Shown here one piece after another: positions 1 through 64,000 of a stretch of DNA of 64,000 nucleotides. The DNA is from Clostridia bacterium (GTDB taxonomy: Bacteria; Bacillota; DSM-521; Neomoorellales; SLTJ01). The notes under the pieces are model-generated. The model made no database searches and was not told where the DNA came from. It saw only the letters and a list, made by a program, of their open reading frames with translations. The position numbers and the translations under genes are program-made. The stretch covers positions 7,417 to 71,416 of the forward strand of contig SLTJ01000037.1 of assembly GCA_004347685.1 (NCBI GenBank). Direction: 5' to 3'. Positions within the stretch are counted from its first letter, which is position 1; each line of letters starts with the position of its first letter.

Positions 1-2372
1 GAAAAGGCCGGGTAGACGGCAATGCTGTCCCCGGAATGGACCCCAGCCCGCTCCACATGTTCCATGATGCCGGGGATCAGGATGTCCTGCCCATCGCTGA
101 TGGCGTCTACCTCTACTTCCGTGCCATTCAGGTACTTGTCTATCAGGACCGGGTACTGGGGCGAAACCTCCACGGCGGTGTGCATGTAGTGCTCCAGATC
201 TTCCTGACTGTAGACTATTTCCATGGCCCGGCCGCCCAGGACGTAGGAAGGCCGCACCAGCACGGGAAAGTCAATCCGTGCGGCCACGGCCTGGGCCTCG
301 GTCACAGAGGTCGCGGCCCGGCCGGCCGGCTTCGGAATGTCCAGGCGGGCCAAAAAGTGCTCGAACTTATCTCGGTCCTCGGCCAGGTCAATGTTGGCCA
401 CTGAGGTACCCATGATACGCACCCCGGCCGCGTCCAGAGGGCCAGCCAGGTTGAGGGCTGTCTGGCCGCCGAATTGCACCACCACCCCTTCCGGCTGCTC
501 CACATCCAAAATATGGAACACGTCCTCCGTGGTCAGGGGCTCGAAATACAGCCTGTCGGCAGTGTCGAAGTCGGTGCTCACCGTTTCGGGATTGTTGTTG
601 ACTATTACCGCCTCCAGTCCCGCCTCCCGCAGGGCCCAGACGGCGTGAACCGAGCAATAGTCAAATTCTATCCCCTGGCCGATACGGATGGGGCCCGACC
701 CCAGCACCACGGCCCGTCGCGCCAGCCCGGGCCGGGCTTCGTTCTCGCTCTCGTATGAGGAGTAGTAATAGGGGGTGGTGGCGTCAAACTCGGCCGCGCA
801 GGTATCCACCATTTTGTACACCGGCCCTAACCCTTGCTCCCGGCAGAGGCCGCGGATTTCTTCTTGTTGCTTTCCGCTCAGGACCGCCAGTTGCGCTTCC
901 CCATACCCGGCCACCCTGGCCTGGTGGAGGAGTTCCGGCGTTAGGCCCCCTTGAAGGATGTCCTTCTCCAACCGGACGAGATCGGCCATTTTTCCCAAGA
1001 AATAGGCATCATATCCCGTGAGACCGGCCAGTTCCTCTACGCCCAGGCCACGACGCAGCGCCTCGGCTACCAGGAACAGCCGCCGCTCATCCGGCTGCAC
1101 CAGGTGCTCCCGCAGCCACCCCGCGTCATAAGCGGCAAGTGACGGCTGGTACAGGCCTGAGACCCCGGTTTCCAGGGACCGTACGGCCTTGAGCATGGCC
1201 TCGGTAAAGGAGCGGCCGATGGCCATGACCTCTCCTGTGGCCTGCATCTGGGTGCCCAACACCCGGCCATCCACATTGAACTTATCAAAGGGGAAACGCG
1301 GCATCTTCACCACGCAGTAGTCCAAGGCCGGCTCAAAACAGGCATAGGTCTTACCGGTAACGGCGTTGGTGATCTCGTCCAGGCGCAGGCCCACGGCGAT
1401 TTTAGCCGCCACCTTGGCGATAGGGTAGCCGGTGGCCTTGGAGGCCAGGGCGCTGGAACGGCTAACCCTGGGGTTGACCTCAATGACGTAATACTGGAAG
1501 CTGTGCGGGTCCAGGGCGAACTGGATGTTGCACCCGCCCTCGATCCCCAGGGCGCGGATGATCTTCAGGGAGGCCGAACGCAGCATCTGGTATTCCCGGT
1601 CGCTCAGGGTCTGGGAAGGAGCCACGACAATGCTGTCCCCGGTATGGATCCCCACTGGGTCAATGTTCTCCATATTGCAGACGGTGATGCAGTTATCCGC
1701 GGCATCCCGCATGACTTCATATTCAATTTCCTTCCACCCGGCCACCGAGCGCTCGATAAGCACCTGGCCGATCAGACTGGATTTCAGTCCCCGGGCGGCG
1801 ATCTCGGCCAGGCTGGCCGCATCATGGGCGATGCCGCCGCCGGTACCCCCCAGGGTATAGGCAGGACGGACGATGACCGGGTAGCCGGTCTCGGCGGCAA
1901 AGGCCAGGGCTGCCTCCACGCCGGTAACAATGGCGCTTTCCGGCACCGGCTCGCCAATTTCTTGCATCAGGCTGCGGAACAGCTCCCGGTCCTCGGCCTT
2001 CCTGATGGAGTCTACCGGAGTCCCCAGCAGCTCCACGCCGTACTGCTCGAGGACCCCGTGCTCGTGCAACTCCACCGCCAGGTTCAGCCCCACCTGCCCT
2101 CCCAGGGTGGGAACCAGGCCGTCGGGCCTTTCCCGGGCGATAATTCTCTGCACGAACTCCAGGGTCAGGGGCTCCATATACACCCGGTCAGCCATATGGG
2201 TATCGGTCATGATGGTGGCCGGGTTGGAATTGACCAGCACCACTTCCAGGCCTTCTTCCTTCAGGGAGAGGCAGGCCTGGGTGCCGGCGTAGTCGAATTC
2301 CGCCGCCTGGCCGATGATTATCGGCCCCGAGCCGATTACCATGACTTTATGCAAATCCTTGCGCTTGGGCAT
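1..2372 (-). CDS. carB: Carbamoyl-phosphate synthase large subunit, N-terminal ~790 aa (3' end runs off the window start)
   Basis: Minus-strand translation from the ATG at 2372-2370 reads [57 protein letters not shown]..., the classic CarB N-terminus. A GGAAGGAG RBS lies upstream. Absent from the ORF track because the frame is open at the window edge. Confidence 0.9.
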
Positions 2373-2435
2373 GCTGCGGCTCCTTCCAAAACGGAGATAA
2401 GGGGTCTGTGTACACGTATATATTGGAGCACCACT

Positions 2436-3743
2436 CTAAGACAAGAGCTGTCGCCCATCCATGACGATCTCACCGCCGACGATGGTCATGACCGGCCAGC
2501 CGGACAACTTCCACCCGTGGAAAGGGGAATTGTGCCCCAGTGAGACGAACCTGTCCCGGTCCACCACCATCTCCAGCTCCGGGTCTATGAGGGTGATGTC
2601 CGCCAGCGCGCCCGGCTCCAAGGTGCCCACGGGCAAGCCTAGGATCCGCGCCGGCTTCACCGTCATGGCGGCCAAGGCCCGGGACCAGGCCAGGAGGCCC
2701 GATTTGACCAGGACGGTGGCCACCACCGGCAGCATAGTTTCTACGCCGGAGATGCCGAAGGGTACCTGGTCAAAGTCCTGCTCCTTTTCCTGGGCCGCGT
2801 GGGGCGCGTGGTCGCTGGCGATTACCTGGACCACACCCCCGGCCAGGGCCTGGCGCAAAGCCTCCACGTCTTCTTGGGGCCGGAGCGGCGGGTTTACCTT
2901 GGTGCTGGTGTCGTAGCCGGCCACGGCGGCATCACTCAGGGCTAAGTGGTGGGGTGTGACCTCGGCGGTCACCGGCAGCCCCTCTTCCCTGGCCCGCCGC
3001 ACCATGGCCGCGCTCAACCCGGTACTGAGGTGGGCCAGGTGCACCCGCTGCCCGGTCAGGCGGGCCAGGATGATCTCCCGGGCCACCATCACCTCTTCGG
3101 CAGCGGCAGGCATGCCCACCAGACCCAGGACTGTGGACCAGTAACCCTCGTGCATCACCCCACCCCCGGCCAGATCCGGGTCCTCGCAGTGGGAAATGAC
3201 CACCCGGCCCAGGCTGCCGGCATATTCCAGGGCGCGGCGCATGACACCCGCCCGGGCCACCGGGAAACCGTCGTCGGAGAAAGCCACGGCGCCGGCGGCG
3301 GCCAGGGAGGCCATCTCAGCCAGTTCTTCCCCCCGCCGGCCCTTGGTAATACAGCCGGCTGGCCACACCCGCGCTGCCCCCGTCTCCCGGGCCCGGGCCG
3401 CGATCCAGGCCAGGGTACCGGGGTTATCGGCCGGGGGATCAGTGTTGGGCATACAGACGAGGCTGGTGATACCCCCCATGGCCGCGGCTCGGGTGCCGGT
3501 GGCAATGGTTTCCTTATGCTCATACCCGGGCTCGCGCAGGTGCACGTGCATATCCACCAGGCCCGGGGCCACGATCCTCCCGCTGGCGTCAACTACCCTG
3601 GCGCCGGCGGGAGCGGGTAGATCGCAGCCCACTCTGGCGATCTTCCCTTCCAGCACCAGCACGTCCGCCGGCTCCTGGTCCATCCCGGAAGCCGGGTCAA
3701 TGACCCGGCCGCCCTTAATCAGTAAGGAGACGATTGGGTTCAC
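2436..3743 (-). CDS. pyrC: Dihydroorotase
   Basis: 435-aa ORF with DMHVHLREPG metal-binding motif and ASDHAPH. Sits between pyrB and carB. Confidence 0.9.
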   Translation of the reverse strand: MNPIVSLLIKGGRVIDPASGMDQEPADVLVLEGKIARVGCDLPAPAGARVVDASGRIVAPGLVDMHVHLREPGYEHKETIATGTRAAAMGGITSLVCMPNTDPPADNPGTLAWIAARARETGAARVWPAGCITKGRRGEELAEMASLAAAGAVAFSDDGFPVARAGVMRRALEYAGSLGRVVISHCEDPDLAGGGVMHEGYWSTVLGLVGMPAAAEEVMVAREIILARLTGQRVHLAHLSTGLSAAMVRRAREEGLPVTAEVTPHHLALSDAAVAGYDTSTKVNPPLRPQEDVEALRQALAGGVVQVIASDHAPHAAQEKEQDFDQVPFGISGVETMLPVVATVLVKSGLLAWSRALAAMTVKPARILGLPVGTLEPGALADITLIDPELEMVVDRDRFVSLGHNSPFHGWKLSGWPVMTIVGGEIVMDGRQLLS

Positions 3744-3806
3744 CCCCTAGGTGGATGTTACAAAACTCCGGGGCGGCAGGGCTGGCGCCCTGGCTGGATG
3801 CTTTTT

Positions 3807-4733
3807 TCAACCGCCCCCTAGGAGCAGGTAAAGAACAGCCATGCGCACCGCCACCCCGTTGGTCACTTGGCGGTTGATGGCCGAACAGGGCGCGTCCACC
3901 AGCTCTGCCGCCAGTTCCACGCCCCGGTTAACCGGCCCCGGGTGCATGAGCAGTACGTCCGGTTTGGCCAGGGCCAGGCGCCCCGGAGTAAGGCCGAAGC
4001 TGGCGGCGTATTCCCGCAGGCTGGGCAGGAGCCCCTGGCGCTGGCGCTCCTGCTGCAGCCGCAGGGCTATGACCACATCTGCCCCCTCCAGGGCCGGCTC
4101 CAAGCGATGGTAAACCTGCGCCCCCATCTTTTCGAGGCCTGGCGGTAGAAGAGTGGCTGGACCAGCCACCCGTACCCGGGCCCCCATCTTGGTCAGGCCC
4201 CAGATATCCGAACGGGCCACCCGGCTGTGGAGGATATCCCCGATGATAGCCACCTCCAGACCCACCAGCCGGCCCTTTTCCTCCCTGATGGTGAATAAAT
4301 CCAGGAGCCCCTGGGTGGGGTGCTCGTGCATGCCGTCGCCAGCATTGACCACCACCGTCCTGCTTAACCACCCGGCCAGTTGCCCCGGCACGCCGGCCGT
4401 CTGGTGCCGCACCACTACCATATCGGCCCCCAGGGCCTCCAGGGTCTGTACCGTATCCCGCAGGTTCTCGCCCTTCACCACGGAACTGGTGGCCGGGGCT
4501 ATGCTTACCGTGTCGGCCCCCATGTACTTGGCGGCCAGCTCAAAGGAGACCCTGGTCCGGGTGCTGGGCTCGTAAAAGAGGGTGACCAGCACCTTGCCGC
4601 GCAAAGTAGGCACCTTCTTGATGGGCCGCTCCATGACGCCGGCCATAGGCCGGGCCGTCTCCAGAACGAGGTTTATTTCTTCGGCTTCCATTTCCGCCAG
4701 GCCTAAGAGGTGCCTGGCAGCCAATCCGGCCAT
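3807..4733 (-). CDS. pyrB: Aspartate carbamoyltransferase catalytic subunit
   Basis: ORF 3807-4805 contains the STRTR and HPTQ motifs. The likely true start is the ATG at 4733 ([10 protein letters not shown]...). The upstream in-frame part overlaps an attenuator terminator. Confidence 0.9.
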
Positions 4734-4823
4734 AAAAAAACCTCCCCGGTCCGGTGGCGCCAAAGGAGGTAAATCACCTTTCGTTACCGTCCTTACCGGC
4801 CTCACCGGGCCAATTTCAAGGAC
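4734..4823 (-). promoter_or_regulatory. PyrR-dependent transcription attenuator (binding loop plus terminator) ahead of pyrB
   Basis: Minus strand GUCCUUGAAAUUGGCCCGGUGAGGCCGGUAAGGAC matches the PyrR binding-loop consensus (..CCNGNGAGGC..G.AAGG). It is followed by CCUCC...GGAGG plus UUUUUUU directly before the pyrB ATG. Confidence 0.75.
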
Positions 4824-4830
4824 GCAATCG

Positions 4831-5538
<708 letters not shown>

Positions 5539-5571
5539 TTATACGCAAAGTAGGCAAGGTTATCGCGATAC

Positions 5572-7394
<1,823 letters not shown>

Positions 7395-7539
7395 CAAAAA
7401 AAACCCCTCCAGGAGTCTCCTGGTAGGAGTAGTTAAATGGTCCACCAGCCAATACTCCTACCAGGGATTATTGTCCCTTGGTAGGAGTCATTAACCCTCG
7501 CGGGGTGGTTTGCGGCGGACTCCATCACCATTTGCTAAT

Positions 7540-8454
7540 CCGCTTTCCCTTGTTGCAGTTAGGCTTCACGGAATTGTTCAACCGAGCCCTAAGAATTATT
7601 AGTCAGGGAAAGCTGTTCTCTAATGTATTTATATCTCATCGCCGCGTCCAAGTCAAGCCGCAGAGTTTAAACGCGAAATTGACGCCCTGAGCCTGTACCG
7701 GCAGAGCGGGATCATAGTGAGCGACATGCCACCGGTAGTATATGCCGTAGCCCGCGGGTGGGACGGATGGCGGGTGTTCCTCCAGGACGCCGATGCCATG
7801 GTCTACCCCTACCCTAGGATAGTAGAAGTGCTGACACACCTACGGGAAAAACTGCCGGAGGTGGAACGGGTGGGAGCTTATGCCACCCCGAGGGATCTCC
7901 TGCGACGCAGCGTCGGGGAACTGAAGACCTTGCGGGACCAGGGGCTCGGCATCATCTACCTGGGCGTGGAAACAGGGGACCCTGGTCTGCTGGAGCGGAT
8001 CGGCAAGAGGGTGAACTATGACCAGATGGCGGAAGCGGGAAGGAGGGCTGAAGAAGCGGGGATCACCCTCTCGGTGACCGTAATCCTGGGCCTGGGCGGG
8101 GCGGAAGGGAGCGAAAGGCATGCCCGGGAAACGGCCCGCCTCCTCAGCGACATTGACCCGGAATATGCCGGCGCCCTAACCCTCACCCTGGTTCCCGGCA
8201 CGCCTCTGTATGAGGAGGCCGAGAACGGGGCCTTCCACCCCATATCGCCCTTCCAGTCCCTCCTGGAACTAAAGGTGCTGGTGGAGCAGGCCTCCTTTAC
8301 CAACTGCTTCTTCAGCTCCATGCATGCCTCTAATTACTATTCTGTCCGGGGGACCCTGCCCTGGGACCGGGACAAAATGCTGGCCGAACTGGAGCAGGTG
8401 CTGGCCCGCCGGGACCCGGCCATGCTGAGGCCAGAGCACCTCCGGGGGCTGTAA
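7540..8454 (+). pseudogene. Radical SAM family gene with a degenerate, frameshifted N-terminus (no in-frame CxxxCxxC)
   Basis: ORF 7717-8454 matches the C-terminal 3/4 of small radical SAM proteins (VFLQDADAM, IYLGVETGD, ILGLGG, HASNYY). The in-frame upstream part (..AAEFKREIDALSLYRQSG) hits a stop at 7621. A different frame carries LLQLGFTELFNRA.../RRVQVKPQ remnants. Confidence 0.6.
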
Positions 8455-8503
8455 GGAAGACGGTCGCTGGCATAAAGACCTTGCAACCGGGGACAACAAG
8501 GTT

Positions 8504-9094
8504 TTATAGCCCGCCCCCAAGTCCGGCCAGGGGCGCCCCTTCCAGGCAACACCGCAAGTAGGCGTAAATGGTCTCCCACCCCTCCAGGCTGACCACCCCC
8601 GGCGGCAACTCCGGGGAGCGGTTGTGGGGCGCGGCGAAAAGGATGACCGGCAGCCCCTCAGAGGCCAGCATCAAGGCGTTTTCCAGCCGGTCGTCAATGA
8701 ATACCTCTATCCCGGCCCGGCGGCAGGCCTCCCTCTTGTCATGGGAACCGACCAGCACCAGGTCATGGTAGGCAAAGCCGTGCCGGGCCAGCCAGTTCCG
8801 GGTCATATCTTCCTGAAACGGAGGCCGGGCCGTAACAATAGTCACCCGGCACCGCCGGGAAAGGCTTTGTAGGCACGGCCCGGCGCCGGGCATGGGGGGC
8901 ATTTCCTCCAGCAAATCCTGCCGCGCCGCGAAAAATTCGCGGATTTCTTCCCGCGACAGGCCGTAGACCTTGCTGAGGTCATAATCCCGGACTTCCTCAA
9001 CCCTGACCTCACGCCCGAAATAATCATTAAGGGCCCGGACGGAAACGGCGAGAATGTCCCCCAGGACCCCATCCAGATCAACTCCCAGATGCAA
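8504..9094 (-). CDS. HAD-family 5'(3')-deoxyribonucleotidase-like phosphatase
   Basis: DLDGV nucleophile motif right after a TTG start at 9094 (RBS GGGAGGAGGG), and a FIDD motif near the C-terminus. The longer ORF to 9337 overlaps the upstream permease gene. Confidence 0.7.
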   Translation of the reverse strand: MHLGVDLDGVLGDILAVSVRALNDYFGREVRVEEVRDYDLSKVYGLSREEIREFFAARQDLLEEMPPMPGAGPCLQSLSRRCRVTIVTARPPFQEDMTRNWLARHGFAYHDLVLVGSHDKREACRRAGIEVFIDDRLENALMLASEGLPVILFAAPHNRSPELPPGVVSLEGWETIYAYLRCCLEGAPLAGLGGGL

Positions 9095-9177
9095 GATAAG
9101 CCCTCCTCCCAGGCTGCTCGTATGTAGGTTGCCGCGCCGAACACGAACCGGCCGGCGCCTGCGGAACCGGGTTGTGC

Positions 9178-9975
9178 TCACCGCAGCAGCCGCCGCCGCA
9201 TGAGTAAGATTGGCAACGGGAACAGGGCGCCCGCCACCACCGCCAGCCACAAGAAATGCGCCAGGAAACTGCTCCCGAGATGCCCCAGGGCCAGGGCACG
9301 GTTCATTTCCACCACATGGTAAAGGGGGATAAACCAAGCCAGCTTCTGAACCACGGCCGGCAGGCCCTCCACCGGAAAGAAAATCCCGGCAAACAGGAAC
9401 ATGGGGGTGATGACCAGGGTGAAGAAATAATTAAAGGTATCCATGTTGGGAGCCAGGCTGGTCCAGGTAAGGGCCAGCTCAGCGAAGACCAGGCCGCATA
9501 GGACCAGGGGCAGCGGGATAAGCAGGGCCAGGGGAGAGGCCACCAGCCCCAGGAGGGAGACCACCGCCAGGATAATACTGCCATAAAGGATGCTCTTAAA
9601 GGTGCCGTAGAGCATGTCGGCCACCACCACTTCGTCCAGGCTCACCGGGGTGGCGATGATGGCCTGGTAGGTTTTCTGGTAATGAAGCCGCAGGAAGGCG
9701 TCGTAGGTGCACTCGCTGGCCGTGGCCCACATGGCCGAAGAAGCGATCAAGCCGGGAGCGATGAATTCCATGTACGACTGCCCGTTCACGCTGGTCACGT
9801 AGCTGCCAAGACCCATTCCCAGAGCCGCCAGGTACAGAAGCGGCTCGATGAACCCGAACATGATATTGGCCGGCCAGGTGCGGGCAAAGACCGTCAGGTG
9901 CCGCCGTAGCACCCGGAATACCAGGGGTGATATTTGCAGCCCGGGGCTGCGCGGACTGCCTGCCTCCGCATCCAC
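9178..9975 (-). CDS. ABC-2 type transporter permease
   Basis: Six predicted TM helices with NodJ/DrrB-like organisation. GTG start at 9975 after GGAGG is inferred; the ORF is open to 10053. Confidence 0.75.
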   Translation of the reverse strand: MDAEAGSPRSPGLQISPLVFRVLRRHLTVFARTWPANIMFGFIEPLLYLAALGMGLGSYVTSVNGQSYMEFIAPGLIASSAMWATASECTYDAFLRLHYQKTYQAIIATPVSLDEVVVADMLYGTFKSILYGSIILAVVSLLGLVASPLALLIPLPLVLCGLVFAELALTWTSLAPNMDTFNYFFTLVITPMFLFAGIFFPVEGLPAVVQKLAWFIPLYHVVEMNRALALGHLGSSFLAHFLWLAVVAGALFPLPILLMRRRLLR

Positions 9976-10295
9976 AAAACCATACCTCCAGCGGGAATAA
10001 ACACACAGCCTAATGATAGCATATCCCGGGGGCGGGAACAACCCTGATGTCAAAGGTGATCAACCACCTGGAGCTGGCCCCGCCGTTACCTTTAAGTCGC
10101 TTTTCTGTAAAAATAAGTACATGAATTGCGGATAAAGCTTCTTAGAGATATGCAAACATGACTTCGGTCAACTTGATCCCGCTGGGGCAGCGGACCGTAC
10201 AGGTGTAACAGGAGGCGTGGGAAAGAGCTATCGGCACCAGCGCTAGCTCGTTCCTACGAGTTCTAAACTCGTACTTCTAACCCCTGACCTTTCGT

Positions 10296-10871
10296 TTACC
10301 CGGCCCAAACCCGGCCCAAGTCAATCTCCCACCCTGGGAAGATCGCTGGGTGGAAAACAGCCTTCCCCTGGTGGCGGTTTAAGAGAGTGAAGGTACCGTC
10401 CTGCGAAACGTACTCTTCCAGTTCCTGCTTATCCGGGTCCAGCAGCCAGTAGTAGCTTACGCCATGCCGGGCATAGATTTGCGCCTTGACCAGCCGGTCG
10501 GTCTGGGAAGTGCTCGGGGAAAGGATCTCTACCACCAGGTCCGGTGCGCCGGAAACATTCTTCGCGGTAATCCGGTCCAGGCGCTCCCGCCCGATGAAGA
10601 TAATATCCGGCTGGGTGACGTTGGTGCGACTAAGAACCACATCAATGGGGGCGTCATAGACTTCACCTAAATCATGGGCGGTAACGTACGCGTAAAGCAA
10701 AAACTCCAGGTTGATAGAGACTTTCTGGTGCTTCGGTACCGGGGCCGGGGTCATGTACAGCACTCCTTCCAGGATTTCGTAGCGCATCCCGTCATCAGGA
10801 AACTGGAGATAATCCTCGTAGGTAAGAATAATTTCCCCGGCTGGCGGCTGGGGCTGAGCCACAGGGTACAC
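10296..10871 (-). CDS. Uma2 (DUF820) family putative endonuclease
   Basis: Typical Uma2 features: YELLEG-like YEILEGVLYMTPAP, PDLVVEILSPST, and a YxxxGVxxYWLLDP C-terminal motif. Confidence 0.85.
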   Translation of the reverse strand: MYPVAQPQPPAGEIILTYEDYLQFPDDGMRYEILEGVLYMTPAPVPKHQKVSINLEFLLYAYVTAHDLGEVYDAPIDVVLSRTNVTQPDIIFIGRERLDRITAKNVSGAPDLVVEILSPSTSQTDRLVKAQIYARHGVSYYWLLDPDKQELEEYVSQDGTFTLLNRHQGKAVFHPAIFPGWEIDLGRVWAG

Positions 10872-11037
10872 CTCCCCGTAATGTTATTATCATTAATTCT
10901 ATAACCCTTTTCTACCCCCGTCAACGATATACGAGACATTCCAGGGGAGCCACCCTGGTCCACCGGGAGCCAGAGCTGAAAAGACTGGTGGGCCGGGTAG
11001 ACCAGGTATTCCTGGCCGAAGGTTGAGGGGACCGGGG

Positions 11038-12789
11038 CTAGGTGGTTATTTCACGGGCCAGCCGGAGGATCTTGTCCTGGCGGTTGTCATACAGACCGCG
11101 AGGGGTTATGCGTAGGTCCGGCAGGTCGCTGGCCGAGAGGAAGAAGATGGTGTAAAGGGGGCATTCGTAGTGGTAGCCGCAGGCCCGCATCAGGCGGTTG
11201 AATTCTTCTTCCCCGGCCGCCAAGGCCTCCACCGGCTCCGGGCTCATCAAGCCAAGCAGGGGCAGGGGTAAATGGAAGTCCGGCTCCCCCGGCCGCAACA
11301 ACGCTAGGCCCCCACCCATCCGGTATACACTGGCCACGGCCCGAGCCATGGCCTCACTGGTTTTCCCCACCGCCAGGACCCCCAAACCAACGTGGTAGCT
11401 GGAGGCCAGGGCGTCTATCCCGTCCGCCAGCCCGGTGATGAAGCCGTTGGCCACCTGCCGCCCCTGGCTGTCAATGCAGGCTATTTTCATCACCCCTTCC
11501 GGGGCGGTAATCACGCCGTCCCGTACCGGCAGGCGCATTTCCCGGCGACGGGTGAGAACCGTGGCGCTCACCTGGATCACCGGGAATTCCACCGCCGTAC
11601 CCTGAGCCGGGATGGCAAAAATCCCGGGGCTTATCTCCCGCGGGGGCAAGGGCCCGATCCCGAGTTCTTCCCAATCTAGCTCTGACAGCTTCCCCACCAG
11701 TTTCCCGTTCCGGGCCACTACTTCCCCACTGGCCAGCACCGTTTCCGGCACCGGGCACCGCAGATCCCGGACCAGGAGGATGTCGGCATACCGCCCGGGG
11801 GAGATGCTGCCCACCTGGTCATCTATCCGCCAGTAGGTGGCCGGGTTAATGGTGGCCATCTGGACGGCCACCAGTGGATCCACGCCGGCCTCGATCACCC
11901 TGGCCAGCAGGGTGTCCGTATGCCCTTCCCTGGCTAAAGTGGCTGGCGTCGGGCCGTCGGTGGTCAAGAGCAGGCGGCTGGTATCCACCCCGTTTTCCGT
12001 GATGAGCCGCGACAGCTCGCCGAGGTCGTGGCGGATGCTGCTGTCCCGCAGGGCCACGTACATCCCCAGACGCAGCCTCTCCAAGGCCTGGGGGACGTTA
12101 ATGGCTTCGTGACACCCGCTGATGCCGGCGGCCGCCAGGGCGGCCAAGGACAGGCCCGAAGCCCCGGCCGTATGCCCGTCCAGCCTTTTGCGCCGGGAAA
12201 GGGAATAGGCCAGGGAGGTGAGAACTCTGGGTACCTGTTGCACCATGTCGTACCAGCGGGTGGCCTCGCCCCAGCCCAGGACCTGGGGGTGGGACAACAG
12301 CAAGCGCTGCCCCTCCAAGGAACAAATTTCCTCCTCCAGAGGTTGGAGAGAAGGAGAATGGGGCCGGACAAACCAGAGAAACTTTAGCGGGCAGGAATCG
12401 CAGCCACCGATGAAACGGGTCAGGCCTGCGGCTCCCAGGTGGGCCATGAGCCAGTAGCTGTCCCCGACCACGGTAGTAGTTCCCCTGGGCAGCAGGGCAG
12501 TGGCGTAGGCGAAAGGATTGTACATCAACACCGGGTGGGCATGCGGCTCGATAAACCCAGGCACCAGGTAGAGCCCCGAAGCCTCTATGACCACGGTATC
12601 CGGCCCCAGTCCGGGCAACTCGGAACCCACGTAAGCGATGCGATCCCCCTTGATGGTCACATTCGCCGCCACGAGTTCCCGGGAGTATACATTTACTACC
12701 TGCCCGCCGGTAATAACCACGTCGGCGGGGTCTTCTCCCAGGGCCGTGCGTACTAAAGAGGAGACTTCGTTGGCATCGGGTGTTTTCAA
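11038..12789 (-). CDS. ade: Adenine deaminase
   Basis: 583 aa, amidohydrolase fold with GFIEPHAHP and adenine-deaminase length and architecture. TTG start after GGGAGGTG. Confidence 0.85.
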   Translation of the reverse strand: MKTPDANEVSSLVRTALGEDPADVVITGGQVVNVYSRELVAANVTIKGDRIAYVGSELPGLGPDTVVIEASGLYLVPGFIEPHAHPVLMYNPFAYATALLPRGTTTVVGDSYWLMAHLGAAGLTRFIGGCDSCPLKFLWFVRPHSPSLQPLEEEICSLEGQRLLLSHPQVLGWGEATRWYDMVQQVPRVLTSLAYSLSRRKRLDGHTAGASGLSLAALAAAGISGCHEAINVPQALERLRLGMYVALRDSSIRHDLGELSRLITENGVDTSRLLLTTDGPTPATLAREGHTDTLLARVIEAGVDPLVAVQMATINPATYWRIDDQVGSISPGRYADILLVRDLRCPVPETVLASGEVVARNGKLVGKLSELDWEELGIGPLPPREISPGIFAIPAQGTAVEFPVIQVSATVLTRRREMRLPVRDGVITAPEGVMKIACIDSQGRQVANGFITGLADGIDALASSYHVGLGVLAVGKTSEAMARAVASVYRMGGGLALLRPGEPDFHLPLPLLGLMSPEPVEALAAGEEEFNRLMRACGYHYECPLYTIFFLSASDLPDLRITPRGLYDNRQDKILRLAREITT

Positions 12790-12882
12790 TCTCGCACCTC
12801 CCAGATCTCTTAGATAATTGCTGCCCAGTAAGACAAAGATCGCGCTGTGGCCGCCGCCGGGATAGAACCGCGCGCAAGCAAT

Positions 12883-13830
12883 CTATCCCTCCGGCTCCCT
12901 CCCCAGTCCCCGGCCGGTCAGCTTGAGAAATACGTCCTCCAAGGTGGCCGGGCGCAGCAAGTGGTAACGCAGGCCGGGCGCCAGTACGGCCAGCGCGGTC
13001 ATGGCCGCTTCGGGATCATCCAGGTAGAAGAAAAAATTCTCTCCTATTTCCTGGTAATCTCTGGCCAGGGGCGCCAGTTCCCCGACCACGGCCGCCTCCT
13101 CTCCCGGCTGCGCGCCGACCTCCAGCACGTGCCTGCCGGCATGGGCAGCCACCAGTTCCGGCGGGGCTCCCTGGGCCACCACCCGGCCCCGGTCCATGAT
13201 GGCCAACCGGTCGCACAGATAAGCGGCCTCATCCATGTAATGGGTAGTGAGGAGGAGGGTGACCCCTTGCTCCTGCAACTGGCGCAGCCTCTGCCATACC
13301 AACTGCCGCGCCTGGGGGTCGAGACCGGTGGTGGGCTCGTCCAGGATGAGCAGTTCAGGATCGTTCACCAGGGCCCGGGCCAGGGCCAGCCGCCGCTTCA
13401 TGCCGCCAGACAGCTTCTCTACCTGGGCCTGGGCCTTTTCCTCCAGGCCCGCAAACCGTACCAGATCCTCCAATCGCTGTCTGACTTCGGCGGCAGGCCC
13501 GAGGGAAAAATAGCCCGCATACAGGGTCAGATTCTGCCAGACGGTGAGTTCTGCATCCAGGCTGTCTTCCTGGGGGACAACGCCGATCCGGCTCTTAACC
13601 TTGCGGGTAAAACGCGTCACGTCCAGTCCCATCGCCCATATTTTCCCGAAGATGATGGGGGTCAAGCCGTAAAGCATACGCACGGTGGTAGTCTTGCCGG
13701 CACCGTTTGGGCCCAGCAATCCGAAACATTCACCCCGGTAAATGACTAGGTCCAGGCCGTCAACCGCTACCACGTCACCGTAGCGCTTACCCAGGTTTTG
13801 TGTTACAATAATAGGGGTGGAGGTGGCCAT
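12883..13830 (-). CDS. ABC transporter ATP-binding protein (ABC-2 exporter type)
   Basis: Walker A GPNGAGKTT, signature LSGGMKRRL, Walker B LLILDEPT. Confidence 0.9.
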   Translation of the reverse strand: MATSTPIIVTQNLGKRYGDVVAVDGLDLVIYRGECFGLLGPNGAGKTTTVRMLYGLTPIIFGKIWAMGLDVTRFTRKVKSRIGVVPQEDSLDAELTVWQNLTLYAGYFSLGPAAEVRQRLEDLVRFAGLEEKAQAQVEKLSGGMKRRLALARALVNDPELLILDEPTTGLDPQARQLVWQRLRQLQEQGVTLLLTTHYMDEAAYLCDRLAIMDRGRVVAQGAPPELVAAHAGRHVLEVGAQPGEEAAVVGELAPLARDYQEIGENFFFYLDDPEAAMTALAVLAPGLRYHLLRPATLEDVFLKLTGRGLGREPEG

Positions 13831-13900
13831 ACCCGGAACCCTCCTTAACTACATACATAACCTGGTGATTTCTGGACAAGATGATGAAAAGGTGAAGCCA

Positions 13901-14218
13901 ATGACCCCTCAGTTAAAGAAATTTATGGATGCCCAGTTCAATGCCGCCCAACAATTCCTGGCCGGCAAAGGTCAGGAGCTGGTTGGCGAGATAGCCGAAG
14001 TCTTTGCCGGCGAAATTACCGAGGAACTGCACCGGCAAAAGCTTTTCCAGGCCGGCGAAAAAATAGTCCTCCCGGCCCAGCCGGACCTCAAGGAGGTCGT
14101 CGTCAGACAAATAGCCTTCGCCTGGTCCCTGGGCTGCGCCGTAGGAGCCGCCGGGCTACCGCAGGACAAAGAAGTCGGGGTAGCGGAAGCCGCTCCTGTT
14201 TCTCCCGAGGGGTACTAG
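13901..14218 (+). CDS. Hypothetical protein (105 aa)
   Basis: ATG at 13901 after GAAAAGGTGA. No recognisable motif. Confidence 0.35.
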   Translation: MTPQLKKFMDAQFNAAQQFLAGKGQELVGEIAEVFAGEITEELHRQKLFQAGEKIVLPAQPDLKEVVVRQIAFAWSLGCAVGAAGLPQDKEVGVAEAAPVSPEGY

Positions 14219-14223
14219 CCGTA

Positions 14224-16005
14224 ATGTTTTTTCACCGCGCGCATCCCAGGTTCCTTCAGCCGCTGGCCGGTGACCGGGTCCTGGTACGCCTGCGTGCGCC
14301 CCGGCACCCCCACTGGCAGATACGGCTGGTGGCCGGCGGGCCGGCCTGGGAAGAAGCGCCAATGCTCCCCACGGCCCGTACCAGGCATTACGCGTATTAT
14401 CAGGCTGAAGGACACGCTGCCGGGCCCTTTCGCCTGCAATATTATTTCTCCGTGCGGCCGGAGAAGTCTTCTGGAGGGCCTGCTTTTACCATTCTGGCCC
14501 CGGACAACCGGCCATTTGTCTTTACCTGGAGCGAAGAAGACATCTTCTGCCCTCCGTCCTGGGTGCCAGGAGCAGTCTTCTATCAGATATTCCCGGACCG
14601 GTTTTACAACGGCGACCCGGCAAATGATCCTCCCGGCACCCAATTGTGGGGTGGCACCCCGACCCGCACCAACTTTTTCGGCGGCGACCTGGAAGGGATC
14701 CGGCTGAAAATACCTTACCTCCAAAAACTTGGGGTAACGGCCCTCTGGCTGAACCCCATCTTTAAGTCTCCATCCAACCACAAGTATGATACCAGCGACT
14801 ACCTGCAGGTAGACCCCCATTTCGGCGACCTGGATACCTTTCAACGTCTGGTGGCCGAGCTACACGCCAGCGGCATCCGCGTAATCCTGGACGGGGTGTT
14901 CAACCATACCGGCACCAGCTTCTGGGCCTTCCAAGACCTGCTCGCCCGGGGTGAAGCGTCACCATACCGGGACTGGTATTATGTCAACTGCTTTCCGGTA
15001 GAAACAAACCCGCCGAACTATGCCTGCTGGTGGAACTTTGCCGAACTGCCGAAACTGAAGGCCACCAATCCGGAGGTACGGGAGTACCTCATCAAAGTAG
15101 GAACCTACTGGCTGGCAGCCGGCCCTACCGACGGCTGGCGCCTGGATGTCCCCAACGAGATTGAGCCGCCCTTCTGGCGGGAATTCCGGCAGGAAGTCAA
15201 GAAAGTCAACCCCGACGCCTACTTGACCGGCGAAATCTGGCATGACGCCGGCTCTTGGCTGCACGGCAAATATTTTGACGGCGTGATGAATTACATCTTC
15301 CGCGACCTGGTCATTGACTATTTTGCCCGCCGGCGCATCAGCCTCAAAACCCTGGACCTGCTCCTCGGGCGCTACCGGCTGCGCTACCCGGAAGCAGCCA
15401 ATTACTGCCTCCTTAACCTGCTCGGCAGCCACGATACGGCCCGCATCATTACCGTTTTTCAGGAAGGCCTGGCCAACCAGCCCGGACACCGGGGTGACTA
15501 CGCCGAAGCGGTGGAGCACCTACGTCCCGCCCTCATCCTGCAGATGACCTACCCCGGGGCCCCCATGGTCTACTACGGCGACGAGGTGGGAATAACTGGG
15601 GGCCCGGACCCGGACTGCCGCCGGCCCATGGTTTGGAACCCGGCCGAGCAGGACACGAGCCTGCTTGATTTCTATTGCCGGCTCATTCAGGTGCGGCGCC
15701 GCTACCGGGCCCTGCAGGACGGATTATTTCAACCCCTGCTGGTTGACAGCCGGCACGATATTTACGCCTACGCCCGCCGCCGGGAAGAGGCCTCGATGGT
15801 AGTAGTCCTCAACGCTGGTGATCAGGAACAGGCTGTTAGCCTGGCGGCCTGGCCGGCCGGTGCCGTCCCCGGCCAGGTATGGGCCGACCTCCTGGGCGGA
15901 AGCGAGGTCCGGGTTGCAGACGATACCCTGCTGCATTTAACCCACCTGCCGCCCAACTCCGGCGCCATCCTGGTCCCAAGCCACCAGGCCACCTGGTGCC
16001 CGTGA
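14224..16005 (+). CDS. GH13 alpha-amylase family enzyme (neopullulanase/cyclomaltodextrinase-like)
   Basis: GH13 conserved regions DGVFNH, GWRLDVPNE, YLTGEIWH, LLGSHDTAR, plus an N-terminal E-set-like extension. Confidence 0.9.
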   Translation: MFFHRAHPRFLQPLAGDRVLVRLRAPRHPHWQIRLVAGGPAWEEAPMLPTARTRHYAYYQAEGHAAGPFRLQYYFSVRPEKSSGGPAFTILAPDNRPFVFTWSEEDIFCPPSWVPGAVFYQIFPDRFYNGDPANDPPGTQLWGGTPTRTNFFGGDLEGIRLKIPYLQKLGVTALWLNPIFKSPSNHKYDTSDYLQVDPHFGDLDTFQRLVAELHASGIRVILDGVFNHTGTSFWAFQDLLARGEASPYRDWYYVNCFPVETNPPNYACWWNFAELPKLKATNPEVREYLIKVGTYWLAAGPTDGWRLDVPNEIEPPFWREFRQEVKKVNPDAYLTGEIWHDAGSWLHGKYFDGVMNYIFRDLVIDYFARRRISLKTLDLLLGRYRLRYPEAANYCLLNLLGSHDTARIITVFQEGLANQPGHRGDYAEAVEHLRPALILQMTYPGAPMVYYGDEVGITGGPDPDCRRPMVWNPAEQDTSLLDFYCRLIQVRRRYRALQDGLFQPLLVDSRHDIYAYARRREEASMVVVLNAGDQEQAVSLAAWPAGAVPGQVWADLLGGSEVRVADDTLLHLTHLPPNSGAILVPSHQATWCP

Positions 16006-16053
16006 CGCACAGCCGTTACCTAAGCCATGATGCCCACCGCTATCTCCCCTCAA

Positions 16054-16737
16054 CTACCGTGCGGCTGACCCCTTGTTAGTTGCATTCCCGGGCCCGGCCA
16101 CCGCCCCCGGGTGTGAATCGCTGACCAGCTTCCTCACTTCGGCCTGGGCTTCCGGAGGGCCAATGATCACTAGAATGTCGCCCGGCAATATCTGAGTTTC
16201 GGCCGGCGGGGAAAAATACTCCTCACCATTGCGGCGAATGGCCAGGACGGTGGCCCCGGTGGAAGCCCGGAAAGCAGCCGTAGCCAGGGTCTGGCCTACC
16301 AGCGCGGAGTTTGCCGGCACCTTGACCTCTTGCACCTTCTGCAACCTGGTGGCCATTTTCATGGTGTATTCCAGCAATTCCTTCTGCAATCCCTCAATCT
16401 GCCCATCCAGCCTGTTCCTCTGCTGCAAAAGCTCGGAAAGCTTTTTCTGCATTTCTTGCAGCACCTGGCGCTGTCCCAGTTCGGCCAGGTAACTTTCGGC
16501 CGCTTCCCGGGAACGGATGATCACCCCAGTACCCGGCAGCACCGCCACGATACCCATTTCCTGCAGCAATGACAGGGCCCGGCGGATGGTTTCCGGAGAG
16601 ACATTGTAGCGCCCGGCCAGGGACGAACGGCCGAAAACCTTCTGCCCCTCCCGCAATTCGTCCAGGGCTATCCGCCGGCAGATATCACCGGCAATTTCTA
16701 CGTACCTCGACGTCCAGAGAGTTCCCTCGGAGCGCAT
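16054..16737 (-). CDS. GntR-family transcriptional regulator with a C-terminal TrkA-C domain
   Basis: wHTH LAGRYNVSPETIRRALSLLQEMGIV, a coiled-coil linker, and a TrkA_C-like end (LVGQTLA...ILPGDILVIIG). Confidence 0.8.
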   Translation of the reverse strand: MRSEGTLWTSRYVEIAGDICRRIALDELREGQKVFGRSSLAGRYNVSPETIRRALSLLQEMGIVAVLPGTGVIIRSREAAESYLAELGQRQVLQEMQKKLSELLQQRNRLDGQIEGLQKELLEYTMKMATRLQKVQEVKVPANSALVGQTLATAAFRASTGATVLAIRRNGEEYFSPPAETQILPGDILVIIGPPEAQAEVRKLVSDSHPGAVAGPGNATNKGSAAR

Positions 16738-17602
16738 CGGCCCCTTTACCTCCTTCTACATCGCCCATTCCTAGGCGGACAAAGGCCCAGGGGAGAACAA
16801 AGAAACCAATAAAAGCCACGGAAAAATACCGCACCAGCGTAAACCACTCCCAGGCCAGCGCCAGGCTCTTGCTCACCAGATACCAGACCGCCAGGACCAG
16901 GAAACCCAGACCGCCCTTCAGTACCTGCTGCCACCAGCGGGAGCGGCTGTGCTGGCCAGGAAGCCTCCCGGCCAGCTCATACCCCAGATTCATGCCGGCC
17001 AGAGCCCCGCTTAACTGCCAGGCCAGATGGGAGCGGTAAAAAAGGAGGGGCCATAGGGCCGAACCCACAAGCAGGATAACGCGCCAGAACTCCCCCCAGG
17101 GCCAGCGCCACCGCGCCAACCACCCCTCGGCCCACTTAAAAACAGCCAGGACCGCCAGGCCAATGGCCGCCCCTCCGGCCACATCGGCAGGGAAATGCAG
17201 CCCCAGGTACAGGCGGGAGAGGGAAACTAGAAAAACCAGCCCCGCCAGGGCCAGAGCCAGGGGCCAGCGAAAATGCCGGGTGGCCACGTAGCCCCAGAAG
17301 GAAGCGCTGCTCTGGGCATGTCCGCTGGGAAAGCCATAGCCGGTACCGGACTCGGCATAGACCACCCGGACCAATGCCGGGTCGGGCCGGGGCATGGCCA
17401 GGGTATCCTTCAAGAAACCATTGAGGTACATGGTACTGCAGAAAAGGACCCCCAGCGAGTAACCGAGCCTGGCATCCACGAACCAGTAGATTGCCGGGAT
17501 AACCAGGAGATAAAACTCCTCGGTGCCCAGCCAGCTAAGGGCAACAAAGAAGTAATCAAGCGGCGGGCTGGCAAACTGCTGCAGCCACAGTATCAGTTCC
17601 AC
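16685..17602 (-). CDS. PAP2-family membrane phosphatase
   Basis: PAP2 motifs KDxxxxPRP-like KDTLAMPRP, PSGHA, SRLYLGLHFPADV. Confidence 0.8.
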   Translation of the reverse strand: MELILWLQQFASPPLDYFFVALSWLGTEEFYLLVIPAIYWFVDARLGYSLGVLFCSTMYLNGFLKDTLAMPRPDPALVRVVYAESGTGYGFPSGHAQSSASFWGYVATRHFRWPLALALAGLVFLVSLSRLYLGLHFPADVAGGAAIGLAVLAVFKWAEGWLARWRWPWGEFWRVILLVGSALWPLLFYRSHLAWQLSGALAGMNLGYELAGRLPGQHSRSRWWQQVLKGGLGFLVLAVWYLVSKSLALAWEWFTLVRYFSVAFIGFFVLPWAFVRLGMGDVEGGKGADALRGNSLDVEVRRNCR

Positions 17603-17745
17603 TCACGTCCCACCCCGAAAAAGAGACTGCCAATGCTGTCGTCACCCGTGGGTATCAACGCCAGCCTTGGCATTCGCTCGCGCCAGATGCCGGTCAGACC
17701 AGCCTTCGCCCCGGAAAAGCCATACCTCCGCCCTTGAGTTTAACG

Positions 17746-18138
17746 CTAAATCCCCCGGCGGTCAAGATAAGCCGCGACCTCTATCTCTACCCGTACCCCC
17801 CGGGGCAAGGCGCTTACCCCGACACAGGCCCGGGCCGGCGGCGGGTCCGCCAGGTAACGGCCGTATACTTCATTGACGGCGCCGAAATCCGCCATGTCGA
17901 GCAGATAAATGGTAGTTTTGACCACGTCACCCCAGGCAGCTCCGGCCTGGCGGAGAATGGCAGTAATATTCTCCATAACCCTGGCGGCCTGTTCGGCCGC
18001 GTCTCTACCCGTCACCTGGCCCGTAGCCGGGTCCAGGGGTATCTGCCCGGAAACAAAGATGAAATTTCCGGCCCGGACAGCCTGAGAATAAGGGCCGATG
18101 GCCGCCGGGGCGTCAGAGCAAACTATCCGTTCTGGCAA
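17746..18138 (-). CDS. ridA: RidA/YjgF family reactive-intermediate deaminase
   Basis: APAAIGPYSQAV...FVSGQIPLDP...ARACVGVSALPRGVRVEIE. TTG start at 18138 after a GGGGGG RBS is inferred. Confidence 0.85.
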   Translation of the reverse strand: MPERIVCSDAPAAIGPYSQAVRAGNFIFVSGQIPLDPATGQVTGRDAAEQAARVMENITAILRQAGAAWGDVVKTTIYLLDMADFGAVNEVYGRYLADPPPARACVGVSALPRGVRVEIEVAAYLDRRGI

Positions 18139-18302
18139 AATTAGCCCCCCTATTCTGCGCACATTGTTTTCCCGGCGCGCCAGCCCGGCCGGCGGCATGC
18201 GGGTCAGGCGCAAAGCGGCCGGTTGTATCTGACATCACAGTTCTGCTAGCTGCACTGTGTTATAATGGTGCAGGAAGGTAAGACAGGAAAAGGAGGTAGA
18301 CT

Positions 18303-19325
18303 ATGACCTTAACCGGCAATTGCCAGACCACAGCCATGGGGATACTCCCCCATACCTCGCTGGAGGAAGCATGGCAAATAGCCTTATCAGTGGACATTCC
18401 TTTCTGGCCCCAGTTACCCAGGCTCAGCTTCTGGGAAGACATGTACGTGCAGGCCTCGGAAAACTTCCCCGGCATCACCCCTCACCCCCCGGAGGGGCTC
18501 ACCTTTGACATAGACCTGTTCTACCAGCAACTGGAAACTTACATCCAGAACTGGGAAAACCCCGACTACTTCCGCATCTCCCCGGTCTATTCCCAGGTCT
18601 ACCATGAGTTCCTCAAGATGGATCTCAGCCGTTACCCGGCCGTACGCGGCCAGAGCATCGGCCCGGTCAGCTTTGGGCTGAAGATCGCCGATACCACCAA
18701 AGCCCCCATTATCTACCACGACGGGGTGCGGGAGATACTCTTTGACTTCTTCGCTCGGAAAATCCAGGTGCAGTACGCCGACCTCCGGGAGAAAAACAAG
18801 CAGGCCTTTGTCTGGATTGATGAGCCAGGCCTGGAACTGATTTTCATGGCCTTCACCGGCTACCCCAGCGAGCGCGCTCTAGGCGACTACCGCCAGTTCC
18901 TGGCCCAACTTCCCGCGCCCAAGGGGGTACACCTATGTGCCAATCCCGACTGGGCCTTCCTGCTCAACCTGGATCTGGACATCCTCTCGGTAGACGCCCT
19001 GCAGTGGGGCCGTATTTTTACCCGCTACACCGACCTGGTAAAGGATTTCCTGACCCGGGGCGGGATAGTCTCCTGGGGGATCACCCCTACCCTCACCGAG
19101 GAAATGGCCGGCTACGATATCGAAGCGCTGGTGGCCAGGCTGGAGGAACTGTGGGACTACCTGGACGCCAACGGCTTTCCCAAGGAGCAGATAGCCCGCC
19201 AGGCGTGGCTGGCCCCGGCCCGCTGTTGCCTGATAAACGCCGATGGCGGCCGGACGGTGGCCAAATCCTTTGCCTGGCTCCACGAAGTCTCCCGGCGGCT
19301 GCGGGAAAAATATCACCTGGAGTAA
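18303..19325 (+). CDS. Hypothetical TIM-barrel protein (MetE C-terminal / URO-D-like fold suspected)
   Basis: 340-aa ORF with an AAGGAGG RBS. The family assignment is only a loose impression from the sequence. Confidence 0.5.
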   Translation: MTLTGNCQTTAMGILPHTSLEEAWQIALSVDIPFWPQLPRLSFWEDMYVQASENFPGITPHPPEGLTFDIDLFYQQLETYIQNWENPDYFRISPVYSQVYHEFLKMDLSRYPAVRGQSIGPVSFGLKIADTTKAPIIYHDGVREILFDFFARKIQVQYADLREKNKQAFVWIDEPGLELIFMAFTGYPSERALGDYRQFLAQLPAPKGVHLCANPDWAFLLNLDLDILSVDALQWGRIFTRYTDLVKDFLTRGGIVSWGITPTLTEEMAGYDIEALVARLEELWDYLDANGFPKEQIARQAWLAPARCCLINADGGRTVAKSFAWLHEVSRRLREKYHLE

Positions 19326-19329
19326 GCCG

Positions 19330-20019
19330 CTAGGCCATTTCCGCCCACTCCTCCAAAGCCTCCATATCGGTGACGCAGATGTAGCGCTGATCCGTATCCA
19401 GGCAGCCGCTCTTCTTGAACTGGCTCAGGGCCCTGGCCACCGTCTCCCGGGAAGCCCCGACCAGGTTGGCCAGCTCCTGCTGGCTCAGAGCCAGTTCAAT
19501 CCTCACCCCCCGGTCGGTTGAGCGCCCGTACTCCGCCGCCAGGTCCTTGAGCACGGCTGCCAGGCGGCTGTGTACGTCACGATAGGCCAGGTCGCGCACC
19601 TGGATGAAAGCTTGGCGCAGCCTGCGGCTCATTATCCCGAGCATCCGCCAGGCCAATTGCGGGTTGGCCGCCAGGATGCGCCGCATTTCAGCGTTATTGA
19701 TCACCGCTATCTCGCTGTTTTCCAGGGCGGCGGCGCTGGCCGGGAAATTGCCCTCGTCAAAGAGGAGAATCTCAGCAAAAACATCCCCTGGATTGACGAA
19801 ATGAAGGATCTTTTCCCGCCCGTCTTCCATCAATTTATAAATCTTGACCTTGCCGGAATGGAGAAAATACACCCCGTCACCGGGTTCGCCCTCGACAAAA
19901 ATGATGGCGCCTTTCTTAACCCGCCGTACCCGCACCCCGTGACCCAGTTCATTGAGTTCAGCCTCTTCCAGATCGGCAAAAATAGGAATCATGCGCAGCC
20001 AGGGCTCGGTCCTTTCCAC
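19330..20019 (-). CDS. Crp/Fnr family transcriptional regulator
   Basis: N-terminal cNMP-binding fold and C-terminal HTH (SQQELANLVGASRETVARALSQFKKSG). Confidence 0.85.
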   Translation of the reverse strand: MERTEPWLRMIPIFADLEEAELNELGHGVRVRRVKKGAIIFVEGEPGDGVYFLHSGKVKIYKLMEDGREKILHFVNPGDVFAEILLFDEGNFPASAAALENSEIAVINNAEMRRILAANPQLAWRMLGIMSRRLRQAFIQVRDLAYRDVHSRLAAVLKDLAAEYGRSTDRGVRIELALSQQELANLVGASRETVARALSQFKKSGCLDTDQRYICVTDMEALEEWAEMA

Positions 20020-20204
20020 CTATCCACCCTCCCTCCTGTATCATATCATCCCGGGCGGGAGCGGACAAGTCACCGGCAGGCCGATGACAAAAAATATTTC
20101 GGAACCGTCCAGGAAAAAAATACCCGAAAATATAGCCAGGAAACCACGATCCCGCCGCGAACTACTATAGTGAAGGCTCTAAATACATTGAGGAGGCTTG
20201 CGAG

Positions 20205-20750
20205 ATGTCCCTGTCCGGAGAAAAGGGAAGGTACCGTAAACAAGAGCTTAAGAGCATGGCCATGGACTGGCTGGCCCGGCGCGGGGTGAGTGTGGCCGAT
20301 ATGGCGGCGCTGGTTTATGAAATCCAAAAGGAGTACATACCGGGCCTGTCCCTGGATGGCTGCCGGGAAAGCGTCGAACGGGTTTTGGAAAAGCGCGAGG
20401 TACAAAACGCGGTCTTCACTGGACTCACGCTGGACACCCTGGCCGAACAAAGGCTTGTCTCTGAGCCCCTGCTGGATATGTTACAGCGGGACGACGGCCT
20501 ATATGGCATTGACGAAATCCTGGCCCTGAGCGTGGTAAACATTTACGGTTCCATCGGCCTGACCAACTTCGGCTATTTAGACAAGGTAAAGATGGGCATC
20601 ATCGGCGTGGTCAACCAGCATAAAGGCCCCCAGGTCAACACTTTTCTCGACGACATCGTGGCGGCCATCGCCGCGGCTGCCGCGGCCCGCATGGCGCACC
20701 GGGCCAGGGATATGGAAGAGGAAAAGGAGCAGCAGCTCCCGCCCGCCTGA
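20205..20750 (+). CDS. Phosphatidylglycerophosphatase A-like protein (YutG family)
   Basis: Strong resemblance to B. subtilis YutG (KREVQNA..TG..LD.LAEQ...GLYGIDEILALSVVNIYGSIGLTNFGYLDK). GAGGAGG RBS. Confidence 0.8.
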   Translation: MSLSGEKGRYRKQELKSMAMDWLARRGVSVADMAALVYEIQKEYIPGLSLDGCRESVERVLEKREVQNAVFTGLTLDTLAEQRLVSEPLLDMLQRDDGLYGIDEILALSVVNIYGSIGLTNFGYLDKVKMGIIGVVNQHKGPQVNTFLDDIVAAIAAAAAARMAHRARDMEEEKEQQLPPA

Positions 20751-20858
20751 TTGCCTCCTTCGAAACTGGCCGCCGTACTACCAGAATCACCCAGCAGGAA
20801 AGGCGCAAAGCCTGGCGAATAATCCGGCAAGCAAGCATTCCAAACTCGAAGGGGAATC

Positions 20859-21572
20859 TTGATGCCAGAAGTTGGCGTAATCATCCCGGCCTACAACGAA
20901 GGACCGCGCCTTGGCAAAGTGCTGGAGGTAGTTACCGGTTGCCCCCGGGTAAGCCAGACCGTGGTGGTAGACGACGGCTCTACTGATAACACCGCGGCCG
21001 TGGCTGGCGGCTACCCGGTAGCCCTAGTACGACATGGGGTCAACCGCGGCAAAGGGGCCGCCTTCCAATCCGGACTGCCCCAGGTAAGAGAGATGGATAT
21101 CGTCCTGTTCCTAGATGCCGACCTGGTAAACCTCCGGCCGGACCACTTGGATAGCCTGGTCGCCCCGCTGCGTGACTGCCGGAGAGCGCAAATGAGCATC
21201 GGCACCTTTAAGAAAGGCCGGTGGGAGGTGGACCTGCAGCAACGCTTCTTCAGCGTCCTCAATGGCCAGCGGGCCCTTTCCCGCGCCCTGGTGGAGAATC
21301 TGCCCGACCTCTCCTGGTCGCGCTTCGGCGTGGAAGTTCTTCTCAGCCGGTTCGCCGCCCACATCCGGGCCGAGATAAACGAGGTTCTCCTCTACGGCCT
21401 CACCCACACCCTCAAGGAAGAAAAATTCGGCCTGGCGCGCGGCTTCCAGGCCCGGGTAAAGATGTATTACGAGGCCCTGCGGGCCGCGGTGATATGGAAA
21501 CAGATGCTGGAGCGGGGGGAAAATTCTTCCCGCGAAGAGCCGGAAAAAACCGCAGGCGAAGAAGTGTCTTGA
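20859..21572 (+). CDS. Family 2 glycosyltransferase
   Basis: VIIPAYNEG...VVVDDGSTDNT...LDADL motifs. Confidence 0.8.
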   Translation: MMPEVGVIIPAYNEGPRLGKVLEVVTGCPRVSQTVVVDDGSTDNTAAVAGGYPVALVRHGVNRGKGAAFQSGLPQVREMDIVLFLDADLVNLRPDHLDSLVAPLRDCRRAQMSIGTFKKGRWEVDLQQRFFSVLNGQRALSRALVENLPDLSWSRFGVEVLLSRFAAHIRAEINEVLLYGLTHTLKEEKFGLARGFQARVKMYYEALRAAVIWKQMLERGENSSREEPEKTAGEEVS

Positions 21573-21702
21573 ATTACAGGATCGCCCCGCTCCGCTTGAT
21601 CCGTGTGCTCCGAGACTGAATGCGGGCCTCCTGTCCCGCCCCGTTTACACTCCTGCTGCTCTGGCCACAGGCGACAGGGCGCCCCGCGGCGACGCTGGCC
21701 GC

Positions 21703-22488
21703 TCAGATGCCCGCCGGCGGGCTAAATTCAGGCACCGGCGGCAGCCGCCGCTTGTGGGCGCTGGCCCGGCGCATTGCTTCCACCTTTTCCCTGACCGCGG
21801 GACCAGCCTCGCCCGTCAGCAGGTAGCGATCCAGGTCGGCGTAGGTCAATCCCATCTCGCCCTCGTCCGTCTGGCTCTCCCACAGCCCGGCGCTGGGGGG
21901 CTTGGTAATTATTTCCTGGGGGATCCCCAGATAAGCGGCCAGTTGCCTTACCTGGCCCTTAACCAGGTTACCCAGGGGGAGAATATCCACCCCGCCGTCT
22001 CCGTACTTGGTGAAATAACCTACCTCCAGTTCGCTCCTGTTCCCCGTCCCCGCCACCAGGTAGTTCAACTGGTTGGCGAAAAAATACAGGGTAAGCATGC
22101 GCAGCCGCGGCTTCAAGTTGGCCCGGGCCAGATCCCTGACGCTCTCCACCTGACCAGACACCTGGCCCAGGAAGGCATCATAAACCGGGCCCAAGTCCAC
22201 CTGGCGGCAGGGGATGCCCACTGTTTCCGCCACCCGGCGCGCGTCCGCGGCATCGGCCGGACGGCTGTGACAGGGCATGACCAGGGCCAGGCAGTTGTCG
22301 CCGCAGGCCCGCCGGGCCAGGACCGCCACCACGGCCGAATCAATGCCCCCGCTCAGCCCCACCACCAGGCCCCCGGCCCCGCCTTCGGCAACCTGGCCTT
22401 GCAGCCACTGCACCAGCCGCTCCGCCATTTCGCTTGCTTGCACGTCCTCAGCCTCCTCGTTGTACCAAACTTCTCTGTATACAAGCAT
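21703..22488 (-). CDS. nadE: Ammonia-dependent NAD+ synthetase
   Basis: PP-loop GLSGGIDSAVVA and NadE-like length. The start could be the internal Met 21. Confidence 0.85.
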   Translation of the reverse strand: MLVYREVWYNEEAEDVQASEMAERLVQWLQGQVAEGGAGGLVVGLSGGIDSAVVAVLARRACGDNCLALVMPCHSRPADAADARRVAETVGIPCRQVDLGPVYDAFLGQVSGQVESVRDLARANLKPRLRMLTLYFFANQLNYLVAGTGNRSELEVGYFTKYGDGGVDILPLGNLVKGQVRQLAAYLGIPQEIITKPPSAGLWESQTDEGEMGLTYADLDRYLLTGEAGPAVREKVEAMRRASAHKRRLPPVPEFSPPAGI

Positions 22489-22618
22489 AGCAAATAAGCC
22501 CTAACGTGGCAACTCTATAAACAGAGGCTCTCGAGCACGCGTTACTGGGACCACCTGGGCAGGGTCAAGCCGCCCGTGCATTACCGCCAAAGGTATGCAA
22601 AATGGGCAGGCGCAAACA

Positions 22619-22671
22619 GAGGTTAGGATTCTGGAACTGGCGCAAGCCAGTTCCTACAAGCGTCTAACCTC
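22619..22671 (-). terminator. Long hairpin downstream of glnA-1 (possible terminator, weak U-tract)
   Basis: Minus strand GAGGUUAG..GGAACUGGC-UUGC-GCCAGUUCC..CUAACCUC followed by UGUUUG. Confidence 0.4.
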
Positions 22672-22690
22672 CAACCTCCAACCCCCAACC

Positions 22691-24037
22691 TCAGAACTTG
22701 GTCAGGTACCTTTCCAGTTCCCAGGCGTGCACCTGCTGCCGGTACTCGGCCCACTCTACCTTCTTGGCTTCCATGAACCGGCCATAAATATGCGGCCCCA
22801 GGGCCTCCTGCAGCACCCGGTCTTCAGCCAGCACCTCCAGGGCCTGCGCCAGATCCGCCGGCAGGCTGGCTATGCCCAGTTCTTCCCTCTCGGACTCGGT
22901 CATCTCGTAGATATTGCGGTCCACCCGCGGCGGCGGCTCGATCCCCTGTTCGATGCCGTCCAGGCCGGCCTTGAGCATCACGGCAATGGCCAAGTACGGA
23001 TTGCACGCCGGGTCGGGGTTGCGCAGTTCCACCCGGGTGGAAAGGCCCCGCTTGGCCGGGATGCGGATCAGCGGGCTGCGGTTGCGCACTGACCAGGCCA
23101 GGTACACCGGGGCCTCAAAGCCAGGCACCAGCCGCTTGTACGAATTCACCGTAGGGTTGGTAATGGCGGCCATGGCCCGGGCGTGGTGCAGGAGCCCGCC
23201 GATGTACAAGTAAGCTTCCCGGCTCAACTGCAGCTCGGCGCCGGGATCGTAGAAGGCGTTGTCATCGCCCCGGAAGAGAGACTGATTGGTATGCATGCCG
23301 GAGCCGTTGATGCCGAAGATGGGCTTGGGCATGAAGGTGGCGTGCAGGCCATGGCGCTGGGCAATGGTGCGGACGACAAACTTGAAGGTGACGATGTTGT
23401 CGGCCGTAGTCAGGGCGTCGGCGTACTTGAAGTCTATCTCATGCTGGCCGGGCGCCACCTCATGGTGCGAAGCCTCAATCTCGTAGCCCATGCTCTCCAG
23501 GGTAAGGGCAATGTCCCGGCGCGCGTTTTCGCCCCGGTCCACCGGAGACAGGTCGAAGTAGCCGGCCTGGTCGTGGGTATTCAGCGTCGGCCGTCCATCC
23601 TCGGTGGTGTGGAAGAGAAAAAACTCACATTCAGGACCTACGTTCATAGTATACCCTTCGGCCGCCGCCTCGGCCAGCACCCGGCGCAGGTTGGCCCGCG
23701 GGCAGCCAGCAAAAGGCGTCCCGTCAGGATTATAAACATCGCATATCAGCCTCGCCACCGCGCCCTCGCTGGGCCGCCAGGGGAAAACGGCAAAGGTGTT
23801 GGGATCCGGCCGCAGGTACATGTCGGATTCCTCAATGCGGACAAAGCCGTCAATGGACGAGCCGTCAAACATCAGCTCGCCTTCCAGGGCCTTCTCCAAC
23901 TGGTCGGCGGTGATGGCCACGTTCTTCAGCACCCCGAAAATATCGGTGAACTGCAGGCGGATAAACTCCACTCCCTGGTCTTCCACCTTCTTCAATACGT
24001 CCTCCTTGGTAAGTCGCGACAATCTGTTTACCCCCAT
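22691..24037 (-). CDS. glnA: Glutamine synthetase type I (copy 1)
   Basis: 448 aa from [17 protein letters not shown] motifs [19 protein letters not shown]. The ORF-track extension to 24133 is leader RNA. Confidence 0.9.
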
Positions 24038-24132
24038 TCTAGCGTAGATAGGAATCCTTTGAGGCAAACCGCGGCCCGTTTCCTGTCCGGGGCACCTCAA
24101 CCCTGGCAATTGCGCCCAGCCTGGAAGCCGCA

Positions 24133-24260
24133 ATAAAAATAAAAAGTCCCTCCGGAGGCAGATATACTGCTCCGGAAGGACTCCATCGCCTCTCCAGGCC
24201 CATGGACGCCATTGCCCACCTGGCTCCCTCTATTATATCCTCCTCGCGAGAAATCGTCAA
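24133..24260 (-). promoter_or_regulatory. glnA-1 promoter plus ANTAR-type antiterminator/terminator leader
   Basis: TTGACG-17-TATAAT (24260-24232). Hairpin GGGC-AAUGGC-GUCC at 24204-24217 (hexaloop with A1 and G4). A second GGC-GAUGGA-GUCC hairpin has its 3' arm inside the 13-bp terminator AGUCCUUCCGGAG/CUCCGGAGGGACU plus UUUUUAUUUUU. Confidence 0.65.
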
Positions 24261-24553
24261 TGGTACGTTCGCTTCTTCTCACCGCCTACCCCGCGCAGGG
24301 CGGCCACGACCAGAAGGAGGAGGGGGATTACCGCCTGGAAATGCGGGGCCATGAAGGGATAAACTGGGGGGCATTATCCCATAGGACTAAGGAAAGGAAG
24401 ACCAGGGCTACGGCCACGGCCGGGACAGGCGTGGAAAAAGGTGAAGGAGACGTGGCCCGAGGAATTCAAACGCCTCCGGTGCAGGTGAGCGTAGAGTTCA
24501 AGCTCCGGCGTACCGGCCTCTCCGGCCCGGGGCTGAAGATCGGCAGGTAAAAC

Positions 24554-25240
24554 CTACCCCAGTGTCAGCAACTGCAGCTTCCCGGTCAGCACCAGGAGGC
24601 CAAATGCCACCAGGATCAGCCCGCCGACCAGAGAGACATGGGGCAGGTAGCGGTTGAAAAAGCGGCGGAAGCGGCTGAAGTAGCCGAGGAGAAGGGCCGC
24701 CAGGAAGAAGGGCAGGCCCAGGCCCAGGGAATACAGCCCCAACAGGTATACCCCCTGCCCGACCGTCTGGGCGCTGGCGGCATACACCAGGATCGAGGCC
24801 AACACCGGACCCACGCACGGGGTCCAGCCCACGGCAAAGGCCATGCCCAGGCCCAGGGCCGGGAAAAACCCCATGGCCCGCGGCCGGTAGTCCACCCGCT
24901 GCTCCCGGTACAGGCCGGGAATACGGATCAGGCCCGTCATGTATATCCCGAAGGCGATGATAAAAATGCCGGCCACCCGCTGCCAGACGTCCCGGTAACC
25001 GAGGAGGAGCTGGCCGATAAAGCTGGCCGAGGCGCCCAGAGCCACAAAAACTAAGGAAAAACCAAAGATAAAGGCCAACGCCCGCCAGGCCACCAGCCAG
25101 CGCGAAGCGGACCCGCCGGCGCCCCATTCCGCCGCCGAGCTACCGGTCAGGTAAGTAACGTAGGCCGGAATTAAAGGCAGTACACAAGGCGATACAAAGG
25201 AGACCAGCCCGCCGCCAAAGGCAAAAAGTCCGGATACCAT
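24554..25240 (-). CDS. ccdA: Cytochrome c biogenesis thiol-disulfide transporter CcdA (DsbD family)
   Basis: SFVSPCVLPLIPAY and PCVGP motifs, six TM helices. Start at MVSGLFAFGGG is inferred. Confidence 0.85.
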   Translation of the reverse strand: MVSGLFAFGGGLVSFVSPCVLPLIPAYVTYLTGSSAAEWGAGGSASRWLVAWRALAFIFGFSLVFVALGASASFIGQLLLGYRDVWQRVAGIFIIAFGIYMTGLIRIPGLYREQRVDYRPRAMGFFPALGLGMAFAVGWTPCVGPVLASILVYAASAQTVGQGVYLLGLYSLGLGLPFFLAALLLGYFSRFRRFFNRYLPHVSLVGGLILVAFGLLVLTGKLQLLTLG

Positions 25241-25538
25241 TTCCGTCGCATGCGCACCCTCCCCAAAGCAACATCCACAGAAGCACCCGCAGGGGATAAC
25301 TGCTTCTCTCACTTTTAGTATACTATACACCTCTTATACTGTCAATTCATTCCTGTTCTTACCAGGCATCTTCCCACCACTACATTGGCCCTATGAATGG
25401 GCGGGGGAGTCCTAGGCTCGCGCTGCCACCTGCGCCTAAGGGGCCGGGCCGACATGAAAAAAAGCACCTTTTAGCAAAGGTGCCTTTTTTCAAGTTACAA
25501 GAGAAAGCCCCTAAACTCAGGGGCCTCCAAAGCAAGCC

Positions 25539-25832
25539 TTACGCATGCATGGTTTGTTGTTGTTGTTGTTGCTGCACGTTCCTAGCCATCTGCTGCAGCA
25601 GGCTGATGTCCTGGGAATCAGCCGGGCTAAGCTGGTACCAGCCTTTATTGTTCAGGGCGTTGAAGATCTGGTGTTGGAGGTTAAGCTCGTCCTGGTAGAT
25701 GGAATTGAAATCACGCAAGAGTTGATCCGAGGCGCATTCCATTACCGCGCGGTTGTACCCGTCGAGGAGGAGCTTCTGGCTTCCCAGGGCGTCACTCATG
25801 CAGAAGCGATCATCAAGTTGAACCACCGGCAT
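25539..25832 (-). CDS. Spore coat protein F (Coat_F domain) family protein with a poly-Gln tail
   Basis: DALGSQKLLLDGYNRAVMECASDQLR...NNKGWY pattern typical of Coat_F. The C-terminal QQQQQQQ is encoded by (CAA)6. Confidence 0.7.
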   Translation of the reverse strand: MPVVQLDDRFCMSDALGSQKLLLDGYNRAVMECASDQLLRDFNSIYQDELNLQHQIFNALNNKGWYQLSPADSQDISLLQQMARNVQQQQQQQTMHA

Positions 25833-25877
25833 TATATTATCCTGACCTCCTTTTCGGTAATTGCCCGGTCCATGCCG

Positions 25878-26081
25878 TTACATCATCGGCTGGCCGGCAT
25901 TGATATGGCGCAGCAGCATATCGCGGTGCCGCTGGTGCAATTGCTGGGCATTGAGGCACGTTTGCTTCAATTGCGGATCTGAGACGATATTGGCAAAAGC
26001 ACCATACTTCTGGATCATAAGCGTCTCGGCACTCAGGTTTTCTCGCAGCGACATTACTTCCGCCTGGGTCAAATTGGCCAT
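25878..26081 (-). CDS. Small spore-coat-associated protein (CotF-operon partner-like)
   Basis: 67-aa ORF immediately upstream of the Coat_F gene. The LTQAEVMSLRENLSAE..KYGAFA pattern resembles small coat-F-like proteins. Confidence 0.5.
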   Translation of the reverse strand: MANLTQAEVMSLRENLSAETLMIQKYGAFANIVSDPQLKQTCLNAQQLHQRHRDMLLRHINAGQPMM

Positions 26082-26096
26082 GGAAAGTCTCCTTTC

Positions 26097-26333
26097 TCAT
26101 TGCAGGATTTTCTCCAACCGGTTGCGGTCAAAACCGACTATGGTTTCCCCCTTCACCACCATTGTCGGCACGGCCAGCCGGCCGGTACGGCTGTACATCT
26201 CGTCCCGCGCCGCGTCATCTTCGGCCACGTTAAACTCCTTGAAGGCCACCCCTTTTTGGGAAAGAAACTCTTTCACCTGGGCACAATACGGTCAGGTGGG
26301 CGTAGTATAGACTATCACCGGCTGATCAGCCAT
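26097..26333 (-). CDS. Glutaredoxin-like protein with in-frame UGA (putative selenocysteine) at the first position of the CPYC redox motif
   Basis: Minus strand: MADQPVIVYTTPT-TGA-PYCAQVKEFLSQKGVAFKEFNVAEDDAARDEMYSRTGRLAVPTMVVKGETIVGFDRNRLEKILQ*. TGA at 26292-26294. RBS GGAGGG. A hairpin GG(U)GAAAG-AGUUU-CUUUCC begins 14 nt downstream of the UGA. Not in the ORF track. Confidence 0.8.
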
Positions 26334-26453
26334 GGTCATCCCTCCTGGTGCTATTATTTCCCCTTCTCCAGGACGTATGCACAGAAAGCAAAAACCAGGA
26401 AAGCACCATAATAATCTTTGGGCCCAGCGCCAGGGCTGGCGCCTCGCACGTTC

Positions 26454-27833
26454 CTAATGTCTGTGCACCAGGGAGGTGAGCATAGTGCGGGCGCTGGCCA
26501 TGGCCAGGCTGCCAAAGCCGCCGTAAGACTGAAATATGCTTTCTAGGGATTCCACCAGCCGGTCCAGGTCGGCATAGTCTACAATTAAAGGCGGTTCGAG
26601 ACGGATCACGTTGGGATTGTTAAGGGTATAAGCAGTAATAATCTGGTGAGTATTGATTAATTTTCCAGCAATCAAGGAAGCCAGATACTCCTCACTGAAT
26701 TTATTCACCACCTGACCGGTTACCTTTTCCCATAAGCCCTTGGTCGGCTGGGAGAACTCCATGCCGATCATCAGCCCCCGGCCTCGCACCTCTTTAATTA
26801 ACGGGTATTTTTCGGACATGGAGTTAAGTCTGGCCAGCAGGTACTCGCCCTTTTCCCTGGCCTGGCCAGGCAAGTCCTGGGAGATGATGACCTCCAGGGC
26901 TGCGATCCCGGCCGCGGCCGCCCAGGTGTTGCCCCCGAAGGTGGAAGTGTGCAGCAGGCATTTATCCATGGCACCGTAAGCCTTGTCCCAGATAGCCGGG
27001 GTGGTGACAAAAACCCCGATGGGCATGATCCCGCCGCCCAGGGACTTGGCCAGGCAGAGGACATCCGGCACCACGTCCTCGTGCTGGACGGCAAAAAGGT
27101 ATCCAGTCCGCCCCAAGCCGGTCTGCACCTCATCCACAACCAGCAGCGTGCCGTAACGGCTGCAGAGTTCCCTGGCCCCGGCCAGGTAGCCGTCCGGCGG
27201 GACGATTATCCCGCCCTCCCCCTGGATGGGCTCGACGATGAAGGCCGCCACATCCTGGGTCTGCAAGACCACCCGCAGGCTGTCCAGATCCCCGTAGGGG
27301 ATGGCCTGGCAGTCCGGCACCAGGGGACGGAAGGGCTTCTGGTATTTCTCCCGGCCGGTGACCGAGAGGGAGCCCAGGGTCTTGCCGTGGAAGGAACCGT
27401 GACAGTATACGATCTTGCTGCGGCCGGTGGCCATCCGCGCCAGCTTCAGCGCCCCCTCCACCGCCTCCGTGCCGCTGTTGCCGAAGAAGCAGCGGCTGAG
27501 GTTGCCGGGGGTCACCTCGGCCAGGTTGGCGGCCAGGGCACTGGCCACGGCGCCTAAAGAGGCCTGGAGGATATTGGGCGCCTGCCGCACCTTTTCAATG
27601 GCAGCCATTATTTCCGGGGGGTTGTGGCCCAGGTTCAGGGCGCCGTACCCGCCCAGGAAGTCTGTATAACGTTTCCCTTCGGCGTCCCAAACGTAAGCCC
27701 CTTCGGCCCGGACAAAACGCTTGTCAAAATCGAGCAGGCCGAGCATCCCGGCCAGCCCGGGGTTCACGTGCCGCTGGTAGTTCTCCCGCACCTGCTGGCG
27801 GGTTAACCGCAACGCTTCGTCTACACTAAACAT
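26454..27833 (-). CDS. Class III pyridoxal-phosphate aminotransferase (acetylornithine/putrescine/GABA type)
   Basis: GNSGTEAVE, DEVQTGLGRTG and the LAKSLGGG PLP-lysine context. Start at MFSVDEALRL is inferred. Confidence 0.85.
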   Translation of the reverse strand: MFSVDEALRLTRQQVRENYQRHVNPGLAGMLGLLDFDKRFVRAEGAYVWDAEGKRYTDFLGGYGALNLGHNPPEIMAAIEKVRQAPNILQASLGAVASALAANLAEVTPGNLSRCFFGNSGTEAVEGALKLARMATGRSKIVYCHGSFHGKTLGSLSVTGREKYQKPFRPLVPDCQAIPYGDLDSLRVVLQTQDVAAFIVEPIQGEGGIIVPPDGYLAGARELCSRYGTLLVVDEVQTGLGRTGYLFAVQHEDVVPDVLCLAKSLGGGIMPIGVFVTTPAIWDKAYGAMDKCLLHTSTFGGNTWAAAAGIAALEVIISQDLPGQAREKGEYLLARLNSMSEKYPLIKEVRGRGLMIGMEFSQPTKGLWEKVTGQVVNKFSEEYLASLIAGKLINTHQIITAYTLNNPNVIRLEPPLIVDYADLDRLVESLESIFQSYGGFGSLAMASARTMLTSLVHRH

Positions 27834-27996
27834 ATCCCCATCACCTTTTCTCGGAGGCCGCCCGCAAAACCTCGCCTGGCCTTGTCGGTCTAGCCATCCG
27901 GCGCTCATGTACTGCCAAGACACACTCTAGTATCGCCGGCTTCGCGTTGGCGCCATACTCGTTTTAACCCAGCCTCCGGGCCTTCAGCAACATACT

Positions 27997-29034
27997 CTAC
28001 CCCGGCTGGGAAACCCGCACCGGCGCCCGGCGGGCCAGCCGCAACAGCACCGGCGCCCCGGCGAGAATACCCGAATGATAGGTGAGGATACGCCAACCGG
28101 CCACAAAGGTGGCCAGGAGGCCCTTGGGCACCGCCGAGGCGAAAAGGGAGGCCATACCCAGCTCGGCTACCCCGCTGCCGCCCGGCAGGGGGATATAGGA
28201 GATCACGAAGTACAGCACTATCTGCCGGGCCACCGTCAGGGTCACCGGGATATTCAGGCCCAGGCCATACAGCAGCACCGGCCCAATGGCAAAGAAGGTA
28301 ATCCAGATTAGCATAGTATATAGTAACACCAGCCCCAGCTTCCATCTATCCCCTCTAAACAGCAAGGCCAGGGTGTTGCTGAAGACTAGCAACTGCCGGT
28401 AGGCCTTGAGGGAACTGCCATTCGGGTCGGGTAGGAATCTCTTGACCGGTCTGAGATTGACCGCCCACCGCACCAGGTGGCGGATGGAGGCCGGGTGCAG
28501 GAGGAGGTAGAAGAAAATAGCGATGAGCCCCAGGATGAAGATAACTATGGCCATCACCAGGACCTGCAGCCACCAGGTAAAACCCATCATGGAGTTAAAG
28601 AAGATCAGGATCAAAGGTACGGTAATGATAAAAAAGGCAAAGGTCAGGAGCAGCCGCATGGTGACCAGGGTCAAGGACTGATCCAGGGGCAGCCCTTTCC
28701 GGCACAGGAAATATGTAGCTACCGGGGGTCCACCGCTGGAAAAGGGGGTGATGTTGGCGGCAAAACTGCTGGCCAGATGTACTTCCAGGGCATCGAGCAG
28801 CCTGATTTTGCCGCCAATTATCTGCAAGCAGACCTGCAGGCGCAACCCTTCCATAATCCAGAGTAAAAGGACAAAGCCTATCGAAGCCAGCAAATAAACG
28901 GGCCGCATGCCCGCAAGCATCTGCCATCCGCCTTCCCCGGCGGTGGCGGCAAATACGGCCGCTATGCTGGCCGCGCTGAGGCTCACGGTCACCGCCAACC
29001 ACAGGCGCTGCTTGCCAACCAGTTCAACCGCCAT
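27997..29034 (-). CDS. Lysylphosphatidylglycerol-synthase-TM / flippase-like (UPF0104) membrane protein, paralog A
   Basis: About 8 TM helices and the conserved PLPGGSGVAELG motif. Paralogous to 31246-32295. Confidence 0.7.
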   Translation of the reverse strand: MAVELVGKQRLWLAVTVSLSAASIAAVFAATAGEGGWQMLAGMRPVYLLASIGFVLLLWIMEGLRLQVCLQIIGGKIRLLDALEVHLASSFAANITPFSSGGPPVATYFLCRKGLPLDQSLTLVTMRLLLTFAFFIITVPLILIFFNSMMGFTWWLQVLVMAIVIFILGLIAIFFYLLLHPASIRHLVRWAVNLRPVKRFLPDPNGSSLKAYRQLLVFSNTLALLFRGDRWKLGLVLLYTMLIWITFFAIGPVLLYGLGLNIPVTLTVARQIVLYFVISYIPLPGGSGVAELGMASLFASAVPKGLLATFVAGWRILTYHSGILAGAPVLLRLARRAPVRVSQPG

Positions 29035-29050
29035 CTTTGCTTTCCCCCTG

Positions 29051-30436
29051 CTACTGCGCCGCCTTTATCGCCTTCTCGACCTGCGCATCGCCGTGGGTTT
29101 CTTCCCAGATCTGGTCCGCCAGCTCACCCCACGCTTCAGAGTACGGCTCTATCTTCCCCACAAACTCGTCAATGGTCTCGTTGGCGTGGAGTTGCGTCGG
29201 GTAGGCCCCGGATTCATGGATAATATCCCGCAACATTTCCGGGTTATCAATGATGGGGCAGGGCCGGCGCAGGTTGGTGTTAAAGGGCTGCCGCTTCTGA
29301 TAAGCCTTGAACAGCGGGTTCCCCAAGGCTTCCTTAAGGCTGATATCCTTAATATTGCAGGTGGAGTAATGCACAAAGGCGCAGGGCTCCACTTCACCGG
29401 AGGCATTGATGTGGAAGTAGGTCCGCCCGCCGGCGATACAGCCATTGACCGCCTCGCCGTCATTCCAAAAATCGCATAGAAAGATAGGCTTTGTCTGCCG
29501 GAAATACTGAATACGTTCATACATGTAGGCCCGCTGTTGGGGCGTAGCCATGAATTCCAGATCCACGTCCTTGCCGATGGGAATGTAGGTGAAGTACCAG
29601 CCGTAGGCCACCCCCTTGTCGCACAGCAGGTCAACGAACTCATCGCTGCCCACTTCTTCCGTATTCTTCCGGGTGTAGGTCACGGAGACGCCGAAAACGA
29701 TCCCGTTTTCCCGCAGCAGGTCCATGGCCCGCATGACCTTCTTAAACACGCCGTGCCCGCGACGCTCGTCAGTAGTCTGCTCCATACCCTCCAGGCTGAT
29801 GGCCACCGTGATGTTCCCCACCCGCTTCATATCGGCCACAAAGGCCTCGTCTATGAGGGTACCATTGGTGAAAAGGTGGAACACCTGTCCAGGATGTTTC
29901 TCCGCCAAGGCCACAATATCCTGCTTGCGCATCAACGGCTCGCCGCCGGAAATGACGATAAAGTAAATCCCTAGTTCCTCGGCCTCGGTCAGGATGCGGT
30001 CCATGGTAGCAAAATCCAGTTCCTGCTTACGCTGGTAATCGCCGGCCCAGCAGCCGGTGCAGTTGAGGTTGCACTTTTCCGTGGGGTCCATGAGGATACC
30101 CCAGGGAACATGGGCGCCGATCTCCTCGCTAGCCTTTTTCTGGCGCGGGATGCCGAGCAGACCGGCATTAATGAAGAAATTAACAGCCAGTTGCTGCCGG
30201 ATCTTGGGGTGCGTCTCGGTAAGCATCCGGTGCGCCAGTTGGTACCAGTTGTTATCCCGGTCGTCAACCAGGAAATGCCTGAAGCTCTTGATAAACTCCT
30301 TGTGTCTGGGATCGCGGGCAATCTTGTCGCCCCAGTTCAACAAGAAGACAATATTGCGCTCCGGGTCTCCTCGCAGGATCAATTTAATACCCTGCTGCAA
30401 GAATTTCTCTCCCAAATAACTCTCCGCTAAGTTCAT
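29051..30436 (-). CDS. Radical SAM protein with a ~130-aa N-terminal extension and a SPASM/twitch-like C-terminal Cys region
   Basis: CNLNCTGCWAGDY (CxxxCxxC), GGEPL, C-terminal CIAGG...GEVEPCAF...CPIID. ATG at 30436 after AAGGAGG. Confidence 0.85.
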   Translation of the reverse strand: MNLAESYLGEKFLQQGIKLILRGDPERNIVFLLNWGDKIARDPRHKEFIKSFRHFLVDDRDNNWYQLAHRMLTETHPKIRQQLAVNFFINAGLLGIPRQKKASEEIGAHVPWGILMDPTEKCNLNCTGCWAGDYQRKQELDFATMDRILTEAEELGIYFIVISGGEPLMRKQDIVALAEKHPGQVFHLFTNGTLIDEAFVADMKRVGNITVAISLEGMEQTTDERRGHGVFKKVMRAMDLLRENGIVFGVSVTYTRKNTEEVGSDEFVDLLCDKGVAYGWYFTYIPIGKDVDLEFMATPQQRAYMYERIQYFRQTKPIFLCDFWNDGEAVNGCIAGGRTYFHINASGEVEPCAFVHYSTCNIKDISLKEALGNPLFKAYQKRQPFNTNLRRPCPIIDNPEMLRDIIHESGAYPTQLHANETIDEFVGKIEPYSEAWGELADQIWEETHGDAQVEKAIKAAQ

Positions 30437-30449
30437 TGAGACGACCTCC

Positions 30450-31178
30450 TTAACTGGGATTACTGCCGGCGACATCCGCTTCCTGCGGCCATAACCTGGC
30501 GACGGTGTCCACGGCAAAACTCCTCAGGGCTTCCTGGGCCGAGGGATCGAGCTTCCTGGCTTTCTCCTCGTAGGCCGGCAGGTACCCCAGCCAATCAGTG
30601 CCGATCTCCCCTGAGGCGTGATGGTTGAGGCTCAAGGCCAGAAGGCAACTGGCAAACACTACCAGGGACGATTTGGGGGCCAGGAGGAGCGACACTAGGT
30701 TCCCCAGCAGCACTGATTCACCGCTGTTGCCCTGGGTAACGGCCCGGTAGGCCAGTAACGAGATAACCATCAGGTACGCACAAAAAATCAACGGATTATG
30801 CACATTGCCTATTTCAATCATTATCTGGTGGATAATCTCGCCGGTACCCCGCTGCCGGCTTTCCTCGATAAAGTGACGTAGCTTGGTTTTGGCTCCTTCC
30901 CATACCTCCTCCCATTCCCATGTTTTCTGCGCCAGGGCCTCTTTGCCCGCCGGACTGAGCTTAAACAGGACCCGCGACCGCCCGACCGCCGGCTCGCTGC
31001 CTCTGGCCTCCCGCTCCACCACCAGGTAACCGTTGCTGGCCATGGCATTCAGCACGTCATACGCTGTCCACTTACTCACGGCCAGAAGTTTGGCCACATC
31101 GCTGTAATGCACGCCTTCATGGTCAGTATCCAGGTAGGCCACGGCCTGCAAGAACTGCTTCTGCCTAGCTGTAAGCAT
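30450..31178 (-). CDS. Putative winged-helix transcriptional regulator with an uncharacterised C-terminal domain
   Basis: The N-terminus LTARQKQFLQAV...YSDVAKLLAVSKWTAYDVLNAMASNGYLV resembles DtxR/MarR-type wHTH. The C-terminal half is hydrophobic. Confidence 0.55.
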   Translation of the reverse strand: MLTARQKQFLQAVAYLDTDHEGVHYSDVAKLLAVSKWTAYDVLNAMASNGYLVVEREARGSEPAVGRSRVLFKLSPAGKEALAQKTWEWEEVWEGAKTKLRHFIEESRQRGTGEIIHQIMIEIGNVHNPLIFCAYLMVISLLAYRAVTQGNSGESVLLGNLVSLLLAPKSSLVVFASCLLALSLNHHASGEIGTDWLGYLPAYEEKARKLDPSAQEALRSFAVDTVARLWPQEADVAGSNPS

Positions 31179-31245
31179 CCAACGCCTCCTTCCCAAGAAA
31201 CCCAAAAATACTTTAGAACTAATTGTAGCACAAATGGCCCGCGTG

Positions 31246-32295
31246 TCAATCCCATTTCAGACGACCCGGCACAAAAACCGCCCGCTGCGCCAGACGCCAA
31301 AGGAAGATCCATCCTGCCAGGGCGGTCAGGTAGTAGGTAAAAAAGCGCCACCAAGCCACAAAAACCGGCAGAATATCGGCCGGCACCAGCCCGGCGAAAA
31401 GGGAGGCCAGACCCAACTCCGCTACCCCGCTGCCGCCGGGCAGCGGGACGTAAGACATGACGAAGTACAGGACCATCAGGCGGACCAGGGCCCGCAGGTA
31501 AGGGACGGAGAAGCCAAGGCCGGCCAGCAGGAGCGGCGCCACCGAAAAATACAAGGCCCAGTATGCCGCCGTAAGGAGGAAAACCACAGCCAAGGGCAGG
31601 AGGCCACGGCTCAGTCCCAGGGATAGCGCGTCGCGCATATCTGCCGTGCCGCGGGCAATCCTTTCCGGCCATGTTCCTGCCCGCCGCGCCAGCCGGAGCC
31701 AGCGCAAAACCGCGACCGCCGCCTTGATTGTTTTTCGCACTGCGGGTGGCCGCCACAGCAAGTAGAAAAATCCGACAGAGATGCCGACCAGGGCGGCGAC
31801 GGTAACCAGAATCAAGATGCGCACCAGCGGGTTCACAGGAACGGACGCCTCATAGAATACGAGAACAAGTGGGGTGACCAAGCCGAAAAACGAGAGGGTG
31901 AAAAGCAGGCGCAAAGTCACGACCAGGGCCGACTTGGCCGGGCTCACCCCCTCCTGGCTGAGGAAATAGGCCTGGGCCGGCGGCCCGGCCGCACCCAGAG
32001 GGGTAACGGCCGAGAGGAAAGCCGCTCCCATATTCACCTGGAATACCTCCCATACCGAGAAGCGCTTCCCGAGGATGCGCAGAATCAGCCAGACGCGCAA
32101 GGCCTCGACCAGCCAGTAGCCCCCCACCAGGCTGGTGGCCACGGCCGCCACCTCAGGCGGCAGGAGACGCAGGTTATGCCAGGAAAAGCCATCCGGGGCC
32201 AGAATAAAGACCAGGGCCAGGGAGCCCAGGCTGAGGGCCAGGGCCACCAGGGCCATTTTCCAGTTGAACAACCTATTGTTGCCATTGCCAGCCAT
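31246..32295 (-). CDS. Lysylphosphatidylglycerol-synthase-TM / flippase-like (UPF0104) membrane protein, paralog B
   Basis: Same architecture and PLPGGSGVAELG motif as 27997-29034. Confidence 0.7.
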   Translation of the reverse strand: MAGNGNNRLFNWKMALVALALSLGSLALVFILAPDGFSWHNLRLLPPEVAAVATSLVGGYWLVEALRVWLILRILGKRFSVWEVFQVNMGAAFLSAVTPLGAAGPPAQAYFLSQEGVSPAKSALVVTLRLLFTLSFFGLVTPLVLVFYEASVPVNPLVRILILVTVAALVGISVGFFYLLWRPPAVRKTIKAAVAVLRWLRLARRAGTWPERIARGTADMRDALSLGLSRGLLPLAVVFLLTAAYWALYFSVAPLLLAGLGFSVPYLRALVRLMVLYFVMSYVPLPGGSGVAELGLASLFAGLVPADILPVFVAWWRFFTYYLTALAGWIFLWRLAQRAVFVPGRLKWD

Positions 32296-32522
32296 GGACG
32301 AATTATGCCCTGGTTAGTTATTGTTTATGCGGGCGGGCAGAGGCTATGTCCGCGGCATGCCCGCCCCCGTTATTCACCCTTGATCAAATCCACCTCGCCA
32401 AAGGAAAAAGGCAGCCCTGTTTGAGCTGCCCAAACATATAATATCCTGTGCACCCTGCCACGGACCAGGTGCTGGGTGCCGTAGTTAGCCTACCGTAACT
32501 ATCTCCAGTAGATGTCTGCTCT

Positions 32523-34637
32523 TTACTTCAAGGGAAGGCTGGTCAGTTTTGTTATCTCTTCCTCCGAATAGCCCAATCCCTGCCAGTCAAAGACACCCTT
32601 CTCGCTGTGGCAGCCGGTACATGACCGCCCCCCGGCCGTGATGGCATGGTTGATCATCAGCGTGGCATCCATGGGCATGGGCGCCCACATATACTCCCCG
32701 CTCCAGGGACCGGGGGTGAACCGCTGGTTAAATTCCGCCGCCATCTTTGTCAGGTATGGGACCATTTCCTGGCTGTACAGCATCTGCATAAAGGGACTGG
32801 CCATAGCCGACTTCACGGCGGCGTCGGGATCACCCGTCTCCTTGAGCATTTTCAAGTCAAAGGGGAGCAGGATAAACGGATTCTTTTTGTCCACCGGCAT
32901 TATGGAGTTAAAGCCACGGAACGGGGTAATCTTGTCCTCCGGCGGATTCCCCTTTTGCCCTGGATAGACGAGCCCTTTACTGGAAAGGGCATTGGCCATG
33001 GCCGTACCGGTGCCATTGAACCAGCGCCAGGCGATTTTGCCGGGTTCATGGGTGATGGTCGGCTCATAATAGCCGGTTTCCGGATTGAGTACCATCTTCG
33101 ACCAGTCGTACAGGCTGAAGGCCGTATCAGGTACGTGGCAGGACTCGCAGGCCAGTACCTGGGCGTGCTCGTTCAGCAGTTCGCCGGTCTGGTTCTGGTG
33201 CGGCGCGGGTGTATGACATTTGGCGCACGACACTTCTACCTCAGGCAGGTCGTTGTCCACCAGGTCCGTCGCCGCCTGCCCCTTGGCTATCTTGTGGTTC
33301 TGCACGGTATGGCAATCAGTGCACTCCATCCCGGCGGCCGCATGTACGTCGGTGGCCGGAGTAAAGGGCGTCATCCGCTTATATTTCTCCCCCTGCATGG
33401 CGTGCTCGTGACAGCGCATACAGATTTCGGTGTTCGTCGGGCCGACCGTTAAAGCGGCTGCGTACGCCTCCTCGGGATCCAGAGTGAAAACTCCAGCCTT
33501 GCCCTGAGGCGTGTCAACGTACTCCACCCGGCGGGCCGGGTACTTCTCGGCGTGGCAAATGAGGCAGTCCAGCTTTTCCTTTTCGGCCGGGTCGGGCGTA
33601 TCGGCCATGAAGTTGGGCGGCCCAGTCGTACCCAGGGTGACATGGCACTTGCCGCAACTGTTCAAGGTATCGGCCTGGCCCGTAGTGTTGCTGGTGGCCA
33701 GATAGGCCCAGGAGATGCCGGCGGCTCCGGCCGGGAACCCGCAAAAGCGGTTGGCCATCCCCGCTGGTAGGTCATAGCTACCACCGTTGAAATCCTTGGT
33801 GGCCGCACCGTAGTCTACCAACCGATAATGCGCGGTATCCAACAGTTCCTCTCCGGCCTGCGGGTGGCAGGTGAGACAGGTATTGGCTCCGGCATAACCG
33901 TTAGCCTCGATGTAGGCAGTACCCGGATGGGCGGTATTGAGCTGTACCTGTGACGGTGTTTCCTGTAGCGGTGTTTCCTGACCGGCCCGGTGCGCGGCGG
34001 CCGTTACTAGCTTAATACCTGCCTGTGGGTCATAACTTACACCGTACCCGAGTGCATTGGCCACAAAGCGTAACGGCAAGAAACTCCGCCCACCCGCCAG
34101 ACGTGCTGCCGGGGCCTGCTGCTCAACCGCGTTGACCATAACCTGGCCGCTACGCGCGTTAAATGACACCGTGGTTGCGGCATGGCGCAAAACGACTACC
34201 TTCTCCTTGTGCTGCCACTCTACCTGCAGGCCGAGTACACGGGCCAACTCCCGGGCGGGTGCCAGGAACTGGCCACGCGCCATGTAACCGGTCAGCCGGA
34301 CCCGGTCGCCGCCGACCGTTACCACCATACTCGCCGGCTCCAGGCCCTGCGGCCTCGAGATGGCTGCCTTGGGGGCACCGGGAGCTGTAGTTGGCGGGTT
34401 TGTTTTGACACCCGCACCGCCTGTGGCCGGCTTGGCCATGGCCTGAAAATCGCGGCCGGCTGCCACCCATTTCCGGCCAAATTCATTGAGGGCCGGTACG
34501 GCGCTGTGGCACAGGTTGCAGCTTTTTTCGTAACCGGCAGGGACCTTATCTATGTAGTCCGGTTTGGCCTGGGCTTCCGCAGATACTAGCAGCACCACCA
34601 ACATAAGCACCGAACTCAAGATCAATTTCTTCCACAT
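32523..34637 (-). CDS. Secreted nine-heme c-type cytochrome with an inserted copper-amine-oxidase-N-terminal-like (cell-wall-associated stalk) domain
   Basis: Signal peptide MWKKLILSSVLMLVVLLVSAEAQA. Nine CxxCH motifs (CNLCH, CLTCH, CGKCH, CLICH, CMRCH, CTDCH, CAKCH, CESCH, CTGCH). The segment VTVGGDRVRL...LPLRFVANALGYGVSYDP resembles Cu_amine_oxidN1. Confidence 0.85.
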   Translation of the reverse strand: MWKKLILSSVLMLVVLLVSAEAQAKPDYIDKVPAGYEKSCNLCHSAVPALNEFGRKWVAAGRDFQAMAKPATGGAGVKTNPPTTAPGAPKAAISRPQGLEPASMVVTVGGDRVRLTGYMARGQFLAPARELARVLGLQVEWQHKEKVVVLRHAATTVSFNARSGQVMVNAVEQQAPAARLAGGRSFLPLRFVANALGYGVSYDPQAGIKLVTAAAHRAGQETPLQETPSQVQLNTAHPGTAYIEANGYAGANTCLTCHPQAGEELLDTAHYRLVDYGAATKDFNGGSYDLPAGMANRFCGFPAGAAGISWAYLATSNTTGQADTLNSCGKCHVTLGTTGPPNFMADTPDPAEKEKLDCLICHAEKYPARRVEYVDTPQGKAGVFTLDPEEAYAAALTVGPTNTEICMRCHEHAMQGEKYKRMTPFTPATDVHAAAGMECTDCHTVQNHKIAKGQAATDLVDNDLPEVEVSCAKCHTPAPHQNQTGELLNEHAQVLACESCHVPDTAFSLYDWSKMVLNPETGYYEPTITHEPGKIAWRWFNGTGTAMANALSSKGLVYPGQKGNPPEDKITPFRGFNSIMPVDKKNPFILLPFDLKMLKETGDPDAAVKSAMASPFMQMLYSQEMVPYLTKMAAEFNQRFTPGPWSGEYMWAPMPMDATLMINHAITAGGRSCTGCHSEKGVFDWQGLGYSEEEITKLTSLPLK

Positions 34638-34831
34638 TGCGTCTCCGCCTTCTCCTCCCTTCCATTATTCTCTCTCGTTACAGATGCCGGTATATCCTCA
34701 TTCCCACCCCCCTGCAAGTATTGAGTGGTTATAAAATTATATCAAGATCAATAACCATGTTAAGTCGCTAGTACATTATTTCCTATGTTGCGGTACTGAT
34801 AGTATATCAACATCACAACTGGGTTGTGTTT

Positions 34832-34860
34832 ATTATACTATGAATACCATACGCTGTCAA
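34832..34860 (-). promoter_or_regulatory. Consensus sigma-A promoter facing the cytochrome gene (~190-nt 5' UTR)
   Basis: Minus strand TTGACA, 17 nt, TATAAT. Confidence 0.6.
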
Positions 34861-34908
34861 TAGAGAAAGACAAAACAATATCTCTGGGGGCATTGGGGGC
34901 AAAAAGGG

Positions 34909-34938
34909 TTTGACAGCGGCTGGATCACGTGCTATAAT
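34909..34938 (+). promoter_or_regulatory. Consensus sigma-A promoter of the tRNA cluster
   Basis: TTGACA (34909-34914), 18 nt, TATAAT (34933-34938), 13 nt before tRNA-Asp. Confidence 0.7.
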
Positions 34939-34951
34939 ACCCACTGCAAAG

Positions 34952-35028
34952 GGAGCCGTAGTGCAGGGGTTTAACACGCTGGCCTGTCAAGCCAGAGATC
35001 GCGGGTTCAATTCCCGTCGGCTCCGCCA
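34952..35028 (+). tRNA. tRNA-Asp (GTC)
   Basis: Cloverleaf: acceptor GGAGCCG/CGGCTCC, anticodon loop CTGTCAA, T-arm GCGGGTTCAATTCCCGT, encoded CCA. Confidence 0.95.
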
Positions 35029-35033
35029 TCTAT

Positions 35034-35109
35034 GCCTCGGTAGCTCAGTCGGTAGAGCAGTGGACTGAAAATCCACGTGTCGGCGGTTCGATTCCGCCCT
35101 GAGGCACCA
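35034..35109 (+). tRNA. tRNA-Phe (GAA)
   Basis: GCCTCGGTAGCTCAGTCGGTAGAGC..ACTGAAAAT..GGTTCGATTCC..CCA. Confidence 0.95.
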
Positions 35110-35135
35110 AACAAAATATGAAAACAACCAAACGA

Positions 35136-35210
<75 letters not shown>

Positions 35211-35219
35211 TTTGTTTGT

Positions 35220-35295
35220 GGTGCGGTGGCGAAGTGGCTAACGCCGCGGTCTGCAAAACCGCTATTCGCCGGTTCGAGTCCGGCCCGCACCTCCA
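35220..35295 (+). tRNA. tRNA-Cys (GCA)
   Basis: GGTGCGGTGGCGAAGTGG..TCTGCAAAA..GGTTCGAGTCC..CCGCACCTCCA. Confidence 0.95.
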
Positions 35296-35311
35296 GCAAT
35301 GACAAAAGTCT

Positions 35312-35346
35312 GGCCCTAGCGACGATAGCTCGCTAGGGCTTTTTGT
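35312..35346 (+). terminator. Rho-independent terminator of the tRNA cluster
   Basis: GGCCCTAGCGA-CGATAGC-TCGCTAGGGC followed by TTTTTGT. Confidence 0.8.
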
Positions 35347-35491
35347 CATAACTTTGTCATGAAAGATTTCCCCTGAAAAGCCTGGCTGCGTCTTTTTGGG
35401 TCGTTGGCGGCACATGGGTATAAAAGTCCGCAAATGAGCAGCACTTCTTGCGAAGCGAAGGAGTAAAGCCTATCAACTGGAGACCCTGCGG

Positions 35492-35755
35492 GTGCCATTG
35501 GACAAGGTGGACCTCACCGACGACAACCTGCTCGAACTGCGGCAGTTCGCGCCCGGCGAGTTCGTACACGTGGGGATCAACCCGGCGCAGCCCACCGTCT
35601 TCGACGCCGCCCAGAGGAGCGGAGGCGGCGGGCGGGCATCCCAGCCAAAGAGGGGGCCGGCAGAAGTTGCAGGGCTGGTGGAGGAGGAAGACGAAGAAGA
35701 CGACCGCACCGCCCGGGTCCTGCCCGTGCGGCAGTGGGATTTCCGAAACCTGTAA
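35492..35755 (+). CDS. Hypothetical ORF (acidic C-terminal half), possibly a gene remnant
   Basis: GTG-started ORF. The frame is open from 35438 (..YQLETLRVPLDKVDLTDDNLLELRQF..). No motif recognised. Confidence 0.2.
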   Translation: MPLDKVDLTDDNLLELRQFAPGEFVHVGINPAQPTVFDAAQRSGGGGRASQPKRGPAEVAGLVEEEDEEDDRTARVLPVRQWDFRNL

Positions 35756-35837
35756 TTAGCGGTGGAAATTCCGGTATGTACGGGTTATAATGAAATCCAA
35801 TTAAGGTACATATCTTACCAAGGGAGAGTTAAGGCAG

Positions 35838-36131
35838 GTGGCTGTTAACATACATCCCCATGCCCGCCAGCGGATGGAGGAGCGTGGGGCCACCTACGAA
35901 GAAATTGTGGCCACCGTGCAACAAGGAGAGCAGTTTCCGGCCAAGTTTGGGCGTACAGGCTTTCGCCGCAACTTCGAGTACAACGGGATATGGCTTGGTA
36001 AGTTTTATCGGAGTAAACAGGTAGAAGTGTATGCCGTCAAGGAAGGGACTGACTGGCTGGCTGGCTGGCTGGCTGGTTATCACTATCGTCACCCGCTATT
36101 TTTAGTCACGAAGGGAGCTGAGGATGCTTGA
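35838..36131 (+). CDS. DUF4258-family toxin-like protein, C-terminus altered by a tetranucleotide repeat
   Basis: N-terminus HPHARQRMEERGATYEEIVATV is typical of DUF4258. After (CTGG)6 the frame reads ..YHYRHPLFLVTKGAEDA and runs into the start of the next gene. Confidence 0.7.
   Translation: MAVNIHPHARQRMEERGATYEEIVATVQQGEQFPAKFGRTGFRRNFEYNGIWLGKFYRSKQVEVYAVKEGTDWLAGWLAGYHYRHPLFLVTKGAEDA
36053..36076 (+). repeat. (CTGG)6 perfect tetranucleotide repeat inside the DUF4258 gene
   Basis: Six tandem CTGG units read directly: gaCTGGCTGGCTGGCTGGCTGGCTGGttatc. Confidence 0.95.
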
Positions 36132-36367
36132 AGTTCACCTATGACCCGCGCTATAACATAGCGTATATTTTGTTCAGGGAAAAGGGAGAAAAGGTGCGCA
36201 CGGTGCAGGTCAGCGACGAACTTAACATTGATCTGGCGCCAGACGGGACGATTTACGGCATAGAACTGCTGAACGCCAATGAGCAATTGCAGCGTGAAGA
36301 AGGCATGGGGCGGCTGCTCGTGATAAACGAAGCTACAGGCACCGAAGCCGAGGTACCCTTGCCCTGA
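36128..36367 (+). CDS. DUF2283-family protein (usual antitoxin-like partner of DUF4258)
   Basis: MKFTYDPRYNIAYILF...DLAPDGTIYGIELLNA is the typical DUF2283 pattern. TTG start. Confidence 0.75.
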   Translation: MKFTYDPRYNIAYILFREKGEKVRTVQVSDELNIDLAPDGTIYGIELLNANEQLQREEGMGRLLVINEATGTEAEVPLP

Positions 36368-36437
36368 GAGATAAAGCGAGATATGGCCTTGACTTACTCC
36401 CTGACCGGAGACAAAGCGGTTTATCCAGCAGTTTGAC

Positions 36438-36665
36438 ATGGGCAAAGGCGACTACACCAGGGAGAGAGACCAGTGGCTCGGCGACTTGACCATCGAGCAA
36501 ATCGTCAAGGAGGCCAGGGAAGCAGGGAAGGTGAGCACGTATAATGCAAAACGTTATAACCAGGAGCTGAACACCGGATTTACATATCCCCGACGACATT
36601 TGAATACGAAGAGCCGACCACCTCGCTGCTATGGCCGGGGGATAAAGAGGCAGCTTGTCGGTTGA
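36438..36665 (+). CDS. Hypothetical small ORF
   Basis: ATG ORF. Only the first ~30 aa look protein-like. Confidence 0.25.
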   Translation: MGKGDYTRERDQWLGDLTIEQIVKEAREAGKVSTYNAKRYNQELNTGFTYPRRHLNTKSRPPRCYGRGIKRQLVG

Positions 36666-37543
36666 CGGGCGCCGGCAAGCGCACCTGGTCCAGGATGGGC
36701 CGCGAAAGGGACGAGGACTCCTTAACCTGGAACGTGTTCAGGTACCTGGAGCGTAACGGTCTCCTGGATAAACTCGGCGACCTATTGAAGCGGAACAACC
36801 CTGCGCTGCCGGGGCTCGGGTTCTCCGAGAAGGTCGTCTATTGGTCCGTCGACCTTGAAAGAATGGCCACGTGGGAAAGTTTGCAGAAGGCCAGAAACCA
36901 GATAGGTGAGGGCACAAAAGGCTCCGAGCCGGATATCGTCGTCGTCTTCCAGGGGGCGGTTGTGCTCATAGAGGTGAAGTTCGACTCTGCCTCTGTAACG
37001 CCAGCTCCTTCCCCGATCCCCTCTTACTACCGCGATGAACGCGGTGTATTTAAAAAAGATCTCCAATCCACGGCCGGTGTTAACAGCATCGGTTACGAGC
37101 TCATGCGGTTCTTTCTTCTGGGAGAAGCTTTAAAAGAGCAGCTTAGGAAGCCTTTGGCCGTGATTTCGCTCACCCAGGACAGCCTAGATGCCGACCTGGC
37201 ACGGCGTGTAAATGAAGCGGTCCATCTCGACGTTGCGAGGTGCTATGCTCGGCTGACCTGGGGTGAGGTATATAAGTTCATCGATGCTTCCATGACCAGG
37301 ATCTCTCCTAGAAATGGCAAGGCTTCCATAGATGGAAGCAACTGCCATTTTTTATTTCTATGGTTTCTGATAAGATATCTCATTACCTTTCCATTGCAGT
37401 CCTCGCTGGCACCCGGCGGGGTCGAGCTTCCGGCGCGGGAGCTCGAGGCTGACGTTGAGAGAAAATTTGACCTTTCGCTACGGTCTTCGCTAACTCCTCC
37501 GGTTCTCCTTCGCTTCTGCTCCACTTATCCACAGTACAAGTAG
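36662..37543 (+). CDS. PD-(D/E)XK nuclease-like hypothetical protein (C-terminal ~80 aa look non-native)
   Basis: SEPDIVVVFQGAVVLIEVKF gives a PD...EVK motif, preceded by EDSLTWNVFRYLE. The start could be the ATG at 36695. The tail after ..WGEVYKFIDASM is AT-rich and low-complexity. Confidence 0.55.
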   Translation: MTGAGKRTWSRMGRERDEDSLTWNVFRYLERNGLLDKLGDLLKRNNPALPGLGFSEKVVYWSVDLERMATWESLQKARNQIGEGTKGSEPDIVVVFQGAVVLIEVKFDSASVTPAPSPIPSYYRDERGVFKKDLQSTAGVNSIGYELMRFFLLGEALKEQLRKPLAVISLTQDSLDADLARRVNEAVHLDVARCYARLTWGEVYKFIDASMTRISPRNGKASIDGSNCHFLFLWFLIRYLITFPLQSSLAPGGVELPARELEADVERKFDLSLRSSLTPPVLLRFCSTYPQYK

Positions 37544-37790
37544 CCCTGACCAATAGCCGTACTAGTCAGCCCATTGCCCGCGCATATCAAAGAAGATCAG
37601 ACATCTTGGGCACCAACTGGCGCAAAGATCTCCCTCGCCCCCAGGTTCCCGCGGGGTCATTATACCATGTGGCCATGGGAAAAGGAAGGCACCTGCTCTT
37701 GTCTTTTCCTGTTACCCCCTGTGACCATGCCGGCAAGCACCAGAAAGAGGCGGGGGCGTTGCCAGGGTGACTGACTGATCGCCAAAGGAC

Positions 37791-38273
37791 CTACCACGAA
37801 AGGAACGACACCACGAAACCAACTAGAAAAATGCCGTCAAAGACACCGGCGCCACCAATGCTCACCACCTGGGCCTCCAGGCTACGAATAGCCCGCAAAT
37901 TTAACAGATCGGCTCCCACCAACGTGCCCATGGACCCCGAGATGTAGCCTACCGGCGCCGCCGCTTCCCCGCCGGCAATAATGGCCACGGCAGCCGCCAC
38001 CAGCGGCGGGATAAATGCCGGTAAGGAAATCCCCACCCCGGGCACCGGCCGGGCCAGGAGCATGGCCACCGCAGCCACGGCGGCCATGCCGATGAGGCTC
38101 GGCAACAAGGGAGCCCGGGTGAGCAAAAGGTAGGCGGAAAAGGCAACGGGAATGACCGCTCCACCAAGGTTAATGCAAAGCACCTGCTCTATAGCCTGGG
38201 GCGGGTAGTAGAAAAAATAAAAGGGCCGCGGCCGCACCATGACCCGCCGGCGGCTAACAGGGATGTTGACCAT
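37791..38273 (-). CDS. DUF1614-family membrane protein
   Basis: INLGGAVIPV...GGAGVFDGIF pattern. The frame is open for 20 more codons upstream with no ATG/GTG, so the start is uncertain. Confidence 0.7.
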   Translation of the reverse strand: MVNIPVSRRRVMVRPRPFYFFYYPPQAIEQVLCINLGGAVIPVAFSAYLLLTRAPLLPSLIGMAAVAAVAMLLARPVPGVGISLPAFIPPLVAAAVAIIAGGEAAAPVGYISGSMGTLVGADLLNLRAIRSLEAQVVSIGGAGVFDGIFLVGFVVSFLSW

Positions 38274-38389
38274 GCCGCCCAGGAGGGAGACCAGAGAAAA
38301 AGCATGGCCCCCAGGGGTGAGAGGGCCCTTCCCTTAGTTAGCTTACCCTTTCGCCCTCTCAAGGCAAAATCCTTCTTGCAAAAGTCTCC

Positions 38390-38448
38390 TTGACATTTGT
38401 CTGGACGCGGGATACAATAGCTCCAGCCTGACTGACCAGACGGTCAGT
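38390..38448 (+). promoter_or_regulatory. Efflux-operon promoter with a palindromic operator (probable TetR site)
   Basis: TTGACA (38390-95), 17 nt, TACAAT (38413-18), then the inverted repeat ACTGACC-AGAC-GGTCAGT at 38431-38448. Confidence 0.6.
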
Positions 38449-38492
38449 GAAAAAATAGTCAAAAGAATATCCTGCCGGGAGGGGAATTAACC

Positions 38493-39791
38493 ATGCGAAG
38501 GTTAGGCAGCGGGAGATGGATGGCTGGCCTACATAAGCGCGCCCTGGGATTCGGGGCCGCAGGGCTGATCCTGACTGCGGGCTTGCTGGCTGGCTGCGGC
38601 CTCAACCAAGAAACTTCGGGAGCCGAAACCAAGACAGAGGTTCCGGTAGAGGTAGCCCTGGTAGCCCGCGGCAACCTACAGCAAAGCAGCACCATCAACG
38701 GCCAGATTCAGGCCAAGGTAGAGGTTAACGTGGTACCCAAAGCCCAGGGCAAAGTACAGAGCGTGGCCGTGGACGTGGGTGACGTGGTGAAGGCCGGGCT
38801 GGTGCTGGTGCGACTGGATACCACCGACATTGACGCACAAATCCGCCAGGCCGAGGCCGCCGTGGAGGCGGCGCGCAAAGGCTTGGCTCTGCTGCAGGCC
38901 GGAGCTACCCCGCAACAGATCGAAGCGGCCCGGGCCCAGGTAAGCCAGGCTGAAACCAACTATAACGCCGCTAAGACCAACCTGGAACGCATGCAGTTCC
39001 TTTTTGCCCAGGGGGCCATCTCACAGCAGCAGCTTGATGCGGCCCAGGCCCAGCACGACGCGGCCCAGGCCGGCCTGGACGCGGCTCGGGCCAATCTTTC
39101 CGGGCTCGAGGCCGGGGCACGGAAGGAGCAGGTCGAGCAGGTCCAAGCCCAGGTGAAGCAGGCTGAGGCGGCCCTGAACGTGCTGTCAACCCAGAAGGCC
39201 AACTTTACGGTTACGGCCCCGGTGAGCGGGGTGGTGGCCGCCCGCAACATAGATCCCGGCGAAATGGCCAGCCCGGCCATGCCGGTGATTACCCTGGCGC
39301 AACTGGACCCGGTGCTGGTTCAGGCCACGGTAAGCGAGCGGGAGATTAACTACCTGAAGCCCGGGCAGGAAGTTAAAGTACAGGTGCCGGCCGTGCAGGC
39401 CGAAGCCTTCACCGGCCGCATCAGTGCTTTAAGCCCGGTGGCCGATCCCCGCAGCCGCGGCTACACAGTGAAAATAGAGATCGCGAATCCCAAAGGATTG
39501 CTCAAGCCGGGCATGGCCGCCCAGCTTCAGGTCGGCCTGGAAACCATCGAAAATCAGCTTATCATCCCGGTCCAGGCCCTGGTAGATAAAGGCCAAGCCA
39601 TGGTAGTGTACATTGTCGAGGATGGCAAGGCTCTGGAAAAGACAGTTACGGTGGCCCTCGAGACGCAGGACAAGGCCGCCATCAGCAACGGCCTGGCCGA
39701 GGGCCAGCAGGTGGTAGTTAGCGGCCAGAACTACCTGCGCAATGGCGATCCCGTCCGGGTTCTGACCGGCAACGGGGGTAAAGTGCAGTGA
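38493..39791 (+). CDS. RND efflux periplasmic adaptor (membrane fusion protein, HlyD family)
   Basis: N-terminal anchor/lipobox-like LLAGCG, long coiled-coil (QAEAAVEAARK...), beta-barrel C-terminus. Confidence 0.85.
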   Translation: MRRLGSGRWMAGLHKRALGFGAAGLILTAGLLAGCGLNQETSGAETKTEVPVEVALVARGNLQQSSTINGQIQAKVEVNVVPKAQGKVQSVAVDVGDVVKAGLVLVRLDTTDIDAQIRQAEAAVEAARKGLALLQAGATPQQIEAARAQVSQAETNYNAAKTNLERMQFLFAQGAISQQQLDAAQAQHDAAQAGLDAARANLSGLEAGARKEQVEQVQAQVKQAEAALNVLSTQKANFTVTAPVSGVVAARNIDPGEMASPAMPVITLAQLDPVLVQATVSEREINYLKPGQEVKVQVPAVQAEAFTGRISALSPVADPRSRGYTVKIEIANPKGLLKPGMAAQLQVGLETIENQLIIPVQALVDKGQAMVVYIVEDGKALEKTVTVALETQDKAAISNGLAEGQQVVVSGQNYLRNGDPVRVLTGNGGKVQ

Positions 39792-39822
39792 GCGCGCCTG
39801 CCGGGAGAGGGGGTAGGAGTTA

Positions 39823-42800
39823 GTGGGCTTTCTGCGTTCGGTTATCCGGAGGCCCGTGGCCGTGCTGATGGCTATCCTGGTGGTGGTGCTCCTGGGAGTT
39901 GTCTCCTTAAGCGGGTTGTCCCTGGAGCTTTTCCCGGCCCTGGAAATGCCGATCGCCGCCGTGATCACCACTTATCAGGGGGCAGGTCCTGAAGAAATCG
40001 AAAACTTGGTTACCCGGCCCCTGGAGGAAACGCTGAGTACCGTCAGCGGCGTGGACAGTGTCCAGTCAACCTCCCAGGCCGGCACTTCCATGGTCATGCT
40101 GCAGTTCGCCTGGGGCACCGATATGGATTTCGCCACCCTGGACATGCGGGAAAAGGTAGACCTTATCAAAGGCTTCTTGCCTACAGACGCTCAAGATCCC
40201 ATGGTCTTAAAACTGGACCCCACCATGATGCCGGTCATGCAGTTGAGCGTCAGCGGCGACATGGACCTGGCCCAGCTAAAGGCTATAGCCGAGGATACCA
40301 TTAAGAATCGCCTGGAGCGCATTGACGGCGTGGCATCGGTCAACGTTATGGGTGGCCTGACCAGGGAAGTCCAGGTCATCGTGGACCCGGCCCGCCTGGC
40401 CAGCTACGGGCTTTCCCTGGCCCAAGTCACCCAGGCCCTGGCCGGGGAAAACCTCAACCTTTCCGGCGGCCAGGTGCGGAGCGGAAAGCAGGAATACCTC
40501 ATCCGCGTCACCGGCCAGTTTGACGCCCTGAAGCAGGTAGGCCAGGTCCCGATACCTACCCCGGCCGGTACCGTAGTGCGGGTGCAGGACGTGGCCGAGG
40601 TGCGGGATGCCTATGCTGACAAGACCAGCATCAGCCGCCTTGACGGCCGGGACAGTATTTCCCTTTCCGTTAACCGGCAGACCAACGCCAACAGCGTGGA
40701 CATCAGCCGCCAGGTGCACCAGGCCCTGGAAGAGCTGCGCCAGAGCCTGCCGGGCAACTTGCAAATCTATACTGTCTATGACGAAGCCGATTACATCCAG
40801 AGTTCCTTAAACAACGTAATCCAGAACCTGGTCATTGGCGCCATCCTAGCCGCCTTGGTGCTGTTGATTTTCTTGCGCAGCTTCCGCAGCACCGTAATTG
40901 TCGGCCTCTCCATGCCCGTTTCCGTAATTGCCACCTTTGTCCTCATGAGGTTCGGGCATCTCGACCTGAACATGATGACCTTGGGCGGCCTGGCCCTGGG
41001 CATAGGCATGATGGTCAGCGGCGGCATTATCGTCCTGGAAAATATTTACCGCCTCCGAGAGGAGGGGTTTGAGCCCGAAGACGCCGCAGTCCAGGGAACT
41101 GTGGAAGTGACCAACGCTGTAGTGGCCTCCATTCTCACCAACGTGGTGGTATTCTTGCCCATTGTCTTCACCCAGGGCTTGGCCAACGAACTTTTTACAC
41201 CCCTGGCCCTGACCGTCACTTTCTCTCTCCTGGCCTCCCTCATCGTATCCCTGACCCAGGTGCCGATGATGGCGGCCCGTTTCCTGGGGAACGTGACTCG
41301 GCCGGCTCAGGAGAAGGTCAGAAGCGGGCGGTGGGGAGGCTTCATGGCTACTACGGAAACCTGGCTCACCCGGCTAGATAACTTTTACAGCCGCATGCTC
41401 AAATGGTCCCTTGGCCACCGCTGGCTGGTGGTGGGGGTATGCCTGATCCTGGTTGTGGCCAGCGCGGCTCTGGTGCCGGTCCTGGGGATGGAACTCATCC
41501 CGGCCATGGACCAGGGCCGGGTCACGGTAAACATCCAGCTTCCCCACGGCACCGCCTTGGAAGAAACGGAAAAGGTGGCCGGCCGGGTTGAGGCTTTGGC
41601 CGGCGACCGAAACCGCTTTCCCGAGGTGGAAGCCGTGGCCACCACAATGGGCAGCAGTGATTTTGGCCAGATGGGTTTCGGGTTCGGCGCGGGTATTTCC
41701 GAAATCGCCACGGTGGAGCTTGACCTGGTGCCCCTGGGCGAGCGCCACCGTTCCAGCCGGGAAGTGGCCGAGGCCATGCGCACCGCGGTACGAGACATTC
41801 CCGGGGCCGAGATCACCGTCAACGATAACGCCCTGACCGGAATGGCTGGCGGCCTGATGGCCCCGGTGGAGGTGGACATTACCGGGGACGACCTGCAGCT
41901 CCTGGGACAACTGGCCGAGCAGGCAGCCGGCATAGTACGCGAGGTTCCCGGGACCAGGGAAGTGAAGTCCAGCCTGGAGGAAGGCCGTCCAGAAGTCGAG
42001 GTGCGCATTGACCGGGGTGTGGCCGGGCAATACGGCCTGAGCGTGGCCCAGATCGCCTCGGTGGTGCGTACGGCCATCCAGGGCCAGGTGGCTACCCAGT
42101 ACCGTACCGGTGGCGACGAGATTGACGTGCGGGTGCGTTTCCCCGAAGAAGCGCGGCGAAACCTCCAGGACCTGGAGGACCTGCTCCTCCTCTCGCCTAC
42201 CGGCACCCGGGTGCCCCTGCGGGCCGTGGCCGAAGTGGCCGTGGTCCAAGGCCCTAATACTATCCAGCGTTCCGACCAGGTGCGCCAGGTGGCGGTGACG
42301 GCCAACCTGGGGGCCGGGTACAACCTGGGCCAGGTGATGGGAGAGATCCAGCGCCGCCTAGGCAACTTACCGTTACCGGCCGGCTATGCCATTTCCTACG
42401 GTGGGGAGACGGAGCAGATTAACGAGGCCTTCGGCAGCCTCTATATAGCCTTGCTCATCGCCATCTTCCTGGTATACATGATCATGGCCGCCCAGTTTGA
42501 GTCCCTGGTGCACCCCTTTACGGTAATGTTTTCCCTGCCGGTAGCCGCTATCGGCGCCATCCTGGGTCTGCTGATCACCGGACGTTCCCTGAGCATTACC
42601 GCCTTTATCGGCGCGGTGGTTCTGGTCGGGGTAGCCGTAAACAATGCCATTGTGCTGGTGGACTACTTTAACCTCTTGCGGGGTCGCGGCATGCCGCGGG
42701 ACGAGGCCATCCTGGAGGGAGGGCCGCGCCGCCTGCGGGCTATCCTCATGACCACCCTGACCACGGTGTTGGGCATGTTCCCCCTGGCCTTGGGCATCGG

Positions 42801-42987
42801 CGAAGGGGCGGAGGCCCAGGCCCCCATGGCCACGGTGGTGGTGGGCGGGATGTTGACCTCAACCATTCTGGGTCTGCTGCTGGTGCCCGTGCTCTATACC
42901 ATATTTGATGACCTGAGCCAGCGGATAAACCGCAGGCGCCAGGACCGTGGAGTTCTTTCTCAGGAAGGAGGAAGTCAGAGTGTCTAA
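39823..42987 (+). CDS. RND family efflux transporter (AcrB/HAE1-like)
   Basis: 1054 aa, 12-TM/2-loop architecture, typical N-terminus FLRSVIRRPVAVLMAILVVVLLG. Confidence 0.9.
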   Translation: MGFLRSVIRRPVAVLMAILVVVLLGVVSLSGLSLELFPALEMPIAAVITTYQGAGPEEIENLVTRPLEETLSTVSGVDSVQSTSQAGTSMVMLQFAWGTDMDFATLDMREKVDLIKGFLPTDAQDPMVLKLDPTMMPVMQLSVSGDMDLAQLKAIAEDTIKNRLERIDGVASVNVMGGLTREVQVIVDPARLASYGLSLAQVTQALAGENLNLSGGQVRSGKQEYLIRVTGQFDALKQVGQVPIPTPAGTVVRVQDVAEVRDAYADKTSISRLDGRDSISLSVNRQTNANSVDISRQVHQALEELRQSLPGNLQIYTVYDEADYIQSSLNNVIQNLVIGAILAALVLLIFLRSFRSTVIVGLSMPVSVIATFVLMRFGHLDLNMMTLGGLALGIGMMVSGGIIVLENIYRLREEGFEPEDAAVQGTVEVTNAVVASILTNVVVFLPIVFTQGLANELFTPLALTVTFSLLASLIVSLTQVPMMAARFLGNVTRPAQEKVRSGRWGGFMATTETWLTRLDNFYSRMLKWSLGHRWLVVGVCLILVVASAALVPVLGMELIPAMDQGRVTVNIQLPHGTALEETEKVAGRVEALAGDRNRFPEVEAVATTMGSSDFGQMGFGFGAGISEIATVELDLVPLGERHRSSREVAEAMRTAVRDIPGAEITVNDNALTGMAGGLMAPVEVDITGDDLQLLGQLAEQAAGIVREVPGTREVKSSLEEGRPEVEVRIDRGVAGQYGLSVAQIASVVRTAIQGQVATQYRTGGDEIDVRVRFPEEARRNLQDLEDLLLLSPTGTRVPLRAVAEVAVVQGPNTIQRSDQVRQVAVTANLGAGYNLGQVMGEIQRRLGNLPLPAGYAISYGGETEQINEAFGSLYIALLIAIFLVYMIMAAQFESLVHPFTVMFSLPVAAIGAILGLLITGRSLSITAFIGAVVLVGVAVNNAIVLVDYFNLLRGRGMPRDEAILEGGPRRLRAILMTTLTTVLGMFPLALGIGEGAEAQAPMATVVVGGMLTSTILGLLLVPVLYTIFDDLSQRINRRRQDRGVLSQEGGSQSV

Positions 42988-44251
42988 CAAACGCGCAAGC
43001 CTGCTGGCGGCCGGGCTGGCCCTGGTAGCCGGCCTGCTCCTGGTGTCACCGGCCGGAGACGGAGTGCAGGCCGCCGAAGAAAGCGGCGCCATATCCTTGA
43101 GCCTGACCCGGGCGCAGGAGATCGCCCTGGAAAACAACGACGACTTGAAACTAGCCCGCCTGGCCGTGGAAAACGCCAAAGTGGCCCTACGGGAAGCGGA
43201 AGATGCGGCCGACGACCTTCCTGCTGACAGCGTTACTTCCTACACTGGCAACCCTCTGTTGGGGGCTGCCGGTGCCGTCACCAAATACGTTACGCCGGTG
43301 CAGAAGGCCAATGAACTGGGTGCTGCCGAGCGGGCCCTGCAAGACGCTGAGAACGGGATACGGTTGCAAGTGGAGGCAATGTATTACACTCTTCTGGAAG
43401 CAGCGGAAACGGTAAAGAACAAGGAGGCGGCCCTAGGGAGGGCCAAGGAAAACCTGCGGCTGGCCCAGGCCCGCCAGGAGGCCGGCACCGCGGCCCAGGT
43501 AGAAGTTCTGGCCCAAGAACTGGCGGTTAACAGCGCCGAGACCGAACTGGAGGCTGCCCGCAACAACCATCAAAAGGCCTTGCTGGACTTCAACCGACTG
43601 CTGGGCCTACCCCTGGAAACCCAGGTGGAACCGACCGACGAGTTCACCTTCGAGCCCCTGGATGTCGCCCTTGGGGAATTCTTGGACCAGGAACTGAAAG
43701 GAAACAGCAGCCTCCTCAACGCCAGCGACGCCCTGAAGCTGGCCCGGGTCAACCTGGAGCAGGCCGGCCGGTTTTATACGCCCAATGTCTACACTTACCG
43801 CAAGGCCGCCTTCGGCGTGCAGCAGGCCGAAGCGGCTCAGCAGCGGGCCGAGACCCAATTGGAGGTGGCGGTGCGCAAGGCTTATCTAGACCTCTCCTCA
43901 GCCGCTGCCGCTTACCCGCTGGCAAACAAGGGGCTGGAACTGGCGCGGGAAAGGGAACGGCTAGTACGTTTGCAGTACGAGGTGGGTCTGGCGACTTCGC
44001 TTGATCTCACCGGAGCTGAAGACGCCCTGGCCGAGGCGGAGGCTGGGGTCCTGACGGCCATTCACCGCTACAACCTGGCCAAGACGCCCTTCAAGTACCG
44101 CCTGTTTACCACCGGAGCCGGCAGCGCTGCCGGCTCCGGCGCGGCTACCGGGGGAGGCCAGCCCGCGGGCCTGGCCTCCCCCGGAATGGCCGCCGCCACC
44201 CCAGGGCCAGACCTTACTATGATCGGCCCGGCCGAGGAGGTGAGGCCGTGA
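42980..44251 (+). CDS. TolC-family outer membrane efflux protein-like
   Basis: Signal-like N-terminus and the two-repeat coiled-coil pattern of OEP proteins (LSLTRAQEIALENNDDLKLARL...). GTG at 42980 after GGAGG. Gly/Ala-rich tail. Confidence 0.75.
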   Translation: MSNKRASLLAAGLALVAGLLLVSPAGDGVQAAEESGAISLSLTRAQEIALENNDDLKLARLAVENAKVALREAEDAADDLPADSVTSYTGNPLLGAAGAVTKYVTPVQKANELGAAERALQDAENGIRLQVEAMYYTLLEAAETVKNKEAALGRAKENLRLAQARQEAGTAAQVEVLAQELAVNSAETELEAARNNHQKALLDFNRLLGLPLETQVEPTDEFTFEPLDVALGEFLDQELKGNSSLLNASDALKLARVNLEQAGRFYTPNVYTYRKAAFGVQQAEAAQQRAETQLEVAVRKAYLDLSSAAAAYPLANKGLELARERERLVRLQYEVGLATSLDLTGAEDALAEAEAGVLTAIHRYNLAKTPFKYRLFTTGAGSAAGSGAATGGGQPAGLASPGMAAATPGPDLTMIGPAEEVRP

Positions 44252-44853
44252 CTACTGAGCGGGTTCCCCTAGAGGAAAGACGGAAGCAAATCCTGGAGTC
44301 TGCCATCCATGTCTTTGCCCAAAAGGGTTTTCACCAGGCGCTTGTGGAGGAAATCGCCGCCGAAGCCGGGATCGGCAAGGGCACGGTATACGAATACTTT
44401 CCCAGTAAAAAGGAGTTGTTCCGGGAGATAGTCAAGTATGCCGCCGGCATCTACCTTGACGCCATTGCTACCAGTCTAGCGGCCCCTACCACGGTAAAGG
44501 AAAAGCTAAGCGAGCTATTCCGTATCCACCTGGAGTTCCTCAGCAAGCACCGGGACATGGCCCGGCTGCTAGTAATGGAGTATCCCAGTTTGGGTGGAGA
44601 GATGTACGAGTGGCTGGTGGAACAACGCCGGCAAGTGACCCAGCTAGTGGAGAAGATGCTGGCCCAGGGCATAAGCCGACGGGAACTGCGCCCCATAGAC
44701 CAGGGCCTGGCCGCGCAGGTCATCCTGGGTGCCCAGGGGGCGGTGGGTAGCTGGGTTGTTTTCTGCGCCGACGCCCCGTCCTCCCCGGTGGCGATTGCGA
44801 CTGATACAGCAGATCTGCTTCTCCGAGGCATAGGCCACGAAGGGGAGAAGTAG
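44248..44853 (+). CDS. TetR/AcrR family transcriptional regulator
   Basis: N-terminal HTH ILESAIHVFAQKGFHQALVEEIAAEAGIGKGTVYEYF. Confidence 0.85.
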   Translation: MTTERVPLEERRKQILESAIHVFAQKGFHQALVEEIAAEAGIGKGTVYEYFPSKKELFREIVKYAAGIYLDAIATSLAAPTTVKEKLSELFRIHLEFLSKHRDMARLLVMEYPSLGGEMYEWLVEQRRQVTQLVEKMLAQGISRRELRPIDQGLAAQVILGAQGAVGSWVVFCADAPSSPVAIATDTADLLLRGIGHEGEK

Positions 44854-45093
44854 GGAGTGAGCAAAAAGGCCCGGGCAGAGCGTACGGCTGCGGGGTAGTA
44901 ACCCCGGCCGCGCGCCTGACCTGAGCCCTTCCCCGGCCTTTCCAGCCGCGTAACCGTGTGGCGGTTCCCTCAACCTTGCCGCGGGTGCTGTCCACAAGGC
45001 GGGAATAGCGCCTTAATCTAACGCCGGCAGTTAAGCGGAAGTGCCGGCCGGCCTCCTTGCCCCTGATTACCGTTTCGGCCCCCGGCCCCCAGT

Positions 45094-46602
45094 TTATGCT
45101 CCAGCCGGCTTTACTCCCAGAACTCTCAGGCTCCGCTCGTCCAGGCCCACGCCTCGCAACCGTTCCCGGCTGCCGCGCAGGCTCTCGATAGCATTTACCC
45201 CCAGGGAGCCCAGGACTTCCTTGATCTCCAGGGACCAGGCACGGATCAGGTTAACCAGGTTCTGTGCCCCTTCCTCCGGGTCCAGACGCCGCACCAGCTC
45301 CGGACGCTGGGTGGCGATGCCCCAGGCACAGTTGCCGGTATGGCATTTCTGGCAGACGCGGCATCCCAAGGCCACCAGGGCCGCAGTGCCGATGGCCACG
45401 GCGTCGGCCCCCAGGGCGATGGCCTTCACTACGTCGCCGCTATGGCGCATACCGCCAGCGGCGATGAGGGAGACGCTGTTCCGGATGCCTTCCTGCCGCA
45501 ACCGGTCGTCTACCGAGGCAATGGCCACCTCAATGGGGATGCCCACATGGTTGCGCACTATCATGGGTGTGGCCCCGGAGCCGCCCCGGAAGCCGTCAAT
45601 GTATATCATATCAGCCCCGGCCCGGGCGATGCCGCTGGCTATGGCGGCCACGTTATGCACGGCGGCGATCTTCACCGAAACCGGCCGGGTGTACCGGATG
45701 GCTTCCTTGAGGGCATAAATCAACTGGCTCAAATCTTCAATGGAGTAAATGTCATGGTGCGGGGCCGGCGACAAGGCGTCCGTGCCCACCGGGATCATCC
45801 GGGTCTCGGAGACCTCCTGGTTGACCTTTTCCCCGGGCAGATGGCCGCCGATACCCGGCTTGGCCCCCTGGCCGATCTTGATCTCGATGGCCGCCGAATG
45901 TTCCAGGTACTCCTGGTTCACCCCGAAACGGCCGGAGGCCACCTGGACCACGATGCGGTCGCTGTATGGATACAGGTCCTTGTGCAGCCCGCCCTCCCCG
46001 GTGCTCATCAGGATGCCGGCCTCCTTGGCCGCCCTGGCCAGGGCCTTATGAGCATTCAGGCTGATGGAGCCGTAGGACATGGGGGCGAAGATAATCGGCG
46101 TCTCGAGCTTGACCTGTGGAGCCAGCTCGGTGGCCAGCCGCACCTCGCCGTCCATGCCGTAACTCAGGTCCAGGCTGTTGGGCTTGCGGCCAAGATAAGT
46201 AGTGAGCTCCATGGGCTCGCGTAACGGGTCAATGGAGGGGTTGGTCACCTGACAGGCATCCAGTACCAGATGGTCAAAATACGACAGGTAGGGCCGGTCA
46301 TTGCCCATGCCGGTCAAAAGCATCCCGCCAGTGGTGGCCTGCTTCCAGATGGCCCCGCGGACCTCCGGGGTCCAGTGGGCATTTTCCTTATAAGCAATGG
46401 GGTTGGCCACCACGGTGATGGCGCTCTCCGGGCAGAAAGCCACACAGCGGTGGCAGGCCACGCATTTCCGGTGGTCGGCCACCACGCCGTCAGCAAAGGA
46501 CAGGGCGCCGAAGCTGCAGTTCAGGACGCAGCGCTTGCAACGGCGGCAGCGCTCCCGGTCCACCTGGACGATAAACTCGGCGGGTACGTTCCCGATGATC
46601 AC
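45094..46602 (-). CDS. Glutamate synthase FMN-binding domain protein with an N-terminal 2x[4Fe-4S] ferredoxin domain (archaeal-type GltB domain 2)
   Basis: CRRCKRCVLNC and CVACHRCVAFCP. Also QGAKPGIGGHLPG, DGFRGGSGATP and the 3Fe/4Fe cluster region CRVCQKCHTGNCAWG. Confidence 0.85.
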   Translation of the reverse strand: MIIGNVPAEFIVQVDRERCRRCKRCVLNCSFGALSFADGVVADHRKCVACHRCVAFCPESAITVVANPIAYKENAHWTPEVRGAIWKQATTGGMLLTGMGNDRPYLSYFDHLVLDACQVTNPSIDPLREPMELTTYLGRKPNSLDLSYGMDGEVRLATELAPQVKLETPIIFAPMSYGSISLNAHKALARAAKEAGILMSTGEGGLHKDLYPYSDRIVVQVASGRFGVNQEYLEHSAAIEIKIGQGAKPGIGGHLPGEKVNQEVSETRMIPVGTDALSPAPHHDIYSIEDLSQLIYALKEAIRYTRPVSVKIAAVHNVAAIASGIARAGADMIYIDGFRGGSGATPMIVRNHVGIPIEVAIASVDDRLRQEGIRNSVSLIAAGGMRHSGDVVKAIALGADAVAIGTAALVALGCRVCQKCHTGNCAWGIATQRPELVRRLDPEEGAQNLVNLIRAWSLEIKEVLGSLGVNAIESLRGSRERLRGVGLDERSLRVLGVKPAGA

Positions 46603-47687
46603 GCCACCACCCCCGCTTCGAGTTCGGCTATGACCGGCTCACCGGCCCGCGGGGCCCATACCTTATCCGGGGTACAGACTTCCCAAATGGCACACTCCTC
46701 GCTGGCCATGATCACCAGGTCGTCCTTGGTAGCACAAACCATAGGCCGCAGCTTGATGCGGTCATTGAAGCCCACCATCCTCCTCGCGGAGCCGATAATG
46801 AGGCTGAAGGGTCCGTTCAGCATCCCGGAACCATAAACCTGGCGGACAGCCGTGGCCAGCTCCCTTTTGGCCGGCTCCATGCGCTCGACGTCCTTCCAAA
46901 AGGGGGCCGAGAGGGCCATGCAGGCTATCTCCACCGGCAGGTGATGTCGCCGCTCCAGCAGGTCAAAGAGGTAGGCTACCACCTCGGTATCCGTTTGCAG
47001 GGTGCAGCGGTAACCGAACATCTCCAGGTAGCGCTTGTTGATCCCGTAGGATGATATCTCGCCGTTGTGCACCACTGACCATTCCAGCAGGGTAAAGGGG
47101 TGGGCTCCGCCCCACCAGCCTGGGGTGTTAGTGGGGAAACGGCCGTGGGCCGTCCACAGGTACCCCTCGTATTCCTCCAGGCGGTAGAAGTAGCCCAGGT
47201 CCTCAGGATAACCCACCCCCTTGAAGGCGCCCATATTCTTGCCGCTGGAAGCCACGTAGGCCCCGGGGATACGGTCGTTGATAAGGGTCACCCGGCTCAC
47301 CACGTAATCGTGCTCATCCACCTGCTGCCCGTTGACTTCCAGGACCCGGGGATCAACGCGCAGGAAATAGCGCCAGAGGAGGGGCGGATCCTCGATGGCC
47401 GGCGTATGCCGCACCGGGATGGGCTGGCTTTCGTCCACCTGGAAATTTTCCCGCAGGAAGGCGTCGGTCTCTTCCCGGGCCTGCTTGCTGTCAAAGATAA
47501 CATGGAAGGCATAGTGGTCGGCGTATTGCGGGTAAATCCCGTAAGCCGCAAACCCACCGCCCAGGCCGTTGGACCGGTCGTGCATGGCCGCGATGGATTT
47601 GACGATAACTTCACCGCTCATTTTTCGCCCCTGGCGGCTGATGATACCACTGATAGCACACCCTGACGGGATATAGAACTTCTCCAT
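46599..47687 (-). CDS. Class II glutamine amidotransferase domain protein (archaeal-type GltB domain 1)
   Basis: N-terminal nucleophile context SGCAISGI, Ntn-type GATase pattern. 4-nt overlap with the downstream FMN subunit gene. Confidence 0.85.
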   Translation of the reverse strand: MEKFYIPSGCAISGIISRQGRKMSGEVIVKSIAAMHDRSNGLGGGFAAYGIYPQYADHYAFHVIFDSKQAREETDAFLRENFQVDESQPIPVRHTPAIEDPPLLWRYFLRVDPRVLEVNGQQVDEHDYVVSRVTLINDRIPGAYVASSGKNMGAFKGVGYPEDLGYFYRLEEYEGYLWTAHGRFPTNTPGWWGGAHPFTLLEWSVVHNGEISSYGINKRYLEMFGYRCTLQTDTEVVAYLFDLLERRHHLPVEIACMALSAPFWKDVERMEPAKRELATAVRQVYGSGMLNGPFSLIIGSARRMVGFNDRIKLRPMVCATKDDLVIMASEECAIWEVCTPDKVWAPRAGEPVIAELEAGVVA

Positions 47688-47693
47688 AAAGCT

Positions 47694-49025
47694 TCACTCC
47701 TTCCGCCCCAGCAACTGCTTGAAATCGTCTCCAGGCGGGGCCGGTGACGGAGGCAATCCGAGTTTCTGCCGCGCCTTGACATCCGGGGCTCCCAGCCTGC
47801 CGCTCGTTAAGAATGATTTAACCGCCCCCTGCATGGAAGCCGGCGCCTTTTGCCGCTCCAGGCTCAGGTGTTTTAACGTGGTAAAAACCTTTTCCATACC
47901 GAACTTCTGCGGGCAGAGTTCGTAACAGGTATGGCACTCCAGGCACATCCAGATTTGCCGGCCAGACAGGAGAGCCTCGATCCTGCCGTCCAGCACTTCC
48001 CCGATCAGCCGGTTGGGTTCGAATTCCGGGGTGATCTCGGCTACCGGGCAGTCGCTCACGCAGGCACCGCAAGCATAGCAGTTGCGTACGGCCGCCAGAT
48101 CCAGGTGCCGGCGCACCTGGTCGAAGTCCCGGCGGTGCTTATCCCAGGACGCAAAGAAAGGCGCCAGGTCAACCCGGTGGCCGGAAAGGCCCAATTCTTC
48201 GGGTTCCAGGCCCATGGCCAGGCCCAGAAGTTCCACATAGCTGAAAACCGGCACGTGCAATTGTTCCCCCTGGCGTTGGGCCAGGTACTGTTTCTGGTCA
48301 AACTGCATGAAGCAGGACGGGCAACTCACCGTAATGGCGTCGGCGCCGGCCTCCTGCACCTCCAGCAGTTTCTTCCGGGCCAGGGCCAGGGAAGCCTCAC
48401 CCTCACCTACATTGCCCAGGGCGCCGCCGCAGCACATCATCTTGGTCTGGTACGAGAGGCTCTGAGCCCCCAGTGCCTCCACCAGGGCATCATACTTGGT
48501 GGGTTTCAAAGGATCGTCAAAGTGAATGGCCCAGCTTGGCCGCAGCAAATGGCACCCCGGGTGGACGGCGATCTTCAGGCCGTTCATGGGTTTTTCCAGC
48601 AACATGCGGATGCGGCCGGGGCCGATATCGTCGTGCAGTACCTCCAGCACGTGCTTGACCCGCACCCGGCCCCGGTAGACCAAGCCGATTTCTTCCAGGC
48701 TGGCATTTACTTCAGCCAGGGTGGCGGTGCTGGCCGCCAGTTCCGCCTGAGCCGACTTCAGGGTGCTGTAGCAACCGTTACAAAAGAGCAGCATGTCCAG
48801 CCCCTGGCGTTCGGCCAGGGCCAGATTCCGGGCCGCCGCCAGCAGCCACGCCCTATGGCCCCAGTTGGCCACCAGGTTCTTCTCCGGGCAGCAACTGAAG
48901 CCGTCCACCTCCACCCCTTCGATGCCGACCCGGGCCATCACCCCCCGGATGGATTTCTCCCAGAAGGCCAGCCGGGCGGGTATCTGGCAGCCCCAGTAAA
49001 ACACATACCGCGCGGCTTCGGCCAT
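47694..49025 (-). CDS. HdrB-like (two CCG domains) / HdrC-like (2x[4Fe-4S]) fusion protein
   Basis: CCG domain 1: YWGC..x33..FSCCP..x36..CNGC. CCG domain 2: HPGC...MMCCGG...CPSC. C-terminal CYACGACVSDCP and CLECHTCYELCP. Confidence 0.8.
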   Translation of the reverse strand: MAEAARYVFYWGCQIPARLAFWEKSIRGVMARVGIEGVEVDGFSCCPEKNLVANWGHRAWLLAAARNLALAERQGLDMLLFCNGCYSTLKSAQAELAASTATLAEVNASLEEIGLVYRGRVRVKHVLEVLHDDIGPGRIRMLLEKPMNGLKIAVHPGCHLLRPSWAIHFDDPLKPTKYDALVEALGAQSLSYQTKMMCCGGALGNVGEGEASLALARKKLLEVQEAGADAITVSCPSCFMQFDQKQYLAQRQGEQLHVPVFSYVELLGLAMGLEPEELGLSGHRVDLAPFFASWDKHRRDFDQVRRHLDLAAVRNCYACGACVSDCPVAEITPEFEPNRLIGEVLDGRIEALLSGRQIWMCLECHTCYELCPQKFGMEKVFTTLKHLSLERQKAPASMQGAVKSFLTSGRLGAPDVKARQKLGLPPSPAPPGDDFKQLLGRKE

Positions 49026-49027
49026 GC

Positions 49028-49285
49028 TCAGTCCTCCTCAAGGATGGCCAGAACTTCCCCTACCTTCACCACCTGACCTTCCTTGGCCACTATCTCCGCG
49101 ATGGTGCCGGCCGCCGGGGAGGGCACGTTAAATACCGCCTTGCTGGTAGTCATTTCCACCAGGTCGTCATCCTTCTCCACGTGATCTCCCTCGTCCACCA
49201 GCCAGTAGGAGACGGTAGCTTCCGGTGATTCCTCGGCCAGAAAGGGTAAACGGATCTCCATGGTTAAAACCTCCTTGAACTCCAT
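49028..49285 (-). CDS. Stand-alone lipoyl(biotinyl)-attachment domain protein (85 aa)
   Basis: MEIRLPFLAEESPEATVSYWLVDEGDHVEKDDDLVEMTTSKAVFNVPSPAAGTI... is the E2 lipoyl-domain pattern with the Lys in TSKA. Confidence 0.8.
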   Translation of the reverse strand: MEFKEVLTMEIRLPFLAEESPEATVSYWLVDEGDHVEKDDDLVEMTTSKAVFNVPSPAAGTIAEIVAKEGQVVKVGEVLAILEED

Positions 49286-49343
49286 GTTTTCTAGAGGAAA
49301 GTGCTCGAAAGCCTTTATCCGGCGGCAGGGCTGGCGCCTCCAC

Positions 49344-50720
49344 CTACGCGTGGATGGCCCGGCCTAGGGCCGCTTCGGCGGCTTCGGCCAGGGCCTCAGG
49401 CAGGGTGGGATGGGCGTGGATCACTTCGGCCAGTTGCGTCGCGCTCCAGCCGCCGGCCACGGCCAGGGCCGCCTCGCCGATCAGGTCGCTGGCATGGGGG
49501 CCGTGGATGTGTATACCTACCAGGCGGCCGCTCCCGGCCTCGGAGATAATCTTAACCGCGCCCTCGGCCTGGCCCATGGCCAGGGCCTTGCCGCTGGCCG
49601 TAAAGGGGAACTTGCCCACCTTCACTTCCATCCCGCGGGCGGCAGCTTCGTCCTGGGTCAGTCCTACACTGGCAATTTCGGGCTCAGTAAAAATACAGTT
49701 GGGGATTACCCGGTAGTCCATGGCCACCCTTTCCCCCAGGGCGTTGGCCGCCGCTGCCTTGCCCTGGGCGCTGGCCACGTGGGCCAGTTGCACCTTGTTG
49801 GTGATGTCGCCGATGGCGTAGACGCCGGGAAGGCTCGTCTCCAGGTACTCGTTTACCAACACTTCTCCCCTGGGGCCAAGCTGGACCCCGGCTTCGGCCA
49901 GCCCGATCCCGGCCGTGTTGAATACCCGGCCGATGGAGATGAGAGCCTTCTCCACCTTGATCTCCTGACCGCCCTCCAGTTCGGCCACCACCCAGCCGCC
50001 GTCCACCTGTATCCGAGCAATGGCGGCTTTAGTGTGGATCTCAATTCCTTGCCGCTTCAAAATGCTCTGCTGCCGGCGGGCCAGTTCCCGGTCCAAGGTG
50101 GGGAGGATATTGGGCATCATCTCCACGATGGTGACCCTGGTACCCATGGCCTGGTAAAAGGTGGCCATTTCACACCCTACCACCCCGCCGCCGATGATCA
50201 GGAGGCTCTCCGGTATCTCCTCCAACTCCAGAGCCTCGTTGCTGGTGATCACCGTCCGACCGTCATAGCCCAGGGAGGTGATCATGGCCGGCTCGCTGCC
50301 GGTGGCTAAGATGATGTTCCTGGCCTCGATGGCCTCGGTGCTACTGCCGGCCACGACGGCCAGGCGGCCCGGCCCAGCCAGAGAAGCCCGGCCGGAAATA
50401 ACCTCTACCTTGTTCTTGCGGAGCAGGGTCGCGATACCCTGACGCAACTGCTCACCCACCGCCTCTTTACGCTGGCGCAGGACTTCCGGGTTTATCCTGT
50501 AACCGTCCACCTCCACCCCGAAGGCAGCCGCCTGCTTGATCTGCTCCACCAGGGTGGCGGTAGCCAATAAGGTCTTGGTGGGGATGCAGCCCCGGTTCAG
50601 ACAGGTCCCGCCCAAGAGTCCCTGCTCCACCAGGCAGACACTGCCCCCGAGCTGGGCGGCCCGGATGGCTGCCACGTATCCCCCCGGCCCGCCACCCACA
50701 ATTGCCACGTCGAAAGCCAC
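49344..50720 (-). CDS. lpdA: Dihydrolipoyl dehydrogenase
   Basis: GGGPGGY FAD motif, redox disulfide GGTCLNRGCIPTK, NAD motif GGGVVGCE, C-terminal HAHPTLPE His-Glu dyad. Confidence 0.9.
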   Translation of the reverse strand: MAFDVAIVGGGPGGYVAAIRAAQLGGSVCLVEQGLLGGTCLNRGCIPTKTLLATATLVEQIKQAAAFGVEVDGYRINPEVLRQRKEAVGEQLRQGIATLLRKNKVEVISGRASLAGPGRLAVVAGSSTEAIEARNIILATGSEPAMITSLGYDGRTVITSNEALELEEIPESLLIIGGGVVGCEMATFYQAMGTRVTIVEMMPNILPTLDRELARRQQSILKRQGIEIHTKAAIARIQVDGGWVVAELEGGQEIKVEKALISIGRVFNTAGIGLAEAGVQLGPRGEVLVNEYLETSLPGVYAIGDITNKVQLAHVASAQGKAAAANALGERVAMDYRVIPNCIFTEPEIASVGLTQDEAAARGMEVKVGKFPFTASGKALAMGQAEGAVKIISEAGSGRLVGIHIHGPHASDLIGEAALAVAGGWSATQLAEVIHAHPTLPEALAEAAEAALGRAIHA

Positions 50721-50739
50721 TGTTTCTCCCCTTTCCTAG

Positions 50740-51477
50740 CTAATATGCATATAGGCGCCCGTAGGGCCGGCTGGAGACCGGCACCAGCTTAATGAACCTG
50801 GCCCGGCGCACGTTTTCATAGTCCAGGGCAAAATCCTGGCAGTATTCCTGTAAGTATTTGTCCAGCGCTTCCTCATCCTGCGGCTCCAGGTCGAAAACGG
50901 CCACCTCTTGGCCCAAATAAGAGGGATCCACTTCTCCCCGCAGGTAGATGACGCCGCCATGCATACCCGTGCCCAGGTAATCCCCTGTCAGCCTCTCCCC
51001 CGGCCCGCAGTCCAGCCCCAGGAGGATCGCTACCCCCCCGGCCATATACTCCCCGAAAAAGTCACCGGCCGTACCGCCGGCGATCACCACCGGCACCTGG
51101 CGGCGGTATTCCTTCATATGGATGCCCACCCGGTAGCCGACATGGCCGCGGATATGGATTTTCCCGCCCCGCATGCCGTAGCCGATCACATCCCCGGCAC
51201 TGCCGTGCACCACGATCTTGCCCTCGTTCATGGTGTTGCCGATGGCGTCCTGGCCGTCGGCGTAAACCGTGATCTCCGGGCCGTCGAGAAAAGAGCCCAG
51301 GTCGTTGCCGGGCACGCCGTGAATGGTGATCTTCACCCGGGATCTGATGCCGCTCCCCAGGTAGCGCTGGCCGTTCACCCCCACCAGCTCGATCTCCTTT
51401 TCCCCTCTGTCGGCCGCTTCCCGCAGCATCTCATTCAACCGCTTATACGGGATACCATGTGCTTCAATCCGGTACAT
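50740..51477 (-). CDS. Glutamate synthase GXGXG-domain protein (archaeal-type GltB domain 3)
   Basis: Repeated beta-helix GxxGxxxG pattern (HGSAGDVIGYGMRGGKIHIRGHVGYRVG, GTAGDFFGEYMAGG). ATG at 51477 after GGGGGAGGGG. Confidence 0.85.
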   Translation of the reverse strand: MYRIEAHGIPYKRLNEMLREAADRGEKEIELVGVNGQRYLGSGIRSRVKITIHGVPGNDLGSFLDGPEITVYADGQDAIGNTMNEGKIVVHGSAGDVIGYGMRGGKIHIRGHVGYRVGIHMKEYRRQVPVVIAGGTAGDFFGEYMAGGVAILLGLDCGPGERLTGDYLGTGMHGGVIYLRGEVDPSYLGQEVAVFDLEPQDEEALDKYLQEYCQDFALDYENVRRARFIKLVPVSSRPYGRLYAY

Positions 51478-51492
51478 ATTCCCCTCCCCCAA

Positions 51493-51610
51493 ACAAAAAA
51501 CGCCCTATCAGGCCCAACCGTGCAGTTGGACCCAACAGGACGTCTCTGCCCCAAATAACGAGGACGCCGTTGCCCTCTAACCCGATCTTGAGTTGGCAAC
51601 GGCCATTATA
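51493..51610 (-). promoter_or_regulatory. Promoter plus ANTAR-type dual-hairpin antiterminator/terminator leader of the GOGAT operon
   Basis: Extended -10 TGgTATAAT (51605-51610). P1 is GAGGGC-AACGGC-GUCCUC (51560-51577). P2 is GGGGC-AGAGAC-GUCCU (51537-51552). Both hexaloops have A1 and G4. The P2 3' arm CGUCCU pairs with AGGGCG to close a terminator followed by UUUUUU. Confidence 0.7.
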
Positions 51611-51684
51611 CCACTGCGGGCTGACAAAAGCAATTATTTTTCCCCATGTATACAGGAATAATGCGGCTGGCGGGCAAAAATTGC

Positions 51685-52272
51685 CTACCTTGGCTGCTGG
51701 AGTTCGTGGGCCAGGATGATGGCTTCAGCGATGGACTTCATGGAGGTGCACTTGTCCATGCTCTGTTTCTGGATGCGGCGGAAAGCCTCGGCCTCGCTCA
51801 GTCCCAGGGTCTCCATCAAAATGCCTTTGGCCCTCTCCACCAGCTTACGCGTTTCCAAGGTTTCCTTGAGTTTGTTGACCTCTTCCTCAAGCTGGACGAT
51901 CTTGCGGAAGTTAAGCATGGCCGACTCCACCGCCGGTATTAAATTAGCGGCCTGGACCGGGCGGGAAACAAGGGCGAAAACCCAGGACTCGCGCGCCTTC
52001 TGGATAAAATCGCTTTGCCACGAAGACGCCACCAGTAACACCGGAGCCAGGTGGTCTTCAGCAATGATCTTGGCCACTTCCAGTCCGCCCATCCCGGGCA
52101 GTTCAGCCTCGGCAATAACTATATCTGGAGAGAGGGCCCGGATTTGCCGCAGGGCCGAAGGCCCGTCCTCAGCCTCGCCGGTCACCAAGTAACCTTCCTT
52201 GGTCAGTATCTGCTTGATTCTCTTGCGCTGATTTGCATCGGCCAGAGCGATAAATATCTTTGATCGGTCCAT
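51685..52272 (-). CDS. ANTAR-domain antiterminator with a pseudo-receiver domain (RR1)
   Basis: C-terminal ANTAR RKLVERAKGILMETLGLSEAEAFRRIQKQSMDK. The receiver-like N-terminus has DIVIAEAELPGMGG where DxxxxD(I/L)xMP is expected. Confidence 0.85.
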   Translation of the reverse strand: MDRSKIFIALADANQRKRIKQILTKEGYLVTGEAEDGPSALRQIRALSPDIVIAEAELPGMGGLEVAKIIAEDHLAPVLLVASSWQSDFIQKARESWVFALVSRPVQAANLIPAVESAMLNFRKIVQLEEEVNKLKETLETRKLVERAKGILMETLGLSEAEAFRRIQKQSMDKCTSMKSIAEAIILAHELQQPR

Positions 52273-52412
52273 TGGCCACCTCAAATCGAAGTCCGGCTTG
52301 TAAAGACAACCTCACCCGGGGCGACATTCCCTTAAGCGTGGGCCGCAATTCCTTCGGCCACCTGCCCGGCCCCCGGTCCGCGAAAAGGCACACGCCCATG
52401 TGACCGCCAAGA

Positions 52413-52517
52413 GAAGAAAAAGCATCCCCAAGACAAGTACCTTGTTGTAGGGACGCCGTTGCCCACCAGACTATTATTCAGTTCCGCCGGGTATTAGCCC
52501 GAACAACTACCATGATA
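52413..52517 (-). promoter_or_regulatory. Promoter plus ANTAR-type hairpin/terminator leader ahead of RR1
   Basis: TTGTCT-17-TATCAT. Hairpin GGGC-AACGGC-GUCC at 52451-52464. Its 3' arm CGUCCC pairs with GGGAUG to form a terminator followed by CUUUUUCUU. Confidence 0.6.
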
Positions 52518-52573
52518 TCTGAGGGCCGGGAAAAAGACAATAATCGCCGCGCAAAAATATTGTATACACCCAC

Positions 52574-53905
52574 CTAGAACTTGGTCAGGTATTCCTGCAC
52601 CTCCCAGGGGTGTACCTGGGAGCGATACCGCTCCCACTCAATGCGCTTGGCCTCAATAAACCGGTCCAGGATGTGGGGACCCAGAGCTTCCTTTATCACG
52701 TTATTTGCCTCCAGGGCGGCCAGGGCCTGGCTCAGGTCCTGGGGCAGAGTGGCAATTCCCAAAGCCCGCCGTTCAGCTTCAGTCATAGCGTAGATGTTCC
52801 GGTCACAGGGCGGCGGCGGCTCGATCTTGTTCTCTATCCCGTCCATGCCAGCGGCCAGGCAGACGGCCAGGGCCAAGTACGGATTGCAAGTGGGGTCCGG
52901 AGAGCGGAATTCAATCCGGGTAGACGGCCCCTTCTTGGCTGGGATCCGGATCAGGGGGCTGCGGTTCTGGTAAGACCAGGCAATGTACACCGGGGCCTCA
53001 AAGCCGGAAACCAGCCGTTTATATGAATTTACCGTCGGGCTGGTTATGGCGGCAATGGCCGGGGCGTGGGCCAGCAGGCCGCCGATGTAATACCTGGCCA
53101 CCTGGCTCAACTGGTCCGGCGTGTCCGGGTCGTAAAAGGCGTTCACGCCATTCTGCTCCAGAGACTGGTTCAGGTGCATCCCGGAGCCGGGAACCCCGTA
53201 AATGGGTTTGGCCATGAAGGTGGCGTGCAGGCCGTGCCGCTGGGCGATGGTGCGGACGACAAACTTGAAGGTGACGATCTTATCAGCCATGTCCAGGGCG
53301 TTGGAGTATTTAAAGTCGATTTCATGCTGACCCGGGGCCACTTCGTGGTGGGAAGCTTCCACCTCGAAGTCCATGTCCTGCAGGGTAAGCACGATATCCC
53401 GGCGGGCGTTTTCCCCCAGATCCACCGGGCTGAGGTCAAAGTAGCCGCCCTGGTCGTGGGTGATCAGGGTTGGCCGCCCTTCCGCGTCGGTATGAAAGAG
53501 GAAAAACTCAGCCTCCGGGCCCACCTGCATGGTAAAACCCCTCTTCGCGGCCTGTTCCGTAACCCGGCGCAAGTTCCAGCGCGGGCAGCCGATAAAGGGC
53601 GTGCCGTCCGGCATATACACATCACAGATCATCCGGGCCACGGCCCCCTCCTGGGGTCGCCACGGAAAAATCACAAAACTAGCCGGGTCCGGCCGCAGGT
53701 ACATATCAGATTCTTCAATGCGGACAAAGCCTTCGATGGAGGAGCCATCAAACATCAACTCCCCTGTCAGGGCCTTGTCAAGCTGTTCCCGGGTAATGGC
53801 CACGTTCTTGAGGACACCAAAGATATCGGTAAATTGCAGGCGGATAAACTTGACGTTATGTTCCTTCACCAGTTCCTTGACCTCTTCGCTAGTGAAAGCC
53901 GCCAT
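52574..53905 (-). CDS. glnA: Glutamine synthetase type I (copy 2)
   Basis: 443 aa, collinear with and highly similar to copy 1 (same [19 protein letters not shown] motifs). Confidence 0.9.
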
Positions 53906-53983
53906 GACTTACTCCTTTCTCCCAGCTTGAAGCACTTGCCAACCCGTGAGAGTTTTTACTGCCACTAACCTGGCACAGGTGGT

Positions 53984-54060
53984 ATTATACCACAAGCAGG
54001 CCGGGTGGGGAACAAAAAGAGTCTGCCATCGGGAAAGATAATTTCCCAAGGTGGCAGACC
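53984..54060 (-). terminator. Intrinsic terminator after the GltB-like gene, followed by an extended -10 promoter for glnA-2
   Basis: Minus strand GGUCUGCCA..GGGAAA-UUAUC-UUUCCC..UGGCAGAC plus UCUUUUUG (54013-54060), then TGgTATAAT (53984-53989). Confidence 0.7.
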
Positions 54061-54172
54061 CTTCACTTGACGCTAGAGGTGACCCCAGGAGAATATTGCC
54101 AAAAGCTTTCTAGCCGGCGGTAGGCTGGAGCCCGGGTTTTTCAATAACCTCTTAGGAGCATGTTCCAGCCGC

Positions 54173-55750
54173 TTACCCCAGGATTTCCTCTACCTCTTCG
54201 GCGTCCACTTCCATGAGGTAGCGGATGCCGGTGATCTCGGCCGCTTCCCGGGTGAGGGCCGCCAGGTCGTCCCGGGTGATGAGGTCCAGGCTGAACTTGC
54301 GCGCCCCGCACATGAGCTGGCGCAGGCCCTGGGCCAGGCGCTCAAAATAGGTGTACACACCGACGGCCCCGACCGGCAGGTCAGCATACCTGTCGCCTAC
54401 CAGACCCTTTACCTCCAGGGCCAAGGCAAATACCTGCTCCAATCTCTCCCCGTATTTCTTGTATTCCGTGGGTACCTTTCCTTCGTTGACTCTCTCGCCT
54501 ACGAACCTCCCTACCATGGCCGCGGCTAAAGGGGAGCGGGACATACCGATGGCCTTGATGTGGGGGGCTCCCAGGGCCAGGCCCTTGAACATGTGGTCCT
54601 CCAGGGTAAAGCCCCCGGCCATGGCCACGGGCGGGATGTAGGCGCCCTTGGCTGCCAGGCGGTCCAGGTATTTAGTAAGCATGGCCTCGAGGTAGACGGT
54701 GGGCACGCCCCATTCGTTCATCATCCGCCAGGGGCTCATGCCCGTACCGCCACCGGCCCCGTCCACCGTGAGCAGGTCGAGTTTCGCGTCCGAAGCGAAC
54801 TTCACAGCCCGGGCCAGGTCGGCCGGCCGGTAAGCACCGGTCTTGAGGAAGATGTATTTGGCGCCGGCGCGGCGCAATTCCTCTACCCGACCGTGGAAGG
54901 ATTCCTCGCTCACCATGCCGATGCGGGAATGGCGCTCAAACTCCTTGAAGGCCCCCTCCCGGTAAGAGGCCGCTACCTGCGGGTCAGTGGGGTCCGGGAG
55001 CACGATGTAGCCGCGGCTCTTGAGCTGCAGGGCCCGCTCCAGGCTCCCCAGCTTCACCTCGCCGCCGATGTCCTTGGCCCCCTGGCCCCATTTTACCTCC
55101 ACCGCTTCCACGCCCAGCTTCTCAATGGCATACTCCTGGACTCCCAAGCGGCCATCTTCCACATTGGCCTGCACGGCAATAAAGCCGTAGCCACGATACC
55201 AGTCCTGGAAGACCTTTACGCGCCTGGCCAAGTCGGGGGAACGGACCACCCGGCCCTCCTTCAGTTCGAGATTGGGGTCCATGCCGCATACATTCTCGCC
55301 GATGGAAATGCCTACGCCGGAAATGGCAGCCCCGGCTGCCAGGTGCTCCCAGTTATTCGCAGCCACGTTGGTGGACCCCATGGCGGCAATGACCACTGGC
55401 AGGCGGAGTTTCAGGTCGCCCCCGGCTCCCAGCCGGGTCTGGAGGTTAACCGCCGGGAAAATGGCTACATCGCTGTCGGCTTCTATCCCGTGAGCACCCA
55501 CAGCAGTACCCATGATGTTAAAGTGAGAAAGATCCACCGGGTAGTCCTTCTGGGAGGCTGCCGTGACCTGGCCGAAGGGCTGGGGATAGAGGAATTCCTT
55601 GCCCCGGACGGCTGACTTGGCTATCTCGCAGTAACCTACGCAGCCGTCGAGGCAGGTAACGCACATGCCGCTATAAGGGCAAACATCTCCCTTTACCCGG
55701 TGCCTGGTAAGGGTGGCCTCGGTGGCGTTGGTTCCCAAACTAAGTGTCAT
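54173..55750 (-). CDS. Glutamate synthase-related FMN-binding protein (GltB domain-2 family) with an N-terminal Cys-rich segment
   Basis: WGQGAKDIGGEVK, DGAGGGTGMSP, N-terminal CPYSGMCVTCLDGCVGYC. ATG at 55750 after AGGAGGAGG. Confidence 0.8.
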   Translation of the reverse strand: MTLSLGTNATEATLTRHRVKGDVCPYSGMCVTCLDGCVGYCEIAKSAVRGKEFLYPQPFGQVTAASQKDYPVDLSHFNIMGTAVGAHGIEADSDVAIFPAVNLQTRLGAGGDLKLRLPVVIAAMGSTNVAANNWEHLAAGAAISGVGISIGENVCGMDPNLELKEGRVVRSPDLARRVKVFQDWYRGYGFIAVQANVEDGRLGVQEYAIEKLGVEAVEVKWGQGAKDIGGEVKLGSLERALQLKSRGYIVLPDPTDPQVAASYREGAFKEFERHSRIGMVSEESFHGRVEELRRAGAKYIFLKTGAYRPADLARAVKFASDAKLDLLTVDGAGGGTGMSPWRMMNEWGVPTVYLEAMLTKYLDRLAAKGAYIPPVAMAGGFTLEDHMFKGLALGAPHIKAIGMSRSPLAAAMVGRFVGERVNEGKVPTEYKKYGERLEQVFALALEVKGLVGDRYADLPVGAVGVYTYFERLAQGLRQLMCGARKFSLDLITRDDLAALTREAAEITGIRYLMEVDAEEVEEILG

Positions 55751-56122
55751 CTTTATCCTCCTCCTGTTTTCCTCTTCCATTTCTTAACAAGAAATAATCC
55801 CAAAAGGTATTGCCGAATTCTCGGAGGTCGGGCAAACGCGACTGCGGCAGTGCAGGCTATCTACACGGTAAACAGGCGCCGGACCGCCAGCCCCGGAAAG
55901 CCAGGCGAAGTCTTGCCGGCAGCCTCCCGGATGTGAAACTCCGTCCGGGAGCAGCCGGGACAAGACCGGTCCGGCCGTCCCGGCACGCCAGGCTGGAACA
56001 AATAACCGTCACCCCTTTCCCTAGTTTCTGCCGGAGCAACGGTCACGCGGGTCAAAAGGCATCGCTGCTTTTCGTCCCGCTGCTGGTATCGCTGCGGATA
56101 ACATGAGCATCTGCCCTAAGAC

Positions 56123-56250
56123 ACAAAAAAACTGCCTGGCGGCAGCTTTTCTGCTGATTTTAGCCGCTTGAGGACGCCGTTGCCCTCGCGCACAATATCC
56201 CATTGTTATTTGCCAAGTTCTTATTATAGCAGAACCAGGGCTGGCATCAA
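56123..56250 (-). promoter_or_regulatory. Promoter plus ANTAR-type hairpin/terminator leader ahead of the GltB-like/glnA-2 unit
   Basis: TTGATG-16-TATAAT (56250-56223). P1 is GAGGGC-AACGGC-GUCCUC (56170-56187). P2 is CAGC-AGAAAA-GCUG, overlapping the terminator GCUGCC-GCCA-GGCAG plus UUUUUUUU. Confidence 0.65.
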
Positions 56251-56391
56251 CAGGTGAACGACAAATATACTGTATACATGACCGACCACTATGGTTCCAT
56301 GACTGCGTCTGCACCCCGGCGCCAGCAGGTATCTCAAAATATTGAAAATAGCCCCGCACTTTCTCCGCGTTCCAACCTCCAACTTCCAATT

Positions 56392-56964
56392 TCACCTGGC
56401 TTCCTCGATCACCCTTTTGGCCACCAGGCGCATGGGCAGGCCATGGTCCATACTCTCTTTCCGCAGCATCTGGTAGGCCTCCCGCTCGGAAAGGCACAAC
56501 CTTTCCATGAGAATCCCCTTGGCTATCTCGGCTACCCGGCGCGTCTCCAGGGCTTCCTTCAAGTTGCGGTCTTCTTCCCACATATGGACAAAGGCACGGA
56601 ACTGGGCCACAGCCACTTCCATGGCAGCCACAAGCTGAATCTGCTCCACCGGCCGGATCAGATAGCCGTAAATGCCGGCCTGGCACGCCAACCCCAGGTC
56701 TTCGCACCCGGCTTCGTCGCTGATGAATACGGCCGGCGCGACCCACTGCTCGCTGAAGACCCGGGCCAGTTCAATGCCGTCCCGTCCGGCTAGCCTATGC
56801 CCGAGGAGGACCACATCCGGCTGCCGGCTAAATACCACCTGGCCCGCCTGGCGGCCGTTGTCGGTGGCCATGGTTACCAGGTAGCCGGCCTGAGTCACCT
56901 GGTCCTTCAAAACCCGCAAATACGCAGGATCGCCATAGGCAATCACCACCCGCCTGCCGCTCAC
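56392..56964 (-). CDS. ANTAR-domain antiterminator with a pseudo-receiver domain (RR2)
   Basis: ANTAR RRVAEIAKGILMERLCLSEREAYQMLRKESMDH. The receiver-like part has PDVVLLGHRLAGRDG (Gly at the phospho-acceptor position). GTG start at 56964 is inferred; the ORF is open to 57006. Confidence 0.8.
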   Translation of the reverse strand: MSGRRVVIAYGDPAYLRVLKDQVTQAGYLVTMATDNGRQAGQVVFSRQPDVVLLGHRLAGRDGIELARVFSEQWVAPAVFISDEAGCEDLGLACQAGIYGYLIRPVEQIQLVAAMEVAVAQFRAFVHMWEEDRNLKEALETRRVAEIAKGILMERLCLSEREAYQMLRKESMDHGLPMRLVAKRVIEEAR

Positions 56965-57017
56965 CTCTTTCCCCTCACCCCTACGGTCATTTTTTAGGGC
57001 AACCACAGGGGTTGCCC

Positions 57018-57446
57018 CTACGGCGCCGCCGGGCCAGCCCCGACGCCATGGGTAGAAACGAGGCGGGTGCTGATGCCGCCCCGGGAATTGAACTCGGCCT
57101 CTACCTGCAGGTACACGGGGTCAAGGAGTTCCACCAGATCCTGGCGCACCCGGTTGACCACGTGCTCCTGCAAAATGCCTACGTTGCGGAAGGAATGAAG
57201 ATAATACTTGAGGGACTTCAACTCCACCAGCTTTTCCCGGGGAACATACCTGATCTTGAAAGTAGCGAAATCAGGCAGACCCGTCCACGGGCAGACAGAG
57301 GTAAATTCAGGATAAATGCACTCCACCGTAGTCTCGCTGCCCGGATATTCGTAAGCCACGGTCTCAAGGATCTGCTTGTCAATGGCTTCGTAGCCCTGCA
57401 CGTCCCAGCGCCGGGCCGCGTATCTATCTTCAACCCCGACCGGCAT
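57018..57446 (-). CDS. queF: NADPH-dependent 7-cyano-7-deazaguanine (preQ0) reductase, type I
   Basis: [24 protein letters not shown]...[14 protein letters not shown], the QueF signature with the catalytic Cys. Confidence 0.85.
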
Positions 57447-57502
57447 ATTTTAGGATAACCTCCTCTGCGCCTAGGCAGCAAATCTCAGCCTCCGCCAACG
57501 AT

Positions 57503-57531
57503 ATTATACCCATTTGCCTGCAGGCTGACAA
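57503..57531 (-). promoter_or_regulatory. Candidate sigma-A promoter of queF
   Basis: Minus strand TTGTCA, 17 nt, TATAAT. Confidence 0.55.
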
Positions 57532-57822
57532 CATGGTCGTCTCCACCTGCTGATGACCCCAGTTCGCCCAAAGTCGGGCCAGCCAGAATGAAGGAATGAG
57601 GGGCGATTGTGGCGCCAGTGCCAAAAAGCACCAAGGCAATATTTGCTTGGGCGCCGGGATAGAACACTTGCTGGGACGGGGTAATATAAATAACCGTAGG
57701 TTTTCGGGGCAACGGCTGTCCCGGTCAAAATTGCACCGGGCCGCTTTTTGTTTCTTGGGCGGAGACATCTTATCAAATGGATGGAGCCGACCTCTACCTT
57801 ATTTCATGGAGGGATAGCCAGC

Positions 57823-59664
57823 ATGTGCGGTATTTCCGGCTGGATAGACTGGGAAGCAGACCTTACCCGTGAAGCGGACATTCTACAAGCCATGGCCGAA
57901 ACTCTGGCCGGCCGCGGCCCGGATGCGGCCGGGCTGTGGCTTTCCCGGAGTGCCGGGCTGGCCCACCGCCGGCTCATTGTCATTGACCCCGAAGGCGGAA
58001 GCCAGCCCATGGTCCGGCAGCGCGGTAACGAAACCTTTGTCCTGGTGTATAACGGCGAACTGTATAACACCGAGGAACTTCGGCAGGAACTAGTGGCACG
58101 TGGCTACAACTTTCTGGGCCATTCTGACACTGAGGTACTCCTGACAGCCTATATGGAGTGGGGGCCGGCTGCCGTGGAACGCCTGAACGGCATTTTCGCC
58201 TTTGCAGTCTGGGAAGAATCCGGTCAGCGCCTGTTTCTGGCCCGCGACCCCCTGGGAGTGAAGCCGCTGTTTTATTTCCACCGGGGTAATTCCTTCCTCT
58301 TCGCTTCTGAGATCAAAGCCCTCCTGGCCCACCCGGCCGTGAAGCCGGAAATCGGGGCCGAGGGTCTGGCCGAGGTTTTCGGCCTGGGCCCGGCCCGGAC
58401 GCCAGGTGGCGGAGTTTTCCGCGGGGTGGCCGAGCTGAAGCCGGGGCATTACCTGGTGGTGGAGCGCCGGGGCGTTCACAGCCAACGGTACTGGGGCCTC
58501 GACAGCCACCCCCATGAAGATGACCTGGAGGCCACCGCCGCGACGGTCCGGGAACTGGTGCAGGACGCTGTCAAGCGCCAGCTCGTTGCGGATGTACCCC
58601 TGTGTGTTCTGCTTTCCGGCGGGCTGGACTCCAGCGCCGTCGCCGCCGTGGCGGCCGGCGCTTTCCAGCAGCAGGGCCTGAGGCTCGCCACCTTTTCCGT
58701 GGACTATCACGATAACGACCGCTATTTCACGCCCAGCGACTTTCAACCCAATGCCGACGGCCCGTGGATAGAAATGATATCCCGGCACCTGGACACCGAC
58801 CACCATGCCGTGGCCCTGGATACCCCTGAACTGGTGACAGCCCTACGCGCCGCCATGCGCGCCCGGGACCTGCCGGGCATGGCCGACGTGGATTCTTCCC
58901 TCTACCTGTTTTGCCGCCAGGTAAAAGAGGGGGCCACCGTAGCCCTGGTGGGAGAGGCTGCCGACGAGGTTTTCGGCGGGTACCCGTGGTTCCGGCGCGC
59001 AGACGCCTTTAACGCTGACACCTTCCCCTGGGCCCTGAGCACACACTTGCGCGAGCAAGTTCTCTCCCCGGAACTGACCAGCTATGTCCGCCCGCGGGAG
59101 TATGTGGCCGACCGCTACCAGCAGGCCCTGGCCGAAGTGCCGCGCCTGCCGGGGGAAGAAGCACGCGCGGCCCGCCTGCGGGAAATTTCCTACTTGAGCC
59201 TCACCCGCTTTCTCCCGGTACTGCTGGAGCGGATGGACCGGATGAGCATGGCCGTGGGGCTGGAAATCCGGGTACCGTACTGCGACCCCCACCTGGTGCA
59301 GTATGTTTGGAACGTCCCCTGGGAGATAAAGACCTCTGGCGGCATGGTCAAGGGCCTCCTACGCCAGGCCCTGCACGGGCTGCTGCCAGAGCCGGTCCTG
59401 TACCGGCCCAAGAGCCCTTACCCCAAGACCCACAACCCCAGTTTCACGACCGCGGTCCGGCAGGGAATGGCGCAAATCCTGGCCGACCCTACTTCACCTT
59501 TACTGCCACTGATAAATACCGAATTCATCCGGCACCTGGCCGGCTCCGACCTTCAGGACATCAGCCTGCCCTGGTTCGGGCAATTGATGACCGGACCGCA
59601 GCTCTTCGCCTACCTGATGCAGATGGATGCGTGGCTGCGGCAATACAGGATAAGCATCTGCTGA
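57823..59664 (+). CDS. asnB: Asparagine synthase (glutamine-hydrolysing)
   Basis: Start MCGISGW (N-terminal Cys nucleophile) after GGAGGG. PP-loop LLSGGLDSS. Confidence 0.9.
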   Translation: MCGISGWIDWEADLTREADILQAMAETLAGRGPDAAGLWLSRSAGLAHRRLIVIDPEGGSQPMVRQRGNETFVLVYNGELYNTEELRQELVARGYNFLGHSDTEVLLTAYMEWGPAAVERLNGIFAFAVWEESGQRLFLARDPLGVKPLFYFHRGNSFLFASEIKALLAHPAVKPEIGAEGLAEVFGLGPARTPGGGVFRGVAELKPGHYLVVERRGVHSQRYWGLDSHPHEDDLEATAATVRELVQDAVKRQLVADVPLCVLLSGGLDSSAVAAVAAGAFQQQGLRLATFSVDYHDNDRYFTPSDFQPNADGPWIEMISRHLDTDHHAVALDTPELVTALRAAMRARDLPGMADVDSSLYLFCRQVKEGATVALVGEAADEVFGGYPWFRRADAFNADTFPWALSTHLREQVLSPELTSYVRPREYVADRYQQALAEVPRLPGEEARAARLREISYLSLTRFLPVLLERMDRMSMAVGLEIRVPYCDPHLVQYVWNVPWEIKTSGGMVKGLLRQALHGLLPEPVLYRPKSPYPKTHNPSFTTAVRQGMAQILADPTSPLLPLINTEFIRHLAGSDLQDISLPWFGQLMTGPQLFAYLMQMDAWLRQYRISIC

Positions 59665-59804
59665 ATTCAGCCCGGACCCCGGTGCTGCCACCGGCAGCGC
59701 CGACAGTGGAAAAGTCGGCATGAGGTGACTTTGGCAACCCTGAGTCCTGATGCATAGACTAACCTCGCTGTCCAAATCAATATCAATACCTACGGAGGCG
59801 AGGT

Positions 59805-60659
59805 TCAATAGGGCGTCGGGCCCGTAGCCGACCTGGTGACCCCAGGCGGCGGGCCCGGCCGCTTGACCACCCGCTCGACCACGCCGATGATCTGGTCAGC
59901 AGGCCCCAGGGGTATGTCCGGGTAGTCCCGGTAGGGATTGTTGGCCCGCAGCAGGGGGCGGCCTTTCTCGATTACGTAGTGTTTTACCGTAACTTCCTCG
60001 CCGCCCAGCAGGGCCACCACGGTCTCCCCCGGCTCCGCGGCCCGGGCCGCCTTAACCCAGACCAGGTCACCCGGGGCCATACCAGCGCCTACCATGCTGT
60101 CCCCTTCCACCCGCAAGGCATAGTCCGCCTCCACTTCCGGCAGTACCGCGGTGTACTCAGTGGCGTCTTCCACGGCCAGGCGGGGGCGACCGGCCGCAAT
60201 GGTGCCCAGCACCGGGACATTTTTCGCAGTGGGGATGGGTACGACAGCCAGCCTGGCCGCCGCCATCTGCTCACGTTTGCGGCGTTCAAGTTCTTCCCTG
60301 GCAGCGCTCAGGTTTTTCAGGAACGTTACCTGGCGGTCGAGTTCCTGGAGCCGCATGCGGGCCTTCCCCGCCTCGGCCCCGGTCAACCGGGCAGCTTCCC
60401 TGACCTCCTTCCGGTAACGCAGTTCAACTTCATCCAGTTTCCCCTTTAGCTCCCCGGCGGTTACGGCTGCCAAGACGATAAGCTCGTCCAGGTCAGTGGC
60501 AAATACGCGGCTCAAAACCAGGAGGTCTTCCAGGTCAGGCCGCCGCCGCCCCTGCTCCCAAGACTGGATGGTGGAGGGAGCCTTACCCAGGGCTTGACCC
60601 AGCGCCCGGTAGCTCATACCGGCGGCCAGGCGCTTGGCCTGGAGATACTGGCCCAACAC
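59805..60659 (-). CDS. XRE-type HTH / S24 (LexA-like) peptidase repressor with a central coiled coil
   Basis: HTH LAAGMSYRALGQALGKAPSTIQSWEQGRRRP. C-terminal S24 domain VPVLGTIAAGRP...RVEGDSMV...VTVKHY (Ser/Lys dyad context). GTG at 60659 after GGGAG is inferred; the ORF is open to 60764. Confidence 0.8.
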   Translation of the reverse strand: MLGQYLQAKRLAAGMSYRALGQALGKAPSTIQSWEQGRRRPDLEDLLVLSRVFATDLDELIVLAAVTAGELKGKLDEVELRYRKEVREAARLTGAEAGKARMRLQELDRQVTFLKNLSAAREELERRKREQMAAARLAVVPIPTAKNVPVLGTIAAGRPRLAVEDATEYTAVLPEVEADYALRVEGDSMVGAGMAPGDLVWVKAARAAEPGETVVALLGGEEVTVKHYVIEKGRPLLRANNPYRDYPDIPLGPADQIIGVVERVVKRPGPPPGVTRSATGPTPY

Positions 60660-60734
60660 GGTACTCCCGGTGTCTTTGCGAGTTACCAATTTATTCTGCC
60701 CCCAGTTGGGTAAAATATCCTGCTTGACTACTTT

Positions 60735-60749
60735 ACACCCAGGGTGTAC
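60735..60749. promoter_or_regulatory. 15-bp perfect palindrome TACACCC-A-GGGTGTA upstream of the repressor gene (candidate operator)
   Basis: Read directly. Lies inside the ORF-track N-terminal extension of the repressor ORF. Confidence 0.5.
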
Positions 60750-60825
60750 AATAACCTTTGCCAATTTAAAAATAGCGTAGCTTGAAATTCTAGCCTTATA
60801 TTCTCAATAGGAACCGCCTGAGCAT

Positions 60826-60839
60826 GCTATAATTATAGC
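60826..60839. promoter_or_regulatory. 14-bp perfect palindrome GCTATAATTATAGC containing a TATAAT -10 box (candidate operator/promoter of the dnaE2 cassette)
   Basis: Read directly, 35 nt upstream of the 60874 ORF. Confidence 0.5.
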
Positions 60840-60873
60840 TGTTATTACCGCCGGTGTAAATATCCCATGTAGG

Positions 60874-61401
60874 GTGATGTTCATGAACCAGGAGCGGCTG
60901 CAACAAGGTGTCAATCTGGACGGTGTCACCTCCAGCCAGGCAGTGCTGCAGGCCTGCCGCCGCCTGTCCGCTTCCCTAGCCGAAAAGATAATCTCCCGGG
61001 GCTTGGCTTGGCAGGAGATAACGGTAACCCTGGAGACGGAAACCGAGGTCGTGACCCGCACCAGGCGCCTGGCCCGGCACCAAAGCCCAGCCAACCTTTA
61101 CCTGCATGCGAGTTATCTCGTCAGGCAAATGAACATCCCCTCCCCAGTAACCGGCCTCACGCTTACTGTTACCGGCCTCACCCCGCCCCCGGCGGAGCAG
61201 CTCTCCCTCTTCGCTAACCGCCACCCGGGCCGGGAGCACAGGCTCCGCCAGGCGGTAGAGGAAGCAAACCGCCGCTACCCATGTTCCTTTATCCAGGCCG
61301 GGATACTGGAAGCCGACCGGCGGGAGAGGATGCTCTCCTTTTACGACCCACTGCGGCAGGGAGCGGATGCCTGTGCCCAAACGCATCCAGGTAAACTGTA
61401 A
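60874..61401 (+). CDS. Y-family DNA polymerase (ImuB/DinB-like) C-terminal little-finger-only protein
   Basis: 175 aa matching only the PAD/little-finger part (..ITVTLETETEVVTRTRRLARHQSP...LTLTVTGLTPPPAEQLSLF). No palm/fingers region, and only ~110 nt of upstream intergenic DNA. Confidence 0.6.
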   Translation: MMFMNQERLQQGVNLDGVTSSQAVLQACRRLSASLAEKIISRGLAWQEITVTLETETEVVTRTRRLARHQSPANLYLHASYLVRQMNIPSPVTGLTLTVTGLTPPPAEQLSLFANRHPGREHRLRQAVEEANRRYPCSFIQAGILEADRRERMLSFYDPLRQGADACAQTHPGKL

Positions 61402-61609
61402 TGACGGGGGCCCGCCCGGGTCCTTCCGGTGGCGGGGGAAAAAGTATGCGGTCGCGGCCGTACTTGAGCGGTGGCGGGACACCGGCCGCTGGTGGGAAGG
61501 GGAAGCCCCTAAGATATTCTTTCGCCTCCAGACGCCGGGCGGCGGCCTATGGGAGATTTACCTGGACACCGGGGAGGCGGCCTGGTACCTTTATAAAATC
61601 TACGACTGA
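61367..61609 (+). CDS. Small conserved protein commonly linked to imuB/dnaE2 cassettes (DUF6504-like)
   Basis: FRWRGKKYAVAAVLERWRDTGRWWEGEA..FFRLQT..GLWEIYLD pattern. Overlaps the previous ORF by 35 nt in another frame. Confidence 0.5.
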   Translation: MPVPKRIQVNCNDGGPPGSFRWRGKKYAVAAVLERWRDTGRWWEGEAPKIFFRLQTPGGGLWEIYLDTGEAAWYLYKIYD

Positions 61610-61629
61610 TTGATTGGGAGCGGTACCCC

Positions 61630-64000
61630 GTGAGCAGAGCAAGCTTTGTCCACCTCCACGCGCACTCTTACTTCTCCTTTCTAGACGGGGCCTGTTCCCC
61701 GGAGGATCTGGTGCAATCTGCGGCCCGGTATGACCTGCCTGCCGTAGCCCTCACCGACCACAATAATGTCAGCGGGGCGGTGCGCCTGGCCAAGGCCGCC
61801 CGGGAAGCCGGCATCAAGCCCATCCAGGGCGCGGAGGTGACGTGTGAGGGCGGCCACCATCTCACCCTGCTGGCCGCCGATCCCTGCGGCTACGCCAACC
61901 TCTGCCGCCTGCTGACCCGGGCCCACCTGGATAATCCCCGGCGTCAACCGCAGTGTACCTCTGCCGATCTCGAGGAACACCGCCAGGGGCTGCTGGCCCT
62001 GTCCGGCTGCCGCCGGGGGGAAATCCCTTCTTTAATCCTGCGCCGCCACTACCAGGAGGCCAGGGGGGTCGCGCTCCGGTACCGGAGCCTGTGGGGGGAG
62101 GATTTTTACCTGGAACTGCAGGGGATGCTCCTCCCCGGCGACCACCTGCTCAACAGCCGCCTGCTGGAACTGGGGGAGGCCCTGCATATCCCCGTGGTGG
62201 CTACCAACAATATCCATTACGTCGGGCGCCGGGATTTTCCCATGCATGACCTGCTCACCTGCATCCGCCTGGGCATCCCCCTGGAGGAAGTGCATCCGGA
62301 GCGGGCCTTGAACGACGAGAACTACCTCAAAGGCCCAGAAGAGATACAGGCTCTTTTTGCCGGGTGTCCCCCGGCCCTGCAGAATACCCTCGAAATTGCC
62401 GCGAGGTGCACCCCCGCCCTGGGCGGCACCCAAAAGCGCTACCCCCGGTATCCTGTACCGGAAGGTGAATCTGCTGACGCTCTCTTGCGCAGGCTCGTAT
62501 TCCAGGGAGCCCGGGAGCGTTACCCCCGCCTCACCCCGACCGTTAGGGAGAGGCTGAAAAAGGAGCTGGCGGTGATCGCCAGGCTGGGGTACGCGGACTA
62601 TTTCTTGGTGGTCTGGGACGTGGTGCGTTACGCCCGGGGGCATGGCATCCGCTGCGCGGGCCGCGGCTCAGCCGGGGCCAGTGCGGTGGCCTACTGCCTG
62701 TACCTCACCGAGGCAGACCCCATTTCCCGCCACCTGGTCTTCGAGCGCTTCCTCAGCCTGGAACGGGCGGAAAAGCCGGATATTGACATAGACTTTGATT
62801 CCCGCTACCGCGACCAGGTAGCCGCCTACGTATACGCGAAATACGGGGAGGAGCACGTGGCCGCAGTGGCCACCTACTCCACCTACCAGGCCCGTTCTGC
62901 TGTCCGGGACCTGGGGAAGGTGCTGGGGTACCCGCCAAAAGAGATTGACGCCTTGGCCAAAAGCCTGCCGCCCATCCCCGCGGATCACCTGCAGGAGGCC
63001 CTGGAGCGCTTCCCCGAACTGCGCCACGGTCCCTGGCGGGAGGAGAAATACCACCGCCTCTTTGACTTCTGCGCCCGCATCGCCGGTTTTCCCCGTTTCC
63101 TGGGCACCCACCTCGGCGGGCTGCTCATCTCCAGTGAGCCGGTAACGGACATTACCCCGCTGCAGATGGCCGCCAAGGGGGTGCGCACCGGCCAATTCGA
63201 CCGCGACGACATAGAAGACCTAAATCTGGTCAAGCTGGACCTGCTGTCACTGAAGGCCTTGAGCGTGCTGGAAGACGCCGCGGAGGGCATTGCGGCTAAG
63301 AAACCGAATTTTCGCTACGACCGGCTCCCCCTGAACGATGCGGCCACCTACCGGCTCCTTAACCGGGGGGAGACGATAGGCGTTTTCCAGTTGGAGAGCC
63401 CGGCCCAGCGGGCCCTGCAGGCCAGACTTAAAGCCGAAAATATCGAAGACGTGGTGGCCAGCCTGGCCCTCATCCGGCCCGGGCCCATCAAAGGGAACAT
63501 GGTGGACCCCTTCGTGGCCCGGCGGCAAGGCCGGGAGCCGGTAACCCACCTGCATCCCCGGCTGATTTCCATCCTGGGGAAAACCTACGGGGTGGTTCTT
63601 TTCCAGGAGCAGGTGATCGCGATTGCTACCGAACTGGCCGGTTTCACCCCTGGGGAGGCTGACCGGCTGCGGCGGCTGATGACCCACGCCCGCTCCCATA
63701 AAGAAATGCAGGAACTGGGGGAGGAGTTTGTCCGCCGGGCCAGGGGAAGGGGCGTAGGGGAGAAAACGGCCCGGGAGATCTTCGCCTGCCTGGAGGGGTA
63801 CGCCAGTTATGGTTTCTGTGAGGCCCACGCCGCGGCCTTTGCCACCACCACCTACTGGACGGCCTACCTTTCCGCTCATTATCCGGCGCATTTTTATGCG
63901 GCCCTGCTCAATAACCAACCCATGGGCTTTTATTCTCCGGCCACCCTGGCCAATGAGGCCCGCCGGCGCGGGATAAAGTTTCTACCGCCAGACGTTAACG
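61630..64000 (+). CDS. dnaE2: Error-prone DNA polymerase III alpha-type subunit DnaE2 (N-terminal ~790 aa, runs off the window end)
   Basis: GTG start, PHP domain FVHLHAHSYFSFLDGA, LTDHNNVSG, polymerase core GRGSAGASAVAYCL, PDIDIDF, FQLES. Not in the ORF track because the frame is open at the window end. Confidence 0.9.
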   Translation, partial: MSRASFVHLHAHSYFSFLDGACSPEDLVQSAARYDLPAVALTDHNNVSGAVRLAKAAREAGIKPIQGAEVTCEGGHHLTLLAADPCGYANLCRLLTRAHLDNPRRQPQCTSADLEEHRQGLLALSGCRRGEIPSLILRRHYQEARGVALRYRSLWGEDFYLELQGMLLPGDHLLNSRLLELGEALHIPVVATNNIHYVGRRDFPMHDLLTCIRLGIPLEEVHPERALNDENYLKGPEEIQALFAGCPPALQNTLEIAARCTPALGGTQKRYPRYPVPEGESADALLRRLVFQGARERYPRLTPTVRERLKKELAVIARLGYADYFLVVWDVVRYARGHGIRCAGRGSAGASAVAYCLYLTEADPISRHLVFERFLSLERAEKPDIDIDFDSRYRDQVAAYVYAKYGEEHVAAVATYSTYQARSAVRDLGKVLGYPPKEIDALAKSLPPIPADHLQEALERFPELRHGPWREEKYHRLFDFCARIAGFPRFLGTHLGGLLISSEPVTDITPLQMAAKGVRTGQFDRDDIEDLNLVKLDLLSLKALSVLEDAAEGIAAKKPNFRYDRLPLNDAATYRLLNRGETIGVFQLESPAQRALQARLKAENIEDVVASLALIRPGPIKGNMVDPFVARRQGREPVTHLHPRLISILGKTYGVVLFQEQVIAIATELAGFTPGEADRLRRLMTHARSHKEMQELGEEFVRRARGRGVGEKTAREIFACLEGYASYGFCEAHAAAFATTTYWTAYLSAHYPAHFYAALLNNQPMGFYSPATLANEARRRGIKFLPPDVN

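Follow-up and report, generated by a model that had tools for sequence, protein, structure and literature searches.

An in-frame UGA in a YruB-family glutaredoxin gene of a Desulfotomaculia-type spore former very probably encodes selenocysteine

A TGA codon that falls exactly on the first redox cysteine of a small glutaredoxin can mark either a broken gene or a selenocysteine (Sec) residue that standard annotation has overlooked. The gene in question (here called grx) lies at 26097..26333 on the minus strand of the window, by which we mean the whole 64-kb stretch of DNA that was analyzed. Its translation begins with ATG at 26333..26331, covers 78 sense positions (the proposed Sec14 included), and stops at the TGA at 26099..26097; an AGGAGG Shine-Dalgarno sequence (26341..26346, minus strand) is situated 7 nt 5′ of the ATG. 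A single in-frame TGA (26294..26292, minus strand; the next base is C, giving UGAC) interrupts this frame between T-P-T and P-Y-C, and the product reads MADQPVIVYTTPT ahead of this codon (residue 14) and PYCAQVKEFLSQKGVAFKEFNVAEDDAARDEMYSRTGRLAVPTMVVKGETIVGFDRNRLEKILQ behind it. If read as Sec, the TGA would provide the attacking residue of a U-P-Y-C motif, of which the resolving cysteine, Cys17, is assigned by ortholog alignment to the TGT at 26283..26285 (minus strand). The original prediction had described a complete 78-codon minus-strand glutaredoxin with a good ribosome-binding site, and its coordinates, frame, and AGGAGG element are all correct; that the TGA is the sole interruption and sits precisely on the first redox cysteine matches both the translation and the alignment with Cys-containing homologs. 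The gene had also been said to escape the open reading frame (ORF) track, and the standard ORF list indeed contains only a 59-amino-acid (aa) GTG restart (26276..26097) at this locus. On the comparative evidence, we consider the locus to be, very probably, an intact gene for a Sec-containing glutaredoxin of the YruB family.

The family assignment itself is straightforward. With cysteine put in place of Sec, the product scores 73.6 bits against the Pfam Glutaredoxin profile PF00462 (cutoff, 22.9) and narrowly passes NCBIfam TIGR02196, the profile for YruB-family glutaredoxin-like proteins (89.5 bits; cutoff, 88.55). The NrdH-redoxin profile TIGR02194 gives 45.1 bits, well short of its cutoff (85.75), and the “NrdH-like” label that had been attached to the protein is therefore replaced by a YruB-type designation. 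Among solved structures, the best match is PDB 7c10 (E = 2.4e-18 over residues 5 to 77), in which C-P-H-C lines up with U14-P-Y-C17. Both V55-P56 and G67-F68 are invariant in the protein alignment, such that the cis-proline (xVP) and G-F motifs are present; the former had been given as T-V-P, and the sequence reads A-V-P.

We gauged how the redox codon behaves across the family by scanning GTDB, at one genome per species, with a five-sequence query alignment; the scan returned 75 loci, none of the matches exceeding 68% identity. The comparison of Cys with Sec orthologs that the original prediction had proposed gave a clear outcome: 51 loci have TGA at the homologous codon, and 21 have a Cys codon there. 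TGA is kept in three close relatives of the window and in 47 further distinct sequences from named genomes, and 50 distinct TGA-form sequences are used hereafter. TGA occupies the Sec codon in every one of the 50, which bears out the argument that a chance nonsense mutation on the redox codon is unlikely, and the cysteine at +3 from the redox position is present in all 50 Sec forms and all 21 Cys forms. Most TGA forms carry the motif UPHC (40 loci), followed by UPYC (5 loci) and by ULYC, URHC, UPPC, UPTC, URSC, and UQSC at one locus each, and the Cys forms are mostly CVYC and come from Patescibacteria. TGA-bearing genomes include Pelotomaculum, Desulfofundulus, Desulfovirgula, Desulfotomaculum copahuensis, Thermanaeromonas (L067), Syntrophomonadaceae, Rokubacteria, and one Bacillus. 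The last two extend Sec-glutaredoxins (Sec-Grx) beyond the Clostridia-type Firmicutes: three Rokuibacteriota loci (L062, L069, and L074) and Bacillus sp. Marseille-Q3570 (L056) display unusual motifs (URSC, UQSC, and UPPC) with a nearly unchanged hairpin sequence downstream of the codon.

Relatives near the window show whether the codons ahead of the TGA are still under constraint. The TGA, the reading frame, the ribosome-binding site, and the downstream hairpin recur in three independent assemblies, represented by L001/L002 (~90% nucleotide identity) and L079, with the AGGAGG element itself retained in L001 and L079; the L003 sequence matches the window exactly. Over the 12 codons 5′ of the TGA, the window differs from L001 by three synonymous changes and one nonsynonymous change (pN/pS 0.12) and from L079 by five synonymous changes and no nonsynonymous change (pN/pS 0), and L001 differs from L079 by two and one, respectively. 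For the two comparisons with the window, the downstream codons give a pN/pS of ~0.10 to 0.13. Among the close relatives, pN/pS ranges from 0 to 0.19 upstream of the TGA and from 0.04 to 0.13 downstream; when all pairs of TGA forms are considered, codons −8 to −1 give a pS of 0.68, a pN of 0.12, and a pN/pS of 0.18. Purifying selection is equally strong on the 13 codons upstream and the 64 codons downstream of the TGA. The stretch before the TGA is, thus, translated in the same frame as the remainder of grx, and the decaying pseudogene that had been named as a possible refutation is excluded, as is a sequencing error, the frame, ribosome-binding site, and hairpin being intact in L001/L002 and L079.

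A younger relic needs separate consideration. Here, the family would use Sec but the source genome would have lost its Sec machinery, leaving a stop after 13 residues and a recently inactivated gene. Consistent with such a loss, inspection of ORFs, tRNAs, and Rfam and Pfam matches detected no selA, selB, selD, or tRNA-Sec in the 64-kb window, and when every TGA flanked by open frame was listed, no second TGA-split (selenoprotein) gene was found there. However, 64 kb is too small for sel genes to be expected. Moreover, three diverged lineages (the window, L001/L002, and L079; pS ~0.2 to 0.5) all keep the TGA, hairpin, ribosome-binding site, and frame, and nearly all changes upstream of the TGA are synonymous, whereas a dead gene this diverged should show frameshifts or nonsynonymous drift. 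We view a relic as very unlikely, and the conservation of TGA and hairpin among these three diverged close relatives argues strongly for active Sec decoding in the source lineage.

Several candidates were set aside during this inspection. Pfam assigned the ORFs of SelD-, SelA-, or SelB-like length to an amidohydrolase, an asparagine synthase, a flavoprotein disulfide reductase, a glutamine synthetase, and others, and one such ORF of ~346 aa matched no Pfam family. A UxxC context at position 7080 is out of frame inside a longer ORF (6357..7445). The Rfam scan of the window recovered only tRNAs and a fluoride riboswitch, with no match to a bacterial SECIS family. The riboswitch (RF01734; 7475-7538, minus strand; 51.6 bits against a gathering threshold of 34) is located directly 5′ of the ORF at 7445..6357, and a tRNA cluster on the plus strand (34952-35295) comprises Asp-GTC, Phe-GAA, Gly-GCC, and Cys-GCA. 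Other features of the window include a glutamine synthetase ORF (52574-53905, minus strand) with Pfam Gln-synt_N and Gln-synt_C domains; a putative second glutamine synthetase-like ORF (22691-24133, minus strand), judged from its translation; and a 704-aa ORF (32523-34637, minus strand) with a copper-amine-oxidase N-terminal-like domain and multihaem cytochrome c7/c3 motifs, probably a cell-surface multihaem cytochrome.

As to the source of the DNA, the glutamine synthetase of the window shares 75 to 76% identity with its counterparts in Desulfofundulus, Desulfurispora, and Desulfovirgula, with no closer match among named organisms (the GC content of the window is ~60%), which points to a Desulfotomaculia-type spore former. 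The grx orthologs of Desulfofundulus and Desulfovirgula, two of these three genera with which the source lineage groups, carry TGA.

It is also conceivable that the UGA is translated, but not as Sec: suppression by a near-cognate Trp or Cys tRNA, or reassignment under genetic code 4 or 25, would yield W-, C-, or G-P-Y-C. UGA followed by C is a weak, leaky termination context, and all 50 sequences have this C, including those in which the following codon specifies R, L, or Q and not P. In addition, one metagenomic gene call (P0003, on a 777-bp ENA metagenome contig) has tryptophan at the site, reading TPT-W-PHC. This tryptophan is an artifact of the translation table, presumably one in which TGA encodes Trp. 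Within the window, TGA ends 17 of 47 long ORFs, grx itself included, as expected under the standard code with no reassignment. Furthermore, the site is the catalytic cysteine position, at which homologs pair with Cys and not with Trp, and a hairpin of SECIS geometry is conserved at a fixed position only in the TGA forms. Non-Sec readthrough is, in our judgment, even less likely than a relic.

The least likely of the three alternatives is that the locus makes two products, a 13-residue leader and an independent 59-residue protein initiated at the GTG at 26276, with the hairpin serving a regulatory or coupling role. In its favor, the ORF list contains the 59-aa GTG ORF, and gene callers emit fragments of this kind. 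Against it, no Shine-Dalgarno sequence precedes this GTG. A 59-aa fragment devoid of β-strand 1 and the redox motif would not form a functional thioredoxin fold, and the upstream codons spell the conserved V-x-V-Y-T-T-P-T strand, which is constrained at the protein level and is in frame with the rest.

Setting these alternatives against a Sec-encoding UGA brings the hairpin into focus. Numbering from the T of the TGA as 0, the SECIS-type hairpin (26258..26277, minus strand) extends from the third base of Q19 through codons V-K-E-F-L-S to the first base of Q26 and is, therefore, contained within the coding sequence. In the window it reads GG(U)GAAAG-AGUUU-CUUUCC(C) and starts 14 nt after the TGA, in agreement with the position and G/U-containing loop originally described. 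Its pairs are G17-C36, G18-C35, G20-C34, A21-U33, A22-U32, A23-U31, G24-C30, and, optionally, A25-U29, with U19 bulged; the loop is G26-U27-U28 (26268..26266), placing its G-U 22 to 23 nt past the TGA. Most orthologs instead have GUGAAAG-AGUUU-CUUUCAC at nt 18 to 36, a stem of 7 bp or, if A25-U29 closes, of 8 bp with a GUU triloop. The bulged U noted in the original prediction is present in the register used by the window but is not a feature of the family: U19 pairs with A in 35 of 50 orthologs, and the U19-A35 pair is broken by a TCC serine codon in the window, its close relatives, the Desulfofundulus group, L048, and L067. A G at nt 17 allows the bulged-U register (G17-C36/G18-C35), and it occurs in all nine sequences with C35 (TCC Ser) versus 11 of the 41 others.

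Synonymous sites indicate that this stretch is conserved as RNA. In Sec forms, the stem codons are frozen: GTG encodes Val+6 in 47 of 47 sequences and GAG encodes Glu+8 in 48 of 48, with CTT used for Leu+10 in 46 of 50 and TTT for Phe+9 in 41 of 47. Codon entropy is zero for Val+6 and Glu+8 and close to zero for Leu+10, compared with 1.0 to 1.9 bits where these amino acids occur at other places in the gene and for the stem positions in Cys forms. The synonymous sites of V-K-E-F-L-S are frozen because the SECIS hairpin is built from these codons, making the set of 50 orthologs a clean example of dual coding. All 50 sequences keep pairs 20-34, 21-33, 23-31, and 24-30, and 45 of the 50 have the GUU loop; over the 50 TGA-form sequences, 94.3% of cells pair, versus 40 to 74% when the 3′ partner is slid.

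Folding energies point the same way for individual sequences. The median stability for the family is −8.3 kcal/mol (consensus, −8.6 kcal/mol), with 42 of 50 sequences at −7 kcal/mol or better, and in most Patescibacterial Cys forms the same stretch folds weakly or not at all. The window hairpin by itself has a stability of −7.1 kcal/mol (z = −3.2), which none of 200 shuffles equaled; in a 51-nt context it reaches −9.9 kcal/mol, but that context is no better than its shuffles. When 76 nt are folded, the hairpin is not singled out in the minimum free energy (MFE) structure, in which CACCUG (including the UGA) pairs with CAGGUG (z = +0.76). This pairing is a chance feature of the lineage, being impossible in most orthologs (CAC/CAT GUG). 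Covariation is thin, consisting of one double change from U-A to C-G (in two Rokubacteria) and one-sided changes from A-U to G-U in 18 sequences, and RNAalifold recovered only 4 of 8 pairs at ~0 kcal/mol. Accordingly, the case for the hairpin is built on synonymous-site conservation, position, and single-sequence stability and not on covariation.

Published criteria for bacterial SECIS elements specify a loop of 3 to 9 nt, an upper stem of 4 to 16 bp, an MFE of −7.5 kcal/mol or lower, a G in the first two loop positions that is usually followed by G or U, and a distance of 16 to 37 nt between the UGA and the loop (as quoted in a 2026 review, PMC13188914). The geometry of the window hairpin is within these ranges: the loop is GUU (or AGUUU), there are eight pairs and one bulge, G is the first (or second) loop base and is followed by U, and the spacing is 23 (or 22) nt. 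The original claim of compatibility with a bacterial SECIS consequently stands for loop and stem size, position of the G, and spacing, and is borderline for stability, as the core of −7.1 kcal/mol is just short of −7.5 kcal/mol. Taken as a whole, the proposal of a hidden selenoprotein is supported by the pairing of Sec with Cys at one codon, by selection acting both before and after the TGA, and by a frozen hairpin specific to TGA forms.

Two Cys forms are of interest in relation to the hairpin. In Pelotomaculum sp. PtaU1.Bin035 (L004:3024-3066), the redox codon is TGT and the motif CPHC, with the hairpin intact (−9.2 kcal/mol, z = −3.2), which suggests a recent Sec-to-Cys conversion that has left a fossil SECIS. 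In L014 (CPYC), the hairpin is weakened (−5.2 kcal/mol).

By analogy with the established bacterial mechanism, the UGA at 26294..26292 would be decoded as Sec during translation, the mRNA hairpin bringing SelB-GTP-Sec-tRNASec to the approaching ribosome. The V-K-E-F-L-S stretch would, in this process, both encode protein and form the RNA structure, and the invariant C after the UGA would provide a weak termination context. Judging from its family, the product would be a cytoplasmic thiol/selenol-disulfide oxidoreductase with a thioredoxin fold. Sec14 would attack an oxidized substrate (a disulfide, sulfenic acid, or selenenic acid), and Cys17 would resolve the mixed selenenylsulfide in a dithiol-type cycle; the oxidized U-P-Y-C motif may then be re-reduced by a low-molecular-weight thiol or by thioredoxin reductase.

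The genomic setting of grx is less ordinary than its sequence. The original prediction placed the gene at the head of a minus-strand run with two CotF-like coat genes, with ccdA further downstream, and all of these were found. The first, orf67 (25878..26081, minus strand; 67 aa), is weakly CotF/DUF3231-like (DUF3231, 22.9 bits; Coat_F, 17.3 bits; both below cutoff); it begins 15 nt beyond the grx stop, is preceded by an AAAGGAG ribosome-binding site of its own, and probably shares a transcript with grx. The second is a 97-aa Coat_F gene (25539..25832, minus strand; PF07875, 63.4 bits), which would be third in the probable operon. The order grx-orf67-Coat_F is kept in L001, L002, L003, and L079. 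A GC-rich 8-bp hairpin (25464..25483) between the Coat_F gene and ccdA resembles a terminator and is likely to be the end of the grx-orf67-cotF transcript (its T-run was scored on the plus strand, and use on the minus strand is inferred). The ccdA gene (25330/25240..24554, minus strand), 3′ of the Coat_F gene, is probably a separate transcription unit in view of what appears to be a promoter of its own just upstream, a near-consensus sigma-70-like element (TTGACA-17-TATACT, 11/12; 25317-25345, minus strand). Of the two possible ccdA starts, the 228-aa one at 25240 (the start called in L003) is more compatible with this promoter than the 258-aa GTG one at 25330.

The junction between grx and orf67 yielded two candidates that were rejected. 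The grx stop is itself a TGA, with orf67 in the same frame five codons later; grx ends in KILQ-TGA with no stop two codons on, and in-frame reading enters the next gene, so the C-terminal U-x-x-stop of UXX-star selenoproteins is lacking. A GAAAG-GAGA-CUUUC hairpin over the orf67 Shine-Dalgarno sequence (26074-26104, minus strand) has a stability of −8.9 kcal/mol (z = −2.7) in the window but of −3.5 kcal/mol (z = 0.1) in L001; it is not conserved and probably incidental.

This arrangement raises the possibility that a Sec-Grx has been drawn into sporulation, as the leading gene of an operon whose other members encode two CotF-like coat proteins. If true, it would place a selenoprotein in the redox maturation of the spore coat or cortex, a role not described for any selenoprotein; the only full-text match in the literature, a gut metatranscriptome study, is not about a spore-coat selenoprotein, judged by title and abstract. 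None of the other ~47 Sec-Grx loci shows the CotF linkage, which is, as such, a peculiarity of the window lineage. Nor was a conserved operon partner found across the Sec-Grx loci: downstream, 24 have a convergent penicillin-binding-protein-like ORF (identified by eye) and 10 a convergent thioredoxin, and an aminotransferase lies upstream in only 6. No sporulation-sigma promoter was identified at the grx operon. We regard recruitment to sporulation as unlikely. Of note is that, in L079 (4906-6219; sample ERR14790949), a convergent GerAC-type germination gene comes next after ccdA and adds a sporulation flavor to that locus.

For databases, the consequences are more immediate. A large protein collection represents grx solely by a 43-aa fragment, and many of its orthologs are deposited as 58- to 62-aa stubs under the names “glutaredoxin” or “NrdH-redoxin” or carry W at the Sec position; Rokubacterial copies, for example, appear as 62-aa “NrdH-redoxin” fragments (P0081). 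Restarts of 58 to 62 aa and a W at the site are the usual gene-caller signature of a missed Sec codon, and, as a result, too few selenoproteins are counted for Desulfotomaculia-type Firmicutes and Rokubacteria. The main value of the present analysis is this annotation fix, the probable operon with CotF-like spore-coat genes being the only unusual feature; what is known of selenocysteine decoding and of glutaredoxins is unchanged, and the SECIS is of the standard bacterial type.

Set beside known systems, grx adds a new member to a recognized selenoprotein family, one that has been verified by experiment: Grx (PF00462, UxxC) is listed among the verified prokaryotic selenoproteins (PMC13188914, PMC9312934, PMC4479559). 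Its closest characterized counterpart is Grx1 of Alkaliphilus (Clostridium) oremlandii OhILAs, which natively contains U13/C16 and serves as reductant for that organism's selenoprotein MsrA (PMC4479559); its experimental characterization is credited to Kim et al. 2011, as cited in PMC13188914 and PMC4479559. The sequence of 7c10 is that of the A. oremlandii glutaredoxin (P0084), and PDB entries 7c10, 7c12, and 7c13 are Cys variants of this Grx1. The two proteins are of the same fold and length class and are 47% identical, Sec comes first in both redox motifs (U13/C16 and U14/C17), and K-E-F-L-S follows the motif in both. They differ in that the motif is U-P-H-C in Grx1 but U-P-Y-C in the window protein, in the MsrA partnership (no link to MsrA was seen for grx), and in genomic context, the A. 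oremlandii host being a low-GC member of the Clostridiales as opposed to a ~60% GC Desulfotomaculia-type spore former.

More distant likenesses extend to other glutaredoxin folds. The UXX-star selenoproteins (NF041212, NF041114, and NF041211) share a glutaredoxin-like fold, and grx scores 67.2 against NF041212 (cutoff, 66), matching profile positions 1 to 66 of 70; they are set apart by the C-terminal U-x-x-stop discussed above. Glutaredoxin 3 of Escherichia coli (1fov) and NrdH (1r7h) have the thioredoxin fold, CxxC position, cis-proline, and GF/GG motifs in common with the window protein but carry Cys where it has Sec. Zhang et al. (2006, PMC1794560) had earlier predicted Sec-Grx proteins in Moorella thermoacetica, Geobacter sulfurreducens, and Alkaliphilus metalliredigenes, and, going by the catalog description, these belong to the same family (PF00462, UxxC; reference sequence WP_010943784.1 in PMC13188914). 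Moorella is a thermophilic Firmicute, and one of our Sec-form orthologs (L067) comes from Thermanaeromonas. Against the three occurrences in the 2006 catalog (PMC1794560), the Sec form of this glutaredoxin is now represented by ~50 species-level genomes.

Follow-up and report, generated by a model that had tools for sequence, protein, structure and literature searches.

We read the locus described here as an mss operon that also carries accessory lipid translocators. Its radical SAM protein belongs, as judged by sequence homology, to the Mss (membrane-spanning lipid synthase) family, and it is probable that this enzyme makes iso-diabolic-acid-type lipids, and that the wHTH protein acts as regulator; we propose that the flippase-like proteins have been recruited for translocation. 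The enzyme is of a known kind; its module context, a small conserved one, is undescribed in the searchable literature and may reveal how membrane-spanning lipids become oriented and acquire amine head groups. The features of the locus, within the window (the whole stretch of DNA analysed, 64,000 nucleotides), are given in order of transcription:

32409..32431, minus strand: terminator-like hairpin of 9 pairs with a T-run, located 3' of the preceding multiheme cytochrome gene and marking the unit's 5' end
31246..32295, minus strand: flippase-like A, 349 aa, LPG_synthase_TM / UPF0104 family (PF03706 135 bits, TIGR00374 98.7 bits)
31222..31249, minus strand: sigma-70-like promoter candidate, TTGACA-16-TGcTACAAT, 11/12, a consensus match only
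30450..31178, minus strand: wHTH protein, 242 aa, ATG with an AGGAGG RBS
29051..30436, minus strand: Mss-family radical SAM protein, 461 aa from ATG MNLAES (PF04055 83 bits)
27997..29034, minus strand: flippase-like B, 345 aa, LPG_synthase_TM family (PF03706 134 bits), 16 nt 3' of mss
26454..27833, minus strand: class-III aminotransferase, 459 aa from ATG MFSVDE (PF00202 340 bits), a possible fifth module member

The four co-directional ORFs are transcribed in the order flippase-like A, wHTH, radical SAM, flippase-like B, with intergenic gaps of 67, 13 and 16 nt. The original prediction had these gaps exactly right, but it listed the genes as B, wHTH, radical SAM and A, while the ORF coordinates give B, radical SAM, wHTH and A, so that the two middle genes had been swapped. 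A strong promoter-like site of its own precedes the wHTH gene; it overlaps the stop codon of gene A and lies about 45 nt ahead of the wHTH start. The aminotransferase is a fifth co-directional gene, 163 nt past flippase-like B, and the gap between them contains no terminator-like site.

The chemistry of the Mss family was published in 2022 (Sahonero-Canavesi et al. 2022, Sci Adv, PMC13159169). The validated enzymes of T. ethanolicus (WP_129545148.1) and T. maritima (Tmari_0825) led to the formation of C32-C34 diacids in anaerobic E. coli, and in the members tested, two fatty acids are joined tail to tail (PMC13159169). Its discoverers assign homologues to the family at an identity of at least 30% and an E-value of at most 1e-50 (2022) or 1e-30 (2026). 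The radical SAM protein lies within this threshold by way of an orthologue and of the authors' own homologue list, not by direct comparison to WP_129545148.1. The orthologue, Thermoanaerobacter P0136, is 58% identical to it over 423 aa and its 90% cluster includes a fragment from T. ethanolicus JW200; P0151 (WP_138980879.1) and the protein of locus L030 (MBW7571883.1 / WP_330659655.1) carry accessions entered as 'Mss homologe' in PMC13274423 Table S3. Since the family members that could be traced are the authors' Mss homologues, the earlier idea of a lipid-modifying radical SAM enzyme, for which tail-to-tail coupling had been named, appears to be right, and the product that had been called unknown is likely to be a known one, namely iso-diabolic-acid membrane-spanning lipids.

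Full-length homologues with 55-81% identity were found in Moorella, Thermanaeromonas, Thermosediminibacter, Tepidanaerobacter, Thermoanaerobacteraceae and Caldanaerobius, and the protein clusters with those from Moorella, Thermosediminibacter and Thermoanaerobacter, which produce iso-diabolic acid. Moorella thermoacetica makes iso-diabolic acid, and its genus has orthologues of about 70% identity. In a tree the Mss family forms one tight clade, parted by a long branch from the other SPASM/twitch enzymes of this genome, where mss is single-copy and the next paralogue is 31% identical (E 1e-21). Apart from the Radical_SAM domain, Pfam gives a weak SPASM match (23.9 bits, cut-off 21.5). The motif C122-x3-C126-x2-C129 (CX3CX2C) is invariant in the family alignment. 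The N-terminal extension that had been predicted exists, although its length ahead of C122 is 121 aa and not about 130; it is all helical in the predicted model, in which residues 1-110 form a five-helix bundle. The "Cys-rich C-terminus" was an overstatement, as only C333, C352 and C393 are invariant across the family in this part, along with many aromatic residues; thus, a single twitch-like auxiliary cluster fits better than the full 7-Cys SPASM motif. The nearest solved folds found with Foldseek were the generic SPASM/twitch enzymes SuiB, SkfB and anSME, and the archaeal tetraether synthase was not among them, so that the structure contributes nothing specific.

By analogy with the tested family members, Mss chemistry can be expected at this locus. 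The [4Fe-4S]/SAM site would generate a 5'-deoxyadenosyl radical, which would abstract hydrogen at the omega position, the terminal carbon of an iso-branched acyl tail in a membrane glycerolipid. A C-C bond to the tail of a second lipid would then give iso-diabolic-acid-type bipolar lipids spanning the membrane of this thermophilic anaerobe related to Moorella.

The wHTH protein consists of a MarR-like winged helix (residues 1-88) followed by a seven-helix C-terminal domain (AF2 model pLDDT 83.5). The Pfam match to Fe_dep_repress is sub-threshold, and the PDB structure matches are confined to the winged-helix part; for the seven-helix domain Pfam offers no model, and the best Foldseek match in the PDB (E 0.013) falls short of significance. 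Among 80 diverse mss loci, the commonest neighbours were TetR regulators (17 + 9), DegV fatty-acid-binding proteins (11) and the wHTH family (9); in these nine the wHTH homologue directly adjoins mss on the same strand, as it also does in L081-L084, L089 and L104. Judged by this recurrent adjacency, the wHTH protein is most likely the operon's local transcription factor.

The flippase-like proteins A and B were correctly predicted to be UPF0104 paralogues, both having a full-length LPG_synthase_TM domain and being 37% identical to each other over 279 aa. Within the MprF-flippase-domain family they fall in a Moorellales branch (the tree places A in this clade) which elsewhere usually partners GT4 glycosyltransferases, as in L100, L105 and L106. 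Against the GlcN-PG flippase model NF053789 they scored 92.5 (A) and 101.9 bits, well under the equivalog cut-off of 320. In the window no LPG_synthase_C aminoacyl-transferase domain was detected by Pfam, either fused or adjacent, and neither a glycosyltransferase nor a deacetylase gene adjoins A or B; a copy elsewhere in the genome (C19, L095) does have LPG_synthase_C, and the genome encodes a separate split MprF. Every PF03706 gene in this genome adjoins a lipid-related or candidate modifying enzyme gene. We propose that A and B, recruited to the mss operon, may transfer lipids from one leaflet to the other, or else a single head group of the new two-headed lipid; this would place the two ends of the product on opposite faces and keep the leaflets balanced.

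It is possible, if rather doubtful, that the radical SAM enzyme and its regulator are the sole functional unit, and that the flippase-like genes are chance neighbours, in a handful of related genomes, encoding ordinary lipid or glycolipid flippases for unrelated lipids. Of the 80 diverse loci, 79 have no flippase-like (PF03706) gene near mss, and of 108 additional genomes with Mss, 106 have none either; since most mss loci lack one, a linked flippase-like protein is not required by Mss. Members of the same clade lie away from mss in four genomes (G002, G014, G023 and G025), the subfamily has its usual GT4 partners, gene A appears to be upstream of the promoter-like site serving wHTH-mss-B, and between the same genome pairs the flippase-like proteins are 37-44% identical, as opposed to 72-76% for Mss. 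However, flippase-like B begins only 16 nt past mss with no terminator between them, and all four genomes of the window's own family, as well as G019, carry a flippase gene just downstream of mss. The flippase gene stands between mss and the aminotransferase gene in G001-G003, G019 (L088) and G076 (L104), an insertion point kept at both 59% and 42% GC: the 42%-GC genome, from another family, has the order Lgt-wHTH-Mss-flippase-aminotransferase. A paralogous mss locus of Moorella (G020, locus L089), an independent juxtaposition, reads PlsC-type acyltransferase-patatin-Mss2-wHTH-flippase, and G083 has GT4-flippase-TetR-Mss. Outside the order, two mss-flippase adjacencies were seen against about 0.25 expected, which exceeds chance by a rough statistic that rests on two events. 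Bracketing by flippase-like genes is not a trait of the Mss family at large: the gene order is kept only within the window's own family, in a further genus of the Moorellales and in a single distant lineage of 42% GC. A recurrence slightly above chance supports the translocation role suggested for A and B within an mss operon.

The aminotransferase may be a looser partner of the module, supplying amine-bearing lipid chains. The PigE aminotransferase domain acts on a fatty aldehyde in prodigiosin biosynthesis. This domain is the best-scoring NCBIfam model of our protein (535 bits, cut-off 850), together with putrescine aminotransferase (401 bits, cut-off 612). Relatives keep the gene within the conserved order: in Moorella, Thermanaeromonas, G019, G075 and G076 it comes next after mss or after the mss-flippase pair, and outside the order two such adjacencies were counted against about 0.19 expected, again a rough statistic. 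A second alternative, which we consider unlikely, is that the locus makes amine-headed spanning lipids, the aminotransferase producing the alkylamine of N-glyceroyl alkylamine (NGA) lipids from a long-chain fatty aldehyde, Mss coupling such chains to acyl chains and the flippases translocating amine or glycolipid heads. It would agree with the lipids of M. thermoacetica, which include iC15/iC17/C16-NGA and an iso-diabolic-like compound, 'C32:0-NGA' (PMC13274423, Table 1, Table S1). Moreover, the NGA producer Caldanaerobacter subterraneus has an orthologue of the aminotransferase with 61% identity, and in G251 the gene heads an aminotransferase-GT9-GT4-flippase operon. However, the aminotransferase family is widespread, stands alone in Desulfofundulus and is missing from about half of the genomes with Mss; the window has no gene for an aldehyde-forming reductase or a glyceroyl-transferase, and the 163-nt gap 5' of the aminotransferase may contain a separate promoter.

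A bolder version, improbable in our view, would make A and B the first dedicated translocators that take one head group of a U-shaped coupled lipid across the membrane and the aminotransferase the NGA alkylamine enzyme, which would jointly explain the 'C32-NGA' of M. thermoacetica. The Mss literature open to text search does not mention 'flippase', 'leaflet' or 'aminotransferase'. If true, the wHTH-Mss-flippase-aminotransferase module would encode steps of bipolar-lipid biogenesis that this searchable literature does not address.

It is hardly credible that the radical SAM protein is a SPASM/twitch peptide (RiPP) maturase or cofactor-biosynthesis enzyme whose product the membrane proteins export or guard against: by sequence and structure, its best named matches are indeed SkfB, PqqE, SuiB, anSME, NirJ/AhbD and the mycofactocin maturase, but every NCBIfam radical SAM match is far below cut-off (4-7 times under for those families), neither a precursor-peptide gene nor an RRE domain was found, the family is 45-80% identical across many phyla and of single-copy type, unlike RiPP maturases, and it is catalogued as Mss, with regulators and lipid genes as neighbours. 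The clustering with peptide-maturase or cofactor families that the original prediction proposed to look for did not appear, given these scores and the long branch in the tree. Assignment to the RiPP-maturase SPASM group was likewise rejected, with three invariant C-terminal Cys instead of the 7-Cys motif and no RRE-type N-domain.

Among known systems, the PigE aminotransferase domain and putrescine aminotransferase are the best named models for the downstream class-III PLP gene, both under curated cut-offs, and the N-terminal domain of PigE is missing from its product. Lipid-responsive regulators of the MarR/FadR type combine a winged helix with an all-helical putative ligand domain, as the wHTH protein does, and TetR (YsiA/FadR-like) regulators precede mss in other Bacillota (26/80 loci), a position that the wHTH gene holds here; the wHTH protein differs from both in its seven-helix domain. 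The MprF flippase domain, a scramblase (PMC11980842), and the stand-alone flippase of the P. aeruginosa GlcN-PG operon (PMC12713373) are encoded beside a lipid-modifying enzyme, as are A and B. However, A and B lack an aminoacyl-PG synthase domain or a glycosyltransferase/deacetylase partner, and their partner enzyme would act on lipid tails, not on head groups. The archaeal tetraether synthase (Tes / GDGT-MAS) likewise uses radical SAM chemistry to join two membrane lipids tail to tail, in an analogous sp3-sp3 coupling; it is absent from the PDB phmmer matches of the radical SAM protein at E <= 0.001 and from its top 50 Foldseek matches, and it is described with multiple extra clusters, as against the three auxiliary Cys that are invariant in Mss. 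Closest is Mss itself (PMC13159169), with which the protein, known here from its sequence, shares the family, including the Thermoanaerobacter orthologue, the CX3CX2C core and a candidate C-terminal auxiliary-cluster region. Mss occurs among anaerobic, thermophilic Bacillota, including producers of iso-diabolic acid; here it is set in a module of wHTH, Mss, flippase-like and aminotransferase genes, and another flippase-like gene lies upstream.

The original prediction had placed four genes in the order B, wHTH, radical SAM, A; all four are present, but the wHTH and radical SAM positions were swapped in it. Along A, wHTH, radical SAM and B the intergenic gaps are 67, 13 and 16 nt, so that the predicted gaps (16, 13 and 67 nt) are consistent with the true order, and A and B are indeed paralogues, with 37% identity. 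The features of the locus are:

32431..32409: terminator-like hairpin, ending the upstream multiheme cytochrome gene
32295..31246, minus strand: flippase-like protein A, 349 aa, PF03706 (LPG_synthase_TM), 135 bits
Overlapping the gene A stop codon, ahead of the wHTH gene: strong promoter-like site, TTGACA-16-TGcTACAAT
31178..30450, minus strand: wHTH protein, 242 aa, with an AGGAGG ribosome-binding site ahead of the gene
30436..29051, minus strand: radical SAM protein, 461 aa, Pfam Radical_SAM (83 bits) and a marginal SPASM match (23.9 bits)
29034..27997, minus strand: flippase-like protein B, 345 aa, PF03706 (LPG_synthase_TM), 134 bits
27833..26454: class-III aminotransferase, 163 nt downstream of B, with no terminator-like site between

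The gene directly upstream (window 32523-34637) encodes a 704-aa multiheme c-type cytochrome with a Cu_amine_oxidN1 stalk domain; it is outside the lipid unit, the terminator separating the two. An Rfam scan of 25000-35500 returned a tRNA cluster only and no riboswitch. Between the aminotransferase and CoatF-type genes (26097-26333) the ORF listing holds no ORF, and M. thermoacetica (locus L086) has a glutaredoxin gene at the matching position.

The radical SAM enzyme adds a member to the established family of bacterial membrane-spanning lipid synthases (Mss). In anaerobic E. coli, the T. ethanolicus and T. maritima Mss convert two fatty acids into C32-C34 dicarboxylic acids (Sahonero-Canavesi et al., PMC13159169). 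Membership is established from sequence comparison through three links, and not via the sequence of the validated T. ethanolicus Mss (WP_129545148.1) itself, which is absent among the accessions listed for the family clusters (up to four per protein). First, over 423 aa the window protein shares 58% identity with the Thermoanaerobacter Mss orthologue P0136, whose 90% cluster includes a T. ethanolicus JW200 fragment. Second, two accession-traced family members, from Caloramator sp. E03 (WP_138980879.1) and Caproiciproducens faecalis (MBW7571883.1 / WP_330659655.1; sharing 50% identity with the window protein), are 'Mss homologe' entries among those listed from Table S3 of PMC13274423, a 2026 paper of the same group; no Caldicellulosiruptor or Moorella accession was found among these listed entries. 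Third, a maximum-likelihood tree unites the 17 family members sampled in a single tight clade, divided by a long branch from the other SPASM/twitch enzymes of the genome, and the window protein nests with Moorellales, beside Thermosediminibacter and Tepidanaerobacter. Tail-to-tail coupling, one of the lipid chemistries named in the original prediction, fits the family, the tree placement proposed as its check having put the protein in the Mss clade. A RiPP-maturase or cofactor-enzyme reading was rejected on account of that long branch and of NCBIfam scores far under the cut-offs, no equivalog coming near (best NirJ2, 101 bits versus 500); a PDB sequence search returned only SkfB, PqqE, MoaA and similar proteins.

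The family is large, with thousands of full-length homologues in a large protein collection (55-81% identical to the window protein; Moorella, Thermanaeromonas, Thermosediminibacter, Tepidanaerobacter, Thermoanaerobacteraceae and Caldanaerobius), and it occurs in 172 of 401 sampled genomes of the phylum. The window's genome has a single Mss copy, its next-best paralogue being 31% identical (E 1e-21). Most Moorella-family genomes (G005-G026) carry two to four Mss paralogues, about 70%, 55% and 50% identical to the window protein, which may differ in substrate or coupling position.

The AlphaFold model of the enzyme (pLDDT 86) and the family alignment give three parts:

Residues 1-110: N-terminal five-helix domain (model)
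Partial TIM barrel, containing C122/C126/C129 (model)
C-terminal region, with C333, C352 and C393 as its sole invariant cysteines (alignment)

The spacing C333-x13-G-x4-C352 equals the first half of a SPASM motif and fits a putative single twitch-like auxiliary cluster. Foldseek matches were SuiB, SkfB, anSME, viperin and MoaA; since these are generic SPASM/twitch enzymes only, the structure gives no discrimination. The archaeal tetraether synthase Tes/GDGT-MAS, the expected fold relative, was absent from the top 50 matches, in line with the literature, which treats Tes as a remote relative only.

Conservation of the gene order, whose absence would have told against the original prediction, holds in part: the order is kept in the window's family, in one Moorella-family genus and in one genome of another family. 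Of 80 diverse Mss loci (named genomes; 45-71% identical) screened by phmmer/HMM for a flippase-like ORF no more than 6 kb from mss, a single one had it, 3.7 kb away (locus L018). When neighbours within 3.5 kb were clustered at these 80 loci, the commonest was a TetR gene immediately preceding mss in the same orientation (17 loci; a second TetR type in 9 more), while DegV fatty-acid-binding genes lay beside mss at 11 and the window's wHTH family occurred nearby at 9. The Mss literature searched makes no remark on DegV or TetR adjacency.

Closer relatives were covered by whole-genome searches of 60 genomes and by fetched regions. All four genomes of the window's family have a flippase gene following Mss; in the Moorella-family genus (G019), flippase and aminotransferase follow it. 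Two MAGs with an Mss 75% identical have the window's order, flippase-wHTH-Mss-flippase-aminotransferase-67aa-CoatF; one Moorellales MAG has wHTH-Mss-flippase-aminotransferase, and Thermanaeromonas, M. mulderi and M. thermoacetica have Mss-aminotransferase only. A paralogous locus in another relative (G020, L089 2742-8587) combines, by Pfam, a PlsC-type acyltransferase, a patatin-like phospholipase, an Mss paralogue (51% identical), a wHTH of the window's family and an LPG_synthase_TM gene. Outside the order, a PF03706 gene adjoins mss in 2 of 108 Mss-bearing genomes with coordinates: G076 (42% GC, another family) has Lgt-wHTH-Mss(66%)-flippase-aminotransferase, the window module minus gene A, and G083 (37% GC) has GT4-flippase-TetR(YsiA-like)-Mss. 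By a rough chance expectation 0.25 such events would occur (Poisson P ~0.03, from few events). A conserved module is present in three or more lineages.

Divergence is rapid among the flippase-like proteins, at 37-44% identity against 72-76% for Mss. A tree places every Moorellales copy sampled, adjoining mss or not, in one clade (support 92/94), distinct from the two other PF03706 genes of the window's own genome, which lie in these settings:

Contig C19, L095 3438-6120: split MprF, a stand-alone LPG_synthase_TM gene overlapping the start of a 564-aa LPG_synthase_C (aminoacyl-PG synthase) gene
Contig C5, L094 4046-9264: flippase-like gene (PF03706, 163 bits), then a 549-aa HdrD/GlpC-like Fe-S/CCG membrane protein, then a 785-aa fusion

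The 785-aa protein joins a SAM methyltransferase (Methyltransf_31) to a radical SAM/SPASM domain, and the C5 cluster could be another lipid-modification unit. Thus, each flippase-like gene of this genome adjoins a gene for an enzyme that is lipid-related or a candidate modifier.

Thirteen wHTH homologues from mss loci align over an invariant PVHY...VSKWTAYD...GRS..F core followed by a hydrophobic helical C-domain. The model of the window protein (pLDDT 83.5) has a MarR-like winged helix and then seven helices, and solved-structure matches, FadR weakly among them, cover only its first ~90-115 residues. Since it takes the position held at other mss loci by TetR regulators, some of them YsiA/FadR-like, its context suggests a local regulator of mss, possibly lipid-responsive. 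This fits T. ethanolicus, in which mss is reported to respond to growth phase, being induced in stationary phase.

The aminotransferase is matched best by PigE aminotransferase domain and then putrescine aminotransferase models, with both cut-offs missed. Orthologues are widespread (53-67% identity; 56 of the 108 Mss genomes outside the order) and in Desulfofundulus the gene is solitary; it was therefore dropped as a diagnostic mss partner, and Mss-aminotransferase adjacency inside Moorellales is by itself synteny. The link to the module regains some weight from three genomes only. Outside Moorellales the gene follows mss in G076 and in G075 (ArsR-Mss-aminotransferase-thioredoxin-like), against ~0.19 events expected by a similarly rough estimate, and in G251 (41% GC; L106 2933-7722) an orthologue 62% identical opens a tightly packed aminotransferase-GT9-GT4-flippase operon with no Mss nearby. 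A fatty-aldehyde aminotransferase role is conceivable because N-glyceroyl alkylamine (NGA) lipids occur in M. thermoacetica, which also has a 'C32:0-NGA' iso-diabolic-like compound, and in several other Mss-bearing thermophiles (PMC13274423, Table 1, Table S1), and because the NGA producer Caldanaerobacter subterraneus has an orthologue.

We propose that Mss, like its family, would take the omega hydrogen by radical SAM chemistry and couple two iso-acyl tails through a C-C bond, giving iso-diabolic-acid bipolar lipids. The wHTH protein would control a wHTH-mss-B transcript, and A and B, judging from their setting, may shift the substrate lipids, or one product head group, between leaflets. More speculatively, the aminotransferase might supply alkylamine chains to the same lipid pool. 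As the genome also carries a PlsA/Ger-type DUF2229 gene, ether or plasmalogen variants of the product are possible.

Both the 'lipid divide' debate and palaeoclimate proxies in wide use rest on bacterial membrane-spanning lipids (iso-diabolic acids, brGDGT precursors). Of the enzymes that make them, to our knowledge two are identified to date: Mss for the coupling and Ger for ether formation. The literature searched does not address how an enzyme located in the cytoplasm gives rise to a lipid whose head groups lie on both membrane faces, nor how alkylamine lipids, dominant in several thermophilic Bacillota, are made; and the Mss literature searched does not mention the module of wHTH regulator, one or two LPG_synthase_TM proteins and aminotransferase. 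Linking these genes to Mss, the module offers concrete candidates for both questions; were the accessory genes to turn out unrelated, this would be just one further Mss gene. Elsewhere the same flippase subfamily is paired with GT4 glycosyltransferases (loci L100, L105 and L106), a pairing that resembles the P. aeruginosa GlcN-PG operon (GT-deacetylase-flippase).

Follow-up and report, generated by a model that had tools for sequence, protein, structure and literature searches.

A split archaeal-type glutamate synthase operon of a Clostridia bacterium with an HdrB-HdrC fusion, a dihydrolipoyl dehydrogenase and a stand-alone lipoyl domain

The GltB-GltD and ferredoxin-dependent glutamate synthases (GOGAT) share an Ntn amidotransferase, an FMN/Fe-S synthase domain and a GXGXG beta-helix with the enzyme encoded in the 64,000-nt stretch of DNA analyzed here (hereafter, the window). 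In the window, however, each of these modules has a polypeptide to itself, the FMN piece carries an extra N-terminal 2x[4Fe-4S] ferredoxin domain, and an HdrB-HdrC fusion (HdrBC) holds the position of the partner subunit, GltD being absent. A swappable fourth, electron-input subunit of split GOGAT has been discussed (PMC3087415; PMC9012536). The putative F420-dependent glutamate synthases of methanogens and ANME, in which split GltB pieces occur with an FrhB-like fourth subunit, resemble the window enzyme in being split and in having an exchangeable electron-input subunit; in the window this subunit is HdrBC-like, with CCG domains, rather than FrhB-like, which points to a thiol/disulfide couple instead of F420H2.

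In methanogens, TfrAB oxidizes thiols at a CCG-domain Fe-S subunit, from which a flavoenzyme receives the electrons to reduce a carbon substrate. NCBIfam detects TfrB similarity in the window HdrBC, but the acceptor enzyme differs, and the thiol in the window would be protein-bound dihydrolipoyl, not CoM-SH plus CoB-SH; to our knowledge, Bacillota synthesize neither CoM nor CoB. The best match in both sequence and fold is methanogenic HdrABC (HdrB, 38-39% identity and TM 0.90-0.92; HdrC, TM about 0.6; AF2 model with pLDDT 86.7), with both CCG motifs and both HdrC clusters intact, although a single chain contains both B and C, HdrA and MvhD are absent, and the protein scores under the TIGR03288 cut-off (271 vs 345.15). 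Non-cubane clusters terminate the electron wire in HdrABC; therefore, in a soluble GOGAT, such a site would be sensible only as an entry or exit point for a two-electron substrate.

Two further systems for comparison involve lipoyl proteins. In the Mycobacterium tuberculosis Lpd-DlaT(SucB)-AhpD-AhpC relay, NADH, Lpd and a lipoyl domain supply reductant to an enzyme other than a 2-oxoacid dehydrogenase, as proposed here for the window, but there the lipoyl domain belongs to a full E2 and serves a thioredoxin-like protein plus a peroxiredoxin rather than GOGAT or an Fe-S disulfide reductase. The sHdr-LbpA system of sulfur oxidation pairs CCG proteins of the Hdr-like kind with a lipoate-binding carrier that has lipoate-assembly genes of its own; in archaeal sulfur oxidizers a link to NAD(H) via dihydrolipoamide dehydrogenase (DLD) has been proposed, and precedents both for partnerships of lipoyl proteins with Hdr-like proteins and for coupling to Lpd are discussed there (PMC6067878). 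The arrangement examined here has these elements in common with it, but the parallel drawn in a preliminary description of this DNA does not extend to membership: the sHdrA/B1/B2/C1/C2 set is missing from the window, there is no HdrA, the carrier is E2-type instead of GcvH-like, and the Hdr part most resembles methanogen HdrB/HdrC. The proposed electron flow is also opposite, and the client is a nitrogen-assimilation enzyme. As the preliminary description had supposed, we found no description of an Lpd/Lip/HdrBC glutamate synthase arrangement in the literature searched, and the operon suggests an undescribed route for NADH electrons into ammonia assimilation.

Six genes behind one leader

Features of the locus, with domains assigned by Pfam and NCBIfam profile searches, are as follows.

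45094..46602, minus strand: ferredoxin plus FMN glutamate-synthase domain protein (FMN), 502 aa; Glu_synthase PF01645, 467.9 bits
46599..47687, minus strand: class-II (Ntn) glutamine amidotransferase subunit (GAT), 362 aa; PF00310 (GATase_2)
47694..49025, minus strand: HdrB-HdrC fusion, 443 aa; two CCG domains and a 4Fe-4S dicluster domain
49028..49285, minus strand: stand-alone lipoyl-domain carrier (Lip), 85-aa ORF; Biotin_lipoyl PF00364, 66.9 bits
49344..50720, minus strand: dihydrolipoyl dehydrogenase (Lpd), 458 aa; TIGR01350, 544 bits vs cut-off 408.8
50740..51492, minus strand: GXGXG (GltB C-terminal) domain protein, 250 aa; PF01493, 110.8 bits
51499..51544, minus strand: terminator-like hairpin, then a T-run
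51536..51577, minus strand: ANTAR-type dual hairpin in the operon leader, GAGGGC[AACGGC]GTCCTC, 6 nt, TGGGGC[AGAGAC]GTCCTG
51605..51613, minus strand: candidate promoter, extended -10 TGGTATAAT, read by eye, with a weak -35 TTGCTT 17 nt upstream
51685..52284, minus strand: ANTAR response regulator; PF03861 and PF00072
52574..53905, minus strand: glutamine synthetase type I; TIGR00653, 584.7 bits; context of a nitrogen-assimilation island
54173..55780, minus strand: GltS-FMN-domain paralogue, role unassigned; PF01645, 59.9 bits

The ORF listing places all six genes on the minus strand at 45094-51492, with gaps of 19 nt (GXGXG-Lpd), 58 nt (Lpd-Lip), 2 nt (Lip-HdrBC) and 6 nt (HdrBC-GAT) and a 4-nt overlap between GAT and FMN. 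Coordinates, order and spacing agree exactly with the preliminary description, whose domain calls were upheld by the profile searches and whose motifs CLNRGC, HAHPTLPE and TSKA are present in the translations. A single ANTAR antitermination leader precedes all six genes and, together with the tight Lip-HdrBC, HdrBC-GAT and GAT-FMN spacing, argues for co-expression. Both hexaloops of its dual hairpin fit the AxxGxx pattern, and a similar pair of hairpins stands ahead of the cluster at 16 of 79 related loci, as against 44 of 2554 background windows. The 5' arm of the terminator overlaps the second ANTAR hairpin, and thus the two structures are mutually exclusive. The response regulator at 51685..52284 is likely to be the regulator of this leader; ANTAR regulators flank the cluster at 25 of 80 loci. 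The candidate extended -10 element went unreported in a consensus promoter scan because its -35 is weak. Homologues of the GltS-FMN paralogue adjoin GS/GOGAT genes in five other loci (L093, L019, L024, L034, L083).

HdrBC as the fourth gene of split glutamate synthases

Translation of the GXGXG gene probably begins with the ATG at 51477, behind the ribosome-binding site GGGGGAGGGG; its homologues are 244-246 aa long, and orthologues 49-68% identical occur in 62 loci. In the amidotransferase, a short propeptide is followed by a conserved IPSGC motif that includes Cys10, and an SGC-type motif is present in 69 of 82 homologous ORFs. The FMN protein combines its N-terminal ferredoxin domain (C19-C29 and C47-C57) with the cluster motif C414xxC417xxC420xxxxC425, which the commonest variants in a set of 71 homologues also show, and matches solved GltB (7mfm_G) with 230 bits. 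A tblastn search of the window with the GltD of L090 gave a best E of 0.19, bearing out the earlier report that no GltD is nearby, and none was found in 85 HdrBC-type loci.

HdrBC contains two complete CCG motifs (C13, C45C46, C82xxC85; C158, C198C199, C235xxC238) and two CxxCxxCxxxC motifs (C316-C326 and C361-C371); all HdrB and HdrC cluster-binding cysteines are invariant, and the match to HdrB 5odc_B reaches 230 bits. At 66 of 80 species-representative loci, drawn from Methanosarcinales/ANME, Nitrospirota, Actinomycetota and other groups, hdrBC is found immediately before GAT-FMN-GXGXG. GltD, Lpd and Lip are missing from these loci; the complete set of hdrBC plus three GltB pieces is present in 62. 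An archaeal contig still shows the link at 35% identity. The HdrBC-like protein is thus a conserved fourth gene of split GOGAT in at least 10 phyla, occurring there without Lpd or Lip. Of the embedded Lpd/lipoyl/HdrBC module previously proposed, only Lpd(+Lip) stands as an addition, found in one Bacillota clade, HdrBC being a core partner and no insert. Nor does the apparent interruption of the GltB pieces by electron-input genes have special meaning: the orders in the window and in L007/L008 are related by circular permutation of a single ring, HdrBC>GAT>FMN>GXGXG>Lpd>Lip. In 66 of the 80 HdrBC-GOGAT loci a 7-kb neighborhood contains neither Lpd nor Lip, and the flanks share no redox gene that is conserved. 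Only three positions separate the Lpd-linked HdrBC clade from all other HdrBC, and the active site does not look retuned to a new substrate.

Lpd and the lipoyl carrier

Lpd has the redox disulfide Cys40/Cys45 (CLNRGC), the HAHPTLPE dyad and a GGGVVGCE...VTIVEM signature pointing to NAD(H), an assignment that we take from comparison with E. coli Lpd. Lip had been described as an 85-aa lipoyl domain with its Lys in TSKA; ORF and motif stand, but the protein probably starts at Met9 (49261), giving 77 aa, which is the length of a database protein identical to it across the matched region. The predicted lipoyl-lysine (Lys49 of the 85-aa ORF, codon 49139-49141) is invariant in A2 and falls opposite the lipoyl-Lys of SucB in alignment; the residue before it is Ser in place of the usual Asp. 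The best PDB matches are E2 lipoyl domains, and the GCV_H score is 20.8 bits, under the 22.2 cut-off; judged by sequence, Lip is an E2-type lipoyl domain, not a GcvH-like one. The whole window contains no second lipoyl domain or GcvH, nor any E1 or E2, in line with what had been noted before.

The Lpd(+Lip) addition is found in one Bacillota clade, monophyletic in a tree, in every Lpd-containing locus of which Lpd lies directly upstream of hdrBC (8 of 9 GTDB clade loci, plus the window and Carboxydothermus hydrogenoformans). Lip sits between the two in six of those eight GTDB loci and in the window, and the same slot has received lipB-lipA in L008 and lipA in L006; the order Lpd-(LipB-LipA)-Lip-HdrBC is kept through two different operon permutations. 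The cultured C. hydrogenoformans and Desulfotomaculum copahuensis have Lpd-HdrBC with no Lip gene at the locus. The cluster Lpd does not branch off as a deep clade of its own (Lpds of cultured Bacillota share 55-61% identity), and Neomoorella has glnA-lpd-lipA without hdrBC within 7 kb. Independently of the Bacillota lipA/lipB linkage, five loci of the ANME-2/Methanogaster type have an LplA gene behind the cluster.

Lip-family, Lpd and ligase genes also lie beside other enzymes. In L090, L096 and L100, whose chromosomal context is the same, an Lpd-ligase-Lip cassette stands next to conventional GltB-GltD, and Lip homologues adjoin a TfrB-like fumarate reductase, another CCG-domain enzyme (L098), and MetVF (L125, L129, L169), which fits the lipoyl protein as a dithiol electron carrier. 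Most of 80 metagenomic Lip loci have no Hdr-like neighbor, and in roughly 25 the cassette stands beside LeuD-like, IDH-like or MDH-like genes (with an aminotransferase in some) and no CCG protein. Because of these gltBD and Hdr-free loci, the carrier is not exclusive to split GOGAT.

A proposed electron path and its alternatives

The arrangement is not unique to one genome, and its recurrence in many lies far beyond chance; comparative evidence supports Lpd, Lip and the HdrBC-like protein as functional partners of the glutamate synthase genes. The lipoamide relay into GOGAT suggested earlier gains from this synteny, with the amendments that HdrBC is not inserted and Lip not exclusive. We lean toward reading the six genes as one nitrogen-regulated operon for a split "archaeal-type" glutamate synthase in which HdrBC replaces GltD as electron-input subunit and to which a dedicated NADH-driven dithiol supply was added in a Bacillota lineage. 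From the observed gene content, motifs, fold, conserved synteny and regulatory leader, we infer lipoylation, complex formation, GOGAT activity and the direction of electron flow. NADH would reduce the FAD and Cys40/Cys45 disulfide of Lpd, and Lpd in turn would reduce the lipoyl-lysine on the 77-aa carrier. The dihydrolipoyl arm would then give up its electrons at the pair of non-cubane [4Fe-4S] clusters in the HdrB-like domain, the reverse of heterodisulfide reduction, as in thiol:fumarate reductase. From there the electrons would run through two HdrC-type [4Fe-4S] clusters into the FMN subunit, where the pair of clusters in the ferredoxin domain and the CxxCxxCxxxxC cluster would lead to FMN, which would reduce 2-iminoglutarate formed from 2-oxoglutarate and the ammonia freed by the Ntn-Cys amidotransferase subunit. 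Against this path count the 66 loci without Lpd or Lip, the scarcely altered HdrBC of the Lpd-linked clade, the two cultured species whose locus has no Lip gene, the cassettes beside GltB-GltD, the metagenomic Lip loci lacking an Hdr-like neighbor, and the failure of the cluster Lpd to form a deep clade.

An alternative that we consider unlikely but worth weighing keeps HdrBC as the electron entry and makes the donor a thioredoxin-type housekeeping thiol system, a low-molecular-weight thiol or a non-thiol donor, the Lpd-ligase-Lip cassette being a general-purpose lipoyl redox module with other clients, merely housed in a nitrogen island. The 66 loci lacking Lpd and Lip, the cassettes that remain beside gltBD once hdrBC is gone, the roughly 25 CCG-free metagenomic pairings and the near identity of the HdrBC active-site region between clades all favor it, whereas the constant Lpd-hdrBC adjacency within the clade, the 2-nt Lip-hdrBC gap in the window, the insertion of lipA/lipB precisely between lpd and hdrBC, and the leader common to six genes speak for the dedicated supply. 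It is improbable, in our estimate, that the three GltB-like pieces form a related amidotransferase/FMN enzyme analogous to the N-methylglutamate synthase MgsABC, with the Hdr-like and lipoyl parts used differently: none of the three reaches an NCBIfam equivalog cut-off, a GltS-FMN paralogue of unassigned role lies nearby, and we know of no characterized split GOGAT-type enzyme with a defined donor, but the FMN piece scores strongly against both PF01645 and solved GltB, the Ntn-Cys and Fe-S cysteines are conserved, and in several phyla the neighbors of the cluster include glnA, PII, amt and ANTAR or AsnC regulators.

The Hdr-like/Lip/Lpd branch could also be an electron exit, with entry via the ferredoxin domain and partial outflow to NAD+ through HdrBC, Lip and Lpd for redox balancing or confurcation-like coupling. 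Methanogenic HdrB is normally a disulfide reducer, and the FMN subunit has its own ferredoxin-like domain; the sHdr-LbpA proposal likewise sends dihydrolipoamide electrons to NAD+ via DLD (PMC6067878). We nevertheless hold an exit to be very improbable: the loci contain no HdrA, NfnB or EtfAB as a module for flavin-based bifurcation, low-potential electrons would be wasted, and the ferredoxin domain, found in every FMN subunit checked, is more simply read as a wire from the partner subunit to FMN. The least probable reading, to our mind, is that local gene shuffling placed Lpd and Lip here while they serve a glycine cleavage system or other lipoate enzyme encoded elsewhere. Close Lpd homologues, of 55-61% identity, are common among Bacillota with glycine cleavage systems, and the Neomoorella locus would agree with it; against this are the gene order that survives two permutations, the tight spacing, the distinct stand-alone E2-type Lip family with its Ser before the lipoyl-Lys, and the independent linkage of LplA to the same GOGAT type in ANME-2.

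The operon and its leader

Six minus-strand ORFs lie at exactly the positions that the preliminary description had assigned to them, with the gaps of 19, 58, 2 and 6 nt and the one 4-nt overlap reported there, and searches with Pfam and NCBIfam models upheld their identities:

50740-51492, minus strand: GXGXG domain, the beta-helix piece of GltB (PF01493, 110.8 bits against a cut-off of 32.5)
49344-50720, minus strand: dihydrolipoyl dehydrogenase, Lpd (TIGR01350, 544 bits against a cut-off of 408.8)
49028-49285, minus strand: stand-alone lipoyl domain, Lip (PF00364, 66.9 bits against 22.1)
47694-49025, minus strand: two CCG domains and a 4Fe-4S dicluster domain, HdrBC (PF02754, 83.7 bits)
46599-47687, minus strand: class-II GATase, GAT (PF00310, 49.5 bits against 19.9)
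45094-46602, minus strand: 2x[4Fe-4S] ferredoxin domain and Glu_synthase, FMN (PF01645, 467.9 bits)

The true start of the GXGXG gene is likely the ATG at 51477, and that of the lipoyl protein likely Met9 (49261), which would give a product of 77 aa. The source genome is a Clostridia MAG, in which the HdrBC-like protein is annotated as "hypothetical protein D9V47_11475". The GAT nucleophile, Cys10, sits in IPSGC, and an SGC-type motif occurs in 69 of 82 homologous ORFs; the Fe-S cysteines of the FMN subunit are C414/C417/C420/C425, and CxxCxxCxxxxC is the pattern in the commonest variants among 71 homologues. The FMN piece matches solved GltB (7mfm_G) with 230 bits, and the GltB equivalog score of 293.9 bits falls under a cut-off of 1047 that belongs to the only model available in NCBIfam, that of a fused 1490-aa protein; we found no solved structure for a split glutamate synthase (GOGAT). 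Both the redox-active GGTCLNRGC of Lpd and its C-terminal His-Glu dyad HAHPTLPE are legible in the translation. Its fingerprint GGGVVGCE...VTIVEM suggests NAD(H) as the cofactor, judged by comparison with E. coli Lpd.

The absences noted in the preliminary description also stand: tblastn with the GltD of L090, a locus with conventional gltB-gltD, returned nothing better than E = 0.19 in the window, and no genes for a 2-oxoacid dehydrogenase or the glycine cleavage system were found among the large window ORFs scanned. Neither a second lipoyl domain nor GcvH occurs in the 64-kb window, and lipA, lipB and lplA are missing from it.

A GltS-FMN paralogue, glnA and a gene for an ANTAR response regulator (51685-52284) lie 5' of the operon. 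Three elements occupy the 190-nt leader ahead of GXGXG:

leader before GXGXG: extended -10 element TGGTATAAT
51577-51536: two hexaloop hairpins, GAGGGC[AACGGC]GTCCTC and TGGGGC[AGAGAC]GTCCTG, located by reading the sequence and with a custom scan
51544-51499: 20-bp terminator hairpin with a T-run, overlapping the second hexaloop hairpin

An ANTAR antitermination target is expected to have just such a layout, with dual hexaloop hairpins and an overlapping terminator. Both leader hexaloops fit AxxGxx, and the operon combines the features of ANTAR regulation, namely two such hairpins, competition of the second with a terminator, and an ANTAR regulator. Of 79 related loci, 16 have similar dual hairpins 5' of the cluster, an enrichment over the background, in which 44 of 2554 windows have them. 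Because the leader is shared, the nitrogen-linked control of the GltB pieces extends to Lpd and Lip. An Rfam search of 44000-57000 gave nothing meaningful and no family matching the leader, and a consensus promoter scan did not pick up the leader promoter. Between glnA and the ANTAR regulator gene we also noted a lone hairpin, GGGC[AACGGC]GTCC (about 52452-52466, minus strand), whose hexaloop is that of the first leader hairpin; a second hairpin was not found there.

HdrBC and Lip in other genomes

With each GTDB species represented by a single genome, a scan gave 80 HdrBC loci (four contigs stop less than 1 kb past hdrBC, and in one, L064, hdrBC stands at the contig start). GAT lies directly 3' of hdrBC in 66 of them, usually followed by FMN and GXGXG and with Lpd absent, so that the HdrBC-like protein, initially regarded as part of an inserted module, is better described as a core subunit; all four genes occur together in 62. 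Archaeal carriers include Methanoperedens, ANME-2 and Methanosarcinaceae, and bacterial carriers include Nitrospirota, Nitrospinae, Coriobacteriia/Actinomycetes, Chloroflexi, Armatimonadota and Thermodesulfobacteriota, as well as candidate phyla. An archaeal contig still keeps the order AsnC-HdrBC-GAT-FMN-GXGXG at 35% identity, and in a search of the full library about 30 clusters of full-length B-C fusions rank above canonical HdrBs of ~290 aa. No HdrBC-type locus gave a match to GltD (tblastn with the L090 protein), and clustering of the flanks revealed neither a recurrent HdrA-like gene nor any other recurrent redox gene.

All 18 cysteines, ten of the CCG and eight of the HdrC type, are invariant in the HdrBC alignment; the CCG motif is present twice (Cx31-39CCx35-36CxxC), together with two HdrC-type [4Fe-4S] motifs. 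The N-terminal 290 residues match HdrB of the solved HdrABC-MvhAGD complex with 230 bits, and the C-terminal part matches HdrC. An AF2 model (pLDDT 86.7, pTM 0.83) gave Foldseek TM(target) values of 0.90-0.92 to HdrB (38-39% identity) and 0.57-0.62 to HdrC. Under the NCBIfam equivalog models the protein stays below the cut-offs (TIGR03288, 271 against 345.15 bits; TIGR03290, 59.4 against 160 bits). Clade-specific substitutions were considered as a marker of a change in substrate, and the only three found (L19, Q244, D415) were uninformative. In six Methanosarcinales-type loci (L016, L023, L035, L036, L041 and L050), separate genes for HdrC (~190 aa) and HdrB (~290 aa) of canonical size adjoin the GOGAT cluster. 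They lie directly 3' of GXGXG in five; in L050 they are upstream of hdrBC, on the other strand. The HdrB part is 34-38% identical to the fusion, and the pair may act as a partner that regenerates the heterodisulfide.

In a neighbour-joining tree, the HdrBC proteins of Bacillota fall into a single clade. Lpd is directly upstream of hdrBC in eight of the nine GTDB members of this clade, with Lip between them in six of the eight, and metagenomic contigs show the arrangement as well. The window has the order GXGXG-Lpd-Lip-HdrBC-GAT-FMN, and two other loci (L007, L008) have GAT-FMN-GXGXG-Lpd-...-Lip-HdrBC. These are rotations of one ring, and thus the GltB pieces, which had seemed to be interrupted by electron-input genes, have been permuted rather than invaded. 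Lipoate genes can join the series (lipB and lipA between lpd and lip in L008, lipA between lpd and hdrBC in L006). The cultured Carboxydothermus hydrogenoformans Z-2901 has the genes at about 622-633 kb of CP000141.1 (L093), where the order on one strand is GAT-FMN-GXGXG-ANTAR-GlnA-like-FMN paralogue-GlnA-Lpd-HdrBC, with 49% identity in HdrBC and no Lip ORF in the locus; Desulfotomaculum copahuensis likewise has Lpd-HdrBC without Lip. No Lip, GcvH acceptor or Lpd was found within 7 kb in non-Bacillota HdrBC loci, and Lpd with Lip is a front end specific to Bacillota. A distinct clade for the cluster Lpd was rejected, many Bacillota Lpds being equally close.

Independently of this, in five ANME-2/Methanogaster-type loci (L036 at 7091-8176, L038, L039, L041, L042), an LplA-type ligase gene lies directly 3' of HdrBC-GAT-FMN-GXGXG, the whole inside a PII-Amt-GlnA island; no lipoyl acceptor or Lpd was found within 7 kb of it. 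A survey of archaeal genomes reported that Methanosarcinales have no lipoylation pathway (PMC3904984). In Neomoorella humiferrea (L091, 5658-9301), glnA, lpd and lipA stand side by side, and both hdrBC and gltB-type genes are absent from the surrounding 7 kb; this is a further link of lipoate genes with nitrogen-assimilation genes in Bacillota.

The Lys of T-S-K-A is invariant in 16 members of the Lip family and aligns with the lipoyl-Lys of SucB, and the best PDB matches are E2 lipoyl domains. The canonical D-K-A context is absent, Ser standing in place of Asp and all GOGAT-linked members having T-S-K-A; the flanking Asp is relevant to E1 recognition rather than to lipoylation. Genes of the lipB/lipA or lplA type adjoin Lip in L008, L086, L090 and many metagenomic loci, and this neighbourhood lends indirect support to the view that the lysine may be lipoylated.

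A scan of metagenomes gave 80 stand-alone Lip loci, in which the usual 5' neighbours are Lpd, an LplA/LipB-type ligase and often LipA. Six of these belong to HdrBC-GOGAT clusters. In two others, and in L090 from a separate search, the cassette follows a conventional gltB-gltD:

L090, 235-7656: gltB-gltD, then (Lpd)-LipB-like-(LipA)-Lip
L096, 5-6228: the same
L100, 4-6225: the same

L090 and L096 share downstream synteny (ACT, PemK, C26 peptidase, amidohydrolase) with L007/L093, where D. copahuensis and C. hydrogenoformans carry Lpd-HdrBC; the downstream genes of L100 differ. The pattern looks like replacement in situ of the split GOGAT and HdrBC with the lipoyl cassette retained. One bacterial metagenome contig (L098, 13-6861) carries a fumarate-reductase flavoprotein, a TfrB-like subunit composed of 2Fe-2S, 4Fe-4S and two CCG domains, KorA-KorB-KorG, a stand-alone Lip and a 2Fe-2S protein, and is thus the second case of a CCG-domain enzyme alongside a member of the Lip family. 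The electron donor of methylene-THF reductase in anaerobes is debated, and in three loci Lip lies beside or between metV and metF, the genes for this enzyme:

L125, 5995-7867: Lip with MetVF
L129, 12-1612: Lip with MetVF
L169, 1175-2981: Lip with MetVF

About 25 Lip loci share a housekeeping-type synteny with an Omnitrophota contig (L086, 1041-9452), in the order LeuCD-like aconitase-family protein, IDH-like, MDH/LDH-like, Lpd, LplA/B-type ligase, (LipA), Lip. Aminotransferases flank this block in L086 and lie 3' of Lip in some loci, and query matches, recurrent flank families and a CCG search found no E1/E2 and no CCG protein there. From the two surveys it follows that hdrBC co-varies with the split GOGAT and that the Lpd-ligase-Lip cassette is modular, with several neighbours.

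Proposed electron entry into the split enzyme

On the most economical interpretation, the HdrBC-like protein stands in for GltD and is the subunit at which electrons enter. The non-cubane clusters of HdrABC form its terminal catalytic site, and the best explanation for such a site in a soluble biosynthetic enzyme would be the oxidation of a dithiol, as in thiol:fumarate reductase. Beyond gene content, motifs, fold and synteny, we infer the following path. The dithiol of the Bacillota clade would be the dihydrolipoyl arm of Lip, recharged by Lpd with NADH; electrons would pass from the HdrC-type clusters to the ferredoxin-domain clusters, the CxxCxxCxxxxC cluster and FMN, which would reduce 2-iminoglutarate formed with ammonia from the Ntn-Cys amidotransferase. 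A potential of -0.29 V is low enough for reducing GltS-type Fe-S/FMN centres. This is the value given for the lipoamide couple, -0.29 V (PMC6067878).

In its function the operon would resemble a GOGAT whose electron-input module has been exchanged. The GltBD, HdrABC and sHdr families do not include it, because features that define them were sought and not found. A conventional GltBD with an overlooked GltD is excluded by tblastn, and the window protein, unlike HdrABC, lacks an HdrA (or HdrE/D) partner. The proposed front end resembles the mycobacterial Lpd-DlaT-AhpD system, which is a lipoyl relay, and also the lipoyl relay of sHdr-LbpA (PMC6067878). Membership of sHdr-LbpA, which the pairing of carrier and Hdr-like protein had brought to mind, is excluded, with no GcvH-like carrier, HdrA or extra Hdr set: the operon carrier is E2-type (GCV_H 20.8 bits, under the cut-off of 22.2), and clustering of the flanks of HdrBC-type loci brought out no further gene family of Hdr or sulfur-transferase type that recurs. 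A parallel exchange of the electron-input module is the FrhB-like fourth subunit of an F420-dependent split GOGAT, an enzyme that the literature treats as putative or as awaiting proof (PMC9012536, PMC3087415).

In the main rival to this lipoyl relay, the cassette would be a lipoyl redox module of general use, and HdrBC would be fed by another donor. This rival owes its standing to five weak points of the relay: Lpd and Lip are missing from most HdrBC-GOGAT loci, Lip is absent even from some Lpd-HdrBC loci, the cassette is kept next to GltBD, the HdrBC pocket is nearly the same across clades apart from the three clade-specific positions, and the divergence of the cluster Lpd does not exceed that of ordinary Bacillota Lpds. 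A minor alternative would make the GltB pieces an N-methylglutamate-synthase-like enzyme, but the context of glnA, PII, amt and ANTAR, together with the domain scores, favours GOGAT. A broader, tentative reading seems to us possible and somewhat improbable. In it the HdrB-HdrC fusion would mark a widespread class of thiol-driven GOGAT with lineage-specific donors, and Lip, Lpd and ligase would serve anaerobes generally as an electron carrier in the form of a protein-bound dithiol. The donor would be a small lipoylated carrier recharged by NADH via Lpd in Bacillota, and CoM-SH/CoB-SH or a lipoyl protein in Methanosarcinales/ANME; clients of the cassette would include HdrBC-GOGAT, bacterial TfrAB-like fumarate reductases and MetVF methylene-THF reductases.

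Ammonia enters biomass mainly through glutamate synthase, and as far as we know no physiological electron donor has ever been established for the split "archaeal-type" GOGAT. The broader reading, if true, would answer what feeds it. A conserved HdrB/HdrC-like fourth subunit offers a concrete, testable answer, to which the Bacillota version would add a defined front end from NADH through Lpd to a lipoyl carrier. If this is true, nitrogen assimilation would join 2-oxoacid dehydrogenases, glycine cleavage and sHdr among the processes that lipoate serves, the orphan lpd and lipoyl genes of strict anaerobes would be explained, and HdrB-type non-cubane cluster chemistry would extend to a biosynthetic enzyme. 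No paper that connects glutamate synthase to Hdr-like or lipoyl components came up in full-text literature searches, in agreement with the earlier impression that the arrangement is undescribed for GOGAT; a transcriptome paper on Calderihabitans maritimus (Bacillota) annotates split GOGAT-like genes with a generic NAD(P)H reaction. Since there are cultured carriers (C. hydrogenoformans Z-2901 and D. copahuensis), the idea is directly testable, and with it the donor question for split GOGATs.

Other genes of the window

The window is rich in nitrogen-metabolism genes, among them a second glutamine synthetase (22691-24133, minus strand) and a glutamine-hydrolysing asparagine synthase (57748-59664, plus strand); a class-III aminotransferase lies at 26454-27923 (minus strand). 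The GltS FMN-domain paralogue (54173-55780, minus strand; 535 aa) reaches only 59.9 bits with PF01645, has a Cys-rich N-terminus and gave no NCBIfam match. Its homologues adjoin GS/GOGAT genes in C. hydrogenoformans (L093, 6791-8371), Coriobacteriia (L083), Methanosarcinaceae (L019 and L024, divergent from hdrBC) and Nitrospinae (L034, between FMN and GXGXG). Multihaem cytochrome c motifs (Cytochrome_C7 / paired CXXCH) and a copper-amine-oxidase N-terminal-like domain occur together in a 704-aa protein (32523-34637, minus strand). Running towards the 3' end of the GOGAT operon, in convergent orientation, is what looks like an RND efflux gene set followed by a TetR-family regulator (38493-44853, plus strand); the Pfam scan covered TetR (44248-44853), and the rest was read from translations and a weak barrel-sandwich match:

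38493-39791, plus strand: putative efflux adaptor
39823-42987, plus strand: putative efflux pump
42947-44251, plus strand: putative outer-membrane factor

Follow-up and report, generated by a model that had tools for sequence, protein, structure and literature searches.

A predicted ANTAR-type transcription attenuator precedes a split glutamate synthase operon in an anaerobic Bacillota bacterium

A dual-hexaloop leader probably gates glutamate synthase expression

The leader of a split glutamate synthase (GOGAT) operon in an anaerobic Bacillota bacterium (order of Moorellaceae) is very probably an ANTAR-type transcription attenuator that gates the operon, and it explains how the bacterium probably switches on these unusual genes. 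ANTAR substrates consist of two small tandem hairpins with hexaloops that carry A at position 1 and G at position 4 (A1/G4), and the second hairpin (P2) provides the 5' base of an intrinsic terminator (Ramesh et al., 2012, PMC3369931). Mutation of A1 or G4, or loss of either hairpin, abolishes EutV-dependent induction, and EutV binds with full affinity only when both are present (Ramesh et al., 2012, PMC3369931). A first-pass annotation of the 64,000-nucleotide stretch of DNA analyzed here (the window) had read the GOGAT leader as an ANTAR antiterminator. Our analyses support this reading, as judged from sequence: the leader contains every sequence-level feature that defines the published substrate. 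Comparisons with relatives lend the assignment independent support through the score of a covariance model (R1), covariation within the first hairpin (P1), same-family synteny, and linkage between the putative site and ANTAR genes.

A predicted antiterminator hairpin and a terminator share one arm

Coordinates below are window positions, and features lie on the minus strand unless indicated otherwise. The promoter motif reported by the first-pass annotation, the extended -10 element TGgTATAAT (TGGTATAAT), is present at 51613-51605 and is the core of a promoter predicted by reading the sequence. A -35-like hexamer read in the same way, TTGCTT (51628-51633), is separated from TATAAT by a 17-nt spacer; it is a weak -35 that agrees with the consensus at 3 of 6 positions, which accounts for its absence from the promoter-scan list. 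Transcription is predicted to start at ~51598-51600. Elements of the TGnTATAAT type recur at 56231-56223, in the leader that we call element A, and at 53993-53985, before glnA.

Sequence reading and folding place P1 (GAGGGC-AACGGC-GUCCUC) at 51560-51577, with a 5' arm at 51577-51572, a loop at 51571-51566, and a 3' arm at 51565-51560 that together form 6 bp closed by a hexaloop. P1 is the clade-conserved hairpin of the ANTAR type. After a linker of 6-7 nt follows P2, (U)GGGGC-AGAGAC-GUCCU(G), at 51536-51553, which was recognized in the sequence, by a dual-hexaloop scan, and by folding. P2 is a predicted antiterminator hairpin in which GGGGC (51552-51548) and GUCCU (51541-51537) flank the hexaloop AGAGAC (51547-51542); it has 5-6 bp, depending on an outer U51553-G51536 pair, and includes two G-U pairs. 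Both loops have 6 nt and the A1/G4 signature, so the two hairpins described by the first-pass annotation are confirmed to the base. Relative to the clade consensus AAnGGc, the P2 loop departs at positions 2 and 5 and keeps A1, G4, and the C-G closing pair.

A terminator scan and folding identify an intrinsic terminator at 51495-51543, composed of a 20-bp hairpin (51543-51500) with a GCAC loop followed by U6 (51500-51495). The first-pass annotation had described a terminator with a CGUCCU/AGGGCG base and a U tract; both are present, but they belong to a continuous hairpin of 20 pairs that is stronger than described. Its further claim that the P2 3' arm doubles as the 5' base of the terminator is borne out by scan and folding alike, since the terminator 5' arm (51543-51524) has A51543-U51537 in common with P2 loop positions 5-6 and the entire P2 3' arm. 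P2 and the terminator, with their overlapping arms, are mutually exclusive, as in ANTAR substrates. The U6 tract ends 18 nt 5' of the ATG (51477-51475) of the first GOGAT-operon gene, which was read from the sequence together with its ribosome-binding site GGGGGAGGGG (51490-51481; site plus start codon, 51475-51490).

Folding also revealed an optional third hexaloop hairpin, P0 (AACUC-AAGAUC-GGGUU, loop A1/A4), at 51579-51594, directly 5' of P1; P0 might sit partly 5' of the transcription start. The segment CCGUUGCC (51602-51595) can pair with GGCAACGG (51574-51567, within P1) to create an alternative fold that encloses P0 and excludes P1 (51602-51556, -16.7 kcal/mol, z = -2.5). Given a sufficiently upstream transcript start, this fold could sequester half of P1, and it may act as an anti-antiterminator or be coincidental, according to where transcription truly begins.

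The leader lies between an ANTAR gene and the GOGAT operon

The predicted regulated operon (45094-51477, Pfam scan) encodes, in gene order, a GXGXG protein, Pyr_redox_2 (Lpd-like), a lipoyl-domain protein, CCG/Fer4, GATase_2, and Glu_synthase (FMN) with Fer4. It is the last part of a minus-strand cluster that Pfam resolves as RRa, element A, a Glu_synthase-like gene (535 aa), glnA, element B, RRb, the GOGAT leader, and the split GOGAT operon, where RRa and RRb each combine a receiver with an ANTAR domain. An asnB gene is divergent at 57825, and a second glnA lies with nadE at 24025-21703. RRb (51685-52284, likely start ATG 52272) scores 83.6 bits against the Pfam ANTAR model, and its gene ends at 51685, 72 nt upstream of the leader's -10 element. 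The first-pass annotation had placed the leader directly 3' of an ANTAR gene and 5' of a GOGAT operon, and the Pfam assignments agree on both sides, with the GOGAT genes being of the split type.

The genome encodes no ANTAR proteins besides RRb and RRa (56392-57006, identified by Pfam and translation). Neither has the phospho-acceptor Asp at the end of receiver beta-3. RRb has Glu in this position (PDIVIAE), where ~30 of ~30 orthologues examined have Asp (PDLVILD); RRa has Gly (PDVVLLG), where same-family orthologues have Asn or Ser. Judged by their sequences, RRa and RRb probably function as ANTAR antiterminators do, but it would be wrong to class them with standard regulators activated by phosphorylation, and by analogy they seem to resemble pseudo-receivers of the AmiR type. 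Since neither protein can be phosphorylated on the usual Asp, they are probably activated not by a kinase but through a partner, a ligand, or the abundance of the regulator. We noticed no gene for a histidine kinase in the ORFs that were scanned around the cluster. PII and amt genes are present elsewhere in the genome, and their products could supply the regulator's partner.

The terminator is the predicted default fold

RNA folding, a check proposed by the first-pass annotation, separates the two competing structures clearly. The terminator hairpin folds at -34.9 kcal/mol (z = -8.0 versus shuffles), compared to -14.5 kcal/mol for P1 and P2 alone, and the full leader favors the combination of P1 and terminator at -45.3 kcal/mol. 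These values therefore make the terminator the default state of unassisted RNA, and RNA without protein should, on energetic grounds, terminate by default.

We asked how readily such an arrangement arises by chance. Within this genome, a hairpin of at least 5 bp with an A1/G4 hexaloop starts in a given 30-nt interval with a probability of 0.014, which is the chance of obtaining the second hairpin given P1. When the genome was scanned strictly for dual A1/G4 hexaloops overlapped by a terminator, five matches were obtained, among which the GOGAT leader has by far the strongest terminator (-29 versus -8.6 to -19.6 kcal/mol). The combination of dual hexaloop and overlapping terminator is in excess of chance. 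The P1 14-mer GGGCAACGGCGTCC has exactly 3 copies in the 3.1-Mb genome, all on the same strand and in intergenic leaders of the nitrogen cluster, and the full P1 18-mer recurs at 56187-56170 within element A.

Two looser descriptors were rejected. Dual A1/G4 hexaloops without a terminator requirement gave 262 matches per genome and were not enriched versus other loop classes; the loose motif is therefore not diagnostic alone. A single-hairpin-plus-terminator descriptor gave 39 A/G matches versus 17-67 for control loop classes, and so it cannot define the regulon, though the known elements rank near the top. An Rfam scan of 40000-64000 (E up to 10) returned spurious snoRNA and IRES matches only and no family for the leader.

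These data bear on a rival explanation in which the hairpin and U6 simply terminate the upstream regulator gene constitutively, P1 and P2 arose by coincidence, and initiation is the operon's sole point of control. The hairpin is the first terminator past the regulator's stop codon, loose hexaloop motifs are common by chance, and the occurrence of a palindrome, TGTATACA, upstream of three cluster promoters suggests that a DNA-level regulator acts as well. We nevertheless regard this explanation as very improbable. A constitutive terminator located 3' of the TGnTATAAT promoter and 18 nt before the ATG would silence that promoter, repetition of the P1 18-mer at another attenuator and the scarcity of its 14-mer core do not suit a fortuitous hairpin, and the R1 score, synteny, and ANTAR-gene linkage described below would be unexpected by chance.

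A covariance model built from other genomes ranks the leader first

R1 was trained on 10 dual hairpins taken from other genomes only and is not the published ANTAR model. In a first alignment (A1), leaders whose P1 is the conserved hairpin fell out of register under MAFFT; R1 was built from a second alignment (A2) restricted to leaders that have this hairpin as P2. Run with filters off, R1 placed 51580-51535 at the top of the window (30.4 bits, E 2.6e-4), aligned in the register of the first-pass annotation and with P2 at the model's P2 position. Across the 3.1-Mb genome the GOGAT leader was again the best match (E 0.0125), with elements A and D next. The covariance-model check suggested by the first-pass annotation, here with a model drawn from relatives, thus ranks the leader first in window and genome.

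Among 26 distinct R1 matches, 95% of cells pair, as compared to 73% in shuffles and 36-51% with slid partners, figures that lean towards structure because the alignment was fitted to R1. All six P1 pairs change on both sides in this set. P2 is nearly invariant, which is partly a consequence of the loci having been picked with the search pattern.

Related genomes link the hairpin to ANTAR genes

We searched 28 genomes of the order, Moorellaceae included (locus L166 is a contig of genome G018), with the pattern GGGCAAHGGCGYCC and obtained 61 matches versus 10 for a reversed control. The pattern occurs in 22 of the 23 ANTAR-positive genomes and, in 21 of the 23, within ~250 nt downstream of the ANTAR domain. 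The five ANTAR-negative genomes have 0-2 matches each, and the two examined looked coding.

Synteny is clearest within the family. Genome G003 has the order glnA, ANTAR response regulator, dual hexaloop with terminator, split GOGAT, and amt, and its leader reads GGGGC-AACGGG-GCCCC plus GGGC-AAAGGC-GUCC plus terminator. In genome G001 (loci L151 and L152), the same gene is preceded by GGGGGC-AAAGGC-GCCCCC, GGGC-AAAGGC-GUCC, and a terminator. When 60 relatives were searched by DNA sequence with the leader and its flanks, the ANTAR-coding part alone gave matches; the leader itself shows no conservation as DNA sequence. We also set aside the regions 5' of the GXGXG gene at 80 loci, which are mostly coding because gene order differs.

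The linkage between hairpin and ANTAR genes speaks to the possibility that the conserved hairpin is read by a non-ANTAR agent, either another RNA-binding protein or a small ligand acting through a riboswitch. Both ANTAR proteins have atypical receivers and ANTAR binding is predicted from sequence, so there is some room for such a reader, but we find the idea scarcely credible. The hairpin lacks the size needed for any known ligand pocket and has no Rfam match, it co-occurs with and adjoins ANTAR genes in 21 genomes of the order, and its core equals the published site of the ANTAR protein GnfR.

The commonest form in the order is a single GGGC-AACGGC-GUCC hairpin that lies between the gene for an ANTAR regulator and glnA and lacks an evident second hexaloop, as observed at L098, L101, L108, L113, L114, L131, and L148 (Moorellaceae and relatives). 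In this form, the loop end and 3' arm serve as the terminator 5' arm (GGCGUCCUG...CAGGACGC plus U5). The single-hairpin form departs from the two-hairpin rule, and the number of relatives with a single overlapped hairpin means that some members of the clade may not require a pair.

The GOGAT leader could be an ANTAR attenuator in which one hairpin is the true protein contact and the other hexaloop, unbound, matters by base pairing alone. Such a reading draws on the seven single-hairpin loci and element B, and on the P2 loop being degenerate at positions 2 and 5. We consider it improbable for this leader, however. P1, the conserved hairpin, makes no contact with the terminator, so binding of P1 alone would leave the terminator unblocked; P2 retains A1, G4, and the C-G closing pair; the same-family leaders of G001 and G003 are clear duals; and EutV requires both hairpins for full affinity (PMC3369931).

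The leader resembles known ANTAR systems of nitrogen metabolism

GnfR and NitR are the closest characterized systems. The GnfR site of Geobacter sulfurreducens, CAGGCAANGGCGCC, precedes and overlaps terminators in the leaders of nitrogen genes (Ueki and Lovley, 2010, PMC2995071). P1 (AGGGCAACGGCGUC) agrees with this site at 11 of 14 positions, and the core of the GnfR site, GGCAANGGCG, is identical to that in P1 (GGGCAACGGCGUCC). The location is also of the GnfR type, as P1 lies upstream of a leader terminator and the hairpins of elements B and E overlap theirs directly. GnfR, which works with GnfK, is likewise an ANTAR response regulator that antiterminates nitrogen-gene leaders, but it is activated by a cognate kinase, targets nif, glnK, and amtB, and belongs to a different phylum.

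In Clostridium saccharobutylicum, NitR is encoded beside glnA and is reported to induce GS/GOGAT genes on nitrogen limitation (PMC6316151, PMC4676874). A Clostridium thermocellum NitR homologue is co-expressed with its own GS-GOGAT cluster. The resemblance to our system is of an ANTAR-family antiterminator beside glnA (glnA-nitR-gltAB in C. saccharobutylicum and C. acetobutylicum; Stutz et al., 2007, as cited in PMC6316151 and PMC4676874) and comes from gene context rather than from the RNA site; an antisense RNA layer is also described for the NitR system.

The eut leaders of Enterococcus faecalis, controlled by EutV/EutW, share with the GOGAT leader tandem A1/G4 hexaloops, overlap between P2 and the terminator, and a regulator with receiver and ANTAR domains. 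The system described here differs in that its targets are GS/GOGAT rather than ethanolamine utilization genes, its regulators lack the phospho-acceptor Asp, and its terminator is unusually long (20 bp). AmiR/AmiC of Pseudomonas aeruginosa and NasR/nasF of Klebsiella offer a further parallel in ANTAR antitermination on a hexaloop leader, and AmiR is also an unphosphorylated pseudo-receiver. AmiR answers to the ligand sensor AmiC and NasR to its NIT domain, and we identified neither such a partner nor such a domain in this system.

ANTAR attenuators before GS/GOGAT genes of this lineage were already predicted in 2012, and the GOGAT leader introduces no new principle. Figure 9 and Table S2 of that study place predicted ANTAR sites upstream of genes for glutamate synthase, glutamine synthetase, and ANTAR regulators in Desulfotomaculum reducens, D. 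acetoxidans, Moorella thermoacetica, Pelotomaculum thermopropionicum, Carboxydothermus hydrogenoformans, and Desulforudis audaxviator (Ramesh et al., 2012, PMC3369931). Those sites resemble ours in the neighborhood of ANTAR regulator, glnA, and glutamate synthase, in the combination of motif and overlapping terminator, and in their broad Bacillota lineage, and they are likewise computational predictions. The genome studied here belongs to a different family, and its operon differs from the 2012 loci in beginning with the GXGXG subunit and in embedding Lpd-like, lipoyl, and Hdr-like genes. In view of these predictions and of the characterized GnfR and NitR systems, the GOGAT leader is a further example of a published kind.

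Sister elements suggest a small nitrogen-assimilation regulon

Four additional attenuators in the window share one hairpin, GGGC-AA(C/U)GGC-GUCC. Element A (56125-56187), found by pattern search and folding before the Glu_synthase-like gene and glnA, scores 24.7 bits with R1. Its P1 is identical to that of the GOGAT leader, and it has a candidate P2 (CAGC-AGAAAA-GCUG) and a CUGCC-GCCA-GGCAG terminator followed by U7; the candidate P2 is without G4 and is not kept in G001 or G003. Element B (52417-52464), identified by folding and locus reading before RRb, scores 17.9 bits and consists of a single GGGC-AACGGC-GUCC hairpin that is directly overlapped by its terminator (GGCGUCCCUA...UGGGGAUGCU plus U5). 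Element D (24135-24217), recognized by folding before the second glnA and nadE, scores 22.5 bits and combines GGGC-AAUGGC-GUCC with a second, degenerate hairpin and with a strong terminator plus U5AU5. Element E (57706-57749, plus strand), detected by folding before asnB, scores just 8.9 bits and has a 7-nt loop (GGGGC-AACGGCU-GUCCC) overlapped by its terminator plus U5.

ANTAR-like units are also found outside the window. Both amt leaders, located on another contig (C7:45560-45760 and C7:52130-52290, plus strand), have ANTAR-like hairpin-plus-terminator units, with hairpins that include GGGC-ACAGGC-GCCC, GGGGC-AAGGGC-GCCC, and GUGGUGGAAC-AAUGGU-GUUCUGCCAU. We accordingly rejected a regulon confined to the window. 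The amt leaders were missed by the pattern and by R1, which indicates a regulon larger than those searches suggest.

Taking the GOGAT leader as an ANTAR attenuator, we propose the following mechanism. Transcripts would begin at the predicted TGgTATAAT promoter, and read-through from the upstream regulator gene would meet the same leader. By default, to judge from the energetics, nascent RNA would form the 20-bp terminator and stop at U6, 18 nt before the ATG. Once active, an ANTAR protein of the cluster would, by analogy to EutV, GnfR, and NitR, bind as a dimer to the A1/G4 hexaloops of P1 and P2 and keep the GUCCU arm of P2 from the terminator, which would allow RNA polymerase to enter the operon. 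The leader would then be one node of a small nitrogen-assimilation regulon sharing one hairpin and comprising two glnA units, asnB, a regulator gene, and GOGAT in the window, plus the two amt leaders on the other contig. Nitrogen limitation is the likely signal.

The position of element B before RRb permits a more elaborate joint reading, a kinase-less, two-tier ANTAR cascade that ends at the GOGAT leader. A partner or ligand would allow RRa to respond to nitrogen status, and RRa would then open both attenuator A and attenuator B, the latter of which gates RRb; the lineage-specific Asp-to-Glu change would make RRb constitutively active; and GOGAT read-through would be set by RRb abundance rather than by phosphorylation. 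We think it rather unlikely that all these parts hold together.

The attenuator assignment helps annotate the compact ANTAR regulon of this genome, which has at least five leaders in the window and more before amt genes. A clean, strongly folding dual hexaloop occurs here beside single-hairpin variants and two non-phosphorylatable regulators, a combination that could be a test bed for the control of pseudo-receiver ANTAR proteins.

Some nitrogen genes may also be controlled at the DNA level

The glnA gene of the main cluster (53905-52574) has the promoter-like sequence TGTGGTATAAT directly upstream (53985-53995) and no attenuator before its start codon; this gene may thus be expressed from its own promoter as well as by read-through from element A.

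The palindrome TGTATACA has 15 copies in the genome. Three of them (51647-51654, 52561-52568, and 56271-56278) lie ~52-59 nt 5' of the predicted starts of attenuator promoters, which we label C, B, and A in coordinate order. A fourth copy (22476-22483) is in the spacer between the second glnA and nadE, and G003 has ACAGTATACATGG in its glnA-to-regulator spacer. TGTATACA may be an operator of a DNA-binding nitrogen regulator and provide a second layer of control. By eye, no TnrA/GlnR box (TGTNAN7TNACA) was seen in the GOGAT-leader promoter.

In Peptococcaceae and Thermacetogeniaceae MAGs, the GXGXG leader is devoid of an ANTAR attenuator and the regulator is followed directly by glnA. Six of these loci (L010, L015, L018, L022, L024, and L038) have a conserved promoter block, ACATTGTATTCA...ATTGTAATTTACA...GCTGATATAAT, ~60-110 nt 5' of the GXGXG gene, which suggests control by a DNA-binding regulator in those organisms.
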